Of a stretch of DNA of 45,546 nucleotides, positions 1 to 45,546 are shown one piece after another. The stretch comes from Clostridia bacterium (lineage in GTDB: Bacteria; Bacillota; Clostridia; UBA1212; UBA1255). Both the position numbers and the translations under genes were made by a program. The notes under the pieces are model-generated. The model was given only the letters and a program-made list of their open reading frames with translations. It ran no database searches and was not told the DNA's origin. Numbering within the stretch: position 1 is the first letter of the stretch; every line of letters starts with the position of its first letter. Location of the stretch: contig JAFYOJ010000049.1 in the NCBI GenBank assembly GCA_017560225.1, positions 1 to 45,546 on the forward strand, in the 5' to 3' direction.

Positions 1-245
1 ATCAAAGTCAAGCCACTTTCAAAGTTAAAGGGTTTTGCAGAACCTGCAAATACAAGTCCCGCATCGCCTACTGTAAAGAACAAAGCTCCGAAGAGGAGGG
101 CGATGATAAACACGCCCGCATCTCCAAGAGAAATACCCTTAATTGTAATTCTGCCTAAAGCATATCCAACCGCCAGAACAGCAAATACTACAAACAGCAA
201 CGTAGAAGTGTTGCTAATGGAAATAACACCGCCAAATAAACTCAT
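1..245 (-). CDS. N-terminal fragment (gene runs off the window start) of a YidE/YbjL/AspT-type permease, a putative organic-anion/C4-dicarboxylate or amino-acid exchanger family
   Basis: Not in the ORF track. My minus-strand translation from ATG 245..243 is MSLFGGVISISNTSTLLFVVFAVLAVGYALGRITIKGISLGDAGVFIIALLFGALFFTVGDAG... It has hydrophobic helices and a GRIxxxGISLG-type N-terminus as in YidE/YbjL. The ATG overlaps the TGA of the upstream flavoprotein gene (ATGA at 242..245). Confidence 0.5.
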   Translation of the reverse strand, partial: MSLFGGVISISNTSTLLFVVFAVLAVGYALGRITIKGISLGDAGVFIIALLFGALFFTVGDAGLVFAGSAKPFNFESGLTL

Positions 246-1888
246 AACTCAGTGTGCCCCCATGTATACTTGTCTGCCAACTTCGGATTGCCATGTGTGT
301 AAGAAGGAAGAAGCAACGGAGATTCAACCTTAGGCTCAACACCTGCATCTGCCATTTCCTTCGCAAACTTATCTACGTGAGACAATGTAAGTTTGCCCAA
401 CTTAACGCCCTTAGAATGAGCGGAAGCGTACTTACCTGCATTACGTCCGAATACGATAACGTCCAACAAAGAGTTACCCATCAAACGGTTACGGCCGTGA
501 ACACCGCCGGCAGCCTCACCGGCAACGTACAAGTTCGGAATGTTGGTAACACTTTCGTCGGTTACGTCCAAACCACCGTTCTGGTAGTGAAGCGTGGGGT
601 AAATCAAAATCGGAGTGGTACGCATATCGATACCGAACTTCTCGTACATACGAAGCATACCGGGAAGCTTCTTCTCGATGGTACCTGCACCGTGAATCAT
701 TTCGATCATCGGCGTATCCAACCAGATTGCAGCGCCCAAAGGAGTAGGAACGCCCTTGCCATTCTGCTTGCACTCACGAATGATAGAAGCAGCGGTTACG
801 TCACGAGTCTCCAACGGATTCATGAAAGCTTCACCGTCAACGTTAATAAGCTGAGCGCCCATAGAACGTACTTTCTCTGTAACCAATGCGCCCAACATCT
901 GTGCAGGGTAAGCAACACCGGTGGGGTGATACTGAATGGTATCTGCATAGAGAAGCTTAGCGCCTGCTCTGTAACCAAGTACCAAACCGTCTGCTGTTGC
1001 ACCGTAGTGGTTAGAAGTGGGGAAACCTTGGTAGTGAAGACGTCCTGCACCGCCGGTTGCGATGATAACAGTCTTTGCACGAGCGATCATCTGCTCGCCG
1101 GTTTCCATATTTTGGAGAACAGCACCGGCACACTGACCGTCTTCGTCCAAAACTAATTCGATTACAGAAGTGAAATCTACAACGGGAATACCACGGTTGA
1201 TTACTTCATCACGAAGTACACGCATGATTTCAGCACCGGAGTAGTCTGCACAAGCGTGCATTCTCTTTCTGGAAGTACCGCCACCGTGTGTGGTGTACAT
1301 GGTGCCGTCTTCTTCTTTATCAAACATAACGCCCAAGTTATTGAGCCACTGAATTGCTTCAGGTGCTTCCATAACCAATCTCTTCAAGAGCTCAGGCTTG
1401 TTGTAGTAGTGACCGCCGCCCAAAGCATCTAAGTAGTGGGTTACGGGAGAGTCGTTGGGCTTATCTGCAGCCTGAATACCACCCTCTGCCATCATGGTGT
1501 TAGCATCACCGATACGAAGCTTCGTAACGATCATGGTCTTTGCACCATTGTTATCAGACTCGATTGCAGCAGATGCACCTGCACCGCCACCACCGATAAT
1601 CAATACGTCTACGTCGTATGCGATATTGTCCAAATCAATATCTACGCCCAAGATACGGCTCTTACCTTGAAGCAGGTCAGCAAGCTCGCAGGGAACTTTC
1701 TCGCCTTTGTTGGGACCTACTGTCAATACGGAGAAGCCTTCGGACTTATAGTCAGGATGGAAATCGCTTAATACTTTCTGCTTCTCTTCTGCAGACATTC
1801 TGCGCAATTCCACGCCGATTCTGGATGCACGGCTGGCTTCAACCTTCTTGATGGAGTCCAGCATTTCTTGTGTCAAAACATTCGCCAT
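242..1888 (-). CDS. FAD-dependent flavoprotein of the SdhA/FrdA/NadB/AprA superfamily (fumarate-reductase-like catalytic subunit, probably non-covalent FAD)
   Basis: ORF 242..1918. I start it at MANVLTQEML (ATG 1888), which has GGGGAGG about 10 nt upstream. It carries the dinucleotide fold VLIIGGGGAGASAAIE, the motifs MMAEGGIQAA and IQYHPTG, and a C-terminal GEAAGGVHGRNRLMGNSLLD typical of the family. About 100 residues precede the FAD fold. Confidence 0.8.
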   Translation of the reverse strand: MANVLTQEMLDSIKKVEASRASRIGVELRRMSAEEKQKVLSDFHPDYKSEGFSVLTVGPNKGEKVPCELADLLQGKSRILGVDIDLDNIAYDVDVLIIGGGGAGASAAIESDNNGAKTMIVTKLRIGDANTMMAEGGIQAADKPNDSPVTHYLDALGGGHYYNKPELLKRLVMEAPEAIQWLNNLGVMFDKEEDGTMYTTHGGGTSRKRMHACADYSGAEIMRVLRDEVINRGIPVVDFTSVIELVLDEDGQCAGAVLQNMETGEQMIARAKTVIIATGGAGRLHYQGFPTSNHYGATADGLVLGYRAGAKLLYADTIQYHPTGVAYPAQMLGALVTEKVRSMGAQLINVDGEAFMNPLETRDVTAASIIRECKQNGKGVPTPLGAAIWLDTPMIEMIHGAGTIEKKLPGMLRMYEKFGIDMRTTPILIYPTLHYQNGGLDVTDESVTNIPNLYVAGEAAGGVHGRNRLMGNSLLDVIVFGRNAGKYASAHSKGVKLGKLTLSHVDKFAKEMADAGVEPKVESPLLLPSYTHGNPKLADKYTWGHTEL

Positions 1889-1907
1889 TTTACATGAACC
1901 TCCCCGA

Positions 1908-2582
1908 TTATTTCTCAATATCTCTGTGGTTATAGAGCTCTTTGATTTCTTCCAAAGGCTTGTTTGCCAGCGTTTCGATGAGCTGGTTGTACTCGCCGTT
2001 GATAATTTCCTGAACTCTGTTGTCTACGTGATCGCTGTGCGGCTGGATGTACTTACCGTTCAAACGGCGAGCCAAGAGCGATACCATAGAGTGGGTAATC
2101 TGTGCAGGACAACGAGATGCACACATGTTACAAGCGATACAGTCGAAAGATGCTTCTGCGCATTTCTCGTACTCTGCACGCTGTGCGTATGCAATGTACT
2201 GCATTACGTTGAGGCCCTGAGGACAAGCCTTGGTACAAGCGTTACAACCAATACAGCTGTAAATCTCAGGGTAGAGTTCCATCATGATGGTCTCTGTAGG
2301 CTTAATTGCCTCAATCTCATAACCCTTCTTCTGTCCGGGGAAGAAAGGAAGGCTTGCAATGTACATGTTCTCCTGTACTTTGGTCTGACAAGCAAGACAG
2401 AACTTAAGTTCGGTCTCACCTTTAATTCTGTAAATTGTTGCGCATGCGCCGCAGAAACCTGCACGGCAGCCGCAACCACGTTTATGTTGGTAGCCTGCGT
2501 ACTCCATAGCGTTCATAATCGTCAGGCTGGCCGGAACTTCATACATCTTACCGGCAATATAAATCTTTACCATATCCTCCAT
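1908..2582 (-). CDS. SdhB/FrdB-like iron-sulfur subunit (N-terminal 2Fe-2S ferredoxin-like domain plus two Cys-rich 4Fe-4S/3Fe-4S motifs)
   Basis: ORF 1908..2606. I start it at MEDMVKIYI (ATG 2582), with AAGGAGGA 9 nt upstream. Cys motifs are CGCRAGFCGACA, CIGCNACTKACPQG and CIACNMCASRCP. It lies directly upstream of the flavoprotein gene. Confidence 0.75.
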   Translation of the reverse strand: MEDMVKIYIAGKMYEVPASLTIMNAMEYAGYQHKRGCGCRAGFCGACATIYRIKGETELKFCLACQTKVQENMYIASLPFFPGQKKGYEIEAIKPTETIMMELYPEIYSCIGCNACTKACPQGLNVMQYIAYAQRAEYEKCAEASFDCIACNMCASRCPAQITHSMVSLLARRLNGKYIQPHSDHVDNRVQEIINGEYNQLIETLANKPLEEIKELYNHRDIEK

Positions 2583-2602
2583 TACTGTGTATCCTCCTTG
2601 CA

Positions 2603-3466
2603 TCAATACTCGTTAGGCAATTCGTCAATTTCGTCACAACGGAATACGGGACCGTCTTTACATACGTATTTAGATCCAATGTTGCAACGTCCGCATTTAC
2701 CGATACCGCACTTCATCTTAAGCTCCAGCGTGGTGTATACCTGGGTCTTATCAAAGCCCATTTCGATCAAAGCTTGCAATACGAACTTAATCATGATCGG
2801 TGGTCCGCAAATGATGGCGGTGCAGTTGGGTTCGAAAGCTAACTCTTTCAAGTAAGCCGGTACGAAGCCTACGTGGCCGTCCCATCCTTCTTGCGGGCGG
2901 TCGATGGTGATATATACGTTCATATCTTCCTCGCCGATCCACTCGTTCTTGATTTCATCGTAGTCTACCAAATCGTCTGCACTTCTGGATCCGTAGAGAA
3001 TATCCACGTGACCGTAGTCTTTCCGATTTGCGCGTACGTAGTTAATAACGGAGTGCAGCGGTGCTAAACCGATACCACCTGCGATAAAGAGCAAGTTCTT
3101 ACCCTTAAACTCTGTATCAACAGGGAACTGCTTTCCGTAAGGTCCGCGAACGCCGATCTGCTGACCAACTTCCATAGAGTGGAGCGCGTCAGTAAGTTCG
3201 CCGCAACGCTTAATACTGAATTCTTTGTATCCGGTAAGCGTAGGAGAAGAAGTGATGGAGAACATCGCCTCGCCTACACCGGGAAGTGTAACCATTGCAC
3301 ACTGACCGGGCATGTGATCGAACAATTTCTCTCCGTTCAATCCTTCTACACGGAACGTCTTAACATCCGGCGTATCCTGACGGATCGCGGTTACAACAGC
3401 AAGCTGAGGGATCAGCATATCTTTCTCCATACCATCATGGCAATGGCAGTTACAATTCTCACTCAT
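2603..3466 (-). CDS. FAD/NAD(P)H-binding oxidoreductase with C-terminal 2Fe-2S cluster (FlxA / AsrB / sulfhydrogenase-gamma / PyrK family)
   Basis: 287 aa. It shows a ferredoxin-reductase-type fold (RVEGLNGE..., LLFIAGGIGLAPL, GPPIM) and a C-terminal CGIGKCGRCNIG...C motif. Its start lies 1 nt after the stop of the upstream gene. Confidence 0.75.
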   Translation of the reverse strand: MSENCNCHCHDGMEKDMLIPQLAVVTAIRQDTPDVKTFRVEGLNGEKLFDHMPGQCAMVTLPGVGEAMFSITSSPTLTGYKEFSIKRCGELTDALHSMEVGQQIGVRGPYGKQFPVDTEFKGKNLLFIAGGIGLAPLHSVINYVRANRKDYGHVDILYGSRSADDLVDYDEIKNEWIGEEDMNVYITIDRPQEGWDGHVGFVPAYLKELAFEPNCTAIICGPPIMIKFVLQALIEMGFDKTQVYTTLELKMKCGIGKCGRCNIGSKYVCKDGPVFRCDEIDELPNEY

Positions 3467-3467
3467 C

Positions 3468-4493
3468 TTATGCTTCGCCTCCCAACTTCTTCATTACTTT
3501 TACGATATTCATAGAGATCGGACACTTCTGGAGACAGCGGCCACAACCGATGCAACCGAAAACGCCTTCATATCTGTCCGGATAGTACTTAAGCTTATGC
3601 ATAAACCGCTGACGGAAACGCTGTGTGTGGTCGGGGCGGTTGGTGCCGTGTGCCATCATGGTAAAATCGGAATACATACAAGAATCCCATACACGGAAAC
3701 GTTGAATTTCCTTGCCGGTGTTGTAATCCCGAACGTCGTAGCACTGGCAGGTAGGACATACGTATGTACAAGTTCCGCAACCCAAGCAACCGGAAGCCAG
3801 TTCCTTCCACTCAGGACGGTTGAACAACGTCAGCAAATCTACTTCTTTACCGAAACCAACGGTATTGAGTTCTGCCAAAGGCAACTTTGCAAGTACTTCT
3901 TTATTCTCAGCTTTTGCGCTGTCCGCTGCATTGTCATCGCAGTCAGCAAGCATAGAACCAAGGCTCTCCAAAAGCTTCTCACCCTTCTCGGTGTTAGCGC
4001 GCATGACCAGGTCATCCCCAGCAATCCAAGACTCTACGTCTCCGCCGGGAGCAGTGGAATCAATGCCGAATGCACCACAGAAGCAGGTTTCTTCAGGCGC
4101 CTTACACATTACAGAGAACACGGTACCGTGCTTTCTTCTGGAAGTGTAGTACGCATCCACAGGATCGTGGAGAAATACGCGATCAAGCACGTCAAAACCC
4201 TTCACGTCACAAGCGTGTACACCGAATACAACGAAATCTTCATCCTCGGGTGCAACGGGATCAATAGAAAGGTTCATGCCGTCTCTTTGGAAACGGATCA
4301 AATCCTCGCTCTGGGGGAAGAATACGCTCTTCGCACTCTTTACGGTGTGAAGCACATCGGGATTGTACTTCGTTCCCGGTGTCCACTCGCCGTAGTTATA
4401 CTGACCTGCAGTCTCTACAGGCATATACAACTTCTGGGTTGCTGCAATAGCCGCCAATAAATTATCAATTTGGGAAAATGCAATCTTCTTCAT
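3468..4493 (-). CDS. 4Fe-4S cluster protein, AsrA / sulfhydrogenase-beta / FlxB-like
   Basis: ORF 3468..4499 begins at a TTG. I prefer ATG 4493 (MKKIAFSQ), with GGGAGGGG upstream. Cys motifs are CLGCGTCTYVCPTCQC and CIGCGRCLQKCP. Confidence 0.7.
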   Translation of the reverse strand: MKKIAFSQIDNLLAAIAATQKLYMPVETAGQYNYGEWTPGTKYNPDVLHTVKSAKSVFFPQSEDLIRFQRDGMNLSIDPVAPEDEDFVVFGVHACDVKGFDVLDRVFLHDPVDAYYTSRRKHGTVFSVMCKAPEETCFCGAFGIDSTAPGGDVESWIAGDDLVMRANTEKGEKLLESLGSMLADCDDNAADSAKAENKEVLAKLPLAELNTVGFGKEVDLLTLFNRPEWKELASGCLGCGTCTYVCPTCQCYDVRDYNTGKEIQRFRVWDSCMYSDFTMMAHGTNRPDHTQRFRQRFMHKLKYYPDRYEGVFGCIGCGRCLQKCPISMNIVKVMKKLGGEA

Positions 4494-4495
4494 GA

Positions 4496-5488
4496 TCAAT
4501 TCCCCTCCCTATCGCTTACAATCTGAGGCTCCACGTCATCTTTTGTGAAGTTGATCAACGGACCTCTCTGTCCTGCGGTCTCACCTGCACTGTAGTCGCC
4601 GTAGAATTCATTAATATCCTTAATGTACTTACGGTTGAACAAGTGAAGGGGAATACCCTGGGGACAAACTCTGGTACACTCACCACAGTCGGTACAGCGG
4701 CCGGCTACGTGGAATGCACGGATAATGTGGAACATCTTCTCTTCGAAGCTGTCTGTGTTTGCCTTAGAAGCAATACCCGATGCGTTGTTATCGAATACGC
4801 ACTTGCGGCAAGAACAAGCAGGACAAGCATTTCGGCATGCATTACAACGAATACACTTGGAAAGTTCAGCCTTCCAGAAAGCAAAACGCTCCTCAGAAGT
4901 CATCGCTTCCAATGCACGAACGCCCTCAAAGCGATCGCCTGCAGCGCCTTCATCCTCATTCTCAGAGATCAATTCATCATAAATAACGTGTGCTTTACCC
5001 TTACAAGTTTCGCACTTATTTACAAGAACATCCTTCACAGCAACTTCCTTGTTTCCGTATACGGTCTCAACAGTCAAGATACCGTCCTTCTCGGAAGCTC
5101 CGGTAATACCCTTGATACCTTGTGCCTTCACACGCTCAATGTCAGCCATACCTTCGCAACCTACACCCAAGATGTATACGTTCTCACGAACGATTCTGTG
5201 CTCGGTCAAAAGCTGATTGAAGCTGTATGTATCACAGGGCTTGAGGAGTACCAATACCTTACCGGTCTGGCCCTCGGGAATTACGCTGTTCTTAATCATG
5301 TACTTGCTAAGGTTCGCAGCACAGAAAGAATCGTAAACCAATTCATCCAAAGACTCAACAGTCTCGAATACAAACGGTGTGCAGTCATAGAAGAATTCAC
5401 CCTTCTTCCAACCAACGACCTTCGTTACGGTACCGTCCGCCATCAATTCACGAACGCGGCTCAAAACTTTTGCGCTTACTCTTTGCAT
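4496..5488 (-). CDS. 4Fe-4S cluster protein, FlxC-like (second Fe-S subunit of the NAD(P)H module)
   Basis: 330 aa. Cys motifs are CETCKGK, CIRCNACRNACPACSCRKC and CTDCGECTRVCPQG. It overlaps the end of the mvhD-like gene by 13 nt. Confidence 0.7.
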   Translation of the reverse strand: MQRVSAKVLSRVRELMADGTVTKVVGWKKGEFFYDCTPFVFETVESLDELVYDSFCAANLSKYMIKNSVIPEGQTGKVLVLLKPCDTYSFNQLLTEHRIVRENVYILGVGCEGMADIERVKAQGIKGITGASEKDGILTVETVYGNKEVAVKDVLVNKCETCKGKAHVIYDELISENEDEGAAGDRFEGVRALEAMTSEERFAFWKAELSKCIRCNACRNACPACSCRKCVFDNNASGIASKANTDSFEEKMFHIIRAFHVAGRCTDCGECTRVCPQGIPLHLFNRKYIKDINEFYGDYSAGETAGQRGPLINFTKDDVEPQIVSDREGN

Positions 5489-5934
5489 CGAAGATCACCC
5501 ACCTTTACATTCTCGCCCAACTCATAAATCTTGGATACGAAATTATTCATAACTGTAGAGAACTTAACACCCTCTGCGGCAGAAACCCATTCAACACGGG
5601 TACGGCCCTTCTCCACGCCGATATAATCCAGCATGCTGAAGAGAAGTGTCATTCTTCTTCTTGTGTAGTAGTTACCGGTACTGTAGTGGCAGTCACCGGG
5701 GTGGCAACCGCAAAGGATTACGCCATCTGCGCCCTTCTCGAAGGCCCGTAAAATGAACATAGGGTTCACACGGCAGGAGCAAGGTACGCGGATAATCTTT
5801 ACGTCTGCGGGATATACCAAACGGGAAGAACCTGCAAGGTCAGCACCTGCGTAGCTACACCAGTTACAGCAAAACGCTACGATCTTCGGCTTCCACTCTT
5901 TCTTGATTTCCTGATTTGCTTCATTTATCGGCAT
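5476..5934 (-). CDS. mvhD: MvhD/FlxD-type hydrogenase iron-sulfur (delta) subunit
   Basis: ORF 5476..6015. I start it at MPINEANQ (ATG 5934), which overlaps the HdrA stop by 10 nt. It has the typical KIVAFCCNWCSYAGAD...CSCRVNP...CGCHPGDCHY pattern. Confidence 0.8.
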   Translation of the reverse strand: MPINEANQEIKKEWKPKIVAFCCNWCSYAGADLAGSSRLVYPADVKIIRVPCSCRVNPMFILRAFEKGADGVILCGCHPGDCHYSTGNYYTRRRMTLLFSMLDYIGVEKGRTRVEWVSAAEGVKFSTVMNNFVSKIYELGENVKVGDLRCKE

Positions 5935-7910
5935 ATTGCATCCACCTCCGCCATAATCTGTTTGTTGGAGAAGCCCTTCAAATCCATCGCGCCGGAAGGA
6001 CATACAACGGTACAAGCACCGCAGCCCTGACAGAGCGCTTCATTGACAACGCAAACTCTCCGAGTCTCTCTTACACCGTGGTCATTGATGAGCTTATCCT
6101 CATAACTGATCGCGCCGTAAGGACATACTTTCTCACAGCAAGAACATCCGTTACACAGAAGCTCATTGGAGTGAGATACGCAAGGATTGGTAAGAAGCTT
6201 ATCTTTTGCAAGAAGACCAATTACCTTCGCAGCCGCTGCGCCTGCTTGAGAAACGGTCTCGGGAATATCCTTAGGACCTTGGCACACACCGGACAGGAAG
6301 ATACCTGCCGTGGGGCTCTCTACAGGACGAAGCTTAGGATGGGCTTCTGTAATGAAGTCGTTGGTATCAATACTTGCTGTCAGCATAGAAGCAACTTTTC
6401 TTGCTGTAGGATCCGGCTCAATTGCAGTAGCAAGAACAACCATATCTGTATTCAGAATGATCTGCTCATTGGCAATCAAATCAACGCCCTGGACAACCAA
6501 GTGGCCGTCTTCTTCATAAACTTTACCAACTTGACCCTTGATGTAATCTACATCGTACTGTTCAACAGCACGGCGATAGAATTCGTCGAAGTTCTTACCC
6601 GGTGTACGTACGTCAATATAGAATACGTGTACTTCTACATCCGGATACTTATCACGAATCAGCATAGCGTGCTTTGCCGTGTACATACAACAAATCTTGG
6701 AGCAGTAGCACTTGCCTCTTCCGCTTACGTCACGGGAGCCCACACACTGAATAAAAGTAATGGACTTAGGATGTGTCTTGTCGGAAGGCTTCAAAAGAAC
6801 GCCGCCTGTGGGGCCTGCCGCATTCATCAAACGCTCTAACTCAAGAGAAGTCACAACGTCCGGGCAGGTAGAGTAAGAATACTCATCAAACTTAGATGCA
6901 TCAATGGGTTGGAAGCCGGTTGCCATAACGATTGCACCGTACTCTTCCTCAATGATCTCATCTTTCTGTGTATAGTCGATTGCGCCTGCGGTACAAACCT
7001 TCTCGCAAAGACCGCACTTGCCGGTCTTCAACTTCACGCACTGCTCAGGATCAATCACCGCAACGTTGGGAATTGCCTGTGCAAAAGGAATGTAAATAGC
7101 AGGGCGGTTATTGAGATTCATATTGAACTCATTCAAACCCTTCTTGGAAGGACACTTTGCCATACAAGCACCGCAACCGGTACAAATGTCGTCCTTTACG
7201 TAACGAGCTTTCTTGCGAATCTTTACGTGGAAGTTTCCTACGAAACCGCCGACAGACTCAACTTCGCTGTATGTATAGAGCTTAACCTTCTCATTAGCAG
7301 CAGCTTCTACCATCTTAGGGGTTAAAATACAAGCGGAACAGTCCAGCGTGGGGAACGTCTTATCGAGCTGAGCCATACGGCCACCGATAGTTGCGCGCTT
7401 CTCTACGATATCCACTTCAAAACCTGCATCGGCAATATCCAAAGCTGTCTGGATACCGGCAATACCACCGCCGATTACCAAAGCACGCTTGGTAACTTTG
7501 CTCTCGCCGGCCTTCAAAGGGCTATTGAGCAATACCTTTGCAACGGCGGCACGCATCAATACGCAAGCCTTCTCCGTACCCTCTTCCTTATCCTTGTGAA
7601 TCCAAGAACAGTGCTCACGGATATTGGCAATCTCAACCATGTAAGGATTCAGACCTGCGCGCTCCGCAGCCTTTCTGAATGTATTCTCGTGCATTCTGGG
7701 AGAACAAGAACAAACTACAACACCTGTGAGTTTGTGCTCTGCAATTGCATTTCTAATGATGCCTTGCCCCGCTTCAGAACACATATACTGATAATCTTGT
7801 GCAAATACAACATTGGGCTGAACCTTTGCCTCTGCCACAACGCGATCTACGTCAACAGTGGCTGCAATGTTACTTCCGCACCAGCAAACAAAAACTCCGA
7901 TTCTCTGCAA
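5925..7910 (-). CDS. hdrA: Heterodisulfide reductase subunit A (FAD, multiple 4Fe-4S)
   Basis: 661 aa. The N-terminus is IGVFVCWCGSNIA and the FAD fold is ALVIGGGIAGIQTALDIADAG. The HdrA signature CVGSRD...CYCSKICC is present. Ferredoxin motifs are CTGCGACMAKCP, CGLCEKVCTAGA, CNGCSCCEKVCPYGA and CQGCGACTVVCPSGA. Confidence 0.9.
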   Translation of the reverse strand: MQRIGVFVCWCGSNIAATVDVDRVVAEAKVQPNVVFAQDYQYMCSEAGQGIIRNAIAEHKLTGVVVCSCSPRMHENTFRKAAERAGLNPYMVEIANIREHCSWIHKDKEEGTEKACVLMRAAVAKVLLNSPLKAGESKVTKRALVIGGGIAGIQTALDIADAGFEVDIVEKRATIGGRMAQLDKTFPTLDCSACILTPKMVEAAANEKVKLYTYSEVESVGGFVGNFHVKIRKKARYVKDDICTGCGACMAKCPSKKGLNEFNMNLNNRPAIYIPFAQAIPNVAVIDPEQCVKLKTGKCGLCEKVCTAGAIDYTQKDEIIEEEYGAIVMATGFQPIDASKFDEYSYSTCPDVVTSLELERLMNAAGPTGGVLLKPSDKTHPKSITFIQCVGSRDVSGRGKCYCSKICCMYTAKHAMLIRDKYPDVEVHVFYIDVRTPGKNFDEFYRRAVEQYDVDYIKGQVGKVYEEDGHLVVQGVDLIANEQIILNTDMVVLATAIEPDPTARKVASMLTASIDTNDFITEAHPKLRPVESPTAGIFLSGVCQGPKDIPETVSQAGAAAAKVIGLLAKDKLLTNPCVSHSNELLCNGCSCCEKVCPYGAISYEDKLINDHGVRETRRVCVVNEALCQGCGACTVVCPSGAMDLKGFSNKQIMAEVDAICR

Positions 7911-7928
7911 AACTCAACACCACCTATC

Positions 7929-8330
7929 TTATTTTCTGTACTTACGGAATGCGCTGACCAAAGCCTGTTGAGGAATCTGGTCATCCACAATAGCCGGCAC
8001 ATCATCGGGAGAAAGGTAACACGTACCTTGTTGTCTCAATGCTGTTACACGAACAGCTTCGATGAGGTTTGCAGGCTCTACACCACGGGGACAACGCTGT
8101 ACACAAGCAAAACAAGTCAAGCACTTGGTGATGGACTTGCTTGCAAGCAAACGCTCTACGTCACCCTTTACAACCATGGAAACGAATTGATGAGGATGGT
8201 ACTCCATCTCGTCGAAAGAAGGACAAGATGCGGAGCACTTACCGCACTTCATACATTTCTTAGGATCGGTACCGCTCATGCGCGTAATTAAATTCGCTGT
8301 TTCTTTCTGATCAAAATGCATGGACGACAC
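7929..8330 (-). CDS. hdrC: Heterodisulfide reductase subunit C (2x4Fe-4S)
   Basis: 133 aa with CMKCGKCSASCP and CLTCFACVQRCP. It sits between hdrB and hdrA. Confidence 0.8.
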   Translation of the reverse strand: MSSMHFDQKETANLITRMSGTDPKKCMKCGKCSASCPSFDEMEYHPHQFVSMVVKGDVERLLASKSITKCLTCFACVQRCPRGVEPANLIEAVRVTALRQQGTCYLSPDDVPAIVDDQIPQQALVSAFRKYRK

Positions 8331-8334
8331 CTCC

Positions 8335-9117
8335 TTATTTCAAGCCCAAAGCTTCTGCAAGAAGCTCGGTAATATATGTAACCGGAACGGCATCTGCACC
8401 TGCATTTGCCTGCAAATTGTACAAGCAAAGCGGACAAGCGGTGATCAGTTCTTCAGCACCCTTATCCTTGGCACTGTGCATAATCTTCGCAACGCGCTTC
8501 TTAGCAAGATCCGCATCCTTTACGGTTACGTAGCCGCCACAGCATTCATTGCGCATAGGATATACAACAGCTTCTGCACCCAACGCCTTGATAAATTCTT
8601 CGATAATGGTCGGGTTCTCCGGATCATCAAAAGCCATCTCTTTCGCAGGACGCAAAATCATACATCCGTAGTAAGCGCCGATCTTACGACCCTTCAAAGG
8701 ATTTACAACTTTCTTTGCCAACTCATCAAAGCCCACGCACTCTTTGAGCATCTGCAAATAGTGCAATACGCGGGTCTCCCCTGCATAGGGCACAGCAGGC
8801 TGCAAATAGTTGTTTGCCTTGGTGCGAATATTGTCGTTGCCGGCCATATCGTTATTGACACGGGTCAATACGTGATGACAAGCAGAGCAAAGCGTTACTA
8901 AAGCCTGTCCCTTGTCCCGTGCCGCCATCAAGGTGCGGACAGAAGACAAACGGGTTGCAATCTCATCTTGCGCAAGGGGATATACGGCGCCGCAACACTG
9001 CCACTCTTCAATTTCTTCCAGTGTAATACCGAGCGCCTCTGCACAAAGACGGCCATAGTGGTCTAAGTCTTTTGCTTTGGTTTTCAGTGTACACCCGGGA
9101 TAATAACTGTACGTCAT
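8335..9117 (-). CDS. hdrB: Heterodisulfide reductase subunit B (two CCG domains)
   Basis: 260 aa starting YYPGCTL. The CCG motifs are EEWQCCGA and NECCGGY, with additional CSACHH and ACPLC. Confidence 0.85.
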   Translation of the reverse strand: MTYSYYPGCTLKTKAKDLDHYGRLCAEALGITLEEIEEWQCCGAVYPLAQDEIATRLSSVRTLMAARDKGQALVTLCSACHHVLTRVNNDMAGNDNIRTKANNYLQPAVPYAGETRVLHYLQMLKECVGFDELAKKVVNPLKGRKIGAYYGCMILRPAKEMAFDDPENPTIIEEFIKALGAEAVVYPMRNECCGGYVTVKDADLAKKRVAKIMHSAKDKGAEELITACPLCLYNLQANAGADAVPVTYITELLAEALGLK

Positions 9118-9137
9118 TTCCGTTCTCTCCTTTAAAA

Positions 9138-10085
9138 TTAAATAGTAATTTGACTAATTACGCCCTTCAAAACTTCTGCACTGTGCTGAAGTTTACCAAT
9201 TTCGCTACCGGTCAAGTTGGGAAGTAAGTTTCCGCAAACACCTTCAGAACCAACAATGAACGGAATGCTCAAACATACGTCTTCAATGCCGTACTCGCCG
9301 TGCATCATATTAGATACAGTCATCGCAGTCTTAACGCTGCCCAACAAACACTTTACTACGTGGCATACAGAAATAGATACTGCGTAGAAAGTAGCACCCT
9401 TACGTGCAATAATCTGTCCGCCGGAAGTACGCATGTATTGCTCGATTTCATCGGTATCCAACTGAGGGAACTTCTCATTGGTGTATTGGAAGTTATTTCT
9501 GTAATCCATCAAGTTTACACAACCAACCTGCGCACAAGACCACGGAACGAAAGAGCTGTCACCGTGTTCACCAAGTACGTATGCGTGAATGTTCTTCTCG
9601 CTGATACCGATATACTCACCGATTCTGGAACGAAGTCTGGAAGTATCCAAGATAGTACCGGAACCGATAATTCTGTGCTCCGGAATGCCGGAAACTTTCA
9701 TAAATACGTAAGTGAGAATGTCTACCGGGTTACTTACCAGAATATAAATTGCGTTAGGCGCATATTTCACAATTTGAGGTGCAATTTGCTTAATAACATT
9801 TACATTCGTCTGCGCAAGATCAATTCTGGACTGGCCGGCTTTTCTCGGAATACCGGAAGTAATAATAACAATATCGGAATCCTTCGCATCACTATATGTG
9901 CCTGCGTAAATTTTTGCAGAAGAGCTAAAAGGCATACCTTGACGAATATCCATTGCCTCGCCCTTTGCCTTCTCTTCATTGATGTCAATCAATACAATTT
10001 CAGAAGCAATCGCTTCTACTGCCATTGTGTACGTAATAGTGGAACCAACACTGCCGGCACCAATAACCGTAATCTTTCTACCCAT
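9138..10085 (-). CDS. NAD-dependent L-2-hydroxyacid dehydrogenase of the LDH/MDH family (Arg at the substrate-discriminating position, possibly malate dehydrogenase)
   Basis: ORF 9138..10139. I start it at MGRKITVIGAGSVGS (ATG 10085). Motifs are DTSRLRS and LGEHGDSSFVPWS (LDH-like catalytic His). The loop SGIPRKAGQSRIDL has Arg where LDHs have Gln. It lies 20 nt upstream of hdrB on the same strand. Confidence 0.8.
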   Translation of the reverse strand: MGRKITVIGAGSVGSTITYTMAVEAIASEIVLIDINEEKAKGEAMDIRQGMPFSSSAKIYAGTYSDAKDSDIVIITSGIPRKAGQSRIDLAQTNVNVIKQIAPQIVKYAPNAIYILVSNPVDILTYVFMKVSGIPEHRIIGSGTILDTSRLRSRIGEYIGISEKNIHAYVLGEHGDSSFVPWSCAQVGCVNLMDYRNNFQYTNEKFPQLDTDEIEQYMRTSGGQIIARKGATFYAVSISVCHVVKCLLGSVKTAMTVSNMMHGEYGIEDVCLSIPFIVGSEGVCGNLLPNLTGSEIGKLQHSAEVLKGVISQITI

Positions 10086-10176
10086 AAATTCTGCACCTCT
10101 TTCAAAATATTTAATAATATGGTTTACAGCGTGAAACAAAACCCGGGGGTAAGCACAATTCTCCGAGTTTGTAAAT

Positions 10177-10204
10177 ATTATAGCATACAGGGGGTAAAAA
10201 TCAA
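10177..10204 (-). promoter_or_regulatory. Predicted sigma-A promoter for the dehydrogenase-hdr-flx-frd operon
   Basis: The minus strand reads TTGATT (10204..10199), a 16-nt spacer ending in TGc, then TATAAT (10182..10177). This is about 90 nt upstream of ATG 10085. Confidence 0.45.
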
Positions 10205-10236
10205 GTGGTTTATTCTTCCGGAAATGTTAAAAAACA

Positions 10237-10265
10237 TTGTATTTTTGCGGGCAAAGGTATATAAT
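10237..10265 (+). promoter_or_regulatory. Predicted sigma-A promoter for ddl-murI
   Basis: TTGTAT (10237..10242), a 17-nt spacer, then TATAAT (10260..10265). This is about 38 nt upstream of ATG 10303. Confidence 0.45.
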
Positions 10266-10302
10266 GATAAGCGTGATTTTTCCCATGGGAGGATATAGAT
10301 TT

Positions 10303-11376
10303 ATGAAGTTGGCAGTTTTATTTGGAGGACGTTCTACAGAGCATGCGGTGTCTTGTGTTTCCGCATACTGTATTATCAGCAATTTAGATAAAGAGAAATA
10401 CGACATCGAAATGATCGGTATTACCCAAGACGGCCACTGGCTCCCTTATCACGGAAATCCCGAGAAATTAAAGGACGGCACATGGGAAGAAGAAGCTTGT
10501 ACAGAGAACCATTTTACCCGCCCCGCCCAGAGTACCTGCTGTTTGGATGCCGGTCTTCGTGTCCTTCAATCCTGCGAAGCGGTGCTTCCTGTACTCCACG
10601 GTCTGAACGGAGAGGATGGTACCGTGCAAGGTTTACTGGAATTATTGAATGTCCCCTACGTGGGTTGCAACGTTTTCGCATCAGCGGCGGGCATGGATAA
10701 AGTTTATGCAAAGGTGCTGTTTGCCGATGCGGGCATTCCCCAGTGCAAGCATATTGTGGCATACAGAAAGACTATTTTACAGGACGCAGCCGCTTACGAC
10801 ACACAAGTTGCGGAGAAACTTGGCTACCCCTGTTTCGTAAAGCCTTCCAACTCCGGTTCCTCTGTGGGTGTGCGGAAAGCCAAGACTCCCCAAGAACTTC
10901 ATGAAGCTTTGGTAGACGCGGCGCGATACGACCGAAAGATCTTAATTGAGGAATTTGTAGACGGCCGTGAAATCGAGTGCGCTGTACTGGGCTTGGACGA
11001 CGCAGAAGCGGCTGTACCCGGTGAGATCGTTCCTTCCAAAGAATTTTATGATTACGAAGATAAATATCAAAGCGGTTCCAGTTATTCGGTGATTCCCGCG
11101 GAGATTCCCCAAGAGGCGCTGACCAAGATTCAGGCATACGCCCTGAAAGCTTTTGCCGCCATCGACGGCACGGGCCTCTCCCGGGTGGACTTCTTCTACA
11201 AGAAGGACGGCACCATTTTACTGAACGAGATCAATACCCTGCCCGGCTTTACGGATATCAGTATGTATTCTAAGTTATGGAAGAATTGCGGACTTTCTTA
11301 TTCCGCCTTGTTGGATCGTCTGATCGACCTTGCTTTTAAGAGAAAAGAAGAACACGAGAGGTGCTGCCATGAGTGA
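10303..11376 (+). CDS. ddl: D-alanine--D-alanine ligase
   Basis: ORF 10237..11376. I start it at MKLAVLFGGRSTEHAVS, with GGGAGG upstream. It has the ATP-grasp motifs GEDGTVQGLLEL, FVKPSNSGSSVG and LNEINTLPGFT. Confidence 0.9.
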   Translation: MKLAVLFGGRSTEHAVSCVSAYCIISNLDKEKYDIEMIGITQDGHWLPYHGNPEKLKDGTWEEEACTENHFTRPAQSTCCLDAGLRVLQSCEAVLPVLHGLNGEDGTVQGLLELLNVPYVGCNVFASAAGMDKVYAKVLFADAGIPQCKHIVAYRKTILQDAAAYDTQVAEKLGYPCFVKPSNSGSSVGVRKAKTPQELHEALVDAARYDRKILIEEFVDGREIECAVLGLDDAEAAVPGEIVPSKEFYDYEDKYQSGSSYSVIPAEIPQEALTKIQAYALKAFAAIDGTGLSRVDFFYKKDGTILLNEINTLPGFTDISMYSKLWKNCGLSYSALLDRLIDLAFKRKEEHERCCHE

Positions 11377-12196
11377 TAACAGACCCATCGGTATTTTTGA
11401 TTCCGGTTTAGGCGGTCTTACGGTTTTGAAAGCCGTGCAAGAGTTACTGCCCAACGAGTCTTTGGTTTATTTCGGCGACAGCGGCAGAACGCCTTACGGC
11501 ACCAAGTCCCCGGAAACCGTGCAGAAGTACACCTTCCAGGATATCAATTTTCTTCTGGAGCATCAGGTTAAAATGATTGTAATTGCCTGCAATACAGCAA
11601 GCGCTTGCAGTTTGGATGCGGTATTGAAACAGTACACCCTGCCTATTGTGGAAGTGGTGGGCCCCGGCTCCAGAGCAGCCGTGCGCACCTCCAAAAAGGG
11701 GCAGATCGGCGTCATTGGGACTCCGGCCACTATTGCATCCGGCGTATATGAGCGTGCCATCCAAGCCGCCACCGCCAGATTGACACCGGACCGTGCTTCC
11801 ACGTATTACGGGAAGGCGTGTCCTTTGTTTGTGCCATTGGTGGAAGAAGGTTGGTGGGACCGAGAAGTAACCGCGCTTACGGTGCAGGAATACATGAAGC
11901 CTTTGCAAGATGCCGGCGTAGATACGGTGGTATTGGGCTGCACCCATTATCCTTTGTTGCAGTCTGCCATTCAGAAAGAGATGGGACCCGAGGTAACTTT
12001 AGTAAACTCGGCATTGGAAGTAGCAAGAGAAGTACAAGCCGTACTCACAGAACGAGACATTGCTACCGGCGAAGGCGGTCAAGGAAGTGTTTCTTTCTTC
12101 ACCAGTGACAGTGTGGAGAAATTCGCCGAACTAGGCAGCATTTTCCTGGGGAAAAGATTAGAAAACGTTACGAAGATTGACATCGAGGCGCGATAA
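11369..12196 (+). CDS. murI: Glutamate racemase
   Basis: ORF 11330..12196. I start it at MSDNRPIGIFDSGLGGLTV, overlapping the ddl stop by 8 nt. Motifs are VIACNTAS and VLGCTHYPLL. Confidence 0.9.
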   Translation: MSDNRPIGIFDSGLGGLTVLKAVQELLPNESLVYFGDSGRTPYGTKSPETVQKYTFQDINFLLEHQVKMIVIACNTASACSLDAVLKQYTLPIVEVVGPGSRAAVRTSKKGQIGVIGTPATIASGVYERAIQAATARLTPDRASTYYGKACPLFVPLVEEGWWDREVTALTVQEYMKPLQDAGVDTVVLGCTHYPLLQSAIQKEMGPEVTLVNSALEVAREVQAVLTERDIATGEGGQGSVSFFTSDSVEKFAELGSIFLGKRLENVTKIDIEAR

Positions 12197-13733
12197 GGCG
12201 CTTAATGATCCGTGCGATGCTCACCCAACCCGATATACCCACAATAATAAAGAACGGGCCAAATGCAAACAAATAACGGGCTCGTGCTTCAAATAAAGTC
12301 AAGAAAATGGTGATGCCAATCAACGTAAGAGGCACCACCAATGTTGGCGTGAATTTTTTGCGTTTCAAAAAATACAATCCGCTTCCCACGGATCCCACCA
12401 GTAAAATCAACCAAATCCATTGTTGCAAGTGCAAGAAAAGGGTATGGTATTGCCCATTTCTGTAATAAATATCTTTCAAAAAAGGAGACAACGTCTCATT
12501 TCGGTCTTCGAACATCGTGTTGTAGAAAGTCCCCTCTCCACTCCATGCGTACGCACCATCCCCATAGTTAATCAGTACCTTCCGGGCATACTGTCTGGAA
12601 ACACCCTCGACACCCAGCATTTCCAGGCGCGCACGAATCATTCGCTTATTCGCCTCTTTTCGACGTTCCACCGTATAGTATGAATTAGAAAAATCCACGT
12701 CTGCATCCGAATATCCCCCCTGCGTATCCGGATTTAGTCCCATCATAAAATAATGTTCCATGCCAAATTCCGATTTCTCGCTATAGATAAAGGGGAGAGA
12801 CGGCAAAATCAGCTGTGTGAAAAGCAACATGACCAGCAGGCCGCTAACGCCACAGGCAATTCCTTTCTGTATAAAGGATACAACTTCTTTCTTATGTATA
12901 TTGAAGCAAAAACGAACTAGCTCAACCAGAACAATAGCAATAAACACAATGGCAATTTGCGGTTTTGTTTTGTAGCCGAGATAGGACAAGCAACCAATGC
13001 CGGCCCATTTTACCCACACAAATTTACCGTTTTGTGCCAATTGGTAAAGGCGTACCAAGACAACAGGAAAGCAAAGCACCAAGCCATCTGAATATAAGAT
13101 CATCAGCCAAGGGCTCAACCCAATGTGGACCGCATAGACAAACCAAGCAAAAAGGGCAACTTGGACATTCGTCAGTTCTCTTACCACTTGATATAACAAG
13201 TAGCCACATAGACAAGATAACATACATTGAAACGCCACAACCGCAAAACCATCCCACGCACCAAGTCCCAACCAAGACATCCCGCGAAAAACAACACTAT
13301 AGAACCACACCAATAAAAAATTATTGGGATACCGTCCAAAATACCAGGCGGTGAATCCTTCTTCTCCCGCGGCGATTCTCCGTGCAATCGACACAATATA
13401 TCCAGAATCCCAACCGGTTTCAAAGTAAATATTATAAAATATAATCAGTTGCAACAAAAACAATCCAGCGGTAAAAATCCAAATAGTATACCAAGGCAAT
13501 CGTTCTGCAAAATGGTCAATTTTCTGTCGATATCGAATATACAGCAAAATCCCCACCGCCATCACCAGGACGCCCAACAGAAGAATGGCCCAGTAAGGAA
13601 GTGCAAACACACGTTTGCCGTTGTAGGAAACGCTGCCGGAGAAACCAATCACAATCAACAAAATTAAACCGGCCAATACAGACCAGCTCACGGCGATGCC
13701 ATTATACGCGAATTTTTCCAATCGGTTCTTCAT
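12168..13733 (-). CDS. Polytopic membrane protein, GT-C-fold glycosyltransferase-like (ArnT/PMT-type), tentative
   Basis: ORF 12168..13760. I start it at MKNRLEKF (ATG 13733), with AAGGAG 7 nt upstream. It has at least 10 predicted hydrophobic helices and a soluble segment near the C-terminal third. The family call rests on architecture only. Confidence 0.4.
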   Translation of the reverse strand: MKNRLEKFAYNGIAVSWSVLAGLILLIVIGFSGSVSYNGKRVFALPYWAILLLGVLVMAVGILLYIRYRQKIDHFAERLPWYTIWIFTAGLFLLQLIIFYNIYFETGWDSGYIVSIARRIAAGEEGFTAWYFGRYPNNFLLVWFYSVVFRGMSWLGLGAWDGFAVVAFQCMLSCLCGYLLYQVVRELTNVQVALFAWFVYAVHIGLSPWLMILYSDGLVLCFPVVLVRLYQLAQNGKFVWVKWAGIGCLSYLGYKTKPQIAIVFIAIVLVELVRFCFNIHKKEVVSFIQKGIACGVSGLLVMLLFTQLILPSLPFIYSEKSEFGMEHYFMMGLNPDTQGGYSDADVDFSNSYYTVERRKEANKRMIRARLEMLGVEGVSRQYARKVLINYGDGAYAWSGEGTFYNTMFEDRNETLSPFLKDIYYRNGQYHTLFLHLQQWIWLILLVGSVGSGLYFLKRKKFTPTLVVPLTLIGITIFLTLFEARARYLFAFGPFFIIVGISGWVSIARIIKRLIAPRCQSS

Positions 13734-13737
13734 TGTC

Positions 13738-15576
13738 TTACTCCTTGTGAAAATGCCCATAAACGATCTCTGCTATTTTCTGTCCGAACCCTTGCACTTG
13801 CATGAAGTCCTCCACAGAGGCTTCCCGGATTTTTGCAATACTGCCGAAATGACGAAGCAAATCCAGTTTCCGTTTGTCCCCTAATCCTTTAATTTCATCC
13901 AGCGCCGTGCGGCGATACCGTTTGGAAGTAAGTTTCCGATTATAGGAAACAGCCACACGGTGGGTTTCATTCTGCACCGCCGTAACCAGCCGCCAAATCC
14001 CGGGATCATCTTTCAAAATAAATTCCCGATATTGTCCATCCACCTCGCCAAGCAACGCACGGGAACGATGGCGATCATCTTTCACCATGCCTAACATGGG
14101 AATATTCAAATTCATTTTACCCAGCACGCCGGCCACCGCACTCATCTGCCCCAAGCCGCCGTCAATCAACAGTAAATCCGGCAACACCTCAAATCCTTTG
14201 CTCCCCTCTTGATACCGAGCAAAACGTCTTGTAAGCGTCTCCGCCATAGAGTCCGTGTCGCTTTGAGCCGTGACCTGCTTCATCTTAAACAAACGGTACT
14301 CACTCTTAGCCGGCTTGCCGCCTACAAATACCACCATGGAAGCATTGATTTCGCTGTCGCCTAAATTGGAAATGTCATAGGATTCAATCCGTTCCGGAAG
14401 TTTCGGCAAGTCGTAAATTTCTTGCAGCCGGGCAAGGGTTCTGTATTCCCCGTCGCCGGCGGCGCCGGTAACCATCGACTTCTCTCGATTCAGCAGGGCA
14501 ATCTCGGCATTTTCCCGGACCAAATCACAAATCTTCCGTTTGTCCCCTCGCTGCGGGTGTACAATTTCGCACTTCCGCCCCCGAAGCTGCGTGAGCCAAC
14601 CGGAGAGGGCCTCGCCTTCCATGCTTTCGCTTACGTACACTTTGGGCGGCACGTACTGATGTTCGTTGTAAAATTGTTGGATAAATGCGGTCAAAATCTC
14701 CTCAGGCGCTTCTTCCCCGGCACCTTCAAAGATAAAATACTCTCTGCCCAGGACTTTTCCGCCCCGGACGAAGAAAATTTGCACGCAGGCATCCACTTGA
14801 TTCCGAGCGACAGCCACCGCGTCGAAGTCATCTTCGGAAAGCAAGGATATTTTCTGTTTCTCCTGGAGGCGCTCCAAAGCTTTCAGTCGCTCCCGATAAG
14901 CTGCCGCCAATTCAAATTCCAAGCGGGATGCTGCATCTTCCATCATCCGGCGTAATTCCCCGGCTACTGCCTCTTGTTTGCCGGAGAGGAAGTCCAGCAC
15001 TTGATCTACCAAGATCTTGTATTCCTTCTCGGGAATCTTGCCGCAACAAGCGCCGCGACACAGGCCGATGTGGTAGTTGAGGCAAGGGCGGTCATTGGTT
15101 TTCTCGGTGATTCGCTTCTTGCAAGGGCGCAAAGGTAAAATATTCTTTATTGCTTCCAATGTCTGCTGCACGGTCCATCCGCTGAAATAGGGGCCGAAGT
15201 ATTTTGCCCCGTCTTTCTCAATCTTTCTTGCCAGCATCACTCTGGGAAACCGTTCCTGGACGGTGACTTTGATATACGGAAAGCCTTTGTCGTCTTTTAA
15301 GAGTACGTTATATTTGGGTTTATATTTCTTAATGAGGTTGTTTTCTAATAGGAGGGCCTCATATTCGCTGTCGCAAACGATGTATTCGAAATGGTGAATC
15401 TTGGAAATCATCACCGTGATTCTTTGGCTATGAGGAATATTTTGGAAATAAGAGCGCAAACGATTCTTAAGGACTACGGCTTTGCCTACGTAAAGGACAC
15501 CGTCTTCCTCGTCTCGCATAAGATATACGCCGGGTTTCTCCGGGACTTTGGAAAGTTCTTCTTTAAATCGTTCCAT
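13738..15576 (-). CDS. uvrC: Excinuclease ABC subunit C
   Basis: 612 aa. It has the GIY-YIG N-terminus (PGVYLMRDEEDGVLYVGKA...LKNRLRSYF), the UvrBC-interaction region, and a C-terminal RNase-H-like plus HhH region (LDEIKGLGDKRKLDLLRHFGS). Confidence 0.95.
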   Translation of the reverse strand: MERFKEELSKVPEKPGVYLMRDEEDGVLYVGKAVVLKNRLRSYFQNIPHSQRITVMISKIHHFEYIVCDSEYEALLLENNLIKKYKPKYNVLLKDDKGFPYIKVTVQERFPRVMLARKIEKDGAKYFGPYFSGWTVQQTLEAIKNILPLRPCKKRITEKTNDRPCLNYHIGLCRGACCGKIPEKEYKILVDQVLDFLSGKQEAVAGELRRMMEDAASRLEFELAAAYRERLKALERLQEKQKISLLSEDDFDAVAVARNQVDACVQIFFVRGGKVLGREYFIFEGAGEEAPEEILTAFIQQFYNEHQYVPPKVYVSESMEGEALSGWLTQLRGRKCEIVHPQRGDKRKICDLVRENAEIALLNREKSMVTGAAGDGEYRTLARLQEIYDLPKLPERIESYDISNLGDSEINASMVVFVGGKPAKSEYRLFKMKQVTAQSDTDSMAETLTRRFARYQEGSKGFEVLPDLLLIDGGLGQMSAVAGVLGKMNLNIPMLGMVKDDRHRSRALLGEVDGQYREFILKDDPGIWRLVTAVQNETHRVAVSYNRKLTSKRYRRTALDEIKGLGDKRKLDLLRHFGSIAKIREASVEDFMQVQGFGQKIAEIVYGHFHKE

Positions 15577-15585
15577 ATAGGTAGG

Positions 15586-15614
15586 ATTATAGCAGACACG
15601 GGCGGGAATTTCAA
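15586..15614 (-). promoter_or_regulatory. Predicted sigma-A promoter placing the uvrC ATG about 9 nt after the -10 box (leaderless or near-leaderless mRNA)
   Basis: The minus strand reads TTGAAA (15614..15609), a 17-nt spacer ending in TGc, TATAAT (15591..15586), then cctacctat, then ATG (15576). No Shine-Dalgarno sequence is present. Confidence 0.5.
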
Positions 15615-15827
15615 TGTTGCGGGCACGGATAAGCGATGGTTGGGCGTAGAATGGTAAAATACTTAATCAGCGCCCAAATATTTGAGAAATTTTGAATCAA
15701 ACCATCTTTTTAAACCTTAAATCTGCTATTTTTGGGCTTTATACAAACAAGACAGGAATCCACCGCCCAAGCTTTGGGCGTACCACCGCTCAAAATAGTA
15801 TTTACGCCCAAAGAGCCTTTTACGCAT

Positions 15828-15857
15828 AAAAAAAGAATCCGACTTTCATCGGATTCT
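15828..15857 (-). terminator. Rho-independent terminator after the tRNA-Met/tRNA-Glu pair
   Basis: The minus strand reads AGAATCCGA-tgaaag-TCGGATTCT followed by a T-run. Confidence 0.7.
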
Positions 15858-15865
15858 TCTTCATT

Positions 15866-15940
15866 TGGTGACCCCTACGAGAATCGAACTCGTGTCGCCG
15901 CCGTGAAAGGGCGATGTCTTAACCTCTTGACCAAGGGGCC
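15866..15940 (-). tRNA. tRNA-Glu (anticodon UUC)
   Basis: The reverse complement is GGCCCCTTGGTCAAGAGGTTAAGACATCGCCCTTTCACGGCGGCGACACGAGTTCGATTCTCGTAGGGGTCACCA. It folds as a cloverleaf with anticodon loop CTTTCAC, a GTTCGATTC T-loop and an encoded CCA. Confidence 0.9.
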
Positions 15941-15943
15941 TTA

Positions 15944-16020
15944 TGGTAGCGGTAGTGGGATTTGAACCTACGACCTGCCGGGTATGAACCGGACGCTCTG
16001 GCCAGCTGAGCTATACCGCC
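15944..16020 (-). tRNA. tRNA with CAU anticodon (elongator Met type; Ile2-lysidine not excluded)
   Basis: The reverse complement is GGCGGTATAGCTCAGCTGGCCAGAGCGTCCGGTTCATACCCGGCAGGTCGTAGGTTCAAATCCCACTACCGCTACCA. It resembles Firmicute elongator tRNA-Met as I remember it. There is one A-C mismatch in the T-stem. Confidence 0.8.
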
Positions 16021-16073
16021 ACAGAATCTCACCAAACGTACCAAGATGAAGCATCTGGCAAGAACGCTTGACA

Positions 16074-16102
16074 ATTTTATCTTATATCTGTACATTTGTC
16101 AA
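16074..16102 (-). promoter_or_regulatory. Predicted promoter for the tRNA-Met/tRNA-Glu unit
   Basis: The minus strand reads TTGACA (16102..16097), a 17-nt spacer, then TAAAAT (16079..16074). This is about 50 nt upstream of the tRNA 5' end. Confidence 0.5.
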
Positions 16103-16162
16103 CTACTTTTTTAAAAATTTTTTTACATGCTAAACTGAACGCTATATTGCTCGTTTCACGCA

Positions 16163-16191
16163 TTGCAACCCATATTCAACTGTGCTACAAT
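16163..16191 (+). promoter_or_regulatory. Predicted sigma-A promoter for pgi
   Basis: TTGCAA (16163..16168), a 17-nt spacer ending in TGc, then TACAAT (16186..16191). Confidence 0.45.
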
Positions 16192-16225
16192 AACACCGTT
16201 ATTTTATTATAAGGTGGTTAGTTCT

Positions 16226-17557
16226 ATGAGTTTTATCAGTTTTGATTACACAAGAGCAGACAAGTTCCTCTCCGAAGAAGAGATTTTGAACTTGAAGGGC
16301 CAGATTGCAGATGCCCATAATACGCTCCATAACAAGACCGGCGCCGGCAGCGACTATACCGGCTGGGTAGATCTTCCTGTAAACTATGATAAGGAAGAGT
16401 ATGCACGTCTTAAGAAGTGTGTGGAGAAGATTCGCAAAGATTCTCAGATTTTGGTAGTTGTTGGTATTGGCGGTTCCTATTTGGGTGCGCGCGCTGCCAT
16501 CGAAATGCTCAGCCCTTCTTTCTACAATATTGAATGTATTGCAGGCAAGAAAGGTGCTATTCGCAAATCCGACACAGCGGTTATTTTCGCCGGCAACAGC
16601 ATCAGTTCCAATTACATGGCAGATTTGATGGATTTGATCGAAGGTTGCGATATTTCCGTAAACGTTATCTCTAAATCCGGTACAACCACGGAGCCCGCTA
16701 TTGCATTCCGTATTTTGAAGGAATATATGGAGAAGAAGTACGGCAAAGAAGAAGCAGCTAAGAGAATTTACGCAACGACCGACAAGGCTCGCGGTGCCCT
16801 TCGCACACTGGCAACCCAGGAAGGTTACGAAACTTTCGTGATTCCCGATGACGTTGGTGGCCGTTACTCCGTATTGACCCCTGTAGGTTTACTTCCTATC
16901 GGTGTTGCAGGCATGGATTTGGACAAGATTATGGAAGGCGCCAAGGATGCATACGACCGTTACTTAGAGCCTGATGTTACCAAGAATGATTGCTACAAGT
17001 ACGTAGCTGCCCGCAACGCTTTGTACCGCAAGGGTAAGACCATTGAAATTATGGTAAACTATGAGCCTTCTCTCCACTATATGACCGAGTGGTGGAAGCA
17101 ACTCTACGGCGAAAGCGAAGGCAAAGATGGAAAAGGCATTTTCCCTGCAGGCGTTGATTTCAGTACCGACCTTCACTCCATGGGCCAGTACATTCAAGAC
17201 GGTATCCGCAATTTGTTTGAAACTGTTTTGTTGGTAGACGCCCCCCGTCGTTCTGTCATTATTGAGGCGGACGAGGCAAACTTGGATGGTCTTAATTATT
17301 TAGCAGGTATGGACATCGACTACGTAAACAAGCAGGCTGCAGAGGGGACTTACTTGGCACACACCGACGGCGGTGTTCCCAACTTGTTTATTAAGATTCC
17401 TGCATTGGATGAATACAACTTCGGCGCATTGGTATACTTCTTTGAGAAGGCTTGTGGCGTCAGCGGCTACGTTTTGGGCGTAAATCCTTTCAACCAGCCC
17501 GGTGTTGAAGCGTATAAGAAGAATATGTTCCGTTTGTTAGGTAAGCCCGGATATTGA
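16226..17557 (+). CDS. pgi: Glucose-6-phosphate isomerase
   Basis: ORF 16163..17557. I start it at [14 protein letters not shown], with AAGGTGG upstream. It is the Firmicute-type PGI of about 443 aa, with motifs [35 protein letters not shown] and QLYGESEGK. Confidence 0.9.
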
Positions 17558-17574
17558 TTCTAAGAAGAATTAAA

Positions 17575-17607
17575 AGCGACCGCTCCACAAGGGCGGTCGT
17601 TTTTTTG
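17575..17607. terminator. Rho-independent terminator between convergent pgi and the DUF2156-like gene
   Basis: CGACCGC-tccacaag-GCGGTCG followed by TTTTTTT on the plus strand. Confidence 0.7.
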
Positions 17608-17638
17608 TCTACACTGGATTTAACCCCGCATAAAGATT

Positions 17639-18514
17639 TTACACATAAACCACATATTTCTCCAGCAATTCCACCGGATGATACGCCAGCTTCGAGGTGC
17701 GCAAAGATTCATTTCCCATATCGTCTTCCCGATTAACGAAGCGAATCTCAGAAGTACCATACATTTTTGCAAATTCCGAAGCGATTTTTTGATAGGCACC
17801 GGGGTAGTCTCGAGAAGCCTTCTCGATGTGTTCATAGAGCATATCGCCCCTTTTACCGCCGATAGCAAATGCAATCACTGCCCCATCCACCAGCACGCAC
17901 GTGCCCAACATACCGTACAAATCGTAGTAGTCCAGTACCTCACGCACGTATCCCAGTTCCGCCAAGGCGCCCTCCGAGCGCACTTGCGCTTCGTATACGT
18001 CCAGAAATTGCCGGCACAACTCCAAATTATCTGCCGAAATAGCTTCCACCCGCGCCCGGGGATATAATTTATTGAAACGATTTAAAAAATTCCGCTGACC
18101 GTGGAGCTTCTTTCCCGGAAAAGTCTGCATGGCAGTCACATCGTACACATAGTCCGCCCAATCTCGTATGTTTTGGCATTGAGCGACGGTAAAATGATCT
18201 TTCAGCAATTCAATTTGCCCAGAGGTTATGGGACTGAAAACCAGGTTCTCCCCTTCCGTATGCCGGATCAGTTTTTGCAGTGCAATCCCCAGATTCCCGG
18301 GACCGCAAGGCACCGAATAGGCGACCGGTCCGTCCGGATACGTGATTCGGAAGAACAACATGTCCTCATCAATACAAAAAGCCGTTCCAAAATGATGCCG
18401 CCACATAAAAATTGTGCCGGGAAGCGTGTCGCAAATATTTTCTTTCTCATAGGCCAAATACTTGCACACCGCATCATAATCGGCAAGTGTCAACGGCTTA
18501 AAACGAAGCATCAC
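17639..18514 (-). CDS. DUF2156-like protein (phosphatidylglycerol lysyltransferase C-terminal-domain/GNAT-like fold), tentative
   Basis: 291 aa, soluble. The N-terminal pattern FKPLTLADYDAVCKYL...ENICDTLPGTIFMW and the overall size match my memory of DUF2156 proteins. No search was run. Confidence 0.45.
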   Translation of the reverse strand: MMLRFKPLTLADYDAVCKYLAYEKENICDTLPGTIFMWRHHFGTAFCIDEDMLFFRITYPDGPVAYSVPCGPGNLGIALQKLIRHTEGENLVFSPITSGQIELLKDHFTVAQCQNIRDWADYVYDVTAMQTFPGKKLHGQRNFLNRFNKLYPRARVEAISADNLELCRQFLDVYEAQVRSEGALAELGYVREVLDYYDLYGMLGTCVLVDGAVIAFAIGGKRGDMLYEHIEKASRDYPGAYQKIASEFAKMYGTSEIRFVNREDDMGNESLRTSKLAYHPVELLEKYVVYV

Positions 18515-18555
18515 ATCACATCCGCCGGCTATTATACGCTTTTACGCAGAATTTT

Positions 18556-18825
18556 TCAATTGGACTGTAAAGATTGATGCCGTTCTTTCAACTTGCGCAC
18601 CAACATATCGTACCGAACCTCATAGGCTTTTTGTAAATAAATGTAATATTCCACCAACTCCGGATCGGTAACAAAGTTGAAATTATTTCGAGCCGTTTGC
18701 AAAAGTCCCCGCACCCGATCAATCTCCTCGTTCAATGTCATCATTTCCGGATGTGCCCATTCCGGCATTGACAGATCTTTGCCCATTTTAATTCGTTTTG
18801 TCCGGATAAATTCAGCTAAACCCAT
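18556..18825 (-). CDS. DUF2508 (YaaL-like) small protein
   Basis: ORF 18556..18978. I start it at MGLAEFIRTK (ATG 18825), with GGAGGTG upstream. It is 89 aa and helical, with the ...LLQTARNNFNFVTDPELVEYYIYLQKAYEVRYDMLVRKLK pattern. Confidence 0.5.
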   Translation of the reverse strand: MGLAEFIRTKRIKMGKDLSMPEWAHPEMMTLNEEIDRVRGLLQTARNNFNFVTDPELVEYYIYLQKAYEVRYDMLVRKLKERHQSLQSN

Positions 18826-18919
18826 GCCAAAACACCTCCAAATCCATATATATGGGCATTTTTTGGGTAAAATCACTTGACAAACTTGTACAATATGCCA
18901 TAATGCCATTGTAATTTTA

Positions 18920-19807
18920 TTGTATAAGGTCGTTTTAACATTGAAGTCTTGCGCAGGAATCAAAAATATTTTCATCAAACGTTTGGCAGTCCTATTGATT
19001 TTGCCTTTATCGGTGTTGGCATTTTGTCTGATTTACGGCAAAATAATCCCGAGAACCATCCCTGCATCTACAACGCAAACACCGATCCTTTTACAGGCCA
19101 GCGCTTCGCCGACACCCACCCAAACGCCGGAGCCCACTGGTGAACCTACTGTCGAGGCCACGCTTGCGCCTACCGTCACACCGGAGCCAACCAGAAAACC
19201 GGGAATTCCCCAGTTTAAAACACCGACAGAGCCCACCCGATATCATATTGAAATTTCTATCGCAGCTCAGATCGTTTATATCTACGAATTGCAGGAAGAC
19301 GGATCCAAAGGCGATTTAGCGAAAGCCATTCTTTGTTCCACCGGTGGTTGGGGTGTTAATGAAACGCCCAAGCGAAAATGGGTGGTGCTGGATAACGGCA
19401 TGGAGAAAGAGGCTGTGCGCAATGGTTGGGGATTATCTCGCTATGAATTTGAATGGTTTGACGGTAAATCCACCGGCCAGTATATGACTCGCTTATGGAA
19501 AGTGGAAACAGATGCCGAAACCGGGGAAGAATATATTGCTCCCTCCGGCTATTTAATGCATTCTGTACCCTATTCGAAGCTGGATAAAAACACATTGAAA
19601 ACTGCCGAGTGGAACAAATTGGGCCGTCGTGCCTCCACCGGCTGCATTCGTATGAACGTAGAAGATGCTAAATGGATTTATGATTACGTAGCGGCATATT
19701 CCTATGTATACACCATTGAAGGCACCCCGGATCCCGAATTATGGGCCGCCTTGAAATTGCCGGATTTGCCCTTGGACGTCACCCGAGATCCCACGGACGT
19801 ATTCTAA
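18920..19807 (+). CDS. L,D-transpeptidase (YkuD domain) with Pro/Thr-rich linker
   Basis: 295 aa. The track start is a TTG and the true start is uncertain. It has a signal-anchor, a PT-rich linker (SPTPTQTPEPTGEPTVEATLAPTVTPEPT), and the catalytic motif HSVP...ASTGCIRM. Confidence 0.75.
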   Translation: MYKVVLTLKSCAGIKNIFIKRLAVLLILPLSVLAFCLIYGKIIPRTIPASTTQTPILLQASASPTPTQTPEPTGEPTVEATLAPTVTPEPTRKPGIPQFKTPTEPTRYHIEISIAAQIVYIYELQEDGSKGDLAKAILCSTGGWGVNETPKRKWVVLDNGMEKEAVRNGWGLSRYEFEWFDGKSTGQYMTRLWKVETDAETGEEYIAPSGYLMHSVPYSKLDKNTLKTAEWNKLGRRASTGCIRMNVEDAKWIYDYVAAYSYVYTIEGTPDPELWAALKLPDLPLDVTRDPTDVF

Positions 19808-20505
19808 CCAATCTCCCGCACGGAAAATATTTTACGGATGGTGTCCACCAAACAAGGGTTGGCGCTTCTGTCTTGACCATATAAATAGACCGTTCTGGGC
19901 GCAATGGTCAAAAGAGATGACAAAATCACATCATCTTCATTCTCCAGCACATCTACGTCCTCTAAATCTGCATAATCATACGTAATTTCAATACCGGTTT
20001 CTGTAAAAATATGGTGTTGCCCCGTCCCGTCGGCCAGCAAAAGCACTGTATCCACCAAAGGATCGCAATCTTTCACATAGGTCTGCAGCAGCATTAGGAA
20101 ATCCCGATACTGTTCTTCTTGTTGAATTTCCCGCAAAGACAACTGCATACCATAACACATTTCCGACAATACCGTCCGCAATCGAAAACGCAGAAAACCC
20201 TCTATATGGATCGTGGGATGCTCCCGTAAAAATTCTCGCAGAAGTTGAGCAACTTTCCTTCGATTTTTTTGAGCAATACGCCGGAATGCTTCTGTAAAAT
20301 GTTGCTGACTTGCCCGGGGGAAATGCCGTTGCACTTCTTTATATAAATAATGTTCCTCTATAAATGCACATAAAATTTCTGCCAACAATTCCGGCTCTGC
20401 AGATATTTTCCAAGAATCCCCCTTTTCTAAAATCGAAATTTTGTCTTTGAAATTTTCTTGCAATACTTGGGTGTAGGTACCGGGAATGATATAAAAATTT
20501 TCCAT
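19804..20505 (-). CDS. YtxC-like sporulation protein, tentative
   Basis: 233 aa, soluble. The call rests on size and the C-terminal pattern (…EDDVILSSLLTIAPRTVYLYG) only. Confidence 0.35.
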   Translation of the reverse strand: MENFYIIPGTYTQVLQENFKDKISILEKGDSWKISAEPELLAEILCAFIEEHYLYKEVQRHFPRASQQHFTEAFRRIAQKNRRKVAQLLREFLREHPTIHIEGFLRFRLRTVLSEMCYGMQLSLREIQQEEQYRDFLMLLQTYVKDCDPLVDTVLLLADGTGQHHIFTETGIEITYDYADLEDVDVLENEDDVILSSLLTIAPRTVYLYGQDRSANPCLVDTIRKIFSVREIG

Positions 20506-20622
20506 AAACTGCCTCGAAGATTGCTTTCATTTACTATTTTATGCATAGGGATAGTTTTTCGCGCCTTTGGAAAAATAAAATACGGTACGTTTCTTTTGTA
20601 CCGGAAAGGAGATTTTTCGAAA

Positions 20623-20841
20623 ATGAGAACTTTTTTAGATCGTGTTGCATTGATCATTATTTTAATTGGTGCGATTAACTGGCTTTGTATCGGTTTCTTC
20701 CAGATGGACTTGGTGGCGACCTTGTTCGGCGGACAGTCCGCGTTGCTGAGCCGGATTGTATATTCTTTAGTAGGTCTTGCAGGTCTTTACTCCATTAGTT
20801 TGTTGTTTAGACCCTTGCCCGAAGGCTATCATGAGGCGTAA
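20623..20841 (+). CDS. DUF378 family small membrane protein
   Basis: ORF 20458..20841. I start it at MRTFLDRVALIIILIGAINWLCIGFFQMDLVATLFGG, with AAAGGAG upstream. The GAxNW...G motif is characteristic of the family. Confidence 0.7.
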   Translation: MRTFLDRVALIIILIGAINWLCIGFFQMDLVATLFGGQSALLSRIVYSLVGLAGLYSISLLFRPLPEGYHEA

Positions 20842-20940
20842 GAAATAAGGGATTATTTTCCTTGTATGCTTTGAAACCGCAAAACACACAATAGTCTTGC
20901 CGAAAGAAAGTTCGGCAAACCACATTGGAGGTAATTCAAA

Positions 20941-21132
20941 ATGGCAAACAGCAAGAATAAAACAGCTTTTGACAATATGAAGTACGAAATCGCAAAGGAA
21001 ACAGGCGTAAACTTGAAGCAGGGTTACAACGGTGACTTAACTTCCAGAGAAGCCGGTACCATTGGCGGTAACATTGTACGGAAAGTATTTGAAAGTTATA
21101 CCGGAAAGAATTATTATACCGGTAAACAATAA
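20941..21132 (+). CDS. Alpha/beta-type small acid-soluble spore protein
   Basis: 63 aa: MANSKNKTAFDNMKYEIAKETGVNLKQGYNGDLTSREAGTIGGNIVRKV. This is the classic SASP pattern, with GGAGG upstream. Confidence 0.85.
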   Translation: MANSKNKTAFDNMKYEIAKETGVNLKQGYNGDLTSREAGTIGGNIVRKVFESYTGKNYYTGKQ

Positions 21133-21145
21133 CGTTTGATCAGAA

Positions 21146-21175
21146 AGGACCACTCGCATGGAGTGGTCCTTTTTG
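21146..21175. terminator. Rho-independent terminator shared by the SASP gene and the convergent downstream gene
   Basis: AGGACCACTC-gcatg-GAGTGGTCCT followed by TTTTT. Confidence 0.75.
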
Positions 21176-21179
21176 TTAT

Positions 21180-22772
21180 TTAGTCTAATTCATACGCAAA
21201 TCCAAAAGAACTGACAATTCGCTTTTCTATGCTTTCCGTGTGCGTACCATCGGCACTTAATCGGCTATGCACCGCAGCCTCGCCCCATGGCGTCACAGTG
21301 AAATAAACTTCGCCCCCCACCATTTCAGCTATAATTTCAGTCTGCCCTTTAGATGCCCGGTAAGTCCCCAAAAGATCTTTCGCCACCATACATCCCTGTG
21401 TTAAAGTGGTTATGCTGCGAATCTGTGCATCGTCATAGGCTGATAAATACACAACCATCTCCGCCCGAATGATAAGCGGTTGAAGGGATCTGGACGCCGG
21501 CACGTCGCAAGCAATCAGTTTACTGCCTTGCAGGTCCACATACCATAAACCGTATAAATAACTGCTGCCAAAATTCATCCAGCTTTCCGGATTCCGTCGA
21601 TTCAAAATAAAACTCTTCCCGGAAACGGCCTGTACGTAGAAACGGTCCGCGCCCTCCCGATCCACACGGAGAAATCCTTCAATCATAGTGGGATTATTTT
21701 TATAAATTTTGAAATCTCCGGTATAGGACAACACCTGTACAGCGGTAGCCTGCGCCACATCTTCCACACCCAAACGAAGAAGATAAATTCCCTTCCCGGT
21801 AGAAACCAATAATTCCTCTAAGCGTTCATTCCAATCCAAAATCCGATAAACAGATCCAAGATTGGTAAACAAAGACACCGGCTGATCGCCATTTTCCAGG
21901 AACAAAATCCCTTTGCTTTCGCAAAATGTGTACACACGGTCCCCTTTGGAACCGACCACAAAGCGAACGTCCGACACAAGGCGTGTTTCTCCTTCTGCCG
22001 TAATGGTGTAATCTCCGTCTTCTTTTCTGCAGAAAACCGTAGGCACCGTAACATTGGATGCTTGGGCAGATTCCCGGTAAATTTCCAGCACGCCCTCTGC
22101 AATTTGCTCAGACGCACCCGCGGGAACTTGATGCAGGAACAGCTTCCCGTCTTTATCTAAAGACGCAAGGGTAGTTCCCTGGGATAATGCCATGCTTTGC
22201 ACATTTTCCGCCAGCACCGTGGTGGTAGTTCCATCATACATATATAATTGATTTGCACGGGCATATCCGCAAGCGTAAACCACAGTTTCTCCTACAAACA
22301 GAAAACTGTCCACATTGGTGGCTACTTTCACCGTGGTCATTTGGGTTAAATCCGTTAGGAACAAGGTAGGAACATCGCGATCGTGCAAAAGAAACAGCAT
22401 TTGTTTCCCGTCTTCCCGCAGGGTACACTGCTTTCGAGTGCGAAGTTCTGCGGTAATATCATGTTTTGTGGCGTAAAAAGCAATATTAACACCCTCCGGC
22501 GTAATATCTTGGGGGCCACCCTGCAAACCGCCATAAAGCAACATCAATTTTCCGTCCTGCTCGTATACGTACGGTGCTTCTTCTGCCGGAAGCAATTCCG
22601 CCCATCCCGGGATGACAATGCGAACGTCCTCTTTCGTGGCCGCCAAAGGAGATCCAATCCATTCCGTCAGCAAGTTATCCACCGCCGGAATATGTAGAAT
22701 CAGTGCCAGGCCCAATGCTACGCACAGAACAATTCCGATTGTCTTTAATGTGCTAAACCATTTATCTTTCAT
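21180..22772 (-). CDS. Membrane-anchored extracytoplasmic protein of unknown function
   Basis: ORF 21180..22877. I start it at MKDKWFSTLKTIGIVLCVALGLALIL (ATG 22772), which forms an ATGA overlap with the upstream gene stop. It has a single N-terminal TM segment and a beta-rich remainder with no motif I recognise. Confidence 0.6.
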   Translation of the reverse strand: MKDKWFSTLKTIGIVLCVALGLALILHIPAVDNLLTEWIGSPLAATKEDVRIVIPGWAELLPAEEAPYVYEQDGKLMLLYGGLQGGPQDITPEGVNIAFYATKHDITAELRTRKQCTLREDGKQMLFLLHDRDVPTLFLTDLTQMTTVKVATNVDSFLFVGETVVYACGYARANQLYMYDGTTTTVLAENVQSMALSQGTTLASLDKDGKLFLHQVPAGASEQIAEGVLEIYRESAQASNVTVPTVFCRKEDGDYTITAEGETRLVSDVRFVVGSKGDRVYTFCESKGILFLENGDQPVSLFTNLGSVYRILDWNERLEELLVSTGKGIYLLRLGVEDVAQATAVQVLSYTGDFKIYKNNPTMIEGFLRVDREGADRFYVQAVSGKSFILNRRNPESWMNFGSSYLYGLWYVDLQGSKLIACDVPASRSLQPLIIRAEMVVYLSAYDDAQIRSITTLTQGCMVAKDLLGTYRASKGQTEIIAEMVGGEVYFTVTPWGEAAVHSRLSADGTHTESIEKRIVSSFGFAYELD

Positions 22773-24142
22773 ACGCGCCTCTTCTTTCTGCAAAACACCC
22801 CATAGCGAGAACTGTGGGGACTTCTGGCAGTGCCTAACGTGCTCAGCGTCATCGTAAAATACAAACACAAAAACCACGGTGCCCCGGCAGCCATCGACAA
22901 CGCCGCTTCACAAACGGGACGCCACTTTCTCATCGCAGTAAAATGATTTGAAACAGCCTGCTCGTTATCATAGAATCGAACTTTCCCTGCGTGGTAAATC
23001 CAAATGCCGTCCTGTGCCTTTTCTGCCCAAGAAGCGCTGTAACATACTTGATCGCCCCAAACGGGAATCTCACCCTTCCCAATTTCTTCTAAATTATGGT
23101 CTAATCGGGTAATTCGAAGATTATATCGGTCTGCACCGGCACCCGTTGCGGTATAGGACTGAAGCAAAAGTCCATTCTCGGCAGAAAGACTTTGATTAAC
23201 CAAATAAGGAGATGCGTCCCCGTAAAACACCTGCTTCCCGATCGTCCCGGCTTGATCGATATCCATCAAAAATACATGGTTCCCTGTTTCGGCTTTGAAT
23301 CGAAAAGGAATTCCTTTGGGGTTGATTTGGGAAAATTTCTCAATATCGTAACGCCCGTATAAAATCCATCCCGCTTGTCCATTGTCTAAAATGCGCACCA
23401 CTGCGGCCCGCACACCTTCTTCGCCGGCAACCGCTTTGCGCCAGATACGATTTCCTTCCAAGTCATACAACGCACAAAAACCACGGTGTACGGTTTCTTT
23501 GAGTCCGCTTTCAGAGGTGCATCCCGCAATCAGCACGCCTGCGCGGCTGTAGCGAACATCATAAACATCCCGAGTTTGTTCCGAATTGATTCGGAGTATC
23601 GTTTCGCCCTGTTGATTAAATACAGTCACCCGTTGATTTTGAATACCTGCATAAGCTTGTCCATCCGCGCTTGCACAGACAAAACGGTCAAAACCGTACG
23701 CGGGGGTTTCTTCATCTTCCTTGTAGGAAACAACCTCCCGAACATCAAAATGCTCATCCAGCACGTACACCGCGCCATAGGAAACGGCTTCCTGTGCTCT
23801 GGGCGTGATTAAACACACCAAATGAGTTTCTTTACCCATTGGCACAATCTGTTGCAGCGTAATGGCAGCACCGTCCATCTCGCAACGCGCTTCCAACGGA
23901 CTGCCGGAACCGGGCGCATACGCCCGGGCAAAAAGATCCCCTGCATAAACGCCGTCTGTATACTGACCAACAAGAAGGGTTCTGCCTTGAGGCAATCCTG
24001 CAAATTGCAGCATTTCCACACCGTCCGACGCAGTTGTGTCGTATAGTTCTGCACAAGCGCCCCGGGCTTGCACAAACAGGCCTAAACACACCATAACAAT
24101 GGCGGCAAGAACTAATATATATATCAGTGCCCTTTTAAACAT
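22769..24142 (-). CDS. Membrane-anchored extracytoplasmic protein of unknown function
   Basis: ORF 22769..24187. I start it at MFKRALIYILVLAAIVMVCLGLFV (ATG 24142). It has a single N-terminal TM segment and no recognisable catalytic motif. Confidence 0.6.
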   Translation of the reverse strand: MFKRALIYILVLAAIVMVCLGLFVQARGACAELYDTTASDGVEMLQFAGLPQGRTLLVGQYTDGVYAGDLFARAYAPGSGSPLEARCEMDGAAITLQQIVPMGKETHLVCLITPRAQEAVSYGAVYVLDEHFDVREVVSYKEDEETPAYGFDRFVCASADGQAYAGIQNQRVTVFNQQGETILRINSEQTRDVYDVRYSRAGVLIAGCTSESGLKETVHRGFCALYDLEGNRIWRKAVAGEEGVRAAVVRILDNGQAGWILYGRYDIEKFSQINPKGIPFRFKAETGNHVFLMDIDQAGTIGKQVFYGDASPYLVNQSLSAENGLLLQSYTATGAGADRYNLRITRLDHNLEEIGKGEIPVWGDQVCYSASWAEKAQDGIWIYHAGKVRFYDNEQAVSNHFTAMRKWRPVCEAALSMAAGAPWFLCLYFTMTLSTLGTARSPHSSRYGVFCRKKRRV

Positions 24143-24221
24143 AGTATGCGCTTCCTCGTTAAGATCATCTTCCTTAGTATAGCACAAAGACCGTGTTGGG
24201 GCAATTTATTATTTTACCATT

Positions 24222-24923
24222 TTACCCAAAATCCCCCACGCAACCCTGTACCGCCTCTTTAATTTTCTCCAACGCGGCTTTCTCAATTCGGGATACGTAG
24301 GAGCGGGATATACCCAGCATTCGTCCTACTTCTCGCTGGGTCTTCTCCGCACCATTCAAAAGACCGTAGCGAAGTTGAATAATTAAACGTTCTCGATCTT
24401 CTTCTAAGTTTTGAACAGCTTTGCGAACAGCTTTCTTCTGCACACTTCGGTCAACTTCTTCCACTAATTCCGAGTCATCACACCGCAGCAAATCCATTAA
24501 GACGATTTCGTTGCCATCCCGATCAATCCCGATGGGCTCATTCATGGAGACCTCGCCGTTGTATTTTTTATTTGCTCTTATATACATCAAGATTTCATTT
24601 TGAATGCAGGATACGGCATAGGTACCCAGCCGCGCGCCTTTGCTCTCATTAAAGGAGGATAGGGCTTTGATCAAGCCAATGGTGCCAATCGAGATTAGTT
24701 CGTCTTGGGTGGCTCCTACAGTGGAGTATTTTTTTGCGATGTGGGCCACCAAGCGCAAGTTATGTTCTAAGAGAATGCGACGGCTTTCGTTTCGGTCAGA
24801 TTCCGTGAGGCCGTTTCGAAAGCGGTCCAAATGGTAGGTTTCTTCGTCTTGCGTCAGCGGTGTTGGGAATCCGGTTTGCCCACCAATGTATGTGGAAAAT
24901 GGTTTATTTTGTTCTTGCTCCAT
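24222..24923 (-). CDS. Sporulation-type sigma-70 factor of the SigE/SigK group (best guess SigK), apparently without an N-terminal pro-sequence
   Basis: 233 aa. YIGGQTGFPTPLTQDEE aligns with the mature N-termini of SigE/SigK. LLEHNLRLVAHIAKKY and ISRSYVSRIEKAALEKI are SigK-like. Regions 2 to 4 are intact. Confidence 0.75.
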   Translation of the reverse strand: MEQEQNKPFSTYIGGQTGFPTPLTQDEETYHLDRFRNGLTESDRNESRRILLEHNLRLVAHIAKKYSTVGATQDELISIGTIGLIKALSSFNESKGARLGTYAVSCIQNEILMYIRANKKYNGEVSMNEPIGIDRDGNEIVLMDLLRCDDSELVEEVDRSVQKKAVRKAVQNLEEDRERLIIQLRYGLLNGAEKTQREVGRMLGISRSYVSRIEKAALEKIKEAVQGCVGDFG

Positions 24924-25027
24924 AACGCCCTCATTCTGCTTCTTTGCTTTGATAAACAGTATATGACGGCTTCCGGGTTGTTCGTGTCTGTCTTATTTTG
25001 CTTTTAAAAAATATTTATGTAAAATGG

Positions 25028-25056
25028 TTGACGCGCACCGTTTTTGTTGTTATAAT
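25028..25056 (+). promoter_or_regulatory. Predicted sigma-A promoter for tRNA-Ser
   Basis: TTGACG (25028..25033), a 17-nt spacer, then TATAAT (25051..25056). This is 12 nt upstream of the tRNA 5' end. Confidence 0.6.
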
Positions 25057-25068
25057 AAGTCTCGCTTT

Positions 25069-25160
25069 GGAGAAGTACCCAAGTAGGTTGAAGGGGACGG
25101 TTTGCTAAATCGTTAGGTCGGGTGACCGGCGCCGGGGTTCGAATCCCCGCTTCTCCGCCA
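25069..25160 (+). tRNA. tRNA-Ser (anticodon GCU)
   Basis: GGAGAAGTACCCAAGTAGGTTGAAGGGGACGGTTTGCTAAATCGTTAGGTCGGGTGACCGGCGCCGGGGTTCGAATCCCCGCTTCTCCGCCA. The anticodon loop is TTGCTAA. It has a long variable arm, a GGTTCGAATCC T-loop and an encoded CCA. Confidence 0.9.
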
Positions 25161-25161
25161 A
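25143..25161 (+). repeat. Direct repeat copy 1 (3' end of tRNA-Ser): ATCCCCGCTTCTCCGCCAA
   Basis: An exact 19-nt match to 25345..25363. Confidence 0.9.
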
Positions 25162-25166
25162 CAAAG

Positions 25167-25195
25167 AAATCCATCCACTCGGATGGATTTTTTTG
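25167..25195 (+). terminator. Rho-independent terminator after tRNA-Ser
   Basis: AAATCCATCC-actc-GGATGGATTT followed by TTTT. Confidence 0.8.
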
Positions 25196-25344
25196 TTGCC
25201 TGAAAATCAAGGCGGGGATGAGAAGCCCGCAGGGGTTCGTCGTAGGTGCCGGGCGCAGAGGGCGACCGGACGCCGAAGTCTCGAGCAACGCAGCATTTCC
25301 CGGTACCGCCGATCCGCGGTGGGAAATGCCAGTAAGCGCAGAGT

Positions 25345-25363
25345 ATCCCCGCTTCTCCGCCAA
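25345..25363 (+). repeat. Direct repeat copy 2 (orphan copy of the tRNA-Ser 3' end): att-like scar
   Basis: An exact 19-nt match to 25143..25161. The preceding sequence cannot form the T-arm, so this is not a second tRNA. Confidence 0.9.
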
Positions 25364-25365
25364 AC

Positions 25366-25570
25366 GGGTCGTGAAAATGGTTCGGATGGCATTTTACAAC
25401 CTTTATCGGGTCGCAAAACGGAGTAAATACTCATTTACGACCCCACAAACAAGAAAATTCCCGCAAATTTCTGACTCTTGGCCACTTTTTCGGGTCGTGA
25501 ACAAGCACAATCACACTTATTACGACCCCGAACAGGTCGTGAAACAATAAAAAACAAGGATTTGCGACCT
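25366..25570. repeat. Array of seven copies of a (G/A)GGTCG(T/C)(G/A)AA motif in both orientations
   Basis: Forward copies lie at 25366 (GGGTCGTGAAAA), 25408 (GGGTCGCAAAAC), 25492 (GGGTCGTGAACA) and 25534 (AGGTCGTGAAAC). Reverse copies lie at 25434..25444 (TTTACGACCCC), 25520..25530 (TTACGACCCCG) and 25561..25570 (TTTGCGACCT). Confidence 0.8.
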
Positions 25571-25728
25571 CTGCCCACTTCACATTATAGTTACCACAAA
25601 ATTTTGCAAGCATATTGATTTGTCCATCTCTCGCTGGTTGGGAATTCATAAATTCAAAATTGACTTTCCCTATATTCTGTGGAATAATAACCCTCGTAAG
25701 CAATTCAAAGATTGGGGCATGAAGATAC

Positions 25729-26115
25729 ATGAATAAAAACCTGAAACAAATTATCCGATTCTGCGTGGTAGGCGGCACTGCTTTCTTAATTGAATTTGGC
25801 GTTTACTGGCTTTGTACCCATCTTTTCGGTATTAACTATTTAATTTCCAATATTATCGCATTTACGATCTCCGTTATTTACAACTATATTCTCAGCATTT
25901 TGTGGGTTTTTGACACAAAGAAGCAAAACAAACTGCTGGAAATGGCAATTTTTATCATTCTCAGCATTGTAGGACTTGGTTTAAACGAGCTGATTCTTTG
26001 GATCAGTGTTGACTTTATACACATCAACTATATGATTGCCAAAGTAGGCGCTACCGCCATTGTAATGGTTTATAATTTCATTTCCAGAAAGCTGATTTTT
26101 GAGAAACGTGTATAA
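25729..26115 (+). CDS. GtrA family membrane protein (polysaccharide/glycolipid synthesis accessory)
   Basis: 128 aa with four hydrophobic helices. The N-terminus QIIRFCVVGGTAFLIEFGVYWL and the C-terminal KLIFEK are typical of GtrA-like proteins. Confidence 0.7.
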   Translation: MNKNLKQIIRFCVVGGTAFLIEFGVYWLCTHLFGINYLISNIIAFTISVIYNYILSILWVFDTKKQNKLLEMAIFIILSIVGLGLNELILWISVDFIHINYMIAKVGATAIVMVYNFISRKLIFEKRV

Positions 26116-26128
26116 GAGACAGGCTCTC

Positions 26129-26157
26129 TTTACAACGTTTGGTCCTTTTGTTATAAT
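26129..26157 (+). promoter_or_regulatory. Predicted sigma-A promoter for the cysK-like/marR pair
   Basis: TTTACA (26129..26134), a 17-nt spacer, then TATAAT (26152..26157). Confidence 0.5.
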
Positions 26158-26189
26158 GACAAAAACCCATTAAGAAAGAGATTCTATCT

Positions 26190-27119
26190 ATGATTTGCAA
26201 TACAATTTTGGACGCCCTGGGCAATACACCTATCATTAAACTGAACCGGATGGTCGGCGAAGACAGCGCAGATATTCTGGTGAAATTTGAAGGCCTCAAC
26301 GTAGGCGGCTCTATCAAAACCAGAACCGCATACAATATGATTCTGCACGCAGAGCAGCAAGGTTTGCTGAACTCAGATTCCATTATTGTAGAACCCACGT
26401 CCGGCAACCAAGGCATTGGTCTTGCGTTGGTTGGCGCAGTCAAAGGATACCAAGTAAAGATTATTATGCCCGATTCCGTCAGCGAAGAAAGACGGAAATT
26501 GGTGAAGCAATATGGAGCCGAAGTGATTTTAGTCCACGACAACGGCAATATTGGTTTGTGCATCGAAGAATGTATTGGTTTAGCTCAGAAGATGCAGCAG
26601 GAAGACCCCCGTGTTTTTGTACCCCAGCAATTTGAGAATCCCGCCAACCCGGAAGTACAGCGAAACGTAACCGGCATGGAAATTCTGACCCAGGTAAACG
26701 GTCCCATTCACGGTTTCTGTTCCGGCATTGGTACCGGCGGTACCATTACCGGTATTGGCGAAACGCTGAAAGCAGCCAACCCGGATATGACCATTTGGGC
26801 GGTAGAGCCGGAGAATGCGGCCATTCTTTCCGGCGGCTCCATCGGCACCCATATTCAAATGGGGATCGGCGACGGACTGATTCCGCCGATTTTAAATCAA
26901 GAAATCTTCCAAGACGTTTGTATTATTAAAGATGAAGAAGCGATCCAAACTTCCAAAGATTTGGCTGCGAAAGAAGGGATTCTTTGCGGCATCAGTTCCG
27001 GCACCAACGTAGCTGCCGCACTGAAGCTGGCCAAGAAATTAGGTCCCGGACACACCGTGGTAACCGTCCTTCCCGATACGGCAGAGCGCTATTTCTCCAC
27101 ACCCCTTTTTGCGGAGTAA
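26190..27119 (+). CDS. PLP-dependent cysteine synthase family protein (CysK/CysM-like)
   Basis: 309 aa. Motifs are LGNTPIIKLNR, the PLP-Lys region GGSIKTRTAYNMI (canonical is SVKDR), TSGNQGIGLA and GIGTGGTITG. Confidence 0.8.
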   Translation: MICNTILDALGNTPIIKLNRMVGEDSADILVKFEGLNVGGSIKTRTAYNMILHAEQQGLLNSDSIIVEPTSGNQGIGLALVGAVKGYQVKIIMPDSVSEERRKLVKQYGAEVILVHDNGNIGLCIEECIGLAQKMQQEDPRVFVPQQFENPANPEVQRNVTGMEILTQVNGPIHGFCSGIGTGGTITGIGETLKAANPDMTIWAVEPENAAILSGGSIGTHIQMGIGDGLIPPILNQEIFQDVCIIKDEEAIQTSKDLAAKEGILCGISSGTNVAAALKLAKKLGPGHTVVTVLPDTAERYFSTPLFAE

Positions 27120-27131
27120 GAGGTGTTTTCC

Positions 27132-27593
27132 ATGGTAGACCGCTTTGAACGTTTTTCTTTTGCAATTTACGAATTATCCAGATATTGGCATAAGATTGCT
27201 TCCGATGAGATGGAAAAATACGGATTAAAGGGACCCTATGCCGTCTATTTTACCACCCTGTACAGAAGCCCCGAAGGCATTACCGCCGCCCGTCTTTGCG
27301 AAATTTCCGGGCGGGACAAGGCCGACGTTTCCCGTGCCATCGCGGCTATGGAACAAAAAGGGTTGGTGGTGAAAGAAGGCAGTCAATATCGGGCTTTATT
27401 GAAACTGTCCCCCGCCGGCATGCAAGCGGCGCACCAGATCAATGAGCGGGCGCGGGTGGCTGTCGAATTGGGCGGAAAAGGGCTGACGCCGGAAAATCGG
27501 GAAATTTTTTACACCGCCATGGAACAAATCGTGACCAATCTGCAGACACTCAGTGAAAATGGCCTCCCCGCAAGCGGAGAAGCCACTCAATAA
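27132..27593 (+). CDS. MarR family transcriptional regulator
   Basis: ORF 27123..27593. I prefer ATG 27132, with AAGAGGTG 7 nt upstream. It has a winged-HTH pattern (...ITAARLCEISGRDKADVSRAIAAMEQKGLV...). Confidence 0.75.
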   Translation: MVDRFERFSFAIYELSRYWHKIASDEMEKYGLKGPYAVYFTTLYRSPEGITAARLCEISGRDKADVSRAIAAMEQKGLVVKEGSQYRALLKLSPAGMQAAHQINERARVAVELGGKGLTPENREIFYTAMEQIVTNLQTLSENGLPASGEATQ

Positions 27594-27611
27594 ATCTTTA
27601 TACTTTTTTGT

Positions 27612-28448
27612 TTACGCAAGCCAGTTTTGAATCTTCTCAATGGTGCGGTCAATGGAAGGATCTCCCACGCAAGCACCTTGGTATTCAATGGCATAATAGC
27701 CGTCGTAACCGGATTTTCGCAGAAGGTCAATGCCTTCTTCAATGCGCAACGTACCGGTGCCGATTTCTGCTTCCTGCACCCAGTTTCCGTAAATTGTTTC
27801 CAAACAACCGGGGCCGATGTCTTCTTTAGCAACCGGTTTCAAATCTTTAATGTGGGCATGAACAATCTGTTCCGGGAATGCGCGGATGAAATCCACCACG
27901 CTTTCTTCCACCTGGGCAATATTGCCAAAATCTGCCACCGCACCTACGTTTCGGTCCACGGTGTCAATAAACCGCCGGAATCCGGCCACCCCATTAAACA
28001 CAAAGCCCTGATCTTCATAAATGGCGCGAACACCGAAGCTTTGGGCGCAGTCATACACCGCGCGGACACTTTCAATGCCTTGGGCAAACAAAGCTTCCTT
28101 CCGGGCAAGCACGCCTTGGGGGTTACCAAAGTCACAAGCGATGGTGTGGTGTAGAAAAGGCGAGCCTAAAATAGCTGCAACTTCCGCATACCGACACAAG
28201 CGATCTACGTTCTCCTTAGCGGTCTCCCCTGCCACGTCACAAAACAACGAGAAACAGGGGATTTTGATTCCTCTTTCATCGGCATATTGGCGAATTTCTT
28301 TCGCCGCTGCCACATCCGGCTCTGCAAATTCAAAATTACAGAAACCCTCTACCGCATCTAAGCCTTTGGCTACGGCTAAATCAATAATTTCTTTATAAGA
28401 CGTCATCCCCGGATAAGGCGGGGTATAGAAACAAATCTTTCCGCTCAT
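27612..28448 (-). CDS. Sugar phosphate isomerase/epimerase (xylose-isomerase-like TIM barrel)
   Basis: 278 aa with the typical pattern GLDAVE..., AHIKD..., GTG... It overlaps the stop of the upstream oxidoreductase gene by 4 nt. Confidence 0.65.
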   Translation of the reverse strand: MSGKICFYTPPYPGMTSYKEIIDLAVAKGLDAVEGFCNFEFAEPDVAAAKEIRQYADERGIKIPCFSLFCDVAGETAKENVDRLCRYAEVAAILGSPFLHHTIACDFGNPQGVLARKEALFAQGIESVRAVYDCAQSFGVRAIYEDQGFVFNGVAGFRRFIDTVDRNVGAVADFGNIAQVEESVVDFIRAFPEQIVHAHIKDLKPVAKEDIGPGCLETIYGNWVQEAEIGTGTLRIEEGIDLLRKSGYDGYYAIEYQGACVGDPSIDRTIEKIQNWLA

Positions 28449-29464
28449 TCACAATCACCAAAATCCAAAACTTGACCGTCGGCTTCTGCACTTTCAAACA
28501 ACTTCTCCAAAGTGTAAATGGTCTTGGCGGATTCTGTAGGCGGATTTCGGTCGTTATCCAAATGCGCCTCAAAAATCTTTGCCAAATACTCAATCTCACC
28601 CATAATACCATCACGGTCGGGAAGTTCTATACCGGTGGCAGTACCGTCGTTCTTGGTAAATATAACTTGGTCATTGGTATATGTCAATACGCCGTGTTCA
28701 AATTCCACTTGATAGTTGGCATTAAAGATGGTTTCCTCCCCCAACCAAGCGCTCTCAATATCCACCGTCAAATACGGATAGAAGAATCGGCTATGGGCAC
28801 GGTCATAGGGATAAATAATATCCTGTGTCTTACAAGAAACCTTCTCCGGATTGCCGAAAAGGCAACGAACCAAATCAATATCGTGAATATTGAGCTCTGC
28901 CAAACAGCTGCCGGCTTTGCCTGCACGGGTCTGCCATTGGTCTTTGCTCCATTTAGGAACCGGGCTGTAGCGGGTAAATTTCGCATTCAGCACTGTTCCG
29001 TACAAATTCTCTTTTACCGCCGTTTGCAAATATTCGTAGGCGGGCCAGAAACGAAGGCATTGTCCGATCATCAGGAACTTGCCCGTTTTCTTGGCGGTAT
29101 CCACCATCAATTTGCATTGGTCATAGCTCTCCGCCATGGGCTTCTCGCAAAATACGGAGTATCCGGCTTCCATAACGGCAACGGCAATGGGCGCATGGAA
29201 CTTCGTGGGTAAACAAATATCCACCAAATCCGGTTGCTCTTTCTCCACCATTTCACGCCAATCGGTATACTGACCGAAGGGCAGCTCGTTGGTAATCTCC
29301 CCCTTGCTGGGCAAATTGATTTTCGTAATGGTTCTGAATTTCTCTAAATCTGTATCGCAAGCGCCAACCAAGTGAATAGGAAGACCTCTCCGATTGCAAT
29401 CCCAATACGCATAACGATGGGCTTGTGCGATTCCACCAAATCCGATCATAGCAACTTTCAGCAT
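28445..29464 (-). CDS. Gfo/Idh/MocA family NAD(P)-dependent oxidoreductase
   Basis: ORF 28445..29554. I start it at MLKVAMIGFGGIAQAH (ATG 29464), with GGAGGG upstream. It contains the EKPMA motif (FCEKPMAES). Confidence 0.8.
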   Translation of the reverse strand: MLKVAMIGFGGIAQAHRYAYWDCNRRGLPIHLVGACDTDLEKFRTITKINLPSKGEITNELPFGQYTDWREMVEKEQPDLVDICLPTKFHAPIAVAVMEAGYSVFCEKPMAESYDQCKLMVDTAKKTGKFLMIGQCLRFWPAYEYLQTAVKENLYGTVLNAKFTRYSPVPKWSKDQWQTRAGKAGSCLAELNIHDIDLVRCLFGNPEKVSCKTQDIIYPYDRAHSRFFYPYLTVDIESAWLGEETIFNANYQVEFEHGVLTYTNDQVIFTKNDGTATGIELPDRDGIMGEIEYLAKIFEAHLDNDRNPPTESAKTIYTLEKLFESAEADGQVLDFGDCE

Positions 29465-29633
29465 ATTGATCCCTCCGAATGTTTTACTCTGGTTATAGAG
29501 TATCATTTGCAGGCGACCGGTTACAAGGGAATATTGTTCGCTGTTCTTGCACAATCGTTCACAAGAATAGATGGCATTTGACTATTTCACAAATTTATGG
29601 TAGGGTTTGGACAATGACGAAAGGGTGGGGAAA

Positions 29634-30554
29634 ATGAATCATTTGCCAACACGAAGGCCAAGCTTTCAGTTAAAGTCCATTGTGGACATTTCAAGAATTT
29701 TTACCGTTTTCTACTATGAATTCAGCGGCGATTACCAATTCGAGGGGGAATCCCACAATTTCTGGGAATTCGTGTACGTGGATAAAGGAGAATGTAAACT
29801 GTTCAACAGCGGCAGAACCTTCCATATGAAGACCGGTAACATTTATTTCCATAAGCCCAATACGTTTCACGCGCTGTACGGCATGCCGGAACAGAATTTC
29901 AACGTATTGATTATTTCATTCGCCTGCAAATCGGAGATTCTCAACGCCCTCCCGGATGAAATGATTCACGTATCCGGGGAACTGCGCAGCATACTTTCCA
30001 AAATCACAAGAGAATGCCGGAACGCATTTTACCTGCCCATCATTGACAAGGACATCCCCGTCATCCAAACCAAACGTTCCACCTTACTGGGTGCGCGGCA
30101 GTTAATTAAATTATATATGGAAGAATTATTGATTCTTTTGATGCGGGAAGAGCATTTGAAGAATACCAAGAATCCCACACTCTCTCTGCTTTCCGGACAA
30201 GAGGTGGGGCAAGAAAACTTGGTGGCTTCCATTCAAGAATATCTACTGGCAAACTTATGCAAGAAAATTACCATCGAAGATCTTTGCAGAGAGTTTCATT
30301 ATAGTAAAACGTATATTTGTACCAACATTAAGAAAGCCACCGGTTATTCCGTAGTAGAGTTTATCAACCGCGCCAAAACAGAGCGGGCGAAAGATCTAAT
30401 CCGGGAGAATCAACTGTCCCTCACACAAATTGCGGAAACGTTGGGATTCTCCGGACTGGAGTATTTTAGCAAAGTGTTCAAGCAGTATGCCGGCCTTTCC
30501 CCCAATGAATACAAAAAGAAGTTGAAAACATTACTGGGGTACAAGTTTCGGTAA
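29634..30554 (+). CDS. AraC family transcriptional regulator (N-terminal cupin-like sensor plus C-terminal HTH)
   Basis: ORF 29607..30554. I start it at MNHLPTRR, with a GGGTGGGG RBS. The C-terminal AraC HTH reads ...IAETLGFSGLEYFSKVFKQYAGLSPNEYKK. Confidence 0.8.
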   Translation: MNHLPTRRPSFQLKSIVDISRIFTVFYYEFSGDYQFEGESHNFWEFVYVDKGECKLFNSGRTFHMKTGNIYFHKPNTFHALYGMPEQNFNVLIISFACKSEILNALPDEMIHVSGELRSILSKITRECRNAFYLPIIDKDIPVIQTKRSTLLGARQLIKLYMEELLILLMREEHLKNTKNPTLSLLSGQEVGQENLVASIQEYLLANLCKKITIEDLCREFHYSKTYICTNIKKATGYSVVEFINRAKTERAKDLIRENQLSLTQIAETLGFSGLEYFSKVFKQYAGLSPNEYKKKLKTLLGYKFR

Positions 30555-30618
30555 TAGACAAAAAGAGAGAAAAATAGTATACTATCATTTATCCGAGAAG
30601 AATTGCAGGAGGTTTTTT

Positions 30619-32793
30619 ATGAACTACAAAAGACTGTTCGCATTATTATTTTTATGTGCTATCTGTGTAAGCAGCACATTGCTTACGCCCACAGCGTCCA
30701 GTGCTGCCACTGTTAAAGTCGGCACGGTAAAGCCGGACACATGGGTCGCCGTAGACGGTTTGGGACGTACCATTAGCGCTTACAGCGAAGTCGGTGGCAC
30801 CAAGAAGAACAAGACCGTAGGCGTGTTCTATTGGACTTGGCATGATTATTGGGGGACAAATTATCCCGCAAGAAACATTACGGAGATTATCAGCAAGAAT
30901 CCGGAAGCCAAGAACGATTTCAACCATGCAGCTTGGGGCGGCGAAGAATCCAAGCAGAAGCCGTATTTCTGGAACGAGCCCATTTACGGATACTATAAGA
31001 CCTCTGATAAATACGTATTGAGAAAGCAGGCAGAATTACTGGCCGACGCCGGTGTGGATGTTATTTTCTTCGACTGTTCCAATGGTACCAACAACTATCT
31101 TGCCCAGGCACTCCAGGTATTCAAAGCATTCGAAGAAGCAAAAGAAGAAGGCGTCGATGTACCCAAGATTTCGTTTGTACTCAGCTTGCACAACAACGAC
31201 GATTCCACCACACAGCTGAAAGAACTCTATACAGCTATTTATTCCAAAGGGAAATATAAGGATATGTGGTTCTATTGGGAAGGAAAGCCCATGTTGATGG
31301 CCCGCTACGCCCAATTGAAGTCTTCGGATCCGACCGAGAAAGCCATCAAAGAGTTCTTCACATTTCGAAGAAACGAACCTAAATACAGCGTTGCAGATAC
31401 CACGTATGCGGACAAAGCTTGGGGTTGGTGTTCCGTTTATCCTCAAACGAAGTATGGCGTTCGCAGCGATGGTTCCGTAGAACAAATGTGCGTCAGCACT
31501 GCTCAGAATGCAAGAATGAACGGCAGCAGTGTGCAGAGCCCTATTGCCATGAACGACGCAAAGGGCGGCGTATTCGGCCGCGGTTATGCACAAGGCAATT
31601 ATTCTTATAGTTATACGTATCAGAATAAAAAGGTTACCGTAAACAAGAACACCAAGGACGCATATACTTACGGTCTTAATTTCCAGCAACAATGGGATTA
31701 TGCCCTGCAGGTAAATCCGGATTTCATCTTTATAACAGGATGGAATGAGTACGTATGTCAGCGTTTAGAAACGTATGCCGGCACTTCCAATGGCTTCTCC
31801 GATAATTTTACGGATGAATTCAGCCGTGATATCGAGCCGTCTAAAGGCATTTTGAAAGATAATTTCTATTATCAATTAGTAAGCAACATTCGTAAGTTTA
31901 AAGGCGTCAGCAAACCGGAAACCGGCACAGATTCTACTAATGTAGCTAAGACCATTGATATTAACAGCACCACCGATCAATGGTCCGATGTATACCTGTC
32001 CTTTAACCACTATACCGGAAGTACGAAAAAACGGAGTACATACGGCTATTCCGGTTCTAAATACACCAGCAGTGCTGCCCGCAACGATATCGTTACCTCT
32101 AAAGTAGCTTACGATGCAGAATACATTTACTTTATGGTAGAAACTGCCGCCAACTTGACTTCTTCTTCGGATAAAGCTTGGATGCGTCTTTTGCTGGATA
32201 CCGATCCTTCCGGCGTCAGCAAGAACTGGGAAGGCTTTGAGTACATCCTCAATCGCGTTTCTCCCACAGGTTCCGAGGTGGTAATTGAGAAATCTACTGG
32301 CGGATGGAACTTCACCAAAGTAGGCACGGCTAAATTCACAGTCAAAGGCAACCGCTTACAAATCGCCGTTCCCAGAAGCGCATTGGGATTAACCGATTTA
32401 AACAAATTATCCTTTAACTTTAAGTGGGCAGATAACACCTTAGCAGATGGCGCAACTACAGACAGTGGCGATATTATGGACTACTATCTGTATGGTGACG
32501 TAGCACCGGGTGGACGTTTTATGTTCTCCTTCACCGGAACCGCTAAAGCCAAACCGGTAGGCGCTACCCACGTTCCTGCCACACCGGCACCCACACCGAC
32601 GCCGGACTTAGAAACAGAAGCTCCGGGCACAAGCATACTTCCGGAGGAAACACAAGATACGAACCCGGATGTGGATTTGGATGAAGATTCCGGAAATGGG
32701 CTTCCCGGATACGTTTGGGGAATTATTGCCGGCGGCGCTGCCCTTGTAATCGCCGCTGTAATCGTGATTGCAATTGTACTGAAGAAGAAATAA
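30619..32793 (+). CDS. Secreted, C-terminally membrane-tethered glycoside-hydrolase-like protein (family not assigned)
   Basis: 724 aa. It has a signal peptide (MNYKRLFALLFLCAICVSS...ASSAA), then a TIM-barrel-like region (GVFYWTWHDYWG, LLADAGVDVIFFDCSNG, ITGWNEY). A beta-sandwich-like C-domain follows. It ends in a Pro/Thr linker (PATPAPTPTPD), an acidic stretch, and a terminal TM helix plus KKK. Confidence 0.55.
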   Translation: MNYKRLFALLFLCAICVSSTLLTPTASSAATVKVGTVKPDTWVAVDGLGRTISAYSEVGGTKKNKTVGVFYWTWHDYWGTNYPARNITEIISKNPEAKNDFNHAAWGGEESKQKPYFWNEPIYGYYKTSDKYVLRKQAELLADAGVDVIFFDCSNGTNNYLAQALQVFKAFEEAKEEGVDVPKISFVLSLHNNDDSTTQLKELYTAIYSKGKYKDMWFYWEGKPMLMARYAQLKSSDPTEKAIKEFFTFRRNEPKYSVADTTYADKAWGWCSVYPQTKYGVRSDGSVEQMCVSTAQNARMNGSSVQSPIAMNDAKGGVFGRGYAQGNYSYSYTYQNKKVTVNKNTKDAYTYGLNFQQQWDYALQVNPDFIFITGWNEYVCQRLETYAGTSNGFSDNFTDEFSRDIEPSKGILKDNFYYQLVSNIRKFKGVSKPETGTDSTNVAKTIDINSTTDQWSDVYLSFNHYTGSTKKRSTYGYSGSKYTSSAARNDIVTSKVAYDAEYIYFMVETAANLTSSSDKAWMRLLLDTDPSGVSKNWEGFEYILNRVSPTGSEVVIEKSTGGWNFTKVGTAKFTVKGNRLQIAVPRSALGLTDLNKLSFNFKWADNTLADGATTDSGDIMDYYLYGDVAPGGRFMFSFTGTAKAKPVGATHVPATPAPTPTPDLETEAPGTSILPEETQDTNPDVDLDEDSGNGLPGYVWGIIAGGAALVIAAVIVIAIVLKKK

Positions 32794-32882
32794 AACCACC
32801 CAAATAGCAAAAGGAGTTGCTTCATCCGATGGTTGAGGCAACTCCTTTTTATTATAGCATTATAAACATTTGTATTCGTGTA

Positions 32883-34358
32883 TCACGCCAAGTGCGTTGT
32901 TATATCGCAGGCTTTTATTTCTTCCGCATCTTTCCGGTCTCGTACAAAGAAATAAATCAACGCAAGAATTAAAGATAAATAAACCGATGCATTGGGACGT
33001 CGCAAAACACCCGCCGTAAAGAACACGTGAAGCAGGCACAAAATCAATGCAATCCCAGAAGCACCCGCTTCTAATGTAAAATACTTCTTAGCATTCTTCC
33101 AAAGCGCCCAGACAATGAGACCGAAGAAATACAGAACAAAAAGGATATATAACCCTAAACCTGCAAATCCATAAAGAAAATAAATACCATGTAAGTCATT
33201 CTCTACATCATATATAATCCCATTTCTGGTAAAACGGGTATACTCCACGCCAAAAAGTCGGGCGCTTGTGGGAGAATTCTCCATAAGTTTATTGGCGAAC
33301 ATAATTTTCTTCCCACGCATATCGGAGAAACGGAATGTATCGGCAGTATAATTATACATACGCATGGTTTCTTCCAATCCAAAAATCTCTACAAAATCCT
33401 TGGCATAGGTCATATAAATGGAAGACAACGCCTGTTTGATCTTTTCCGGGTCTACTTCCTCAGCGTCCTCCAAAGAGGTGCCCAATTCATCCTTAATTTG
33501 TTGATCCACGCTTTCTTGACGTTCACTTTGTACTTTTTGATATTCTTGTTGGTGCGTATACATCACAGAAACCGGATATAGTGCCGCGAACACAAGGGAA
33601 ATGCCCAGGATCGCAACCCCATATCGCCAAAATTTTCTTTGAACCAGCATCACAACAACAAAGAAACCTATTGCAATGCCAAAAATAGCCAAATAGGCAA
33701 GACGCGTACCAAAAAGAAACAGCAGCAGGTTTCCTAAAAATGCAACACCGGCAAAAAACAAAGGTCTAATAAACTTTTTCTCCGCCCGCATACGCAGCGT
33801 CCATAAAAGCGCAAAAGGAATCACCATACTTAGAATGGCACTTTGCGAATTGGTATTGCTAAACCATCCCAGAATCCCTTTATCGCCGTACACATGGGGA
33901 TCCGTTGCCGTAAGAACACTCAAGAATTCCACCAGTGCAATAATACCCAATGCACCCAATGCGCCTTTCAAGATCCAAGCAAGTGTTTTCTTGTTTTGTT
34001 TCAAACACGTAGAGAACACCAGTACAAAAATCGGCATTTGAATCACGCGAATGTAATTTGCAAGATCACTAACAGGATCGGCAAAACCAACCTGCATACA
34101 AGACAGCACATGCCCCGCATACATCAATCCAACAACACCCACAAGGGTCAAATAAATCCATTTTCTATTTGCAATGGTAAATCCCCACAAGCTGGCAATG
34201 CCCAAAACGGCAATACGCAAAAAAAGCGTAATGACACCCGGCATCTCCAAACGAAGGACCCAAAAAGATATAACATCCAAAAGAGGTTGTATCATTAAAA
34301 GTAACGCCACAAAAATATGTGCATATTGAACGAAATATGACTTGCTTTTTTGAAGCAT
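32883..34358 (-). CDS. O-antigen ligase/polymerase-like (Wzy_C-type) polytopic membrane protein
   Basis: ORF 32883..34394. I start it at MLQKSKSYF (ATG 34358). It has at least 10 TM helices, a soluble loop of about 110 aa, and the pattern GWFSNTNSQSAILSMVIPF. Confidence 0.5.
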   Translation of the reverse strand: MLQKSKSYFVQYAHIFVALLLMIQPLLDVISFWVLRLEMPGVITLFLRIAVLGIASLWGFTIANRKWIYLTLVGVVGLMYAGHVLSCMQVGFADPVSDLANYIRVIQMPIFVLVFSTCLKQNKKTLAWILKGALGALGIIALVEFLSVLTATDPHVYGDKGILGWFSNTNSQSAILSMVIPFALLWTLRMRAEKKFIRPLFFAGVAFLGNLLLFLFGTRLAYLAIFGIAIGFFVVVMLVQRKFWRYGVAILGISLVFAALYPVSVMYTHQQEYQKVQSERQESVDQQIKDELGTSLEDAEEVDPEKIKQALSSIYMTYAKDFVEIFGLEETMRMYNYTADTFRFSDMRGKKIMFANKLMENSPTSARLFGVEYTRFTRNGIIYDVENDLHGIYFLYGFAGLGLYILFVLYFFGLIVWALWKNAKKYFTLEAGASGIALILCLLHVFFTAGVLRRPNASVYLSLILALIYFFVRDRKDAEEIKACDITTHLA

Positions 34359-34551
34359 AACGCTACCACACCACCTTCTGCAACCTACCAACATCCAAGC
34401 TACCTAAATAATATCTCTATGGCTCTTCCAAATTCCGAACCTCCCGTATTCTACCACAAAACGTACAGGAAAGAAAGTATCTTAAAAAACTGCCCGAACC
34501 ACGCATCACAACGTGTTCCGAGCAGTTTCTACATCACTATCGTCAAAAGGC

Positions 34552-35415
34552 TTATTCTACAGAACCTTCTCCATATACCTCAGTAATAATTTCTGTCAAG
34601 AACTTCTTACCGTCGATAATATCACGAATCTGTTCGTCGCCATCAATCTCACGCTCAATGGTAATGTGAGAATCGTAGCCCAAAGCTTTCAAACCGCGAA
34701 TCAATGCCGGGAAGTTAGCTTTGCCTTCGCCCAAACGAGTTTCTTCACCCAAGTTCATACCATTGGTGGGGAACTTACCGTCTTTCGCATGCAAGTTACG
34801 AACGTACTTACCGATTACGTCCAAAGCGTCTACCGGATTGCCCTTGCCATAAAGGATCAAGTTAGCGGTATCCAAGTTTACAGCCAAGTTATCGGTGCCT
34901 ACACGCTCAAAGCAACGAAGCATTGTAATGGGAGTTTCCTGACCGGATTCAAACAATAAGTACTGGCCGTTTGCCTTCAAATGCTCCGCAACGTGACGGA
35001 TTGCAATACAAAGACCGGGGAAATTCGGATCGGAAGGATTCTCCGGAATAAAGCCCATGTGGGTTGCAACGTCGGTTACACCCAACTTCTTTGCAAAGTC
35101 AGCACCGTCGCACAAGTTCTGTACACGCAGTCTTCTGTACTCCGGGGGAACCAAACCAAGTGCATAGGGACCATCGAAGAAGTTCCAAGCCATACGGCCG
35201 GGGCCTTCCCAACCACACCAGAAAGCAGAAATGGTTACGTCGTACTTTGCGCACAAGTCCTTAATCTTCTCTGCATTCTCATCGGTCCATACACAAGACT
35301 CCCAAGAACTGAGCTGGCAATACTTAATGCCCATCTCGTTTAATTTCTTAAATTTTTGTTCCAATTTCTCAATCGTGTTATCTACTTCAACAACGATTAA
35401 AACACCAATCTTCAT
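34552..35415 (-). CDS. Sugar phosphate isomerase/epimerase (xylose-isomerase-like TIM barrel)
   Basis: 287 aa with a TIM-barrel pattern (…THMGFIPE…, LLFESGQETP, NLDTANLILYG, HAKDG). Confidence 0.65.
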   Translation of the reverse strand: MKIGVLIVVEVDNTIEKLEQKFKKLNEMGIKYCQLSSWESCVWTDENAEKIKDLCAKYDVTISAFWCGWEGPGRMAWNFFDGPYALGLVPPEYRRLRVQNLCDGADFAKKLGVTDVATHMGFIPENPSDPNFPGLCIAIRHVAEHLKANGQYLLFESGQETPITMLRCFERVGTDNLAVNLDTANLILYGKGNPVDALDVIGKYVRNLHAKDGKFPTNGMNLGEETRLGEGKANFPALIRGLKALGYDSHITIEREIDGDEQIRDIIDGKKFLTEIITEVYGEGSVE

Positions 35416-35479
35416 ACGCGTTAACCTCCAAAGTTAATAATTGCATTTCATCCCTGTAATAATACCACAGGCATCATTA

Positions 35480-37090
35480 TTACGCAAGAGATTCTCGGTC
35501 ACACAATCCCCTGCTAATCTCAAAAAATTCCTCCGGCTTGACCTTCTCCACCTGACGATCATAGGTAATCAATCCGTTGATTTCATCCTCTACGTCGGAA
35601 AGCTGGGTATAGACTGCCGCGCACAGCCCTTTCGGCACAAGGGGCGCCACTTCTTCCACATAAACTTTGCGCAAAGCTGCCACGAAATCTGTCCGCGTAG
35701 CGCATTTTCCATAGCCATACGCTTTCTCAGGATTGAACACATGCCCTTCCACTTTGTAGGAATATCCACCGAACTCCGATAGCACCAGGGGCTTTCGCCC
35801 TGCCTTCAAACGCACTTTGCGAAAATACACGTGGCGACTGTCCACATCCGACGTGACACCGGAAAACCATCCGGATGCTGTATCAATTACGCGGCTGTCA
35901 TCCAGCGCCTTTAAACGCCCATACATGCGGCTTCCCTCAAACTGTCCCCAACCCTCATTGAAAATAGTCCAATAACAAATGCAGGGGTGATTCCGAAGCG
36001 CCTCCACCGTAGCTTCCATGGCCTGCACAAAGGCAGTGCGACGCGCCTTATTTCTATGAAGCCACCGATCCGGCAAATATTGCACGCCCACGGTAGGCAG
36101 CGCCGTATCCCGCAGGAAGGAATAACTGCCATTATTGACCATATCCTGAAAAACAATCATGCCCAACCGATCGCAGGCATAGTAGAATAACTGCGGTTCA
36201 ATCTTAATATGTTTCCGCAGCATATTGAAGCCAAGTCCCTTGGCAAATAAAATATCCTTTTCAAAAGCATCGGGACTTTCCGGGGTATAAATCCCCTCTT
36301 GCCAATAGCCCTGATCCAAAAGACCGTGGAAGAAGTAAGGCTTTCCATTGAGGCAAATCCTTGGATATCCGTCCACTTCCCGAATGTCCACAGTGCGCAG
36401 AGCAAAGTACGACCGCACCTGATCGTCGCCGGCCCGGATGGTAAAATGGTATAAATAAGGATCCTCCGGAGACCAAAGATGGGGATTAACAATATTGATG
36501 CGACAAACGCCATTTTCCAGCGCTGCCGGCTCCATACCCTCGATGGTTACCGCGCCCGCAGACACGCCGCGGACTGTAATTTCCACCCAATCCAAGCCAT
36601 TTCGCACCTGAATCGCCTCAATATAATTCTCCGGCACCGATTCCAGCCACACCGTCTGCCAAATCCCCGACACCGGTGTATACCACATCCCGCCCCGCTT
36701 GTATTTTTGCTTACCATAGGGCAGAATTTTGTCCTGCAAATGATCCCGAACTTCCACCGTCAGTACATTGTCCTCTTGGAGTGCCGCCGTCACGTCCAGA
36801 GTGAACGGTAAATAGCCGCCTTCGTGCGTCCCCACCGGTTGCCCGTTTAGATACACTCGGGCAATTTGGTCCACGGCACCAAAATGAAGCAAGGTACGAC
36901 TTTGAAGAAAGTCTTTGGGCAGAGTAAAATGTTTGCGATACCACAACACTTGTCCCCGATCTTCTACACAAGAGGGAACTTGAATTTGCTGATTATAATT
37001 TTCTTCACCCGCGGCAAAATCCCAGGTGCCATTTAAAGAATAATACGAATCTCTTTGCAGCAATGGGCGCGGATATTGATTCCAGGACAT
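35480..37090 (-). CDS. Glycoside hydrolase family 2 protein (beta-galactosidase/beta-glucuronidase-like, short form)
   Basis: 536 aa. Motifs are LNGTWDF, WYRKHFTLP, GFNMLRKHIKIEP, NHPCICYWTIFNEGWGQ (acid/base NE) and LVLSEFGGY (nucleophile E). Confidence 0.8.
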   Translation of the reverse strand: MSWNQYPRPLLQRDSYYSLNGTWDFAAGEENYNQQIQVPSCVEDRGQVLWYRKHFTLPKDFLQSRTLLHFGAVDQIARVYLNGQPVGTHEGGYLPFTLDVTAALQEDNVLTVEVRDHLQDKILPYGKQKYKRGGMWYTPVSGIWQTVWLESVPENYIEAIQVRNGLDWVEITVRGVSAGAVTIEGMEPAALENGVCRINIVNPHLWSPEDPYLYHFTIRAGDDQVRSYFALRTVDIREVDGYPRICLNGKPYFFHGLLDQGYWQEGIYTPESPDAFEKDILFAKGLGFNMLRKHIKIEPQLFYYACDRLGMIVFQDMVNNGSYSFLRDTALPTVGVQYLPDRWLHRNKARRTAFVQAMEATVEALRNHPCICYWTIFNEGWGQFEGSRMYGRLKALDDSRVIDTASGWFSGVTSDVDSRHVYFRKVRLKAGRKPLVLSEFGGYSYKVEGHVFNPEKAYGYGKCATRTDFVAALRKVYVEEVAPLVPKGLCAAVYTQLSDVEDEINGLITYDRQVEKVKPEEFFEISRGLCDRESLA

Positions 37091-37385
37091 TGTTTTGACT
37101 CCTTTGGTATGATAGGGTTATTGTACCACGGCGTCATTGGGATGTAAAATGAAGAAAATCAACAAAAACATACTTTTTTCGTGGCAAATCGTATATTTTT
37201 GGACATTTTACCGCAAAAACATACCGAAAATACGGTCAAACCCCTGTTTCCTGGTATGAAATCTTGCAAAAAGGGCATTCCTCATCCCACTGCCCTTTTC
37301 CTAAATTTTTTCGGGAAATAATCTTCACAAATTCCGGGAAATATGGTTGAATAGTAAAAAAACTATTCATCTGGGGGAGATTGAT

Positions 37386-38162
37386 ATGTTTTACGACAAA
37401 ATGCTTAAGGAGAAGCAGCGCCTTACAAATCTTATAGAAGAGAATGAAAAGAAAATCCGACTGCTGCCGGAAGGGACCTTCTATTGCGTGGAATCCGACA
37501 CCTACCAAAAATGGTATAAAAAAATCAAAGGATGCCCGCAACAATACATACCAAAAAAAGATCAAGAATATGCCGCAAGACTGGCATACAAACGTTTCTT
37601 AGAAGCACATAATGAAGACTTAGCGCAGGAATTGGCTGCAGTCAATGCATTTTTGCAAAAATTCCCCACAACCAACAAAAGTCAGGCGTTGTTAGAGAAA
37701 AAGGGATATCAAGATTTAATTTGTACATTCTACCAACCTTTAAATCGGGATTTAAGGGATTGGGAACAGGGCCATTTTCCCCAAAATCCATACCGTCCGG
37801 AAGGCAAAATCCACCACGTCCGCCCCGGTCTTTCCGTGCGTTCCAAATCGGAAACGTTGATTGCCACGCAATTACATATCAATAAAATTCCGTTTCGCTA
37901 TGAGTGCGTTTTACAGATCGAGGGGAGGAACTATTATCCGGACTTTACCATTCGACATCCGGAAACCGGCGAGATATTTTATTGGGAACACCTGGGACTT
38001 TTAGACAATGTCACTTATACAGAGCGCGCAGCCCAAAAAATGCAAATTTACGCCAAGGCCAATATTTATTTAAATAAAAATTTAATACTGACCTCCGAAG
38101 GTGCAGGCCAGCCCCTTACGATCCATGAAATCGAAAAAGCCATTCGGTATATAATTCAATAA
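37386..38162 (+). CDS. Hypothetical protein with N-terminal coiled-coil and C-terminal PD-(D/E)XK-like nuclease fold (TnsA-N/restriction-endonuclease-like)
   Basis: ORF 37347..38162. I start it at MFYDKMLKEK, with GGGGGAG 7 nt upstream. The C-terminal motifs are RSKSETLIATQL ... NYYPDFTI ... IFYWEHLGLLD ... Y..RA..K...Y. Confidence 0.5.
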   Translation: MFYDKMLKEKQRLTNLIEENEKKIRLLPEGTFYCVESDTYQKWYKKIKGCPQQYIPKKDQEYAARLAYKRFLEAHNEDLAQELAAVNAFLQKFPTTNKSQALLEKKGYQDLICTFYQPLNRDLRDWEQGHFPQNPYRPEGKIHHVRPGLSVRSKSETLIATQLHINKIPFRYECVLQIEGRNYYPDFTIRHPETGEIFYWEHLGLLDNVTYTERAAQKMQIYAKANIYLNKNLILTSEGAGQPLTIHEIEKAIRYIIQ

Positions 38163-38165
38163 TTT

Positions 38166-38624
38166 TTATCCCACTGTCAAAACATCGCCCGTAATATAGC
38201 AAGCATCCGTGCCTCCGTAATACACGGAAGTACCCCAACAGGGCATAAATTGAACGGAAACGTCCTGCGTCACAGTCAAAGAAAAAGAAACCTTCTCCCG
38301 AAAACCGTTTTCCGCCGTTACATCTTCTCCAATTTGCAGGGTATGGTAAACCGAATCTCCGATTTCCACCATACAAAATCCCGTGGAAGCCGAACCCTCC
38401 ACGTAAGCCAAAACCACATCATATGTGTCCGGCGTTAACGTCAGTGCACCGGACGTATCAAGCGCTTCAGCGCCCCGAAAAACCTGTACATTCAACAGAT
38501 AGTTGGCTGCAGCAATACGGCTATTGCCGGAATCAACGCCGGCGGTAAAATAGCCGAAGGCGGCAAAACTCATAGTCGTCAGCAAAAGTACAATGGATAC
38601 AATAGAAAAATAAATTTTCCTCAT
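38166..38624 (-). CDS. Small secreted protein, last gene of the TasA-like locus (SipW-type-like signal peptide)
   Basis: 152 aa: MRKIYFSIVSIVLLLTTMSFAAFGYFTAGVDSG... Its ATG overlaps the upstream stop (ATGA at 38621..38624). Confidence 0.65.
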   Translation of the reverse strand: MRKIYFSIVSIVLLLTTMSFAAFGYFTAGVDSGNSRIAAANYLLNVQVFRGAEALDTSGALTLTPDTYDVVLAYVEGSASTGFCMVEIGDSVYHTLQIGEDVTAENGFREKVSFSLTVTQDVSVQFMPCWGTSVYYGGTDACYITGDVLTVG

Positions 38625-39250
38625 ACCTGGCCTCCTTGCTGGGTAGCACTGACAATCAGTCCTAAATTAACTTCCGGCACCATATCGCCTCGATAATTAG
38701 CGTGAGCATCCACCGTATCCGGCATCCGTACAATAACGGCAATATAAGCCGTCTCACCGGCACCTAAGGCAGCCTTCTCCGACGCATATTGATTCAATTC
38801 CAGATTAGCAAGGGTGCAAACCTGCTCTCTTGTGCCCACAAGGGACGACAGCTCCGCCTCGTTGCCTCCCGTAACCAAGCCAAACAGTAAATAATCTTGT
38901 AAGATAAACGGATCTCCCCACACATTTTCCGCCACCGTATAACCCGTTACGTTGACCGCCGTATGAAAATCAAACGGGACAGATCCCTTGTTCTCCACTT
39001 TTAAATAAACCACTTGCACGTAACCAGGCTCATACAAAGCATTTTCATCAAAGATCTTTGTATCCGCTTCAATCGCTTGATAAGAACCATCCTCCTGACG
39101 GTAGGAAACGGCCAACTCAAAATCGGCAAAATGAAACACGTTCTGCATTTCAGGTGTTGAGTCAGAGAACCACGCAAGAGAGGTACCGGCACCCAGAATC
39201 AACCATAAAAGAATAAGGCCTACACTTAGTGTAAAAGCAATTTTCTTCAT
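38621..39250 (-). CDS. TasA/BsaA/camelysin-family secreted protein (SipW-type signal peptide)
   Basis: ORF 38621..39325. I start it at MKKIAFTLSVGLILLWLILGAGTSLAWFSDSTPE (ATG 39250), which forms an ATGA overlap with the upstream stop. The EPGYVQVVYLKVENKGSVPF strand pattern is typical of the family. Confidence 0.75.
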   Translation of the reverse strand: MKKIAFTLSVGLILLWLILGAGTSLAWFSDSTPEMQNVFHFADFELAVSYRQEDGSYQAIEADTKIFDENALYEPGYVQVVYLKVENKGSVPFDFHTAVNVTGYTVAENVWGDPFILQDYLLFGLVTGGNEAELSSLVGTREQVCTLANLELNQYASEKAALGAGETAYIAVIVRMPDTVDAHANYRGDMVPEVNLGLIVSATQQGGQV

Positions 39251-39890
39251 GCCGCTTCCCTCCTTCTGCGTAAAATAAACAACAAAATCAACACAATACC
39301 GGCACCGGCCAGCACTGTAATCCACAAAGGACGGTTAAAAGAATCGCCGGTAGGCGGCACCGGATCGTCATCTTCCACCGGAAATTCCTCCACCTTAAAA
39401 TCCCAATCCAAATACCCGGTTTGTCCGCTGTATTCATTCCCCAGTGTCACCGGCACTTCCAAAAGAACTTCCAAGTTTACAACCCCACCGGAATATAAGG
39501 TGCCCAAACAAACCCAGTCGGAAAGTTGTGCCGTTTCGGAAGCAGCCGCGTCAAACATATAGGCCATGGTGTTATTCGATGCAGTGCGCACTTTCAGACC
39601 CAACTGAGACAGAAAATCCTGAGAGTCCGCCTGCGCACCCAATGCACGCAAATAAATCTTGACTTTCACTTCCTTGGAAGCCGCATTCTTCACTTTAATT
39701 TTTTGCACCAAGGTATCCCCGGGCATAACGTCCTTAAATTCCGGAAACAGGTCCGTGGGAGACTGACTACTGCCGGGGGTAAAAATAAATTCACCCGAAT
39801 CTCCGGCATACGTGACGGTGCCTTCCTTTGCCATAGTCGGCAGACTGAAACACAGCAGCAATATGAAATCATGCAAAAAACTCTTTTCAT
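39247..39890 (-). CDS. Cell-wall-anchored (VPPTG sorting signal) beta-sandwich protein; the canonical RBS-ATG is out of frame with the body across a T6 (plus-strand A6) tract
   Basis: The body frame is ORF 39247..39942. It reads ...FLHDFILLLCFSLPTMA/KEGTVTYAGDSG..., then MPGDTLVQKIKVKNAAS..., and ends in VPPTGD, a TM helix (WITVLAGAGIVLILLFIL) and RRRREAA. The only SD-preceded ATG (39890, GAGGTGG 6 nt upstream, 11 nt after the upstream stop) is in the frame of ORF 39690..39917. One extra T in the 39875..39880 tract would join the two as MKRVFLHDFILLLCFSLPTMA. Confidence 0.6.
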
Positions 39891-39901
39891 CCTGCCACCT
39901 C

Positions 39902-40468
39902 TTATTCCATCGGCCAACCGGAAGCCGTATAGGTCTTTCCATCTGTAATAGGATTATGTTCGCTTTGCACTGCGTGGGCAGAAACGGTCAAGGATAACGT
40001 CTTACCAATATAACTGTTATCCACTTTATCTCCTACGATTTCCACGTGAGAGAACACGTAGGGCGTGGTCTCACCGGGCGTTAAAATACCTTTATAGTAA
40101 TACCAACCCTCATAATACTCCCAATGGGTCTCGTTAATGTTCAACTTAAAACAGTCCTCTGCAGAAAGTTCCTGGGCATTCACACCGTATACCACTTTTA
40201 CCCGCAGGTAAAATGGGTGTGTGCACGTATTCTCAATGGTCACTTCTTTACTAACCACGTCACCGGGAACAATATACGCACCTTCTTCCGGGAAGACGGT
40301 ACCCTGATCCGTTGTTTCGTGAATAATAAACTGTATTTCCCCGGAGGTGACCACGTTGGTCGCCTTGCCGGTGGTGGAGTAAAATGCAAGAGTGCCTTGT
40401 GCAAAGAAGGTCATTAAAATGGTCACCAGTGCGACTGCGACAATTTTCAACTTTATACTTCTCAACAC
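39902..40468 (-). CDS. TasA/BsaA-family small fibre-type subunit (SipW-type signal peptide)
   Basis: 188 aa. The start is GTG 40468 or TTG 40465, with AAGGAGG upstream. The sequence reads SIKLKIVAVALVTILMTFFAQGTLAFYSTTGKATNVV... It continues VPGDVVSKEVTIENTCTHPFYLRV and ends TLSLTVSAHAVQSEHNP. Confidence 0.8.
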   Translation of the reverse strand: MLRSIKLKIVAVALVTILMTFFAQGTLAFYSTTGKATNVVTSGEIQFIIHETTDQGTVFPEEGAYIVPGDVVSKEVTIENTCTHPFYLRVKVVYGVNAQELSAEDCFKLNINETHWEYYEGWYYYKGILTPGETTPYVFSHVEIVGDKVDNSYIGKTLSLTVSAHAVQSEHNPITDGKTYTASGWPME

Positions 40469-40565
40469 AAAAACCTCCTTTATTGTTTATTTAGAAAGAA
40501 GGGCATCAGACGATATTGGGGGATGCATATCCAATGCCCTCTACCTTGGGAAATCCCTCGGCAGT

Positions 40566-40594
40566 CAAAAGACACAAATTCCAAAACTTGTGTC
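40566..40594 (-). terminator. Intra-locus hairpin with U-tract (partial terminator/attenuator) between the 625-aa and 188-aa genes
   Basis: The minus strand reads GACACAA-gttttggaat-TTGTGTC-TTTTG. A longer imperfect hairpin lies at 40600..40639 (ATTGCCTGTCCTATCC...GGATAGGCGGCAAT) and a third at about 40498..40545. Confidence 0.5.
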
Positions 40595-40646
40595 CTTTGA
40601 TTGCCGCCTATCCCCGGGAAAGAGGATAGGACAGGCAATACACACA

Positions 40647-42524
40647 TTACCATTCCCAAACATTTGGTGCCATTGTTTTATTTAAGATATAACCACCATT
40701 TTGCGTATATGTCTTCGTACCATCGTTGTACGTAAGATTGCTATAATTAAAATGATATTGTGTTCTGGGTGTAGCAGAACGGTAACTGGTAGAAACAACT
40801 TGTGCTTTACCATAAATTACCGTATTCTCCACATATAAATATGCGTCGCAATACGTACCGGCCGCATCGTTATTTGCATTGACGTAAAAGGCGGCATTAT
40901 TGAAGCCGTAACCTTCATTTTTGTATACAATCAAGTCATAGCACTTAACCATCGAACGACGAATGGATTGGACAGCACCTACGTCTTTATTTTTTGTAGT
41001 TGCACCAACCTTCACATTCAGATAAAGATTTCGAATAGTTACCTGAATGTAATCCTCTTTTGTACCACTACAGTTAAATAAATGCTGCGCAGAACCGGAT
41101 TGCCGTACAATTTCAATATTTTCTTTATCTCCAAGTCCGACAATATCCATACTGGAATATACACCAATCGTCGTCGCCTCGTTGTAGACGCCCGGAAGAA
41201 TATATACCGTGGAGAATTCTTGATTTTGAAGTCCGCTGATTAAACTCCACAATTTACCGGACTGGTTCTTTGTAACTTCATAATTTCCGTTTTCCGCAAC
41301 ATAATAATCTGCGTCATCTGCAGCAACCAGTGTCGTGGTTGCACGTTCTGCAATCACATAGTGTTTCTCGCCATTCTTAGTATAGTTAATTGCAATATAC
41401 GCCGAATCAGCTGCTGCCAAAGTCGGATCAAAAGTTGCCGGATTTACACCTTTAAAGTCGCCACCAATAAGATGCCCATCTTCAGACACGCGAATATTTT
41501 CGCCTACACTTGCATAAACAACTTCAAACACGCCGGATCCACTCGTTTGGAACGTAACAGCTTGATTATTGTAAGTAACATTGGAAACCGCCGCGTTACT
41601 TGCTCCCAAGTTTTTAACGCTTAGGACATTTTTAAACTGTCCCACCTCAACAGAAACTGCGAAAAGCGTTTCTTCTGCAGTTACTAGCATCGTTGTTTCA
41701 ATATTCAAACTAAACACCAACGAGGTCTGGTCTTCGCTCACACTGTCAACAACATTGGTAATGGACACCGCATAGGTGCCTGCCGGCGCAGAAGCCGGAA
41801 CCATCACATCAAATTTACCGGCCGAAAGTACCATCGGCACATCTGTCAATTTTGTTTCTGTTGCCACCAGCGGATATGTAGCATTTTGATCATACTGATC
41901 ATCAAAAGAGTCCGCTTCAAAAGTATCTTGCGTTGCCAGAACTTGAATATCAAACGGACCAATTGCAAGACCCTGATATTCATTTCCCGCAGTTTCTTGC
42001 ATCTTAAGCGCAATACCTAAGTATGCAGCACGCTCAGCTTCCAACTTACCTTGCGTTGTTGTTTCAATTGTATTTATAAACTGACGCAATGTACCAACTT
42101 TCGTATATCCTGCAAGATTGCGATCCACAGGATATGTGAGCGCTTCCGTTTTGCTGGAACATACATATACATCAATAACATCGGCTAAAGAAGAAATTTC
42201 ACTATCAGAAACAAACTTCGCATACCACTTAAGCGAAAGTGTTCCTTCATTTTCAATTTTGAGAATTTTAACATCCATATAACCGGGTTCCCATTTATTG
42301 TAGTTATAAAGAGGCGCCCGAGACTCCTTAATAGAGTTCCATTTACCATCTTGCCCAAGTAATTCAAGGTCAACGTTTAATGATCCGGCTTGAATTTTAT
42401 TGCCGTTGGATGTAACACTATCTGTAAACCACGCAAATGTACTGCCAGCCAACATAGAGATACACAAAACCAGCGCACAAACACTTGTAGCCAGAGCACT
42501 TTTTGTACTTTTCATTTTTACCAT
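40647..42524 (-). CDS. Large secreted protein: TasA-like N-terminal domain (SipW-type signal peptide) fused to a roughly 400-aa beta-helix-like C-terminal region
   Basis: 625 aa, with GGGGAG 7 nt upstream of ATG 42524. The N-terminus is KSTKSALATSVCALVLCISMLAGSTFAWFTDSVTSNGNKIQAGSLNVDLE, followed by WEPGYMDVKILKIENEGTLSLKW. The C-terminal region is repetitive and beta-rich (…VTIRNLYLNV…FYVNANNDAAG…). Confidence 0.8.
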   Translation of the reverse strand: MVKMKSTKSALATSVCALVLCISMLAGSTFAWFTDSVTSNGNKIQAGSLNVDLELLGQDGKWNSIKESRAPLYNYNKWEPGYMDVKILKIENEGTLSLKWYAKFVSDSEISSLADVIDVYVCSSKTEALTYPVDRNLAGYTKVGTLRQFINTIETTTQGKLEAERAAYLGIALKMQETAGNEYQGLAIGPFDIQVLATQDTFEADSFDDQYDQNATYPLVATETKLTDVPMVLSAGKFDVMVPASAPAGTYAVSITNVVDSVSEDQTSLVFSLNIETTMLVTAEETLFAVSVEVGQFKNVLSVKNLGASNAAVSNVTYNNQAVTFQTSGSGVFEVVYASVGENIRVSEDGHLIGGDFKGVNPATFDPTLAAADSAYIAINYTKNGEKHYVIAERATTTLVAADDADYYVAENGNYEVTKNQSGKLWSLISGLQNQEFSTVYILPGVYNEATTIGVYSSMDIVGLGDKENIEIVRQSGSAQHLFNCSGTKEDYIQVTIRNLYLNVKVGATTKNKDVGAVQSIRRSMVKCYDLIVYKNEGYGFNNAAFYVNANNDAAGTYCDAYLYVENTVIYGKAQVVSTSYRSATPRTQYHFNYSNLTYNDGTKTYTQNGGYILNKTMAPNVWEW

Positions 42525-42553
42525 TGTATAACTCCCCTTTGAATTTAAGTTGC

Positions 42554-42583
42554 CATTTCTCCCTCCTAAAAGAGGGAGAAATG
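42554..42583 (-). terminator. 12-bp perfect hairpin between the 881-aa and 625-aa genes (attenuator/processing element; no clear U-tract)
   Basis: CATTTCTCCCTC-ctaaaa-GAGGGAGAAATG. Confidence 0.4.
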
Positions 42584-42621
42584 ACTCATTAAATGATCCA
42601 ATAAATTAATACACAACCAGA

Positions 42622-45546: not shown

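Follow-up and report, generated by a model that had tools for sequence, protein, structure and literature searches.

A widely conserved operon of gut Clostridia joins Flx-Hdr genes to a fumarate reductase-like pair and probably encodes an NADH:fumarate reductase that co-reduces ferredoxin

What does an Flx-Hdr system reduce when its genes are joined to those of a fumarate reductase-like pair? The question is raised by an operon at one end of the window, a 45,546-nucleotide stretch of a Clostridia bacterium contig (JAFYOJ010000049.1). The operon occupies positions 1-10204 on the minus strand, with one promoter and eleven close-set genes in the order mdh-like, hdrB, hdrC, hdrA, mvhD, flxC, flxB, flxA, frdB-like, frdA-like and AAEx permease (5' part). 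Gene starts were picked from ribosome-binding sites and the N-termini of homologs. The features are the following:

10177..10204, minus strand: sigma-70-type promoter, TTGATT-16-TATAAT with a TG-extended -10 (best regional match, 10/12)
9138..10085, minus strand: LDH/MDH-family dehydrogenase, 315 aa, predicted malate dehydrogenase (Ldh_1_N and Ldh_1_C domains)
8335..9117, minus strand: HdrB, 260 aa, two complete CCG domains (PF02754 twice)
7929..8321, minus strand: HdrC, 130 aa, 2x[4Fe-4S] (Fer4_8 and Fer4_17 domains)
5925..7910, minus strand: HdrA, 661 aa, FAD and Fe-S (NF040770, HdrA2, 798 bits over profile positions 1-640)
5476..5934, minus strand: MvhD/FlxD, 152 aa (PF02662, FlpD, at 5e-53)
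4496..5488, minus strand: FlxC-like Fe-S protein, 330 aa (Fer4 dicluster domain)
3468..4493, minus strand: FlxB-like Fe-S protein, 341 aa (Fer4_22)
2603..3466, minus strand: FlxA-like FAD/NAD(P)H-binding [2Fe-2S] protein, 287 aa (FAD_binding_6, NAD_binding_1, DHODB_Fe-S_bind)
1908..2582, minus strand: FrdB-like Fe-S subunit, 224 aa (Fer2_4 and Fer2, narrowly over gathering scores)
242..1888, minus strand: FrdA-like flavoprotein, 548 aa, predicted non-covalent-FAD fumarate reductase (PF00890)
1..245, minus strand: AAEx (Asp-Al_Ex) permease, first 81 codons (from translation; ATGA overlap of its start with the frdA stop)

Adjacent genes overlap at their start and stop codons or are separated by no more than 20 nt, the spacers from the mdh-like gene to the permease being +20, +13, +18, -10 (the mvhD-hdrA overlap), -13, +2, +1, +20, +19 and -4 nt. 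The promoter at 10204..10177 is the sole 10/12 match in the region, where promoter-like sites are not enriched (8 observed versus 14.2 expected). It is identical in a close relative (locus L081, 88% DNA identity to the window, same flanking genes), and the surrounding intergenic stretch is 95% conserved. Terminator-like matches in the region occur at chance level (11 observed versus 10.0 expected), and those on the operon strand all fall within coding sequence. The sequence-only reading of this locus had described the strand, gene order, spacer range (13-nt overlap to 20-nt gap), promoter and lack of internal terminators in the same way, and had held that a separate frdAB promoter would speak against a common function; the gaps of 19-20 nt upstream of frdB and frdA leave no room for one. 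Its operon stands, although its count of ten genes does not: eleven lie in the window, which probably holds most of a full operon of about 13. Likewise, the family of its permease was right, but the window edge cuts the operon and leaves an 81-residue fragment of that gene instead of the whole.

The operon is real and very widely conserved in gut Clostridia. Relatives of the flavoprotein are present in at least 574 genomes. Among 80 species-representative loci, 58 have the nine-gene core hdrBCA-mvhD-flxCBA-frdBA complete and in collinear order; the remaining 22 are interrupted by contig ends alone. The co-occurrence that had been proposed as a check is therefore contradicted in none of the 80, and in none of them are frdB and frdA parted from hdr/flx. 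The closest relatives of the window operon belong to gut Oscillospiraceae/Ruminococcaceae metagenome-assembled genomes.

Domain assignments of the operon proteins were confirmed with Pfam and NCBIfam, and the motifs first quoted for HdrA, HdrB, MvhD, FlxB and FlxA were all found in the translations. HdrB matches methanogen HdrB (8rvv_B, E 8e-35) and carries the motifs QCCG and ECCG, none of the ten cysteines of its CCG domains being missing (9, 41, 42, 77 and 80; 152, 192, 193, 228 and 231); the SdhE anchor model scores equal to the HdrB model. HdrC matches TIGR03290 at E 1.4e-17, under the curated cut-off. HdrA, the presumed bifurcating flavoprotein, carries CVGSRD...CSKICC, and MvhD, with the motif CCNWCSYAG, aligns with C-terminal positions of the HdrA2 profile. 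The best PDB relative of FlxC is the C-terminal part of FdhB from Fdh-Hdr complexes (7bkb_E, 2e-24). FlxB matches sulfhydrogenase beta-subunit and AsrA models (PDB 9nez_B, 4e-44) and carries CLGCGTCTYVCPTCQC, while FlxA matches hydrogenase gamma-subunit and AsrB models and carries CGIGKCGRC.

The operon has seven subunit types (FAD/NAD [2Fe-2S] protein, two Fe-S proteins, MvhD, HdrA, HdrB and HdrC) in common with Desulfovibrio vulgaris FlxABCD-HdrABC (Ramos et al. 2015). The gene order differs, being hdrBCA-flxDCBA here, and the acceptor proposed for D. vulgaris is a disulfide (DsrC), whereas this operon has FrdBA attached and no DsrC-like gene. HdrA, HdrB, HdrC and MvhD are also homologous to those of the methanogen complexes MvhAGD-HdrABC and Fdh-Hdr (PDB 5odc, 7bkb and 8rvv), and FlxC is similar to the docking part of FdhB in the Fdh-Hdr complexes. 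Unlike these complexes, the operon encodes a sulfhydrogenase-beta/gamma-like NAD(P)H module as donor, and its acceptor is presumed to be fumarate, reached via FrdBA, instead of CoM-S-S-CoB.

The FrdA-like flavoprotein looks like a fumarate reductase, both in sequence and in its predicted structure. Its closest curated model in NCBIfam is TfrA, known from Methanothermobacter TfrAB, although its score of 343 bits falls short of the cut-off of 718; it differs from TfrA in having a 90-aa N-terminal extension and in lacking the C-terminal (SdhA) domain. It reaches the cut-off of no curated family, and NadB models score slightly under TfrA and SdhA. The protein falls in the fumarate reductase/succinate dehydrogenase family, where TfrA and SdhA form the outgroup clusters closest to it and one neighbouring cluster representative passes the TfrA cut-off; it does not cluster with NadB, flavocytochrome c or urocanate reductase. 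The catalytic Arg and His residues, whose loss would have undermined the original proposal, are kept: H321, R362, H434 and R468 are present together with T337/E338, R362, H434 and R468 being invariant in the alignment and H321 and E338 at least 90% conserved. Motifs bearing all six residues occur in every full-length copy from 82 loci, except that LETRD is missing once. The AF2 model (pLDDT 93.6) has E. coli FrdA (1kf6_A) as its top Foldseek match. Flavoprotein fold and catalytic residues are thus the same as in the membrane-bound quinol:fumarate reductase FrdABCD of E. coli (1kf6), but the system encoded here has no membrane anchors, quinone site, C-terminal helical domain or covalent-FAD His, the last being replaced by Asn130, as in all 82 copies.

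Absence of this His is typical of enzymes that work in the fumarate-reducing direction only, covalent FAD being needed for efficient succinate oxidation, and the position matching FrdA Glu49 is a Glu of the fumarate-reductase type (MAEGG). Both features argue against a reverse operation in succinate consumers, in which succinate and reduced ferredoxin would be oxidised and NAD+ reduced by confurcation, as does a malate dehydrogenase and fumarase context that resembles a succinate producer. Flavin-based bifurcating enzymes are in principle reversible and Hdr/Flox confurcation has been suggested for Syntrophobacter, but for this operon such a direction is scarcely credible.

NadB has the same dicarboxylate-binding residues, which counts against the fumarate reductase reading. 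The family cut-offs that the protein does not reach and the close NadB scores leave some room for an L-aspartate oxidase/dehydrogenase or another unsaturated-acid reductase with Flx-Hdr as its redox partner, a reading on which the flanking genes also bear. The dehydrogenase, by its sequence, looks like a malate dehydrogenase with the malate-specifying Arg: Arg81 takes the place of Gln102 in the alignment with the L-LDH 4m1q and pairs with an Arg in 1y6j, and the pattern SG..RK.GQ[ST]R, containing the MDH-type Arg, occurs in every operon-linked copy except two. A fumarase is encoded in 40 of the 42 loci having both flanks, as class II fumC upstream of hdrB in 19 (in 14 loci fumC lies between the dehydrogenase gene and hdrB) and as class I fumAB downstream of frdA in 21; two unrelated enzymes have thus been recruited to the operon independently. 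In L081, frdA is followed by permease-fumA-fumB, and from such relatives the fumarase of the window operon is expected just past the window edge. The L081 permease is full-length (419 aa, PF06826 at 1.3e-51), and the permease gene is present in 27 of the 42 complete loci. The malate-type Arg, the frequency of fumarase and the Asp-Al_Ex family of the permease strengthen the earlier idea that dehydrogenase and permease supply and export C4 acids. Aspartate:alanine exchangers belong to the permease family, and fumC narrowly passes an aspartate ammonia-lyase subfamily model (513 versus 510 bits). Nevertheless, it scores above the cut-off of the class II fumarase equivalog (723 versus 665) and below that of the aspA equivalog (447 versus 681), two unrelated fumarases and an Arg-type malate dehydrogenase were recruited, an Fe-S partner subunit is what one typically finds with Frd/Sdh but not with NadB, TfrA and SdhA are the nearest outgroups, and neither nadA nor nadC was found nearby. 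A different substrate is thus highly improbable, and fumarate is the likely one.

The FrdB-like subunit consists of an N-terminal 2Fe-2S-type domain, in register with TfrB (E 1.3e-10), followed by an HdrC/SdhB-type 2x[4Fe-4S] domain (hhalign probability against HdrC, 92%) with two CxxCxxCxxxCP motifs, where E. coli Frd has a 4Fe and a 3Fe site. In homologs its length is 221-233 aa (mostly 224) and its gene is always immediately upstream of frdA. Its structure model is poor (pLDDT 62), and it shares with SdhB/FrdB the architecture alone, family membership not being recognisable from scores; the name FrdB-like holds in that limited sense. A natural FrdB-FrdA fusion (P0122) and recurrence in other settings suggest that the two act as one module: a pair lies beside hdrA-mvhD-hdrC-hdrB without flx (L086), a divergent pair adjoins a NuoF-like NADH module (L083) and some pairs have no visible partner, so the module itself does not require Hdr.

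The window proteins FrdB, FlxC, HdrC and HdrB match consecutive parts of the TfrB model; TfrB is in effect a single chain made of FrdB-like, HdrC-like and HdrB-like parts. This match and the SdhE score of HdrB speak for a link from HdrB to FrdB. Since HdrB retains both complete CCG motifs, its disulfide-reducing site may still work. This fact, its clear homology to methanogen HdrB and the top score of TfrA for the flavoprotein would fit a scheme in which Flx-Hdr reduces some disulfide while bifurcating to ferredoxin and a separate, TfrAB-like FrdBA re-oxidises the thiols, a soluble cofactor being the sole coupling between them; Flx-Hdr has indeed been described as feeding 'ferredoxin (and thiols)' (PMC7282089). 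However, thiol oxidation by TfrB sits in its fused CCG region, whereas the FrdB-like protein (224 aa) has no CCG domain in any of 78 copies examined, the CCG domains being on the separate HdrB of the HdrABC set. A single CCG protein is encoded in the operon, and nowhere in it is a thiol-carrier or cofactor-biosynthesis gene conserved. We consider this scheme distinctly unlikely.

The best reading, to which we assign a probability of about 0.6, is an NADH:fumarate reductase that co-reduces ferredoxin, encoded in a 'succinate operon' of about 13 genes. What the sequences show is the content, order and conservation of the genes, their cofactor motifs and substrate-binding residues, and their pathway context; a physical complex with direct HdrB-to-FrdB wiring, NADH over NADPH as donor and co-reduction of ferredoxin we infer. 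The reductive C4 branch would start with the LDH-like malate dehydrogenase converting oxaloacetate to malate, which fumarase would dehydrate to fumarate; the soluble two-subunit FrdB-like and FrdA-like module would reduce fumarate to succinate, and the AAEx permease would export succinate or exchange C4 acids. FrdBA, with neither membrane anchor nor quinone site, would receive its electrons from the co-encoded FlxABC-MvhD-HdrABC. NAD(P)H would be oxidised at FlxA and its electrons passed via FlxB, FlxC and MvhD to the HdrA FAD, where the pair would be split. One electron would go uphill via the HdrA ferredoxin domains to ferredoxin, and the second downhill through HdrC, the two CCG clusters of HdrB, FrdB and the non-covalent FAD of FrdA to fumarate. 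The net reaction would be 2 NADH + fumarate + oxidised ferredoxin -> 2 NAD+ + succinate + reduced ferredoxin, for which we calculate about -49 kJ/mol (textbook E0' of -320, +33 and -420 mV).

Flx-Hdr might instead merely wire NAD(P)H or reduced ferredoxin to FrdBA, with no energetic coupling. Bifurcation by bacterial Flx-Hdr is itself a proposal, and the divergent FrdBA adjoining a single NuoF-like module implies that a simple NADH-linked version appears to exist. Such a plain wire would, by calculation, lose about 68 kJ/mol, and FrdBA is strictly accompanied by seven further conserved subunits, among them an HdrA with its full Fe-S motif set and ferredoxin domains; the physiology of Pseudoclostridium thermosuccinogenes is also consistent with ferredoxin reduction (PMC7282089). 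We therefore hold uncoupled transfer to be rather unlikely.

The coupling hypothesis is not new. It was published for P. thermosuccinogenes (Koendjbiharie & van Kranenburg, preprint 2019; PMC7282089), whose 'succinate operon', by the paper's description, matches the present one in architecture: its seven Flx-Hdr genes stand together with genes for a fumarate hydratase, for fumarate reductase (two genes) and for a putative succinate transporter. That operon was co-regulated about four-fold, and its authors proposed the same coupling of succinate formation to ferredoxin reduction. The lineage of the window is a different one; its operon is headed by a malate dehydrogenase gene, and its relatives carry class I fumAB at the tail, whereas P. 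thermosuccinogenes has one fumarase gene at the head. Our literature search found no biochemistry on this kind of operon. Bcd-EtfAB and the caffeyl-CoA reductase CarCDE are functional analogues (review, PMC5861303) with the same proposed logic, in which NADH reduces a C=C bond at about 0 mV and this step pays for ferredoxin reduction, but the proteins are unrelated and the bifurcating flavin is Etf-based there and HdrA-based here. If the preferred reading of a ferredoxin-reducing NADH:fumarate reductase is true, quinone-free bacteria probably save energy while making succinate.

The six-frame ORF listing contains an unbroken run of minus-strand genes from position 10139 to the window start. 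Gene starts were set by ribosome-binding sites and the N-termini of homologues, and every domain assignment in the operon is backed by Pfam and NCBIfam. In transcriptional order, the genes are:

10085-9138, minus strand: dehydrogenase of the LDH/MDH family (mdh)
9117-8335, minus strand: hdrB
8321-7929, minus strand: hdrC
7910-5925, minus strand: hdrA
5934-5476, minus strand: mvhD
5488-4496, minus strand: flxC
4493-3468, minus strand: flxB
3466-2603, minus strand: flxA
2582-1908, minus strand: frdB-like
1888-242, minus strand: frdA-like (548 aa)
245 (start), minus strand: permease, running off the window, with 81 residues inside it

Intergenic distances in this order are +20, +13, +18, −10, −13, +2, +1, +20, +19 and −4 nt. 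The measured range of −13 to +20 nt is exactly the one given by the sequence-only reading (13-nt overlap to 20-nt gap), and the translations contain the cysteine motifs that it named. The same reading described a ten-gene operon; the gene run is real, but the window cuts the unit. A flavoprotein (P0001) 98% identical to the window FrdA is present on two MAG contigs (L081 and L082), whose DNA is 88% identical to the window over 6.6–11.9 kb; ddl and racemase genes lie upstream in both the window and L081. After frdA, L081 and L082 carry a 419-420-aa Asp-Al_Ex (AAEx) permease, then the alpha and beta subunits of a class I fumarate hydratase (PF05681, 3e-120; PF05683, 2e-59), so the unit comprises about 13 genes rather than ten. 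The full-length permease orthologue of L081 matches PF06826 (1.3e-51) in two stretches, corresponding to the two Asp-Al_Ex membrane regions.

The promoter proposed earlier, TTGATT-16 nt-TG-n-TATAAT at 10204..10177 (minus), matches at 10/12, a score shared by no other site in the region. Compared with shuffled sequence, the operon interior is not enriched in terminator-like or weaker promoter-like matches, their frequency being that expected by chance or lower, in agreement with the claimed lack of internal terminators. The divergent mdh/ddl intergenic region (window 10086-10300 versus L081 1570-1830) is 95% identical, against ∼88% for coding DNA; judged from this sequence comparison, constraint appears to act on the whole region and not on the promoter hexamers alone. 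In the leader (window 10133-10166, minus), a weak hairpin, AAACUCGG-16 nt-CCGGGUUU, precedes a U-run; its stem is retained in L081, where the loop differs. This hairpin was dropped as a candidate regulatory element, since the folding energy between promoter and mdh is no better than that of shuffles (z +0.9 and +1.3) and an Rfam scan of the window gave no match in the leader, its sole matches being:

15869-16020 (minus strand) and 25069-25157 (plus strand): three tRNA genes

Elsewhere in the window, 38166-45288 (minus) encodes two large proteins (625 and 888 aa) with an N-terminal camelysin/Peptidase_M73-like segment, one of them also with a pectate-lyase-like adhesive domain, and four small ORFs after these genes have no Pfam match. 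The region may represent a TasA/camelysin-type surface fibre cluster. Pfam searches at E ≤ 1e-5 returned no match for 12168-13760(-), 21180-22877(-), 22769-24187(-) and 30619-32793(+), encoding 530, 565, 472 and 724 aa, respectively.

Relatives of FrdA were found in at least 574 species-representative genomes, scanned with one genome per species, and more than 8,000 protein clusters are related to the window protein. Loci were compared for the best 80 of these genomes' loci (70–77% identity). Co-occurrence of the operon genes across Clostridia, a check that had been suggested for the proposed operon, was borne out: the core hdrB-hdrC-hdrA-mvhD-flxC-flxB-flxA-frdB-frdA is collinear in 58 of these best 80 loci, and in the remaining 22 it is interrupted solely by contig ends, with no locus showing a different order. 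The holders are gut and rumen Clostridia, including the cultured Christensenella minuta, C. tenuis, [Clostridium] leptum and Solibaculum mannosilyticum. Operon genes are at present labelled ‘FAD-binding protein', ‘4Fe-4S ferredoxin' or ‘L-lactate dehydrogenase', names that hide the pathway.

The flx-hdr part of the operon has the gene and domain content of FlxABCD-HdrABC. FlxA combines PF00970, PF00175 and PF10418 with the motif CGIGKCGRC, that is, FAD and NAD(P)H domains and a [2Fe-2S] site; FlxB (Fer4_22), FlxC (Fer4 dicluster) and FlxD/MvhD (PF02662) are encoded adjacently on one strand with hdrABC, and the HdrB and HdrA motifs are complete. HdrB, with ten CCG-domain cysteines in two complete CCG motifs, is a true HdrB homologue (8rvv_B, E 8e-35), while HdrA scores 798 bits on the HdrA2 model, which HdrA and MvhD jointly cover. 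FlxB and FlxA resemble the sulfhydrogenase beta and gamma subunits, respectively, and FlxC resembles the FdhB segment of Fdh-Hdr complexes. A Cys/His-rich stretch, MSENCNCHCHDG, was also seen at the FlxA N-terminus (window 3431-3466, minus).

The 548-aa flavoprotein shows the FAD_binding_2 fold with capping domain (PF00890, 1.9e-73). Its AlphaFold model (pLDDT 93.6, pTM 0.92) has E. coli FrdA, 1kf6_A, as best PDB match by Foldseek (E 5e-36, TM 0.69). Residues H321 (HPTG), T337/E338, R362 (ETRD), H434 and R468 align to the dicarboxylate-binding and proton-transfer residues of SdhA (1nek, 7d6v) and FrdA. Across 31 aligned sequences, with identity as low as 30%, R362, H434 and R468 do not vary, and conservation of H321 and E338 is at least 90%; T337 is not among the conserved columns of that alignment, and the LVTEK motif occurs in 82/82 locus copies. 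Except for one copy without LETRD, every full-length protein from the 82 loci has the motifs that hold these six residues, and the catalytic Arg and His residues of fumarate reductases are kept. Whereas complex II enzymes carry a covalent-FAD His, this position is Asn130 (GDANT) in the window FrdA and in all 82 copies. FAD bound non-covalently is typical of enzymes confined to fumarate reduction. The window flavoprotein has the FrdA-type Glu (MAEGG).

No curated family cut-off is reached by FrdA: TfrA gives 343 bits versus a cut-off of 718, sdhA_frdA 279 versus 567 and NadB 271, all far below. The nearest 50%-cluster representatives outside the FrdA family are TfrA (one above its cut-off) and SdhA-type, so that model scores and outgroup labels together place the protein closest to TfrA/SdhA, the family placement on which the fumarate reductase proposal depended. 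NadB, urocanate reductase, flavocytochrome and AprA were rejected on the same two grounds. The C-terminal helical domain PF02910 has no Pfam match in FrdA, the chain ending ∼80 residues past the FAD domain in the alignment. At the other end, a conserved and confidently modelled 90-residue N-terminal extension contains HPDY...GPNKGEKVP. Lack of the helical domain and possession of this extension make FrdA a distinct subfamily.

For its partner, the 224-aa Fe-S protein, the label ‘FrdB-like' holds for architecture. An N-terminal [2Fe-2S]-type motif, C39-x4-C44-x2-C47...C62, is invariant or near-invariant, Fer2_4 and Fer2 score just over their gathering thresholds, and the domain is, weakly but consistently, in register with the 2Fe-2S domain of TfrB, SdhB and FrdB. 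The C-terminal dicluster domain, with two CxxCxxCxxxCP motifs, is of the HdrC/SdhB helical type (hhalign to the window HdrC, probability 92%); both motifs being of the 4Fe type, a 3Fe site is not predicted. Family membership, by contrast, did not hold up: the protein scores 28.6 on TIGR00384 against a cut-off of 88, reaches no curated cut-off, and in sequence and profile searches of the PDB matches generic 2x[4Fe-4S] ferredoxin domains only. Its AlphaFold model (pLDDT 61.7, Cys-rich N-domain <50) was too poor to use, and the Foldseek matches of that model (E ≥ 0.09, mostly HdrC and CODH ferredoxin domains) are not counted as evidence. That it functions with FrdA is indicated by the invariant adjacency of the two genes and by a natural FrdB-like/FrdA-like fusion of 727 aa (contig L085, 5250-7433), which has no hdr or flx genes upstream and lies just before the contig end.

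How electrons would pass from Flx-Hdr to the FrdB-FrdA pair (FrdBA) bears on the main rival explanation, in which a soluble thiol shuttles between the two, as in the methanogen thiol:fumarate reductase TfrAB. There, the CCG domains are fused to the Fe-S subunit; the window FrdB-like protein lacks them (PF02754 is absent from its 224 aa) and so has no thiol-oxidising domain. A single CCG protein is encoded in the operon, and no thiol-carrier gene is conserved in it. The thiol shuttle is therefore disfavoured. The window FrdB, FlxC, HdrC and HdrB match successive segments of the single-chain TfrB model, and HdrB scores equally on the models for HdrB and for SdhE, the CCG ‘anchor' of type E fumarate reductases; together, these matches provide a precedent for CCG proteins wired to Frd-type Fe-S subunits.

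The pathway context was analysed in the 42 complete loci, those with enough sequence on both flanks. A fumarase gene is found in 40 of them, as class II fumC directly upstream of hdrB (19/42) or class I fumAB downstream of frdA (21/42); in the window, as judged from relatives, it lies past the window edge. The fumC product scores 723 bits on TIGR00979 (cut-off 665) and failed the aspA equivalog. Two unrelated fumarases in the same operon are hard to explain unless fumarate is an intermediate. The dehydrogenase gene occurs in 26 and the AAEx permease in 27 of the 42 complete loci.

Although the first gene product passes L-LDH score cut-offs, it has Arg at the position of LDH Gln102 (GIPRKAGQSR aligns to AGANRKPGETR of 1y6j and AGAAQKPGETR of 4m1q), and this MDH-type Arg is matched in all but two operon-linked copies. 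By the classical Gln102Arg rule, Arg at LDH position 102 confers oxaloacetate/malate specificity. The enzyme is therefore predicted to be a malate dehydrogenase, and a role as lactate dehydrogenase was rejected on the Arg102 rule and the fumarase context. The closest solved relative, PDB 1y6j (Clostridium thermocellum ‘L-lactate dehydrogenase'), also has Arg at this position and, from its sequence, may be a mis-named malate dehydrogenase. Three independent lines, pathway context, dehydrogenase and flavoprotein, point to fumarate as the substrate.

Divergent members of the FrdA family show other neighbours, which makes FrdBA a portable module. On a single contig (L086, 811-9771; 55% identity), the order is 2-oxoacid:ferredoxin oxidoreductase (delta, alpha, beta, gamma)-hdrA-mvhD-hdrC-hdrB-frdB-frdA, without flx; fumarate reduction might here supply the reduced ferredoxin for reductive carboxylation of succinyl-CoA. 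In L083/L084 (9366-12891; 47% identity, N-terminal extension present), frdB-frdA is followed by a gene for a NuoF-like NADH/FMN/4Fe-4S protein, an arrangement that may encode a simple soluble NADH:fumarate reductase. Genes for c-type cytochrome-domain proteins and a UbiA-family prenyltransferase lie on that contig as well. In two further contigs (L087 and L088), the frdB-frdA pair stands alone. The NuoF-linked variant bears on a second rival, a non-bifurcating wire in which Flx-Hdr passes electrons to FrdBA with no ferredoxin coupling: it implies that a simple version probably exists, and for the Flx-Hdr operon we regard such a wire as unlikely.

Beyond gene content, motifs and context, we infer that the bifurcating NADH:fumarate/ferredoxin mechanism put forward in the sequence-only reading is the best-supported one, an interpretation that the comparative evidence supports. 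NAD(P)H would enter at FlxA and electrons would pass via FlxB, FlxC and MvhD to the HdrA flavin; from there, a high-potential branch would run through HdrC, HdrB, FrdB and FrdA to fumarate, and a low-potential branch would reduce ferredoxin. Textbook E0' values are −320 mV for NADH, +33 mV for fumarate and −420 mV for ferredoxin. With these we calculate ∼−49 kJ/mol for 2 NADH + fumarate + Fd(ox), and ∼−33 kJ/mol with ferredoxin at −500 mV.

In the fullest form of this mechanism, to which we assign a probability of roughly 0.4, the products would form one soluble complex of ∼11 subunits, a thiol-free HdrA-based bifurcating NADH:fumarate/ferredoxin oxidoreductase. The two non-cubane CCG clusters of HdrB would then serve as a relay into a split-TfrB-like FrdB/FrdA rather than as a disulfide-reducing site, and FrdBA would be a portable acceptor unit, combined during evolution with at least three donor modules (Flx-Hdr, Hdr beside 2-oxoacid:ferredoxin oxidoreductase, and NuoF-like). 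If the single-complex reading is true, it would amount to ‘fumarate respiration without quinones', occurring widely across gut Clostridia, Christensenella among them.

The idea of Flx-Hdr-coupled fumarate reduction is not new. Pseudoclostridium thermosuccinogenes has a ‘succinate operon' of genes for fumarate hydratase, seven Flx-Hdr subunits, a two-subunit fumarate reductase and a putative succinate transporter, all induced together about four-fold (PMC7282089); the authors of that paper proposed that succinate production is tied to the reduction of ferredoxin. Compared by description, this gene content is found in L081/L082, with fumarase in 40 of the 42 complete loci. A 2024 bioRxiv preprint linked HdrA of Firmicutes, including Ruminococcus champanellensis, to Sdh/Frd flavoproteins via STRING and called this unusual. 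In our literature search, only PMC7282089 and this incidental STRING observation describe such a link, and no biochemical characterisation was found, consistent with the earlier remark that no characterised complex with these subunits was known. The feature is real, and the window operon belongs to a described but uncharacterised kind. Added here are the full extent of the operon, the malate dehydrogenase call, the recruitment of two unrelated fumarase classes, the breadth in gut Clostridia, the features of the distinct FrdA subfamily and the use of FrdBA with other donor modules.

These results bear on the question of which acceptor bacterial Flx-Hdr uses outside methanogens and sulfate reducers: the operon suggests that in many Clostridia it is fumarate, via a dedicated FrdBA. 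A bifurcating complex would turn succinate formation into a source of reduced ferredoxin for Rnf or hydrogenases, conserving energy without quinones. The operon is relevant to redox balance in gut communities and to their fluxes of succinate and hydrogen, and cultured gut species allow the hypothesis to be tested directly.

What the first reader, a model, noticed from the sequence alone, without database searches (positions are those of the whole stretch)
40647..45267. Two paralogous giant proteins with a TasA-like N-domain fused to GLUG-repeat / beta-helix-like C-terminal regions
**Shared N-terminal module**
- The first roughly 130 residues of the 881-aa and 625-aa proteins are clearly paralogous.
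- KSTKRALLMSALAMVLCVSMLIGTTFAWFTDSVTSSNNRIVAGNLDIEL aligns with KSTKSALATSVCALVLCISMLAGSTFAWFTDSVTSNGNKIQAGSLNVDLEL.
- WEPGHTEVIKLKISNEGSLALKY aligns with WEPGYMDVKILKIENEGTLSLKW.

**Divergent C-terminal regions**
- The 881-aa protein continues into an Ig-like spacer.
- At least five GLUG-type glycine motifs follow: VGLFGDT, VGVVAGQ, VGGVVGFN, VGGAFGIA and MGGIAGVW.
- It ends in an Asn/Thr/Gly-rich repetitive C-terminus typical of right-handed beta-helices.
- The 625-aa protein has a different beta-helix-like tail.

**Why it matters**
- Canonical TasA/BsaA/camelysin proteins are about 190-260 aa single-domain subunits.
- A polymerisation module carrying 400-700 aa of adhesin- or enzyme-like cargo would be a way to display functional domains along or at the tip of a donor-strand-exchange fibre.
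Basis: partly seen in the sequence, partly recalled or inferred. Interest (0 to 1): 0.65.

Follow-up and report, generated by a model that had tools for sequence, protein, structure and literature searches.

The report
TasA-like fibre subunits carrying adhesin cargo
Two large secreted proteins of an uncultured gut Clostridia bacterium begin with the building block of a TasA-type biofilm fibre and continue into big beta-helix "sticky" domains. They sit in a conserved SipW operon beside a cell-wall-anchored relative, and the same cargo is carried by unrelated pilus building blocks in Bacteroidales, which suggests, but does not prove, fibres that display exchangeable adhesins.

Summary
On the minus strand, an 881-aa gene (42622-45267) and a 625-aa gene (40647-42524) share a complete TasA/camelysin-type N-domain of about 220 aa (35% identity, E 5e-29). 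Both have a SipW-type signal peptide and different beta-helix C-terminal regions.

AlphaFold2 models are confident (pLDDT 87 and 83). Foldseek matches the heads to the TasA fibre and to the archaeal AbpA pilus.

Just beyond the window lie two SipW-type peptidases. The operon sipW-sipW-p228-[giants]-p188-p214-p209-p152 recurs in about 15 species genomes. p209 is the cargo-less form of the head. p214 is a BsaA-like relative with an ordinary signal peptide and a sortase-type anchor.

The head family has at least 6,259 cluster representatives. Of the best 150, 149 carry 100-1,000 aa of cargo.

New here: the 881-aa protein's cargo recurs at 61-64% identity in Bacteroidales, fused to type V pilin-like (Mfa-like/DUF6562) lipoprotein modules.

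Polymerisation is inferred, not shown. I found no paper describing this architecture. I rate it a new variant of TasA/BsaA fibres. The GLUG label rests on homology transfer only.

The parts
45288..45546 (-). 3' end (last 85 codons) of p228, a 228-aa BsaA-like small subunit with a SipW-type leader. The rest lies beyond the window.
   Evidence: The full gene is seen in L003:6123-6809. Weak TIGR04090 BsaA-family hit. hhalign against the p188 family gives 99-100% probability and against the giants' head 93.5%.
42622..45267 (-). 881-aa cargo-bearing subunit (P0001). The ORF is open back to 45288, giving 888 aa from an earlier ATG.
   Evidence: AF2 mean pLDDT 87.4.
44647..45267 (-). Head of the 881-aa protein (aa 1-207). 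It comprises a SipW-type signal peptide, the putative donor strand WFTDSVTSSNNRIVAGNLDIEL (predicted cleavage TFA|WFTD) and a TasA-like beta-sandwich.
   Evidence: PF12389 at 29 bits and TIGR04088 at 25 bits. Foldseek 8aur_A and 7ueg_A, probability 1.00. pLDDT is below 50 at residues 28-44 although these are the most conserved columns. The cleavage site is inferred from alignment with TasA A27|A28 (PMC9674648).
44173..44646 (-). Linker with the near-invariant E.DSF..YD motif (aa 208-225) and an Ig-like strand-rich spacer (aa 226-365).
   Evidence: pLDDT is about 54 at residues 210-220, then 86-90 with 11 strands at 239-357. The motif is invariant in A1, A2 and A4 and occurs in 111 of 144 representatives. 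It is absent from cargo-less p209.
43303..44172 (-). Beta-helix 1 (aa 366-655), a GLUG/Peptidase_M26_N-like glycine-ladder solenoid.
   Evidence: pLDDT 90-98 with a strand-repeat pattern. GLUG and M26_N hits of homologues map to residues 443-563. Foldseek hits to tailspikes and to IgA1 protease 7uvl_P. There is no direct PF07581 hit.
42625..43302 (-). Beta-helix 2 (aa 656-881): a Pectate_lyase_5-type 'adhesive' domain followed by a Cys-ladder NCxF repeat end.
   Evidence: PF20585 at 28.3 bits against a cut-off of 24.3. pLDDT 90-96. Cys at 780, 793, 813, 824, 835 and 855.
42525..42621 (-). Intergenic region with a perfect 15-bp hairpin and no U-tract.
   Evidence: RNA fold of -33.5 kcal/mol, z = -5.1. 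Not called a terminator by the consensus scan.
40647..42524 (-). 625-aa cargo-bearing subunit (P0121). Head at aa 1-199, linker, strand-rich middle domains at 219-400, right-handed beta-helix at 437-615.
   Evidence: PF12389 at 30.3 bits and TIGR04088 at 30.3 bits. AF2 pLDDT 82.8. Foldseek hits: GH87 glucanase 6k0q (E 5e-5), phage E2 ORF18 7chu (probability 1.00), RbmB lyase, pectin methylesterase, TasA fibre (0.98) and AbpA (1.00). Homologues carry PF12708.
40469..40646 (-). Intergenic region with three or four strong hairpins, one followed by UUUU.
   Evidence: RNA fold of -67.2 kcal/mol, z = -6.7.
39902..40468 (-). p188, a BsaA-like small subunit with a SipW-type leader (TLAFYSTTGKATNVVTSGEIQF) and a conserved ...TASGWPxE C-terminus.
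   Evidence: PF12389 at 23.1 bits and TIGR04090 at 33.5 bits, below its cut-off. Orthologues at the same operon position in 17 loci.
39247..39890 (-). p214, a BsaA-like beta-sandwich protein with an ordinary Sec signal peptide, no SipW/donor-strand motif, and a C-terminal VPPTGD + TM + RRRR sorting signal. It is the putative cell-wall anchor of the fibre. In this window it is frameshifted by a 1-nt deletion near 39865.
   Evidence: hhalign of the p188 family against the p214 family gives 91.5-99.8%. In the family, 16 of 17 members have an AxA signal peptide, none has the SipW motif, and 14 of 17 have xxTG[DE] + TM + basic tail. The frameshift is T3 here against T4 in three other assemblies.
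38621..39250 (-). p209, the cargo-less paralogue of the giants' head and a candidate shaft subunit.
   Evidence: The head HMM hits it at E 7e-41. hhalign gives 100% probability, E 8e-87. Orthologues end 3-6 residues after the ATQ strand.
38166..38624 (-). p152, a small protein that shares only the leader, donor-strand and first strands with the head. It is a candidate nucleator or cap.
   Evidence: hhalign against the head gives 97.8% over head columns 13-94. Same operon position in 19 loci.

Best explanation
The two genes encode cargo-bearing subunits of a TasA/BsaA-type surface fibre, assembled by donor-strand exchange, in an uncultured gut Clostridia bacterium.

Proposed mechanism (the shown/inferred split is given at the end):
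1. All subunits are exported by Sec.
2. The operon's two SipW-type peptidases cut the special leaders. Cleavage is predicted at TFA|WFTD, by alignment with TasA's A27|A28.
3. Cutting frees a conserved N-terminal strand. That strand inserts into the beta-sandwich of a neighbouring subunit.
4. The partners are the cargo-less head paralogue p209 and the BsaA-like p228 and p188.
5. p214 has an ordinary signal peptide, no donor strand and a sortase-type sorting signal. It acts as the acceptor-only base that ties the fibre to the cell wall.
6. Behind a flexible acidic linker and Ig-like spacers, the 881-aa and 625-aa proteins hold out beta-helix domains (GLUG/M26_N-like plus Pectate_lyase_5-like; a pectin-lyase-fold helix) that bind, or possibly cut, glycans or host surfaces.
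7. Further head-plus-cargo genes scattered around such genomes would plug into the same fibre and give an exchangeable adhesin repertoire.

Shown here: domain architecture, fold class, SipW linkage, operon conservation, family size, and cargo sharing with Bacteroidales pilins.

Inferred: the cleavage site, strand exchange, the anchor role of p214, the position of the giants (tip or along the shaft), and cargo function.
For: Head identity
- Peptidase_M73 and TIGR04088 score above their cut-offs in both giants.
- AF2 pLDDT is 87.4 and 82.8.
- Foldseek probability is 0.98-1.00 to the TasA fibre 8aur_A and to AbpA 7ueg_A.

Donor-strand region
- FAWFTD...G.LD is invariant across 35, 49 and 67 homologues.
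- The same region is the only low-confidence part of the head in the monomer models. That is what one expects of a strand that pairs with another subunit.
- It aligns with the TasA donor strand 28-38/F39 (PMC9674648).

SipW linkage
- Two SipW-type peptidases (TIGR02228, 68 and 104 bits against a cut-off of 51.85) lie 1-2 kb upstream, beyond the window.

Operon
- The order sipW-(tm69)-sipW-p228-[1-3 giants]-p188-p214-p209-p152 recurs in about 15 species genomes.
- All small members are profile-level relatives of the head or of each other.
- The p214 family has Sec leaders and xPxTG[DE] sorting signals.

Family size
- 6,259 cluster representatives match at E<=1e-3, and 1,558 at E<=1e-30.
- In the best 150 the head always occupies residues 1 to about 225 (52-68% identity). 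149 of the 150 carry extra length.
- Identifiable cargo is adhesin-like.

Independent analogy
- The same cargo (61-64% identity) follows Mfa_like_1 or DUF6562 lipoprotein pilin modules in Bacteroidales.
- There it occurs in arrays of pilin-plus-cargo genes.
- Type V tip pilins are the class that lacks a C-terminal donor strand (PMC13655056).

Precedent
- A BsaA-FAST fusion is secreted and surface-located (PMC11580942).
Against: - No experiment or multimer model shows strand exchange for these proteins.
- In the TasA fibre, the C-terminal residues 239-261 form an inter-subunit interface (PMC9674648). A bulky C-terminal cargo could therefore hinder homopolymerisation.
- The Pfam M73 hit covers only profile positions 3-79 of 196. 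PDB sequence and profile searches do not reach TasA.
- Foldseek TM-scores are low (0.3-0.44 on the target) because the queries have several domains.
- 72 of 124 giants have no SipW in the held locus. 19 of those have wide flanks held.
- No sortase gene lies in any held locus.
- Pfam's Gram_pos_anchor model does not hit p214.
- In this window's assembly p214 is frameshifted.
- No transcript data were found.
Confidence: 0.55

Rival explanations
1. The giants are monomeric surface or secreted adhesins. The TasA-like head would be only a SipW-dependent export, stalk or wall-association domain and would never polymerise. The small paralogues would build a separate fibre.
For: Many giants are dispersed far from any SipW or small-subunit gene (72 of 124). 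The TasA C-terminus is part of the fibre interface (PMC9674648). There are no polymerisation data.
Against: The donor-strand segment is the most conserved part of the family and is poorly placed in the monomer models. The cargo-less p209 is a 100%-probability homologue of the head and shares the operon. The same cargo is carried by a second, unrelated strand-exchange pilin module in Bacteroidales. That is hard to explain if the head were only an export tag.
Confidence: 0.2
2. The cargo is enzymatic. In particular, the 625-aa protein would be a fibre- or matrix-tethered polysaccharide lyase or hydrolase (pectin-lyase fold) that remodels matrix or dietary/host glycans rather than an adhesin.
For: Foldseek hits include the GH87 alpha-1,3-glucanase catalytic domain (E 5e-5), the RbmB matrix lyase, pectin methylesterases and inulin fructotransferase. 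Homologues carry PF12708. A cluster of invariant or near-invariant polar residues is present: R480, H481, N484, D514, N515, Q519, R522, K525 and K527.
Against: No CAZy-type family is reached by Pfam or NCBIfam. TM-scores are low. Beta-helices are equally common in pure adhesins.
Confidence: 0.15
3. The head is a removable pro-domain or carrier. After SipW-dependent export, the invariant E.DSF..YD linker would be cut and the cargo released.
For: The linker motif is invariant in giants and absent from cargo-less p209. It lies in a low-confidence segment (pLDDT about 54).
Against: There is no protease signature and no precedent in the TasA family. An acidic motif could equally bind Ca2+, as at subunit interfaces in archaeal TasA-superfamily filaments (10.1101/2024.12.30.630787).
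Confidence: 0.05

Closest known systems
Bacillus subtilis tapA-sipW-tasA (TasA fibres, PDB 8AUR; Bohning et al. 2022, PMC9674648) and B. cereus CalY/camelysin (Pfam PF12389)
   Same: Both have a SipW-type leader, an A|xF(T/N)D...G.LD N-terminal strand, a beta-sandwich head, a sipW gene in the operon, and several paralogues in tandem.
   Different: TasA and CalY are single-domain proteins of about 200-260 aa. Here the head carries 400-660 aa of beta-helix cargo. There are two SipW genes, no recognisable TapA, and a sortase-signal paralogue. The Pfam match covers only the first 40% of the profile.
Clostridium perfringens sipW-bsaA-bsaB-bsaC (BsaA donor-strand 'exchange and lock' polymers; Kivimaki et al., PMC11580942)
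   Same: This is a clostridial SipW operon with several TasA-superfamily paralogues. p228, p188 and p214 are BsaA-like (weak TIGR04090 hits). That paper notes that family operons often contain LPxTG proteins. It also shows that a BsaA-FAST fusion reaches the surface.
   Different: BsaA is a single-domain protein. BsaA oligomers were reported to be membrane-anchored, not peptidoglycan-anchored. No natural head-plus-giant-cargo subunits are described there. I did not test the isopeptide N-E-K triad here.
Type V pili of Bacteroidia (FimA/Mfa1 stalk, Mfa2 anchor, donor-strand-less tip pilins Mfa4/5; PMC13655056)
   Same: Both are strand-exchange fibres with a dedicated anchor subunit and tip subunits that carry extra function. 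In Bacteroidales MAGs, Mfa_like_1 or DUF6562 lipoprotein modules carry the very same cargo as the 881-aa protein (61-64% identity). These also occur in arrays with LRR_5 and Pectate_lyase_5 cargo.
   Different: The pilin fold family and the machinery are unrelated: lipoprotein export and Arg-protease priming with a C-terminal donor strand, against SipW cleavage with an N-terminal donor strand. This is an analogy plus shared cargo, not homology of the fibre module.
Two-domain tip adhesins of chaperone-usher pili (FimH, PapG) and tip pilins of sortase-assembled Gram-positive pili
   Same: One polypeptide combines a fibre-incorporation domain with a binding domain, and a cell-wall or usher-proximal base subunit closes the fibre.
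   Different: Folds and assembly chemistry differ. Here the only hint of covalent chemistry is the sortase signal on p214.

Membership tests
TasA/CalY/BsaA superfamily (Pfam Peptidase_M73, PF12389) | Match to the family profile above the curated cut-off | tested here: met
   29.0 bits (881 aa) and 30.3 bits (625 aa) against a gathering score of 22.5. Only profile positions 3-79 of 196 are covered. 65 of 67 family representatives also hit.
TasA/CalY/BsaA superfamily | SipW-cognate signal peptide (TIGR04088) | tested here: met
   25 and 30.3 bits against a cut-off of 19.
TasA/CalY/BsaA superfamily | Jelly-roll/beta-sandwich fold like TasA or AbpA | tested here: met
   AF2 pLDDT is about 80-88 across the head. 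Foldseek 8aur_A probability is 1.00 and 0.98 (TM on target 0.41 and 0.36). Foldseek 7ueg_A probability is 1.00 for both. TM-scores are low because the queries have several domains.
TasA/CalY/BsaA superfamily | Genomic linkage to a SipW-type (archaeal-type) signal peptidase | tested here: met
   Two TIGR02228-positive genes lie upstream in L001-L004. 52 of 124 giants in other genomes have SipW within the held locus.
TasA/CalY/BsaA superfamily | Polymerisation by N-terminal donor-strand exchange | not testable with these tools
The only support is the conserved donor-strand motif and its low monomer confidence.
TasA/CalY/BsaA superfamily | Single-domain subunit of about 190-260 aa | tested here: not met
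   The proteins are 881 and 625 aa with three or four further domains. In this operon only p209, p188 and p228 fit this feature.
GLUG motif (PF07581) / Peptidase_M26_N (PF05342) | Profile match in the protein itself | tested here: not met
   No hit even at E<=10. GLUG and M26_N hits of P0074, P0086, P0038 and P0045 map onto residues 443-563 through 33-62% identical alignments. The region is related, but membership is not demonstrated.
Pectate_lyase_5 'putative pectate lyase-like adhesive domain' (PF20585) | Profile match above the cut-off | tested here: met
   28.3 bits against 24.3, at residues 672-777 of the 888-aa ORF and profile positions 2-118 of 126.
Right-handed parallel beta-helix (pectin-lyase fold), 625-aa C-terminus | Fold match to solved beta-helix proteins | tested here: met
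   Foldseek hits: 6k0q_A (E 5e-5), 7chu_A (probability 1.00), 9ozl/9ozd RbmB (0.96-0.98) and 8tne_A (0.95). There is no Pfam hit in the protein itself. PF12708 is hit in homologues.
Sortase substrates (LPXTG-type sorting signal), for p214 | C-terminal xPxTG motif + hydrophobic helix + basic tail | tested here: inconclusive
   The motif is VPPTGD...RRRR here, and 14 of 17 orthologues have xxTG[DE] + TM + K/R tail. However, Pfam Gram_pos_anchor gives no hit and no sortase gene lies in any held locus.

The most novel reading that the evidence does not exclude
Many uncultured gut Clostridia build a polar, cell-wall-anchored TasA-type heteropolymeric pilus. It would have an acceptor-only base attached by sortase (p214), a cargo-less shaft (p209, with p188 and p228), and a set of interchangeable head-plus-cargo subunits encoded both in the operon and around the genome. 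The adhesin cargo cassettes would be traded by horizontal transfer with Bacteroidales, which mount them on type V tip pilins. This would be a convergent 'strand-exchange pilin + swappable adhesin' display system spanning two phyla of the gut microbiota.
Probability: 0.35. Interest if true: 0.85.

Novelty: new variant of a known kind. Interest (0 to 1): 0.68.

Why it matters
TasA-type fibres are known as plain matrix scaffolds in Bacillus and Clostridium perfringens and as bundling pili in archaea. If the head also works as a general mounting module for large adhesins, several things follow.

- A very large, unnamed protein family of gut and rumen Clostridia would gain a function. It has at least 6,259 clusters at 50% identity and at least 560 genomic copies in species-representative genomes.
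- A new kind of Gram-positive pilus would emerge, with a sortase-anchored base but a non-covalent, strand-exchanged shaft.
- Exchange of adhesin cargo between Clostridia and Bacteroidales would become a tractable example of habitat-driven sharing of modules between unrelated pilus systems.
- The head would be a candidate scaffold for displaying proteins on Gram-positive surfaces.

Tried and rejected
- I therefore could not count the giants, find the sortase, or place the organism in its own genome.
- Sequence and profile searches of the PDB with either protein or with alignments A1 and A2 found nothing meaningful. Only fold comparison reaches TasA.
- Pfam at E<=10 gave no GLUG hit.
- Alignment A3 was too large for a Pfam tally and was replaced by A4.
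- No RNA sequencing run holds the stretch, so there is no expression evidence.
- The consensus terminator scan found no canonical terminators in the intergenic gaps, although strong hairpins fold there.
- A TLxTC motif search found no sortase in the window or in any of 82 loci.
- NCBIfam named nothing useful in the Bacteroidales pilin array.
- hhalign of DUF6562 against the TasA-like head gave 0.3% probability, so the two mounting modules are unrelated.
- Within-genome heads are only modestly more alike than between-genome heads (56% against 47%). This is weak evidence for concerted evolution, and I do not lean on it.
- The top Foldseek hit for the 881-aa model was WxLIP (9i25_C, E 9e-4, TM 0.27). 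It was not pursued because it is a weak multi-domain match.
Full report
OBSERVATION

The region holds two adjacent minus-strand genes. One spans 42622-45288: 888 aa from the first ATG, or 881 aa from M8 at 45267, which is the form present in public collections as P0001. The other spans 40647-42524 (625 aa).

BLASTP of the two proteins gives 35% identity over 261 positions, E 5e-29. Nothing aligns beyond that stretch. The shared module is therefore the whole N-terminal domain of about 220 aa.

WHAT THE HEAD IS

- Both heads reach Pfam Peptidase_M73 (the TasA/CalY family) above its gathering score. Both reach NCBIfam TIGR04088, the SipW-cognate signal peptide, above its cut-off.
- The Pfam match covers only profile positions 3-79 of 196.
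- Sequence and profile searches of the PDB do not reach TasA. The sequence link is real but thin.
- I built alignments of 35 and 49 full-length homologues and predicted both structures. Mean pLDDT is 87.4 for the 881-aa protein and 82.8 for the 625-aa protein.
- Foldseek against the PDB matches both models to the TasA fibre (8aur_A, probability 1.00 and 0.98). It also matches both to the archaeal bundling pilus AbpA (7ueg_A, probability 1.00). TM-scores are low because the queries have several domains.
- The only low-confidence part of each head is the segment just after the signal-peptide helix: residues 28-44 in the 881-aa model and 32-44 in the 625-aa model.
- That same segment, FAWFTD...I..G.LD, is invariant in every alignment I made.
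- It lines up with TasA's cleavage site and donor strand (A27|A28, residues 28-38, F39; PMC9674648).
- A strand that is highly conserved yet not confidently packed in the monomer is what a donor strand should look like. This is inference, not proof.

WHAT THE CARGO IS

881-aa protein:
- After the linker (pLDDT about 54) comes a strand-rich Ig-like spacer (residues 239-357).
- A first beta-helix follows (about 395-650, pLDDT 90-98).
- A second beta-helix follows (656-881). It hits Pfam Pectate_lyase_5, 'putative pectate lyase-like adhesive domain', above its cut-off.
- Pfam GLUG itself is not hit, even at E<=10.
- GLUG and Peptidase_M26_N hits in homologues map onto residues 443-563. Foldseek also lists the pneumococcal IgA1 protease among its hits.
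- The module is therefore GLUG/M26_N-like by homology transfer only.

625-aa protein:
- Strand-rich middle domains (219-400) are followed by a right-handed beta-helix (437-615).
- Its best fold matches are GH87 glucanase, a phage beta-helix protein, the Vibrio matrix lyase RbmB and pectin methylesterases.
- Some homologues carry PF12708.
- An invariant polar patch (R480, H481, N484, D514, N515, Q519, R522, K525, K527) leaves an enzymatic role open.

CONTEXT

The window ends inside the operon. Four public contigs that encode the identical 881-aa protein extend it. Upstream lie the following:
- a XerC/D-like recombinase;
- a 52-aa zinc-ribbon protein;
- two SipW-type signal peptidases of 231 and 177 aa, both above the TIGR02228 cut-off and both with the Ser and His motifs;
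- a 69-aa membrane protein;
- a 228-aa BsaA-like protein, whose last 85 codons are the window's final ORF.

Downstream of the giants lie four more genes:
- p188, BsaA-like;
- p214;
- p209;
- p152.

Profile-profile comparison shows these are all one superfamily:
- head against p209: 100% probability, E 8e-87;
- head against p188: 96.6%;
- head against p228: 93.5%;
- head against p152: 97.8%, leader and first strands only;
- p188 against p228: 99-100%;
- p188 against p214: 91.5-99.8%.

p209 is the cargo-less version of the giants' head. Its orthologues stop 3-6 residues after the last strand. The giants continue with the invariant E.DSF..YD linker.

p214 is the odd member. In its family, 16 of 17 proteins have an ordinary AxA signal peptide and none has the SipW/donor-strand motif. 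14 of 17 end in xPxTG[DE] followed by a hydrophobic helix and a basic tail. This is a sortase-type sorting signal at motif level. Pfam's anchor model does not hit it, and no sortase gene is in any held locus.

RECURRENCE

- An exhaustive HMMER search with the 225-aa head found 6,259 cluster representatives at E<=1e-3 and 1,558 at E<=1e-30.
- In the best 150 the head always occupies residues 1 to about 225 at 52-68% identity. Total lengths run from 227 to 1,265 aa, and only one protein is cargo-less.
- A Pfam tally of 67 representatives gave Peptidase_M73 in 65. The cargo families were Beta_helix (8), Peptidase_M26_N (7), Pectate_lyase_5 (4) and BspA-type LRR_5 (3). DUF6273 and DUF4625 had 2 each; DUF285, GLUG, LRR_8, NosD and pentapeptide had 1 each. 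Most cargo is unannotated.
- A scan of species-representative genomes confirmed at least 560 copies. All of the 80 kept for reading come from uncultured gut or rumen Bacillota, nearly all labelled Clostridia or Eubacteriales. They include Oscillospiraceae, Acutalibacteraceae, Faecousia and Lachnospiraceae members. One contig is labelled Bacilli.
- In the 78 loci fetched I found 124 giants in 62 genomes. 52 have SipW in the held locus and 72 do not. Of those 72, 19 have wide flanks held.
- The order sipW-(tm69)-sipW-p228-[1-3 giants]-p188-p214-p209-p152 recurs in about 15 genomes. The number of giants and their cargo vary between a constant frame.

So there is a conserved core operon plus dispersed head-plus-cargo genes.

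AN INDEPENDENT LINE OF EVIDENCE

Eighteen of the 120 best hits of the 881-aa protein lack the SipW motif. Most of the 18 are Bacteroidales-type lipoproteins:
- They have a lipobox Cys.
- They have a conserved Arg or Lys about 40-50 residues in, which is the type V pilin signature.
- Their N-terminal module is Pfam Mfa_like_1 'fimbrillin-like' (P0114, E 2.5e-17, full profile) or DUF6562.
- DUF6562 aligns to the fimbrillin module at 87% hhalign probability and to the TasA-like head at 0.3%.
- Three of the 18 are different: P0082 is a TasA-head protein with a variant motif (YAWFTE), and P0042 and P0111 look like N-terminally cut fragments without a lipobox.

Behind that module sits the same cargo as in the 881-aa protein, at 61-64% identity over about 500 residues. 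That is as close as the cargo of other Clostridial homologues. It is closer than the heads of different Clostridia are to each other.

P0114 lies in an array of four Mfa_like_1-plus-cargo genes (Pectate_lyase_5, Pectate_lyase_5, LRR_5, unknown). The array follows DUF3575 and DUF5119 genes. It was found in metagenomes of the same study as the window's own contigs.

In type V pili, stalk and anchor pilins donate a C-terminal strand, and tip pilins lack it (PMC13655056). A fimbrillin module followed by a large C-terminal cargo therefore fits the tip class.

Two unrelated strand-exchange pilin modules, in two phyla of the same habitat, thus carry the same and similar cargo. This is the strongest indirect support for reading the TasA-like head as a fibre-mounting module. 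It also implies horizontal exchange of the cargo.

MECHANISM I THINK MOST LIKELY (confidence about 0.55)

1. The subunits are exported by Sec.
2. The two SipW paralogues cleave the leaders at TFA|WFTD.
3. The freed N-terminal strand inserts into the neighbouring subunit's sandwich.
4. A heteropolymer forms from p209 with p188 and p228. Its acceptor-only base, p214, is tied to peptidoglycan by a housekeeping sortase.
5. Head-plus-cargo subunits hold beta-helix binding domains, or possibly glycan-cutting domains, at the tip or along the fibre.

Shown here are the architecture, fold class, SipW linkage, operon conservation, family size and cargo sharing. Everything about assembly is inferred.

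Points against:
- TasA's C-terminal residues contribute to the fibre interface (PMC9674648), so cargo may restrict these subunits to the tip.
- Many giants are far from SipW.
- The sorting signal is recognised only by motif.
- p214 is frameshifted in this assembly.
- There are no expression data.

COMPARISON WITH WHAT IS KNOWN

The system works like TasA/BsaA fibres. The heads pass most membership tests for that superfamily: profile, leader, fold and SipW linkage. They fail the 'single-domain subunit' feature, and polymerisation is untestable here.

Kivimaki et al. (PMC11580942) note that BsaA/TasA-family operons often contain LPxTG proteins and multiple paralogues, which suggests heteropolymers. 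They also show that a BsaA-FAST fusion reaches the cell surface.

I found no paper describing natural TasA-head-plus-giant-cargo proteins, the conserved operon frame, or the cargo shared with type V pilins.

Earlier AI notes of this scan report the same head-plus-cargo architecture in at least 16 other genomes. These agree with my reading but are not independent evidence.

VERDICT

I rate this a new variant of a known kind, with interest 0.68.

TOOLS THAT WERE CLOSED

Noticed in passing
window 39862-39868 (minus strand, within p214, 39247-39890): The window reads GATTTCAT where three independent metagenome assemblies (L001, L002, L003) read GATTTTCAT. The missing T puts the start codon and first 8 codons of the sortase-signal gene out of frame with its body. 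It is the only difference found across the roughly 12.9 kb compared with L001. It could be an assembly error or a real loss or phase variant.
   Followed up: partly
window 42525-42621 and 40469-40646 (minus strand): Very stable RNA hairpins follow each giant gene (-33.5 kcal/mol, z -5.1; -67.2 kcal/mol, z -6.7). The first is a perfect 15-bp stem without a U-tract. They may be mRNA stabilisers or partial terminators that set the ratio of subunits.
   Followed up: partly
L003:3335-6066 (upstream of the window's end): The operon starts with a XerC/D-like tyrosine recombinase and a 52-aa zinc-ribbon protein. Two tandem SipW-type peptidases follow (231 aa with a C-terminal coiled-coil tail; 177 aa), then a 69-aa membrane protein. 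Two SipW genes per locus recur in many related loci. They may serve the two substrate classes (head/p209 type and BsaA-like type).
   Followed up: partly
881-aa residues 205-220 (window about 44608-44655); 625-aa residues 197-212: An ATQxxxExDSF(G/D)xxYD motif directly after the head's last strand is invariant or nearly so in all giants examined (111 of 144 representatives by regex). It is absent from cargo-less p209 orthologues. Its role is unknown: Ca2+ site, inter-subunit contact, hinge or cleavage site.
   Followed up: partly
L083:8001-18514 and L084 (Bacteroidales metagenome contigs): An array of four fimbrillin-like (Mfa_like_1) lipoprotein genes, each fused to large cargo (Pectate_lyase_5 twice, BspA-type LRR_5, unknown), lies downstream of DUF3575 and DUF5119 genes. 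The cargo of the first gene is 61% identical to that of the window's 881-aa protein.
   Followed up: partly
L001:6818-7494: In contig L001 the p228 gene is split into 175-aa and 50-aa ORFs, whereas it is intact (228 aa) in L003 and L004. This is a second small-subunit gene with a frame disruption in one assembly of this locus.
   Followed up: no
window 39902-40468 (p188) and its orthologues: p188 orthologues share a strikingly conserved C-terminal tail, AVQSENNPITDG.TYTASGWP.E, of unknown function.
   Followed up: no
window 37347-38162 (+): A 271-aa ORF with no family hit, on the opposite strand, flanks the fibre operon. I did not examine it beyond Pfam and NCBIfam, which gave no hits.
   Followed up: no
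881-aa model, whole protein: The top Foldseek PDB hit was the Enterococcus faecium WxL-interacting protein WxLIP (9i25_C, E 9e-4, probability 0.99, TM 0.27). WxLIP is another Gram-positive surface-complex component. The match is weak and spans several domains.
   Followed up: no
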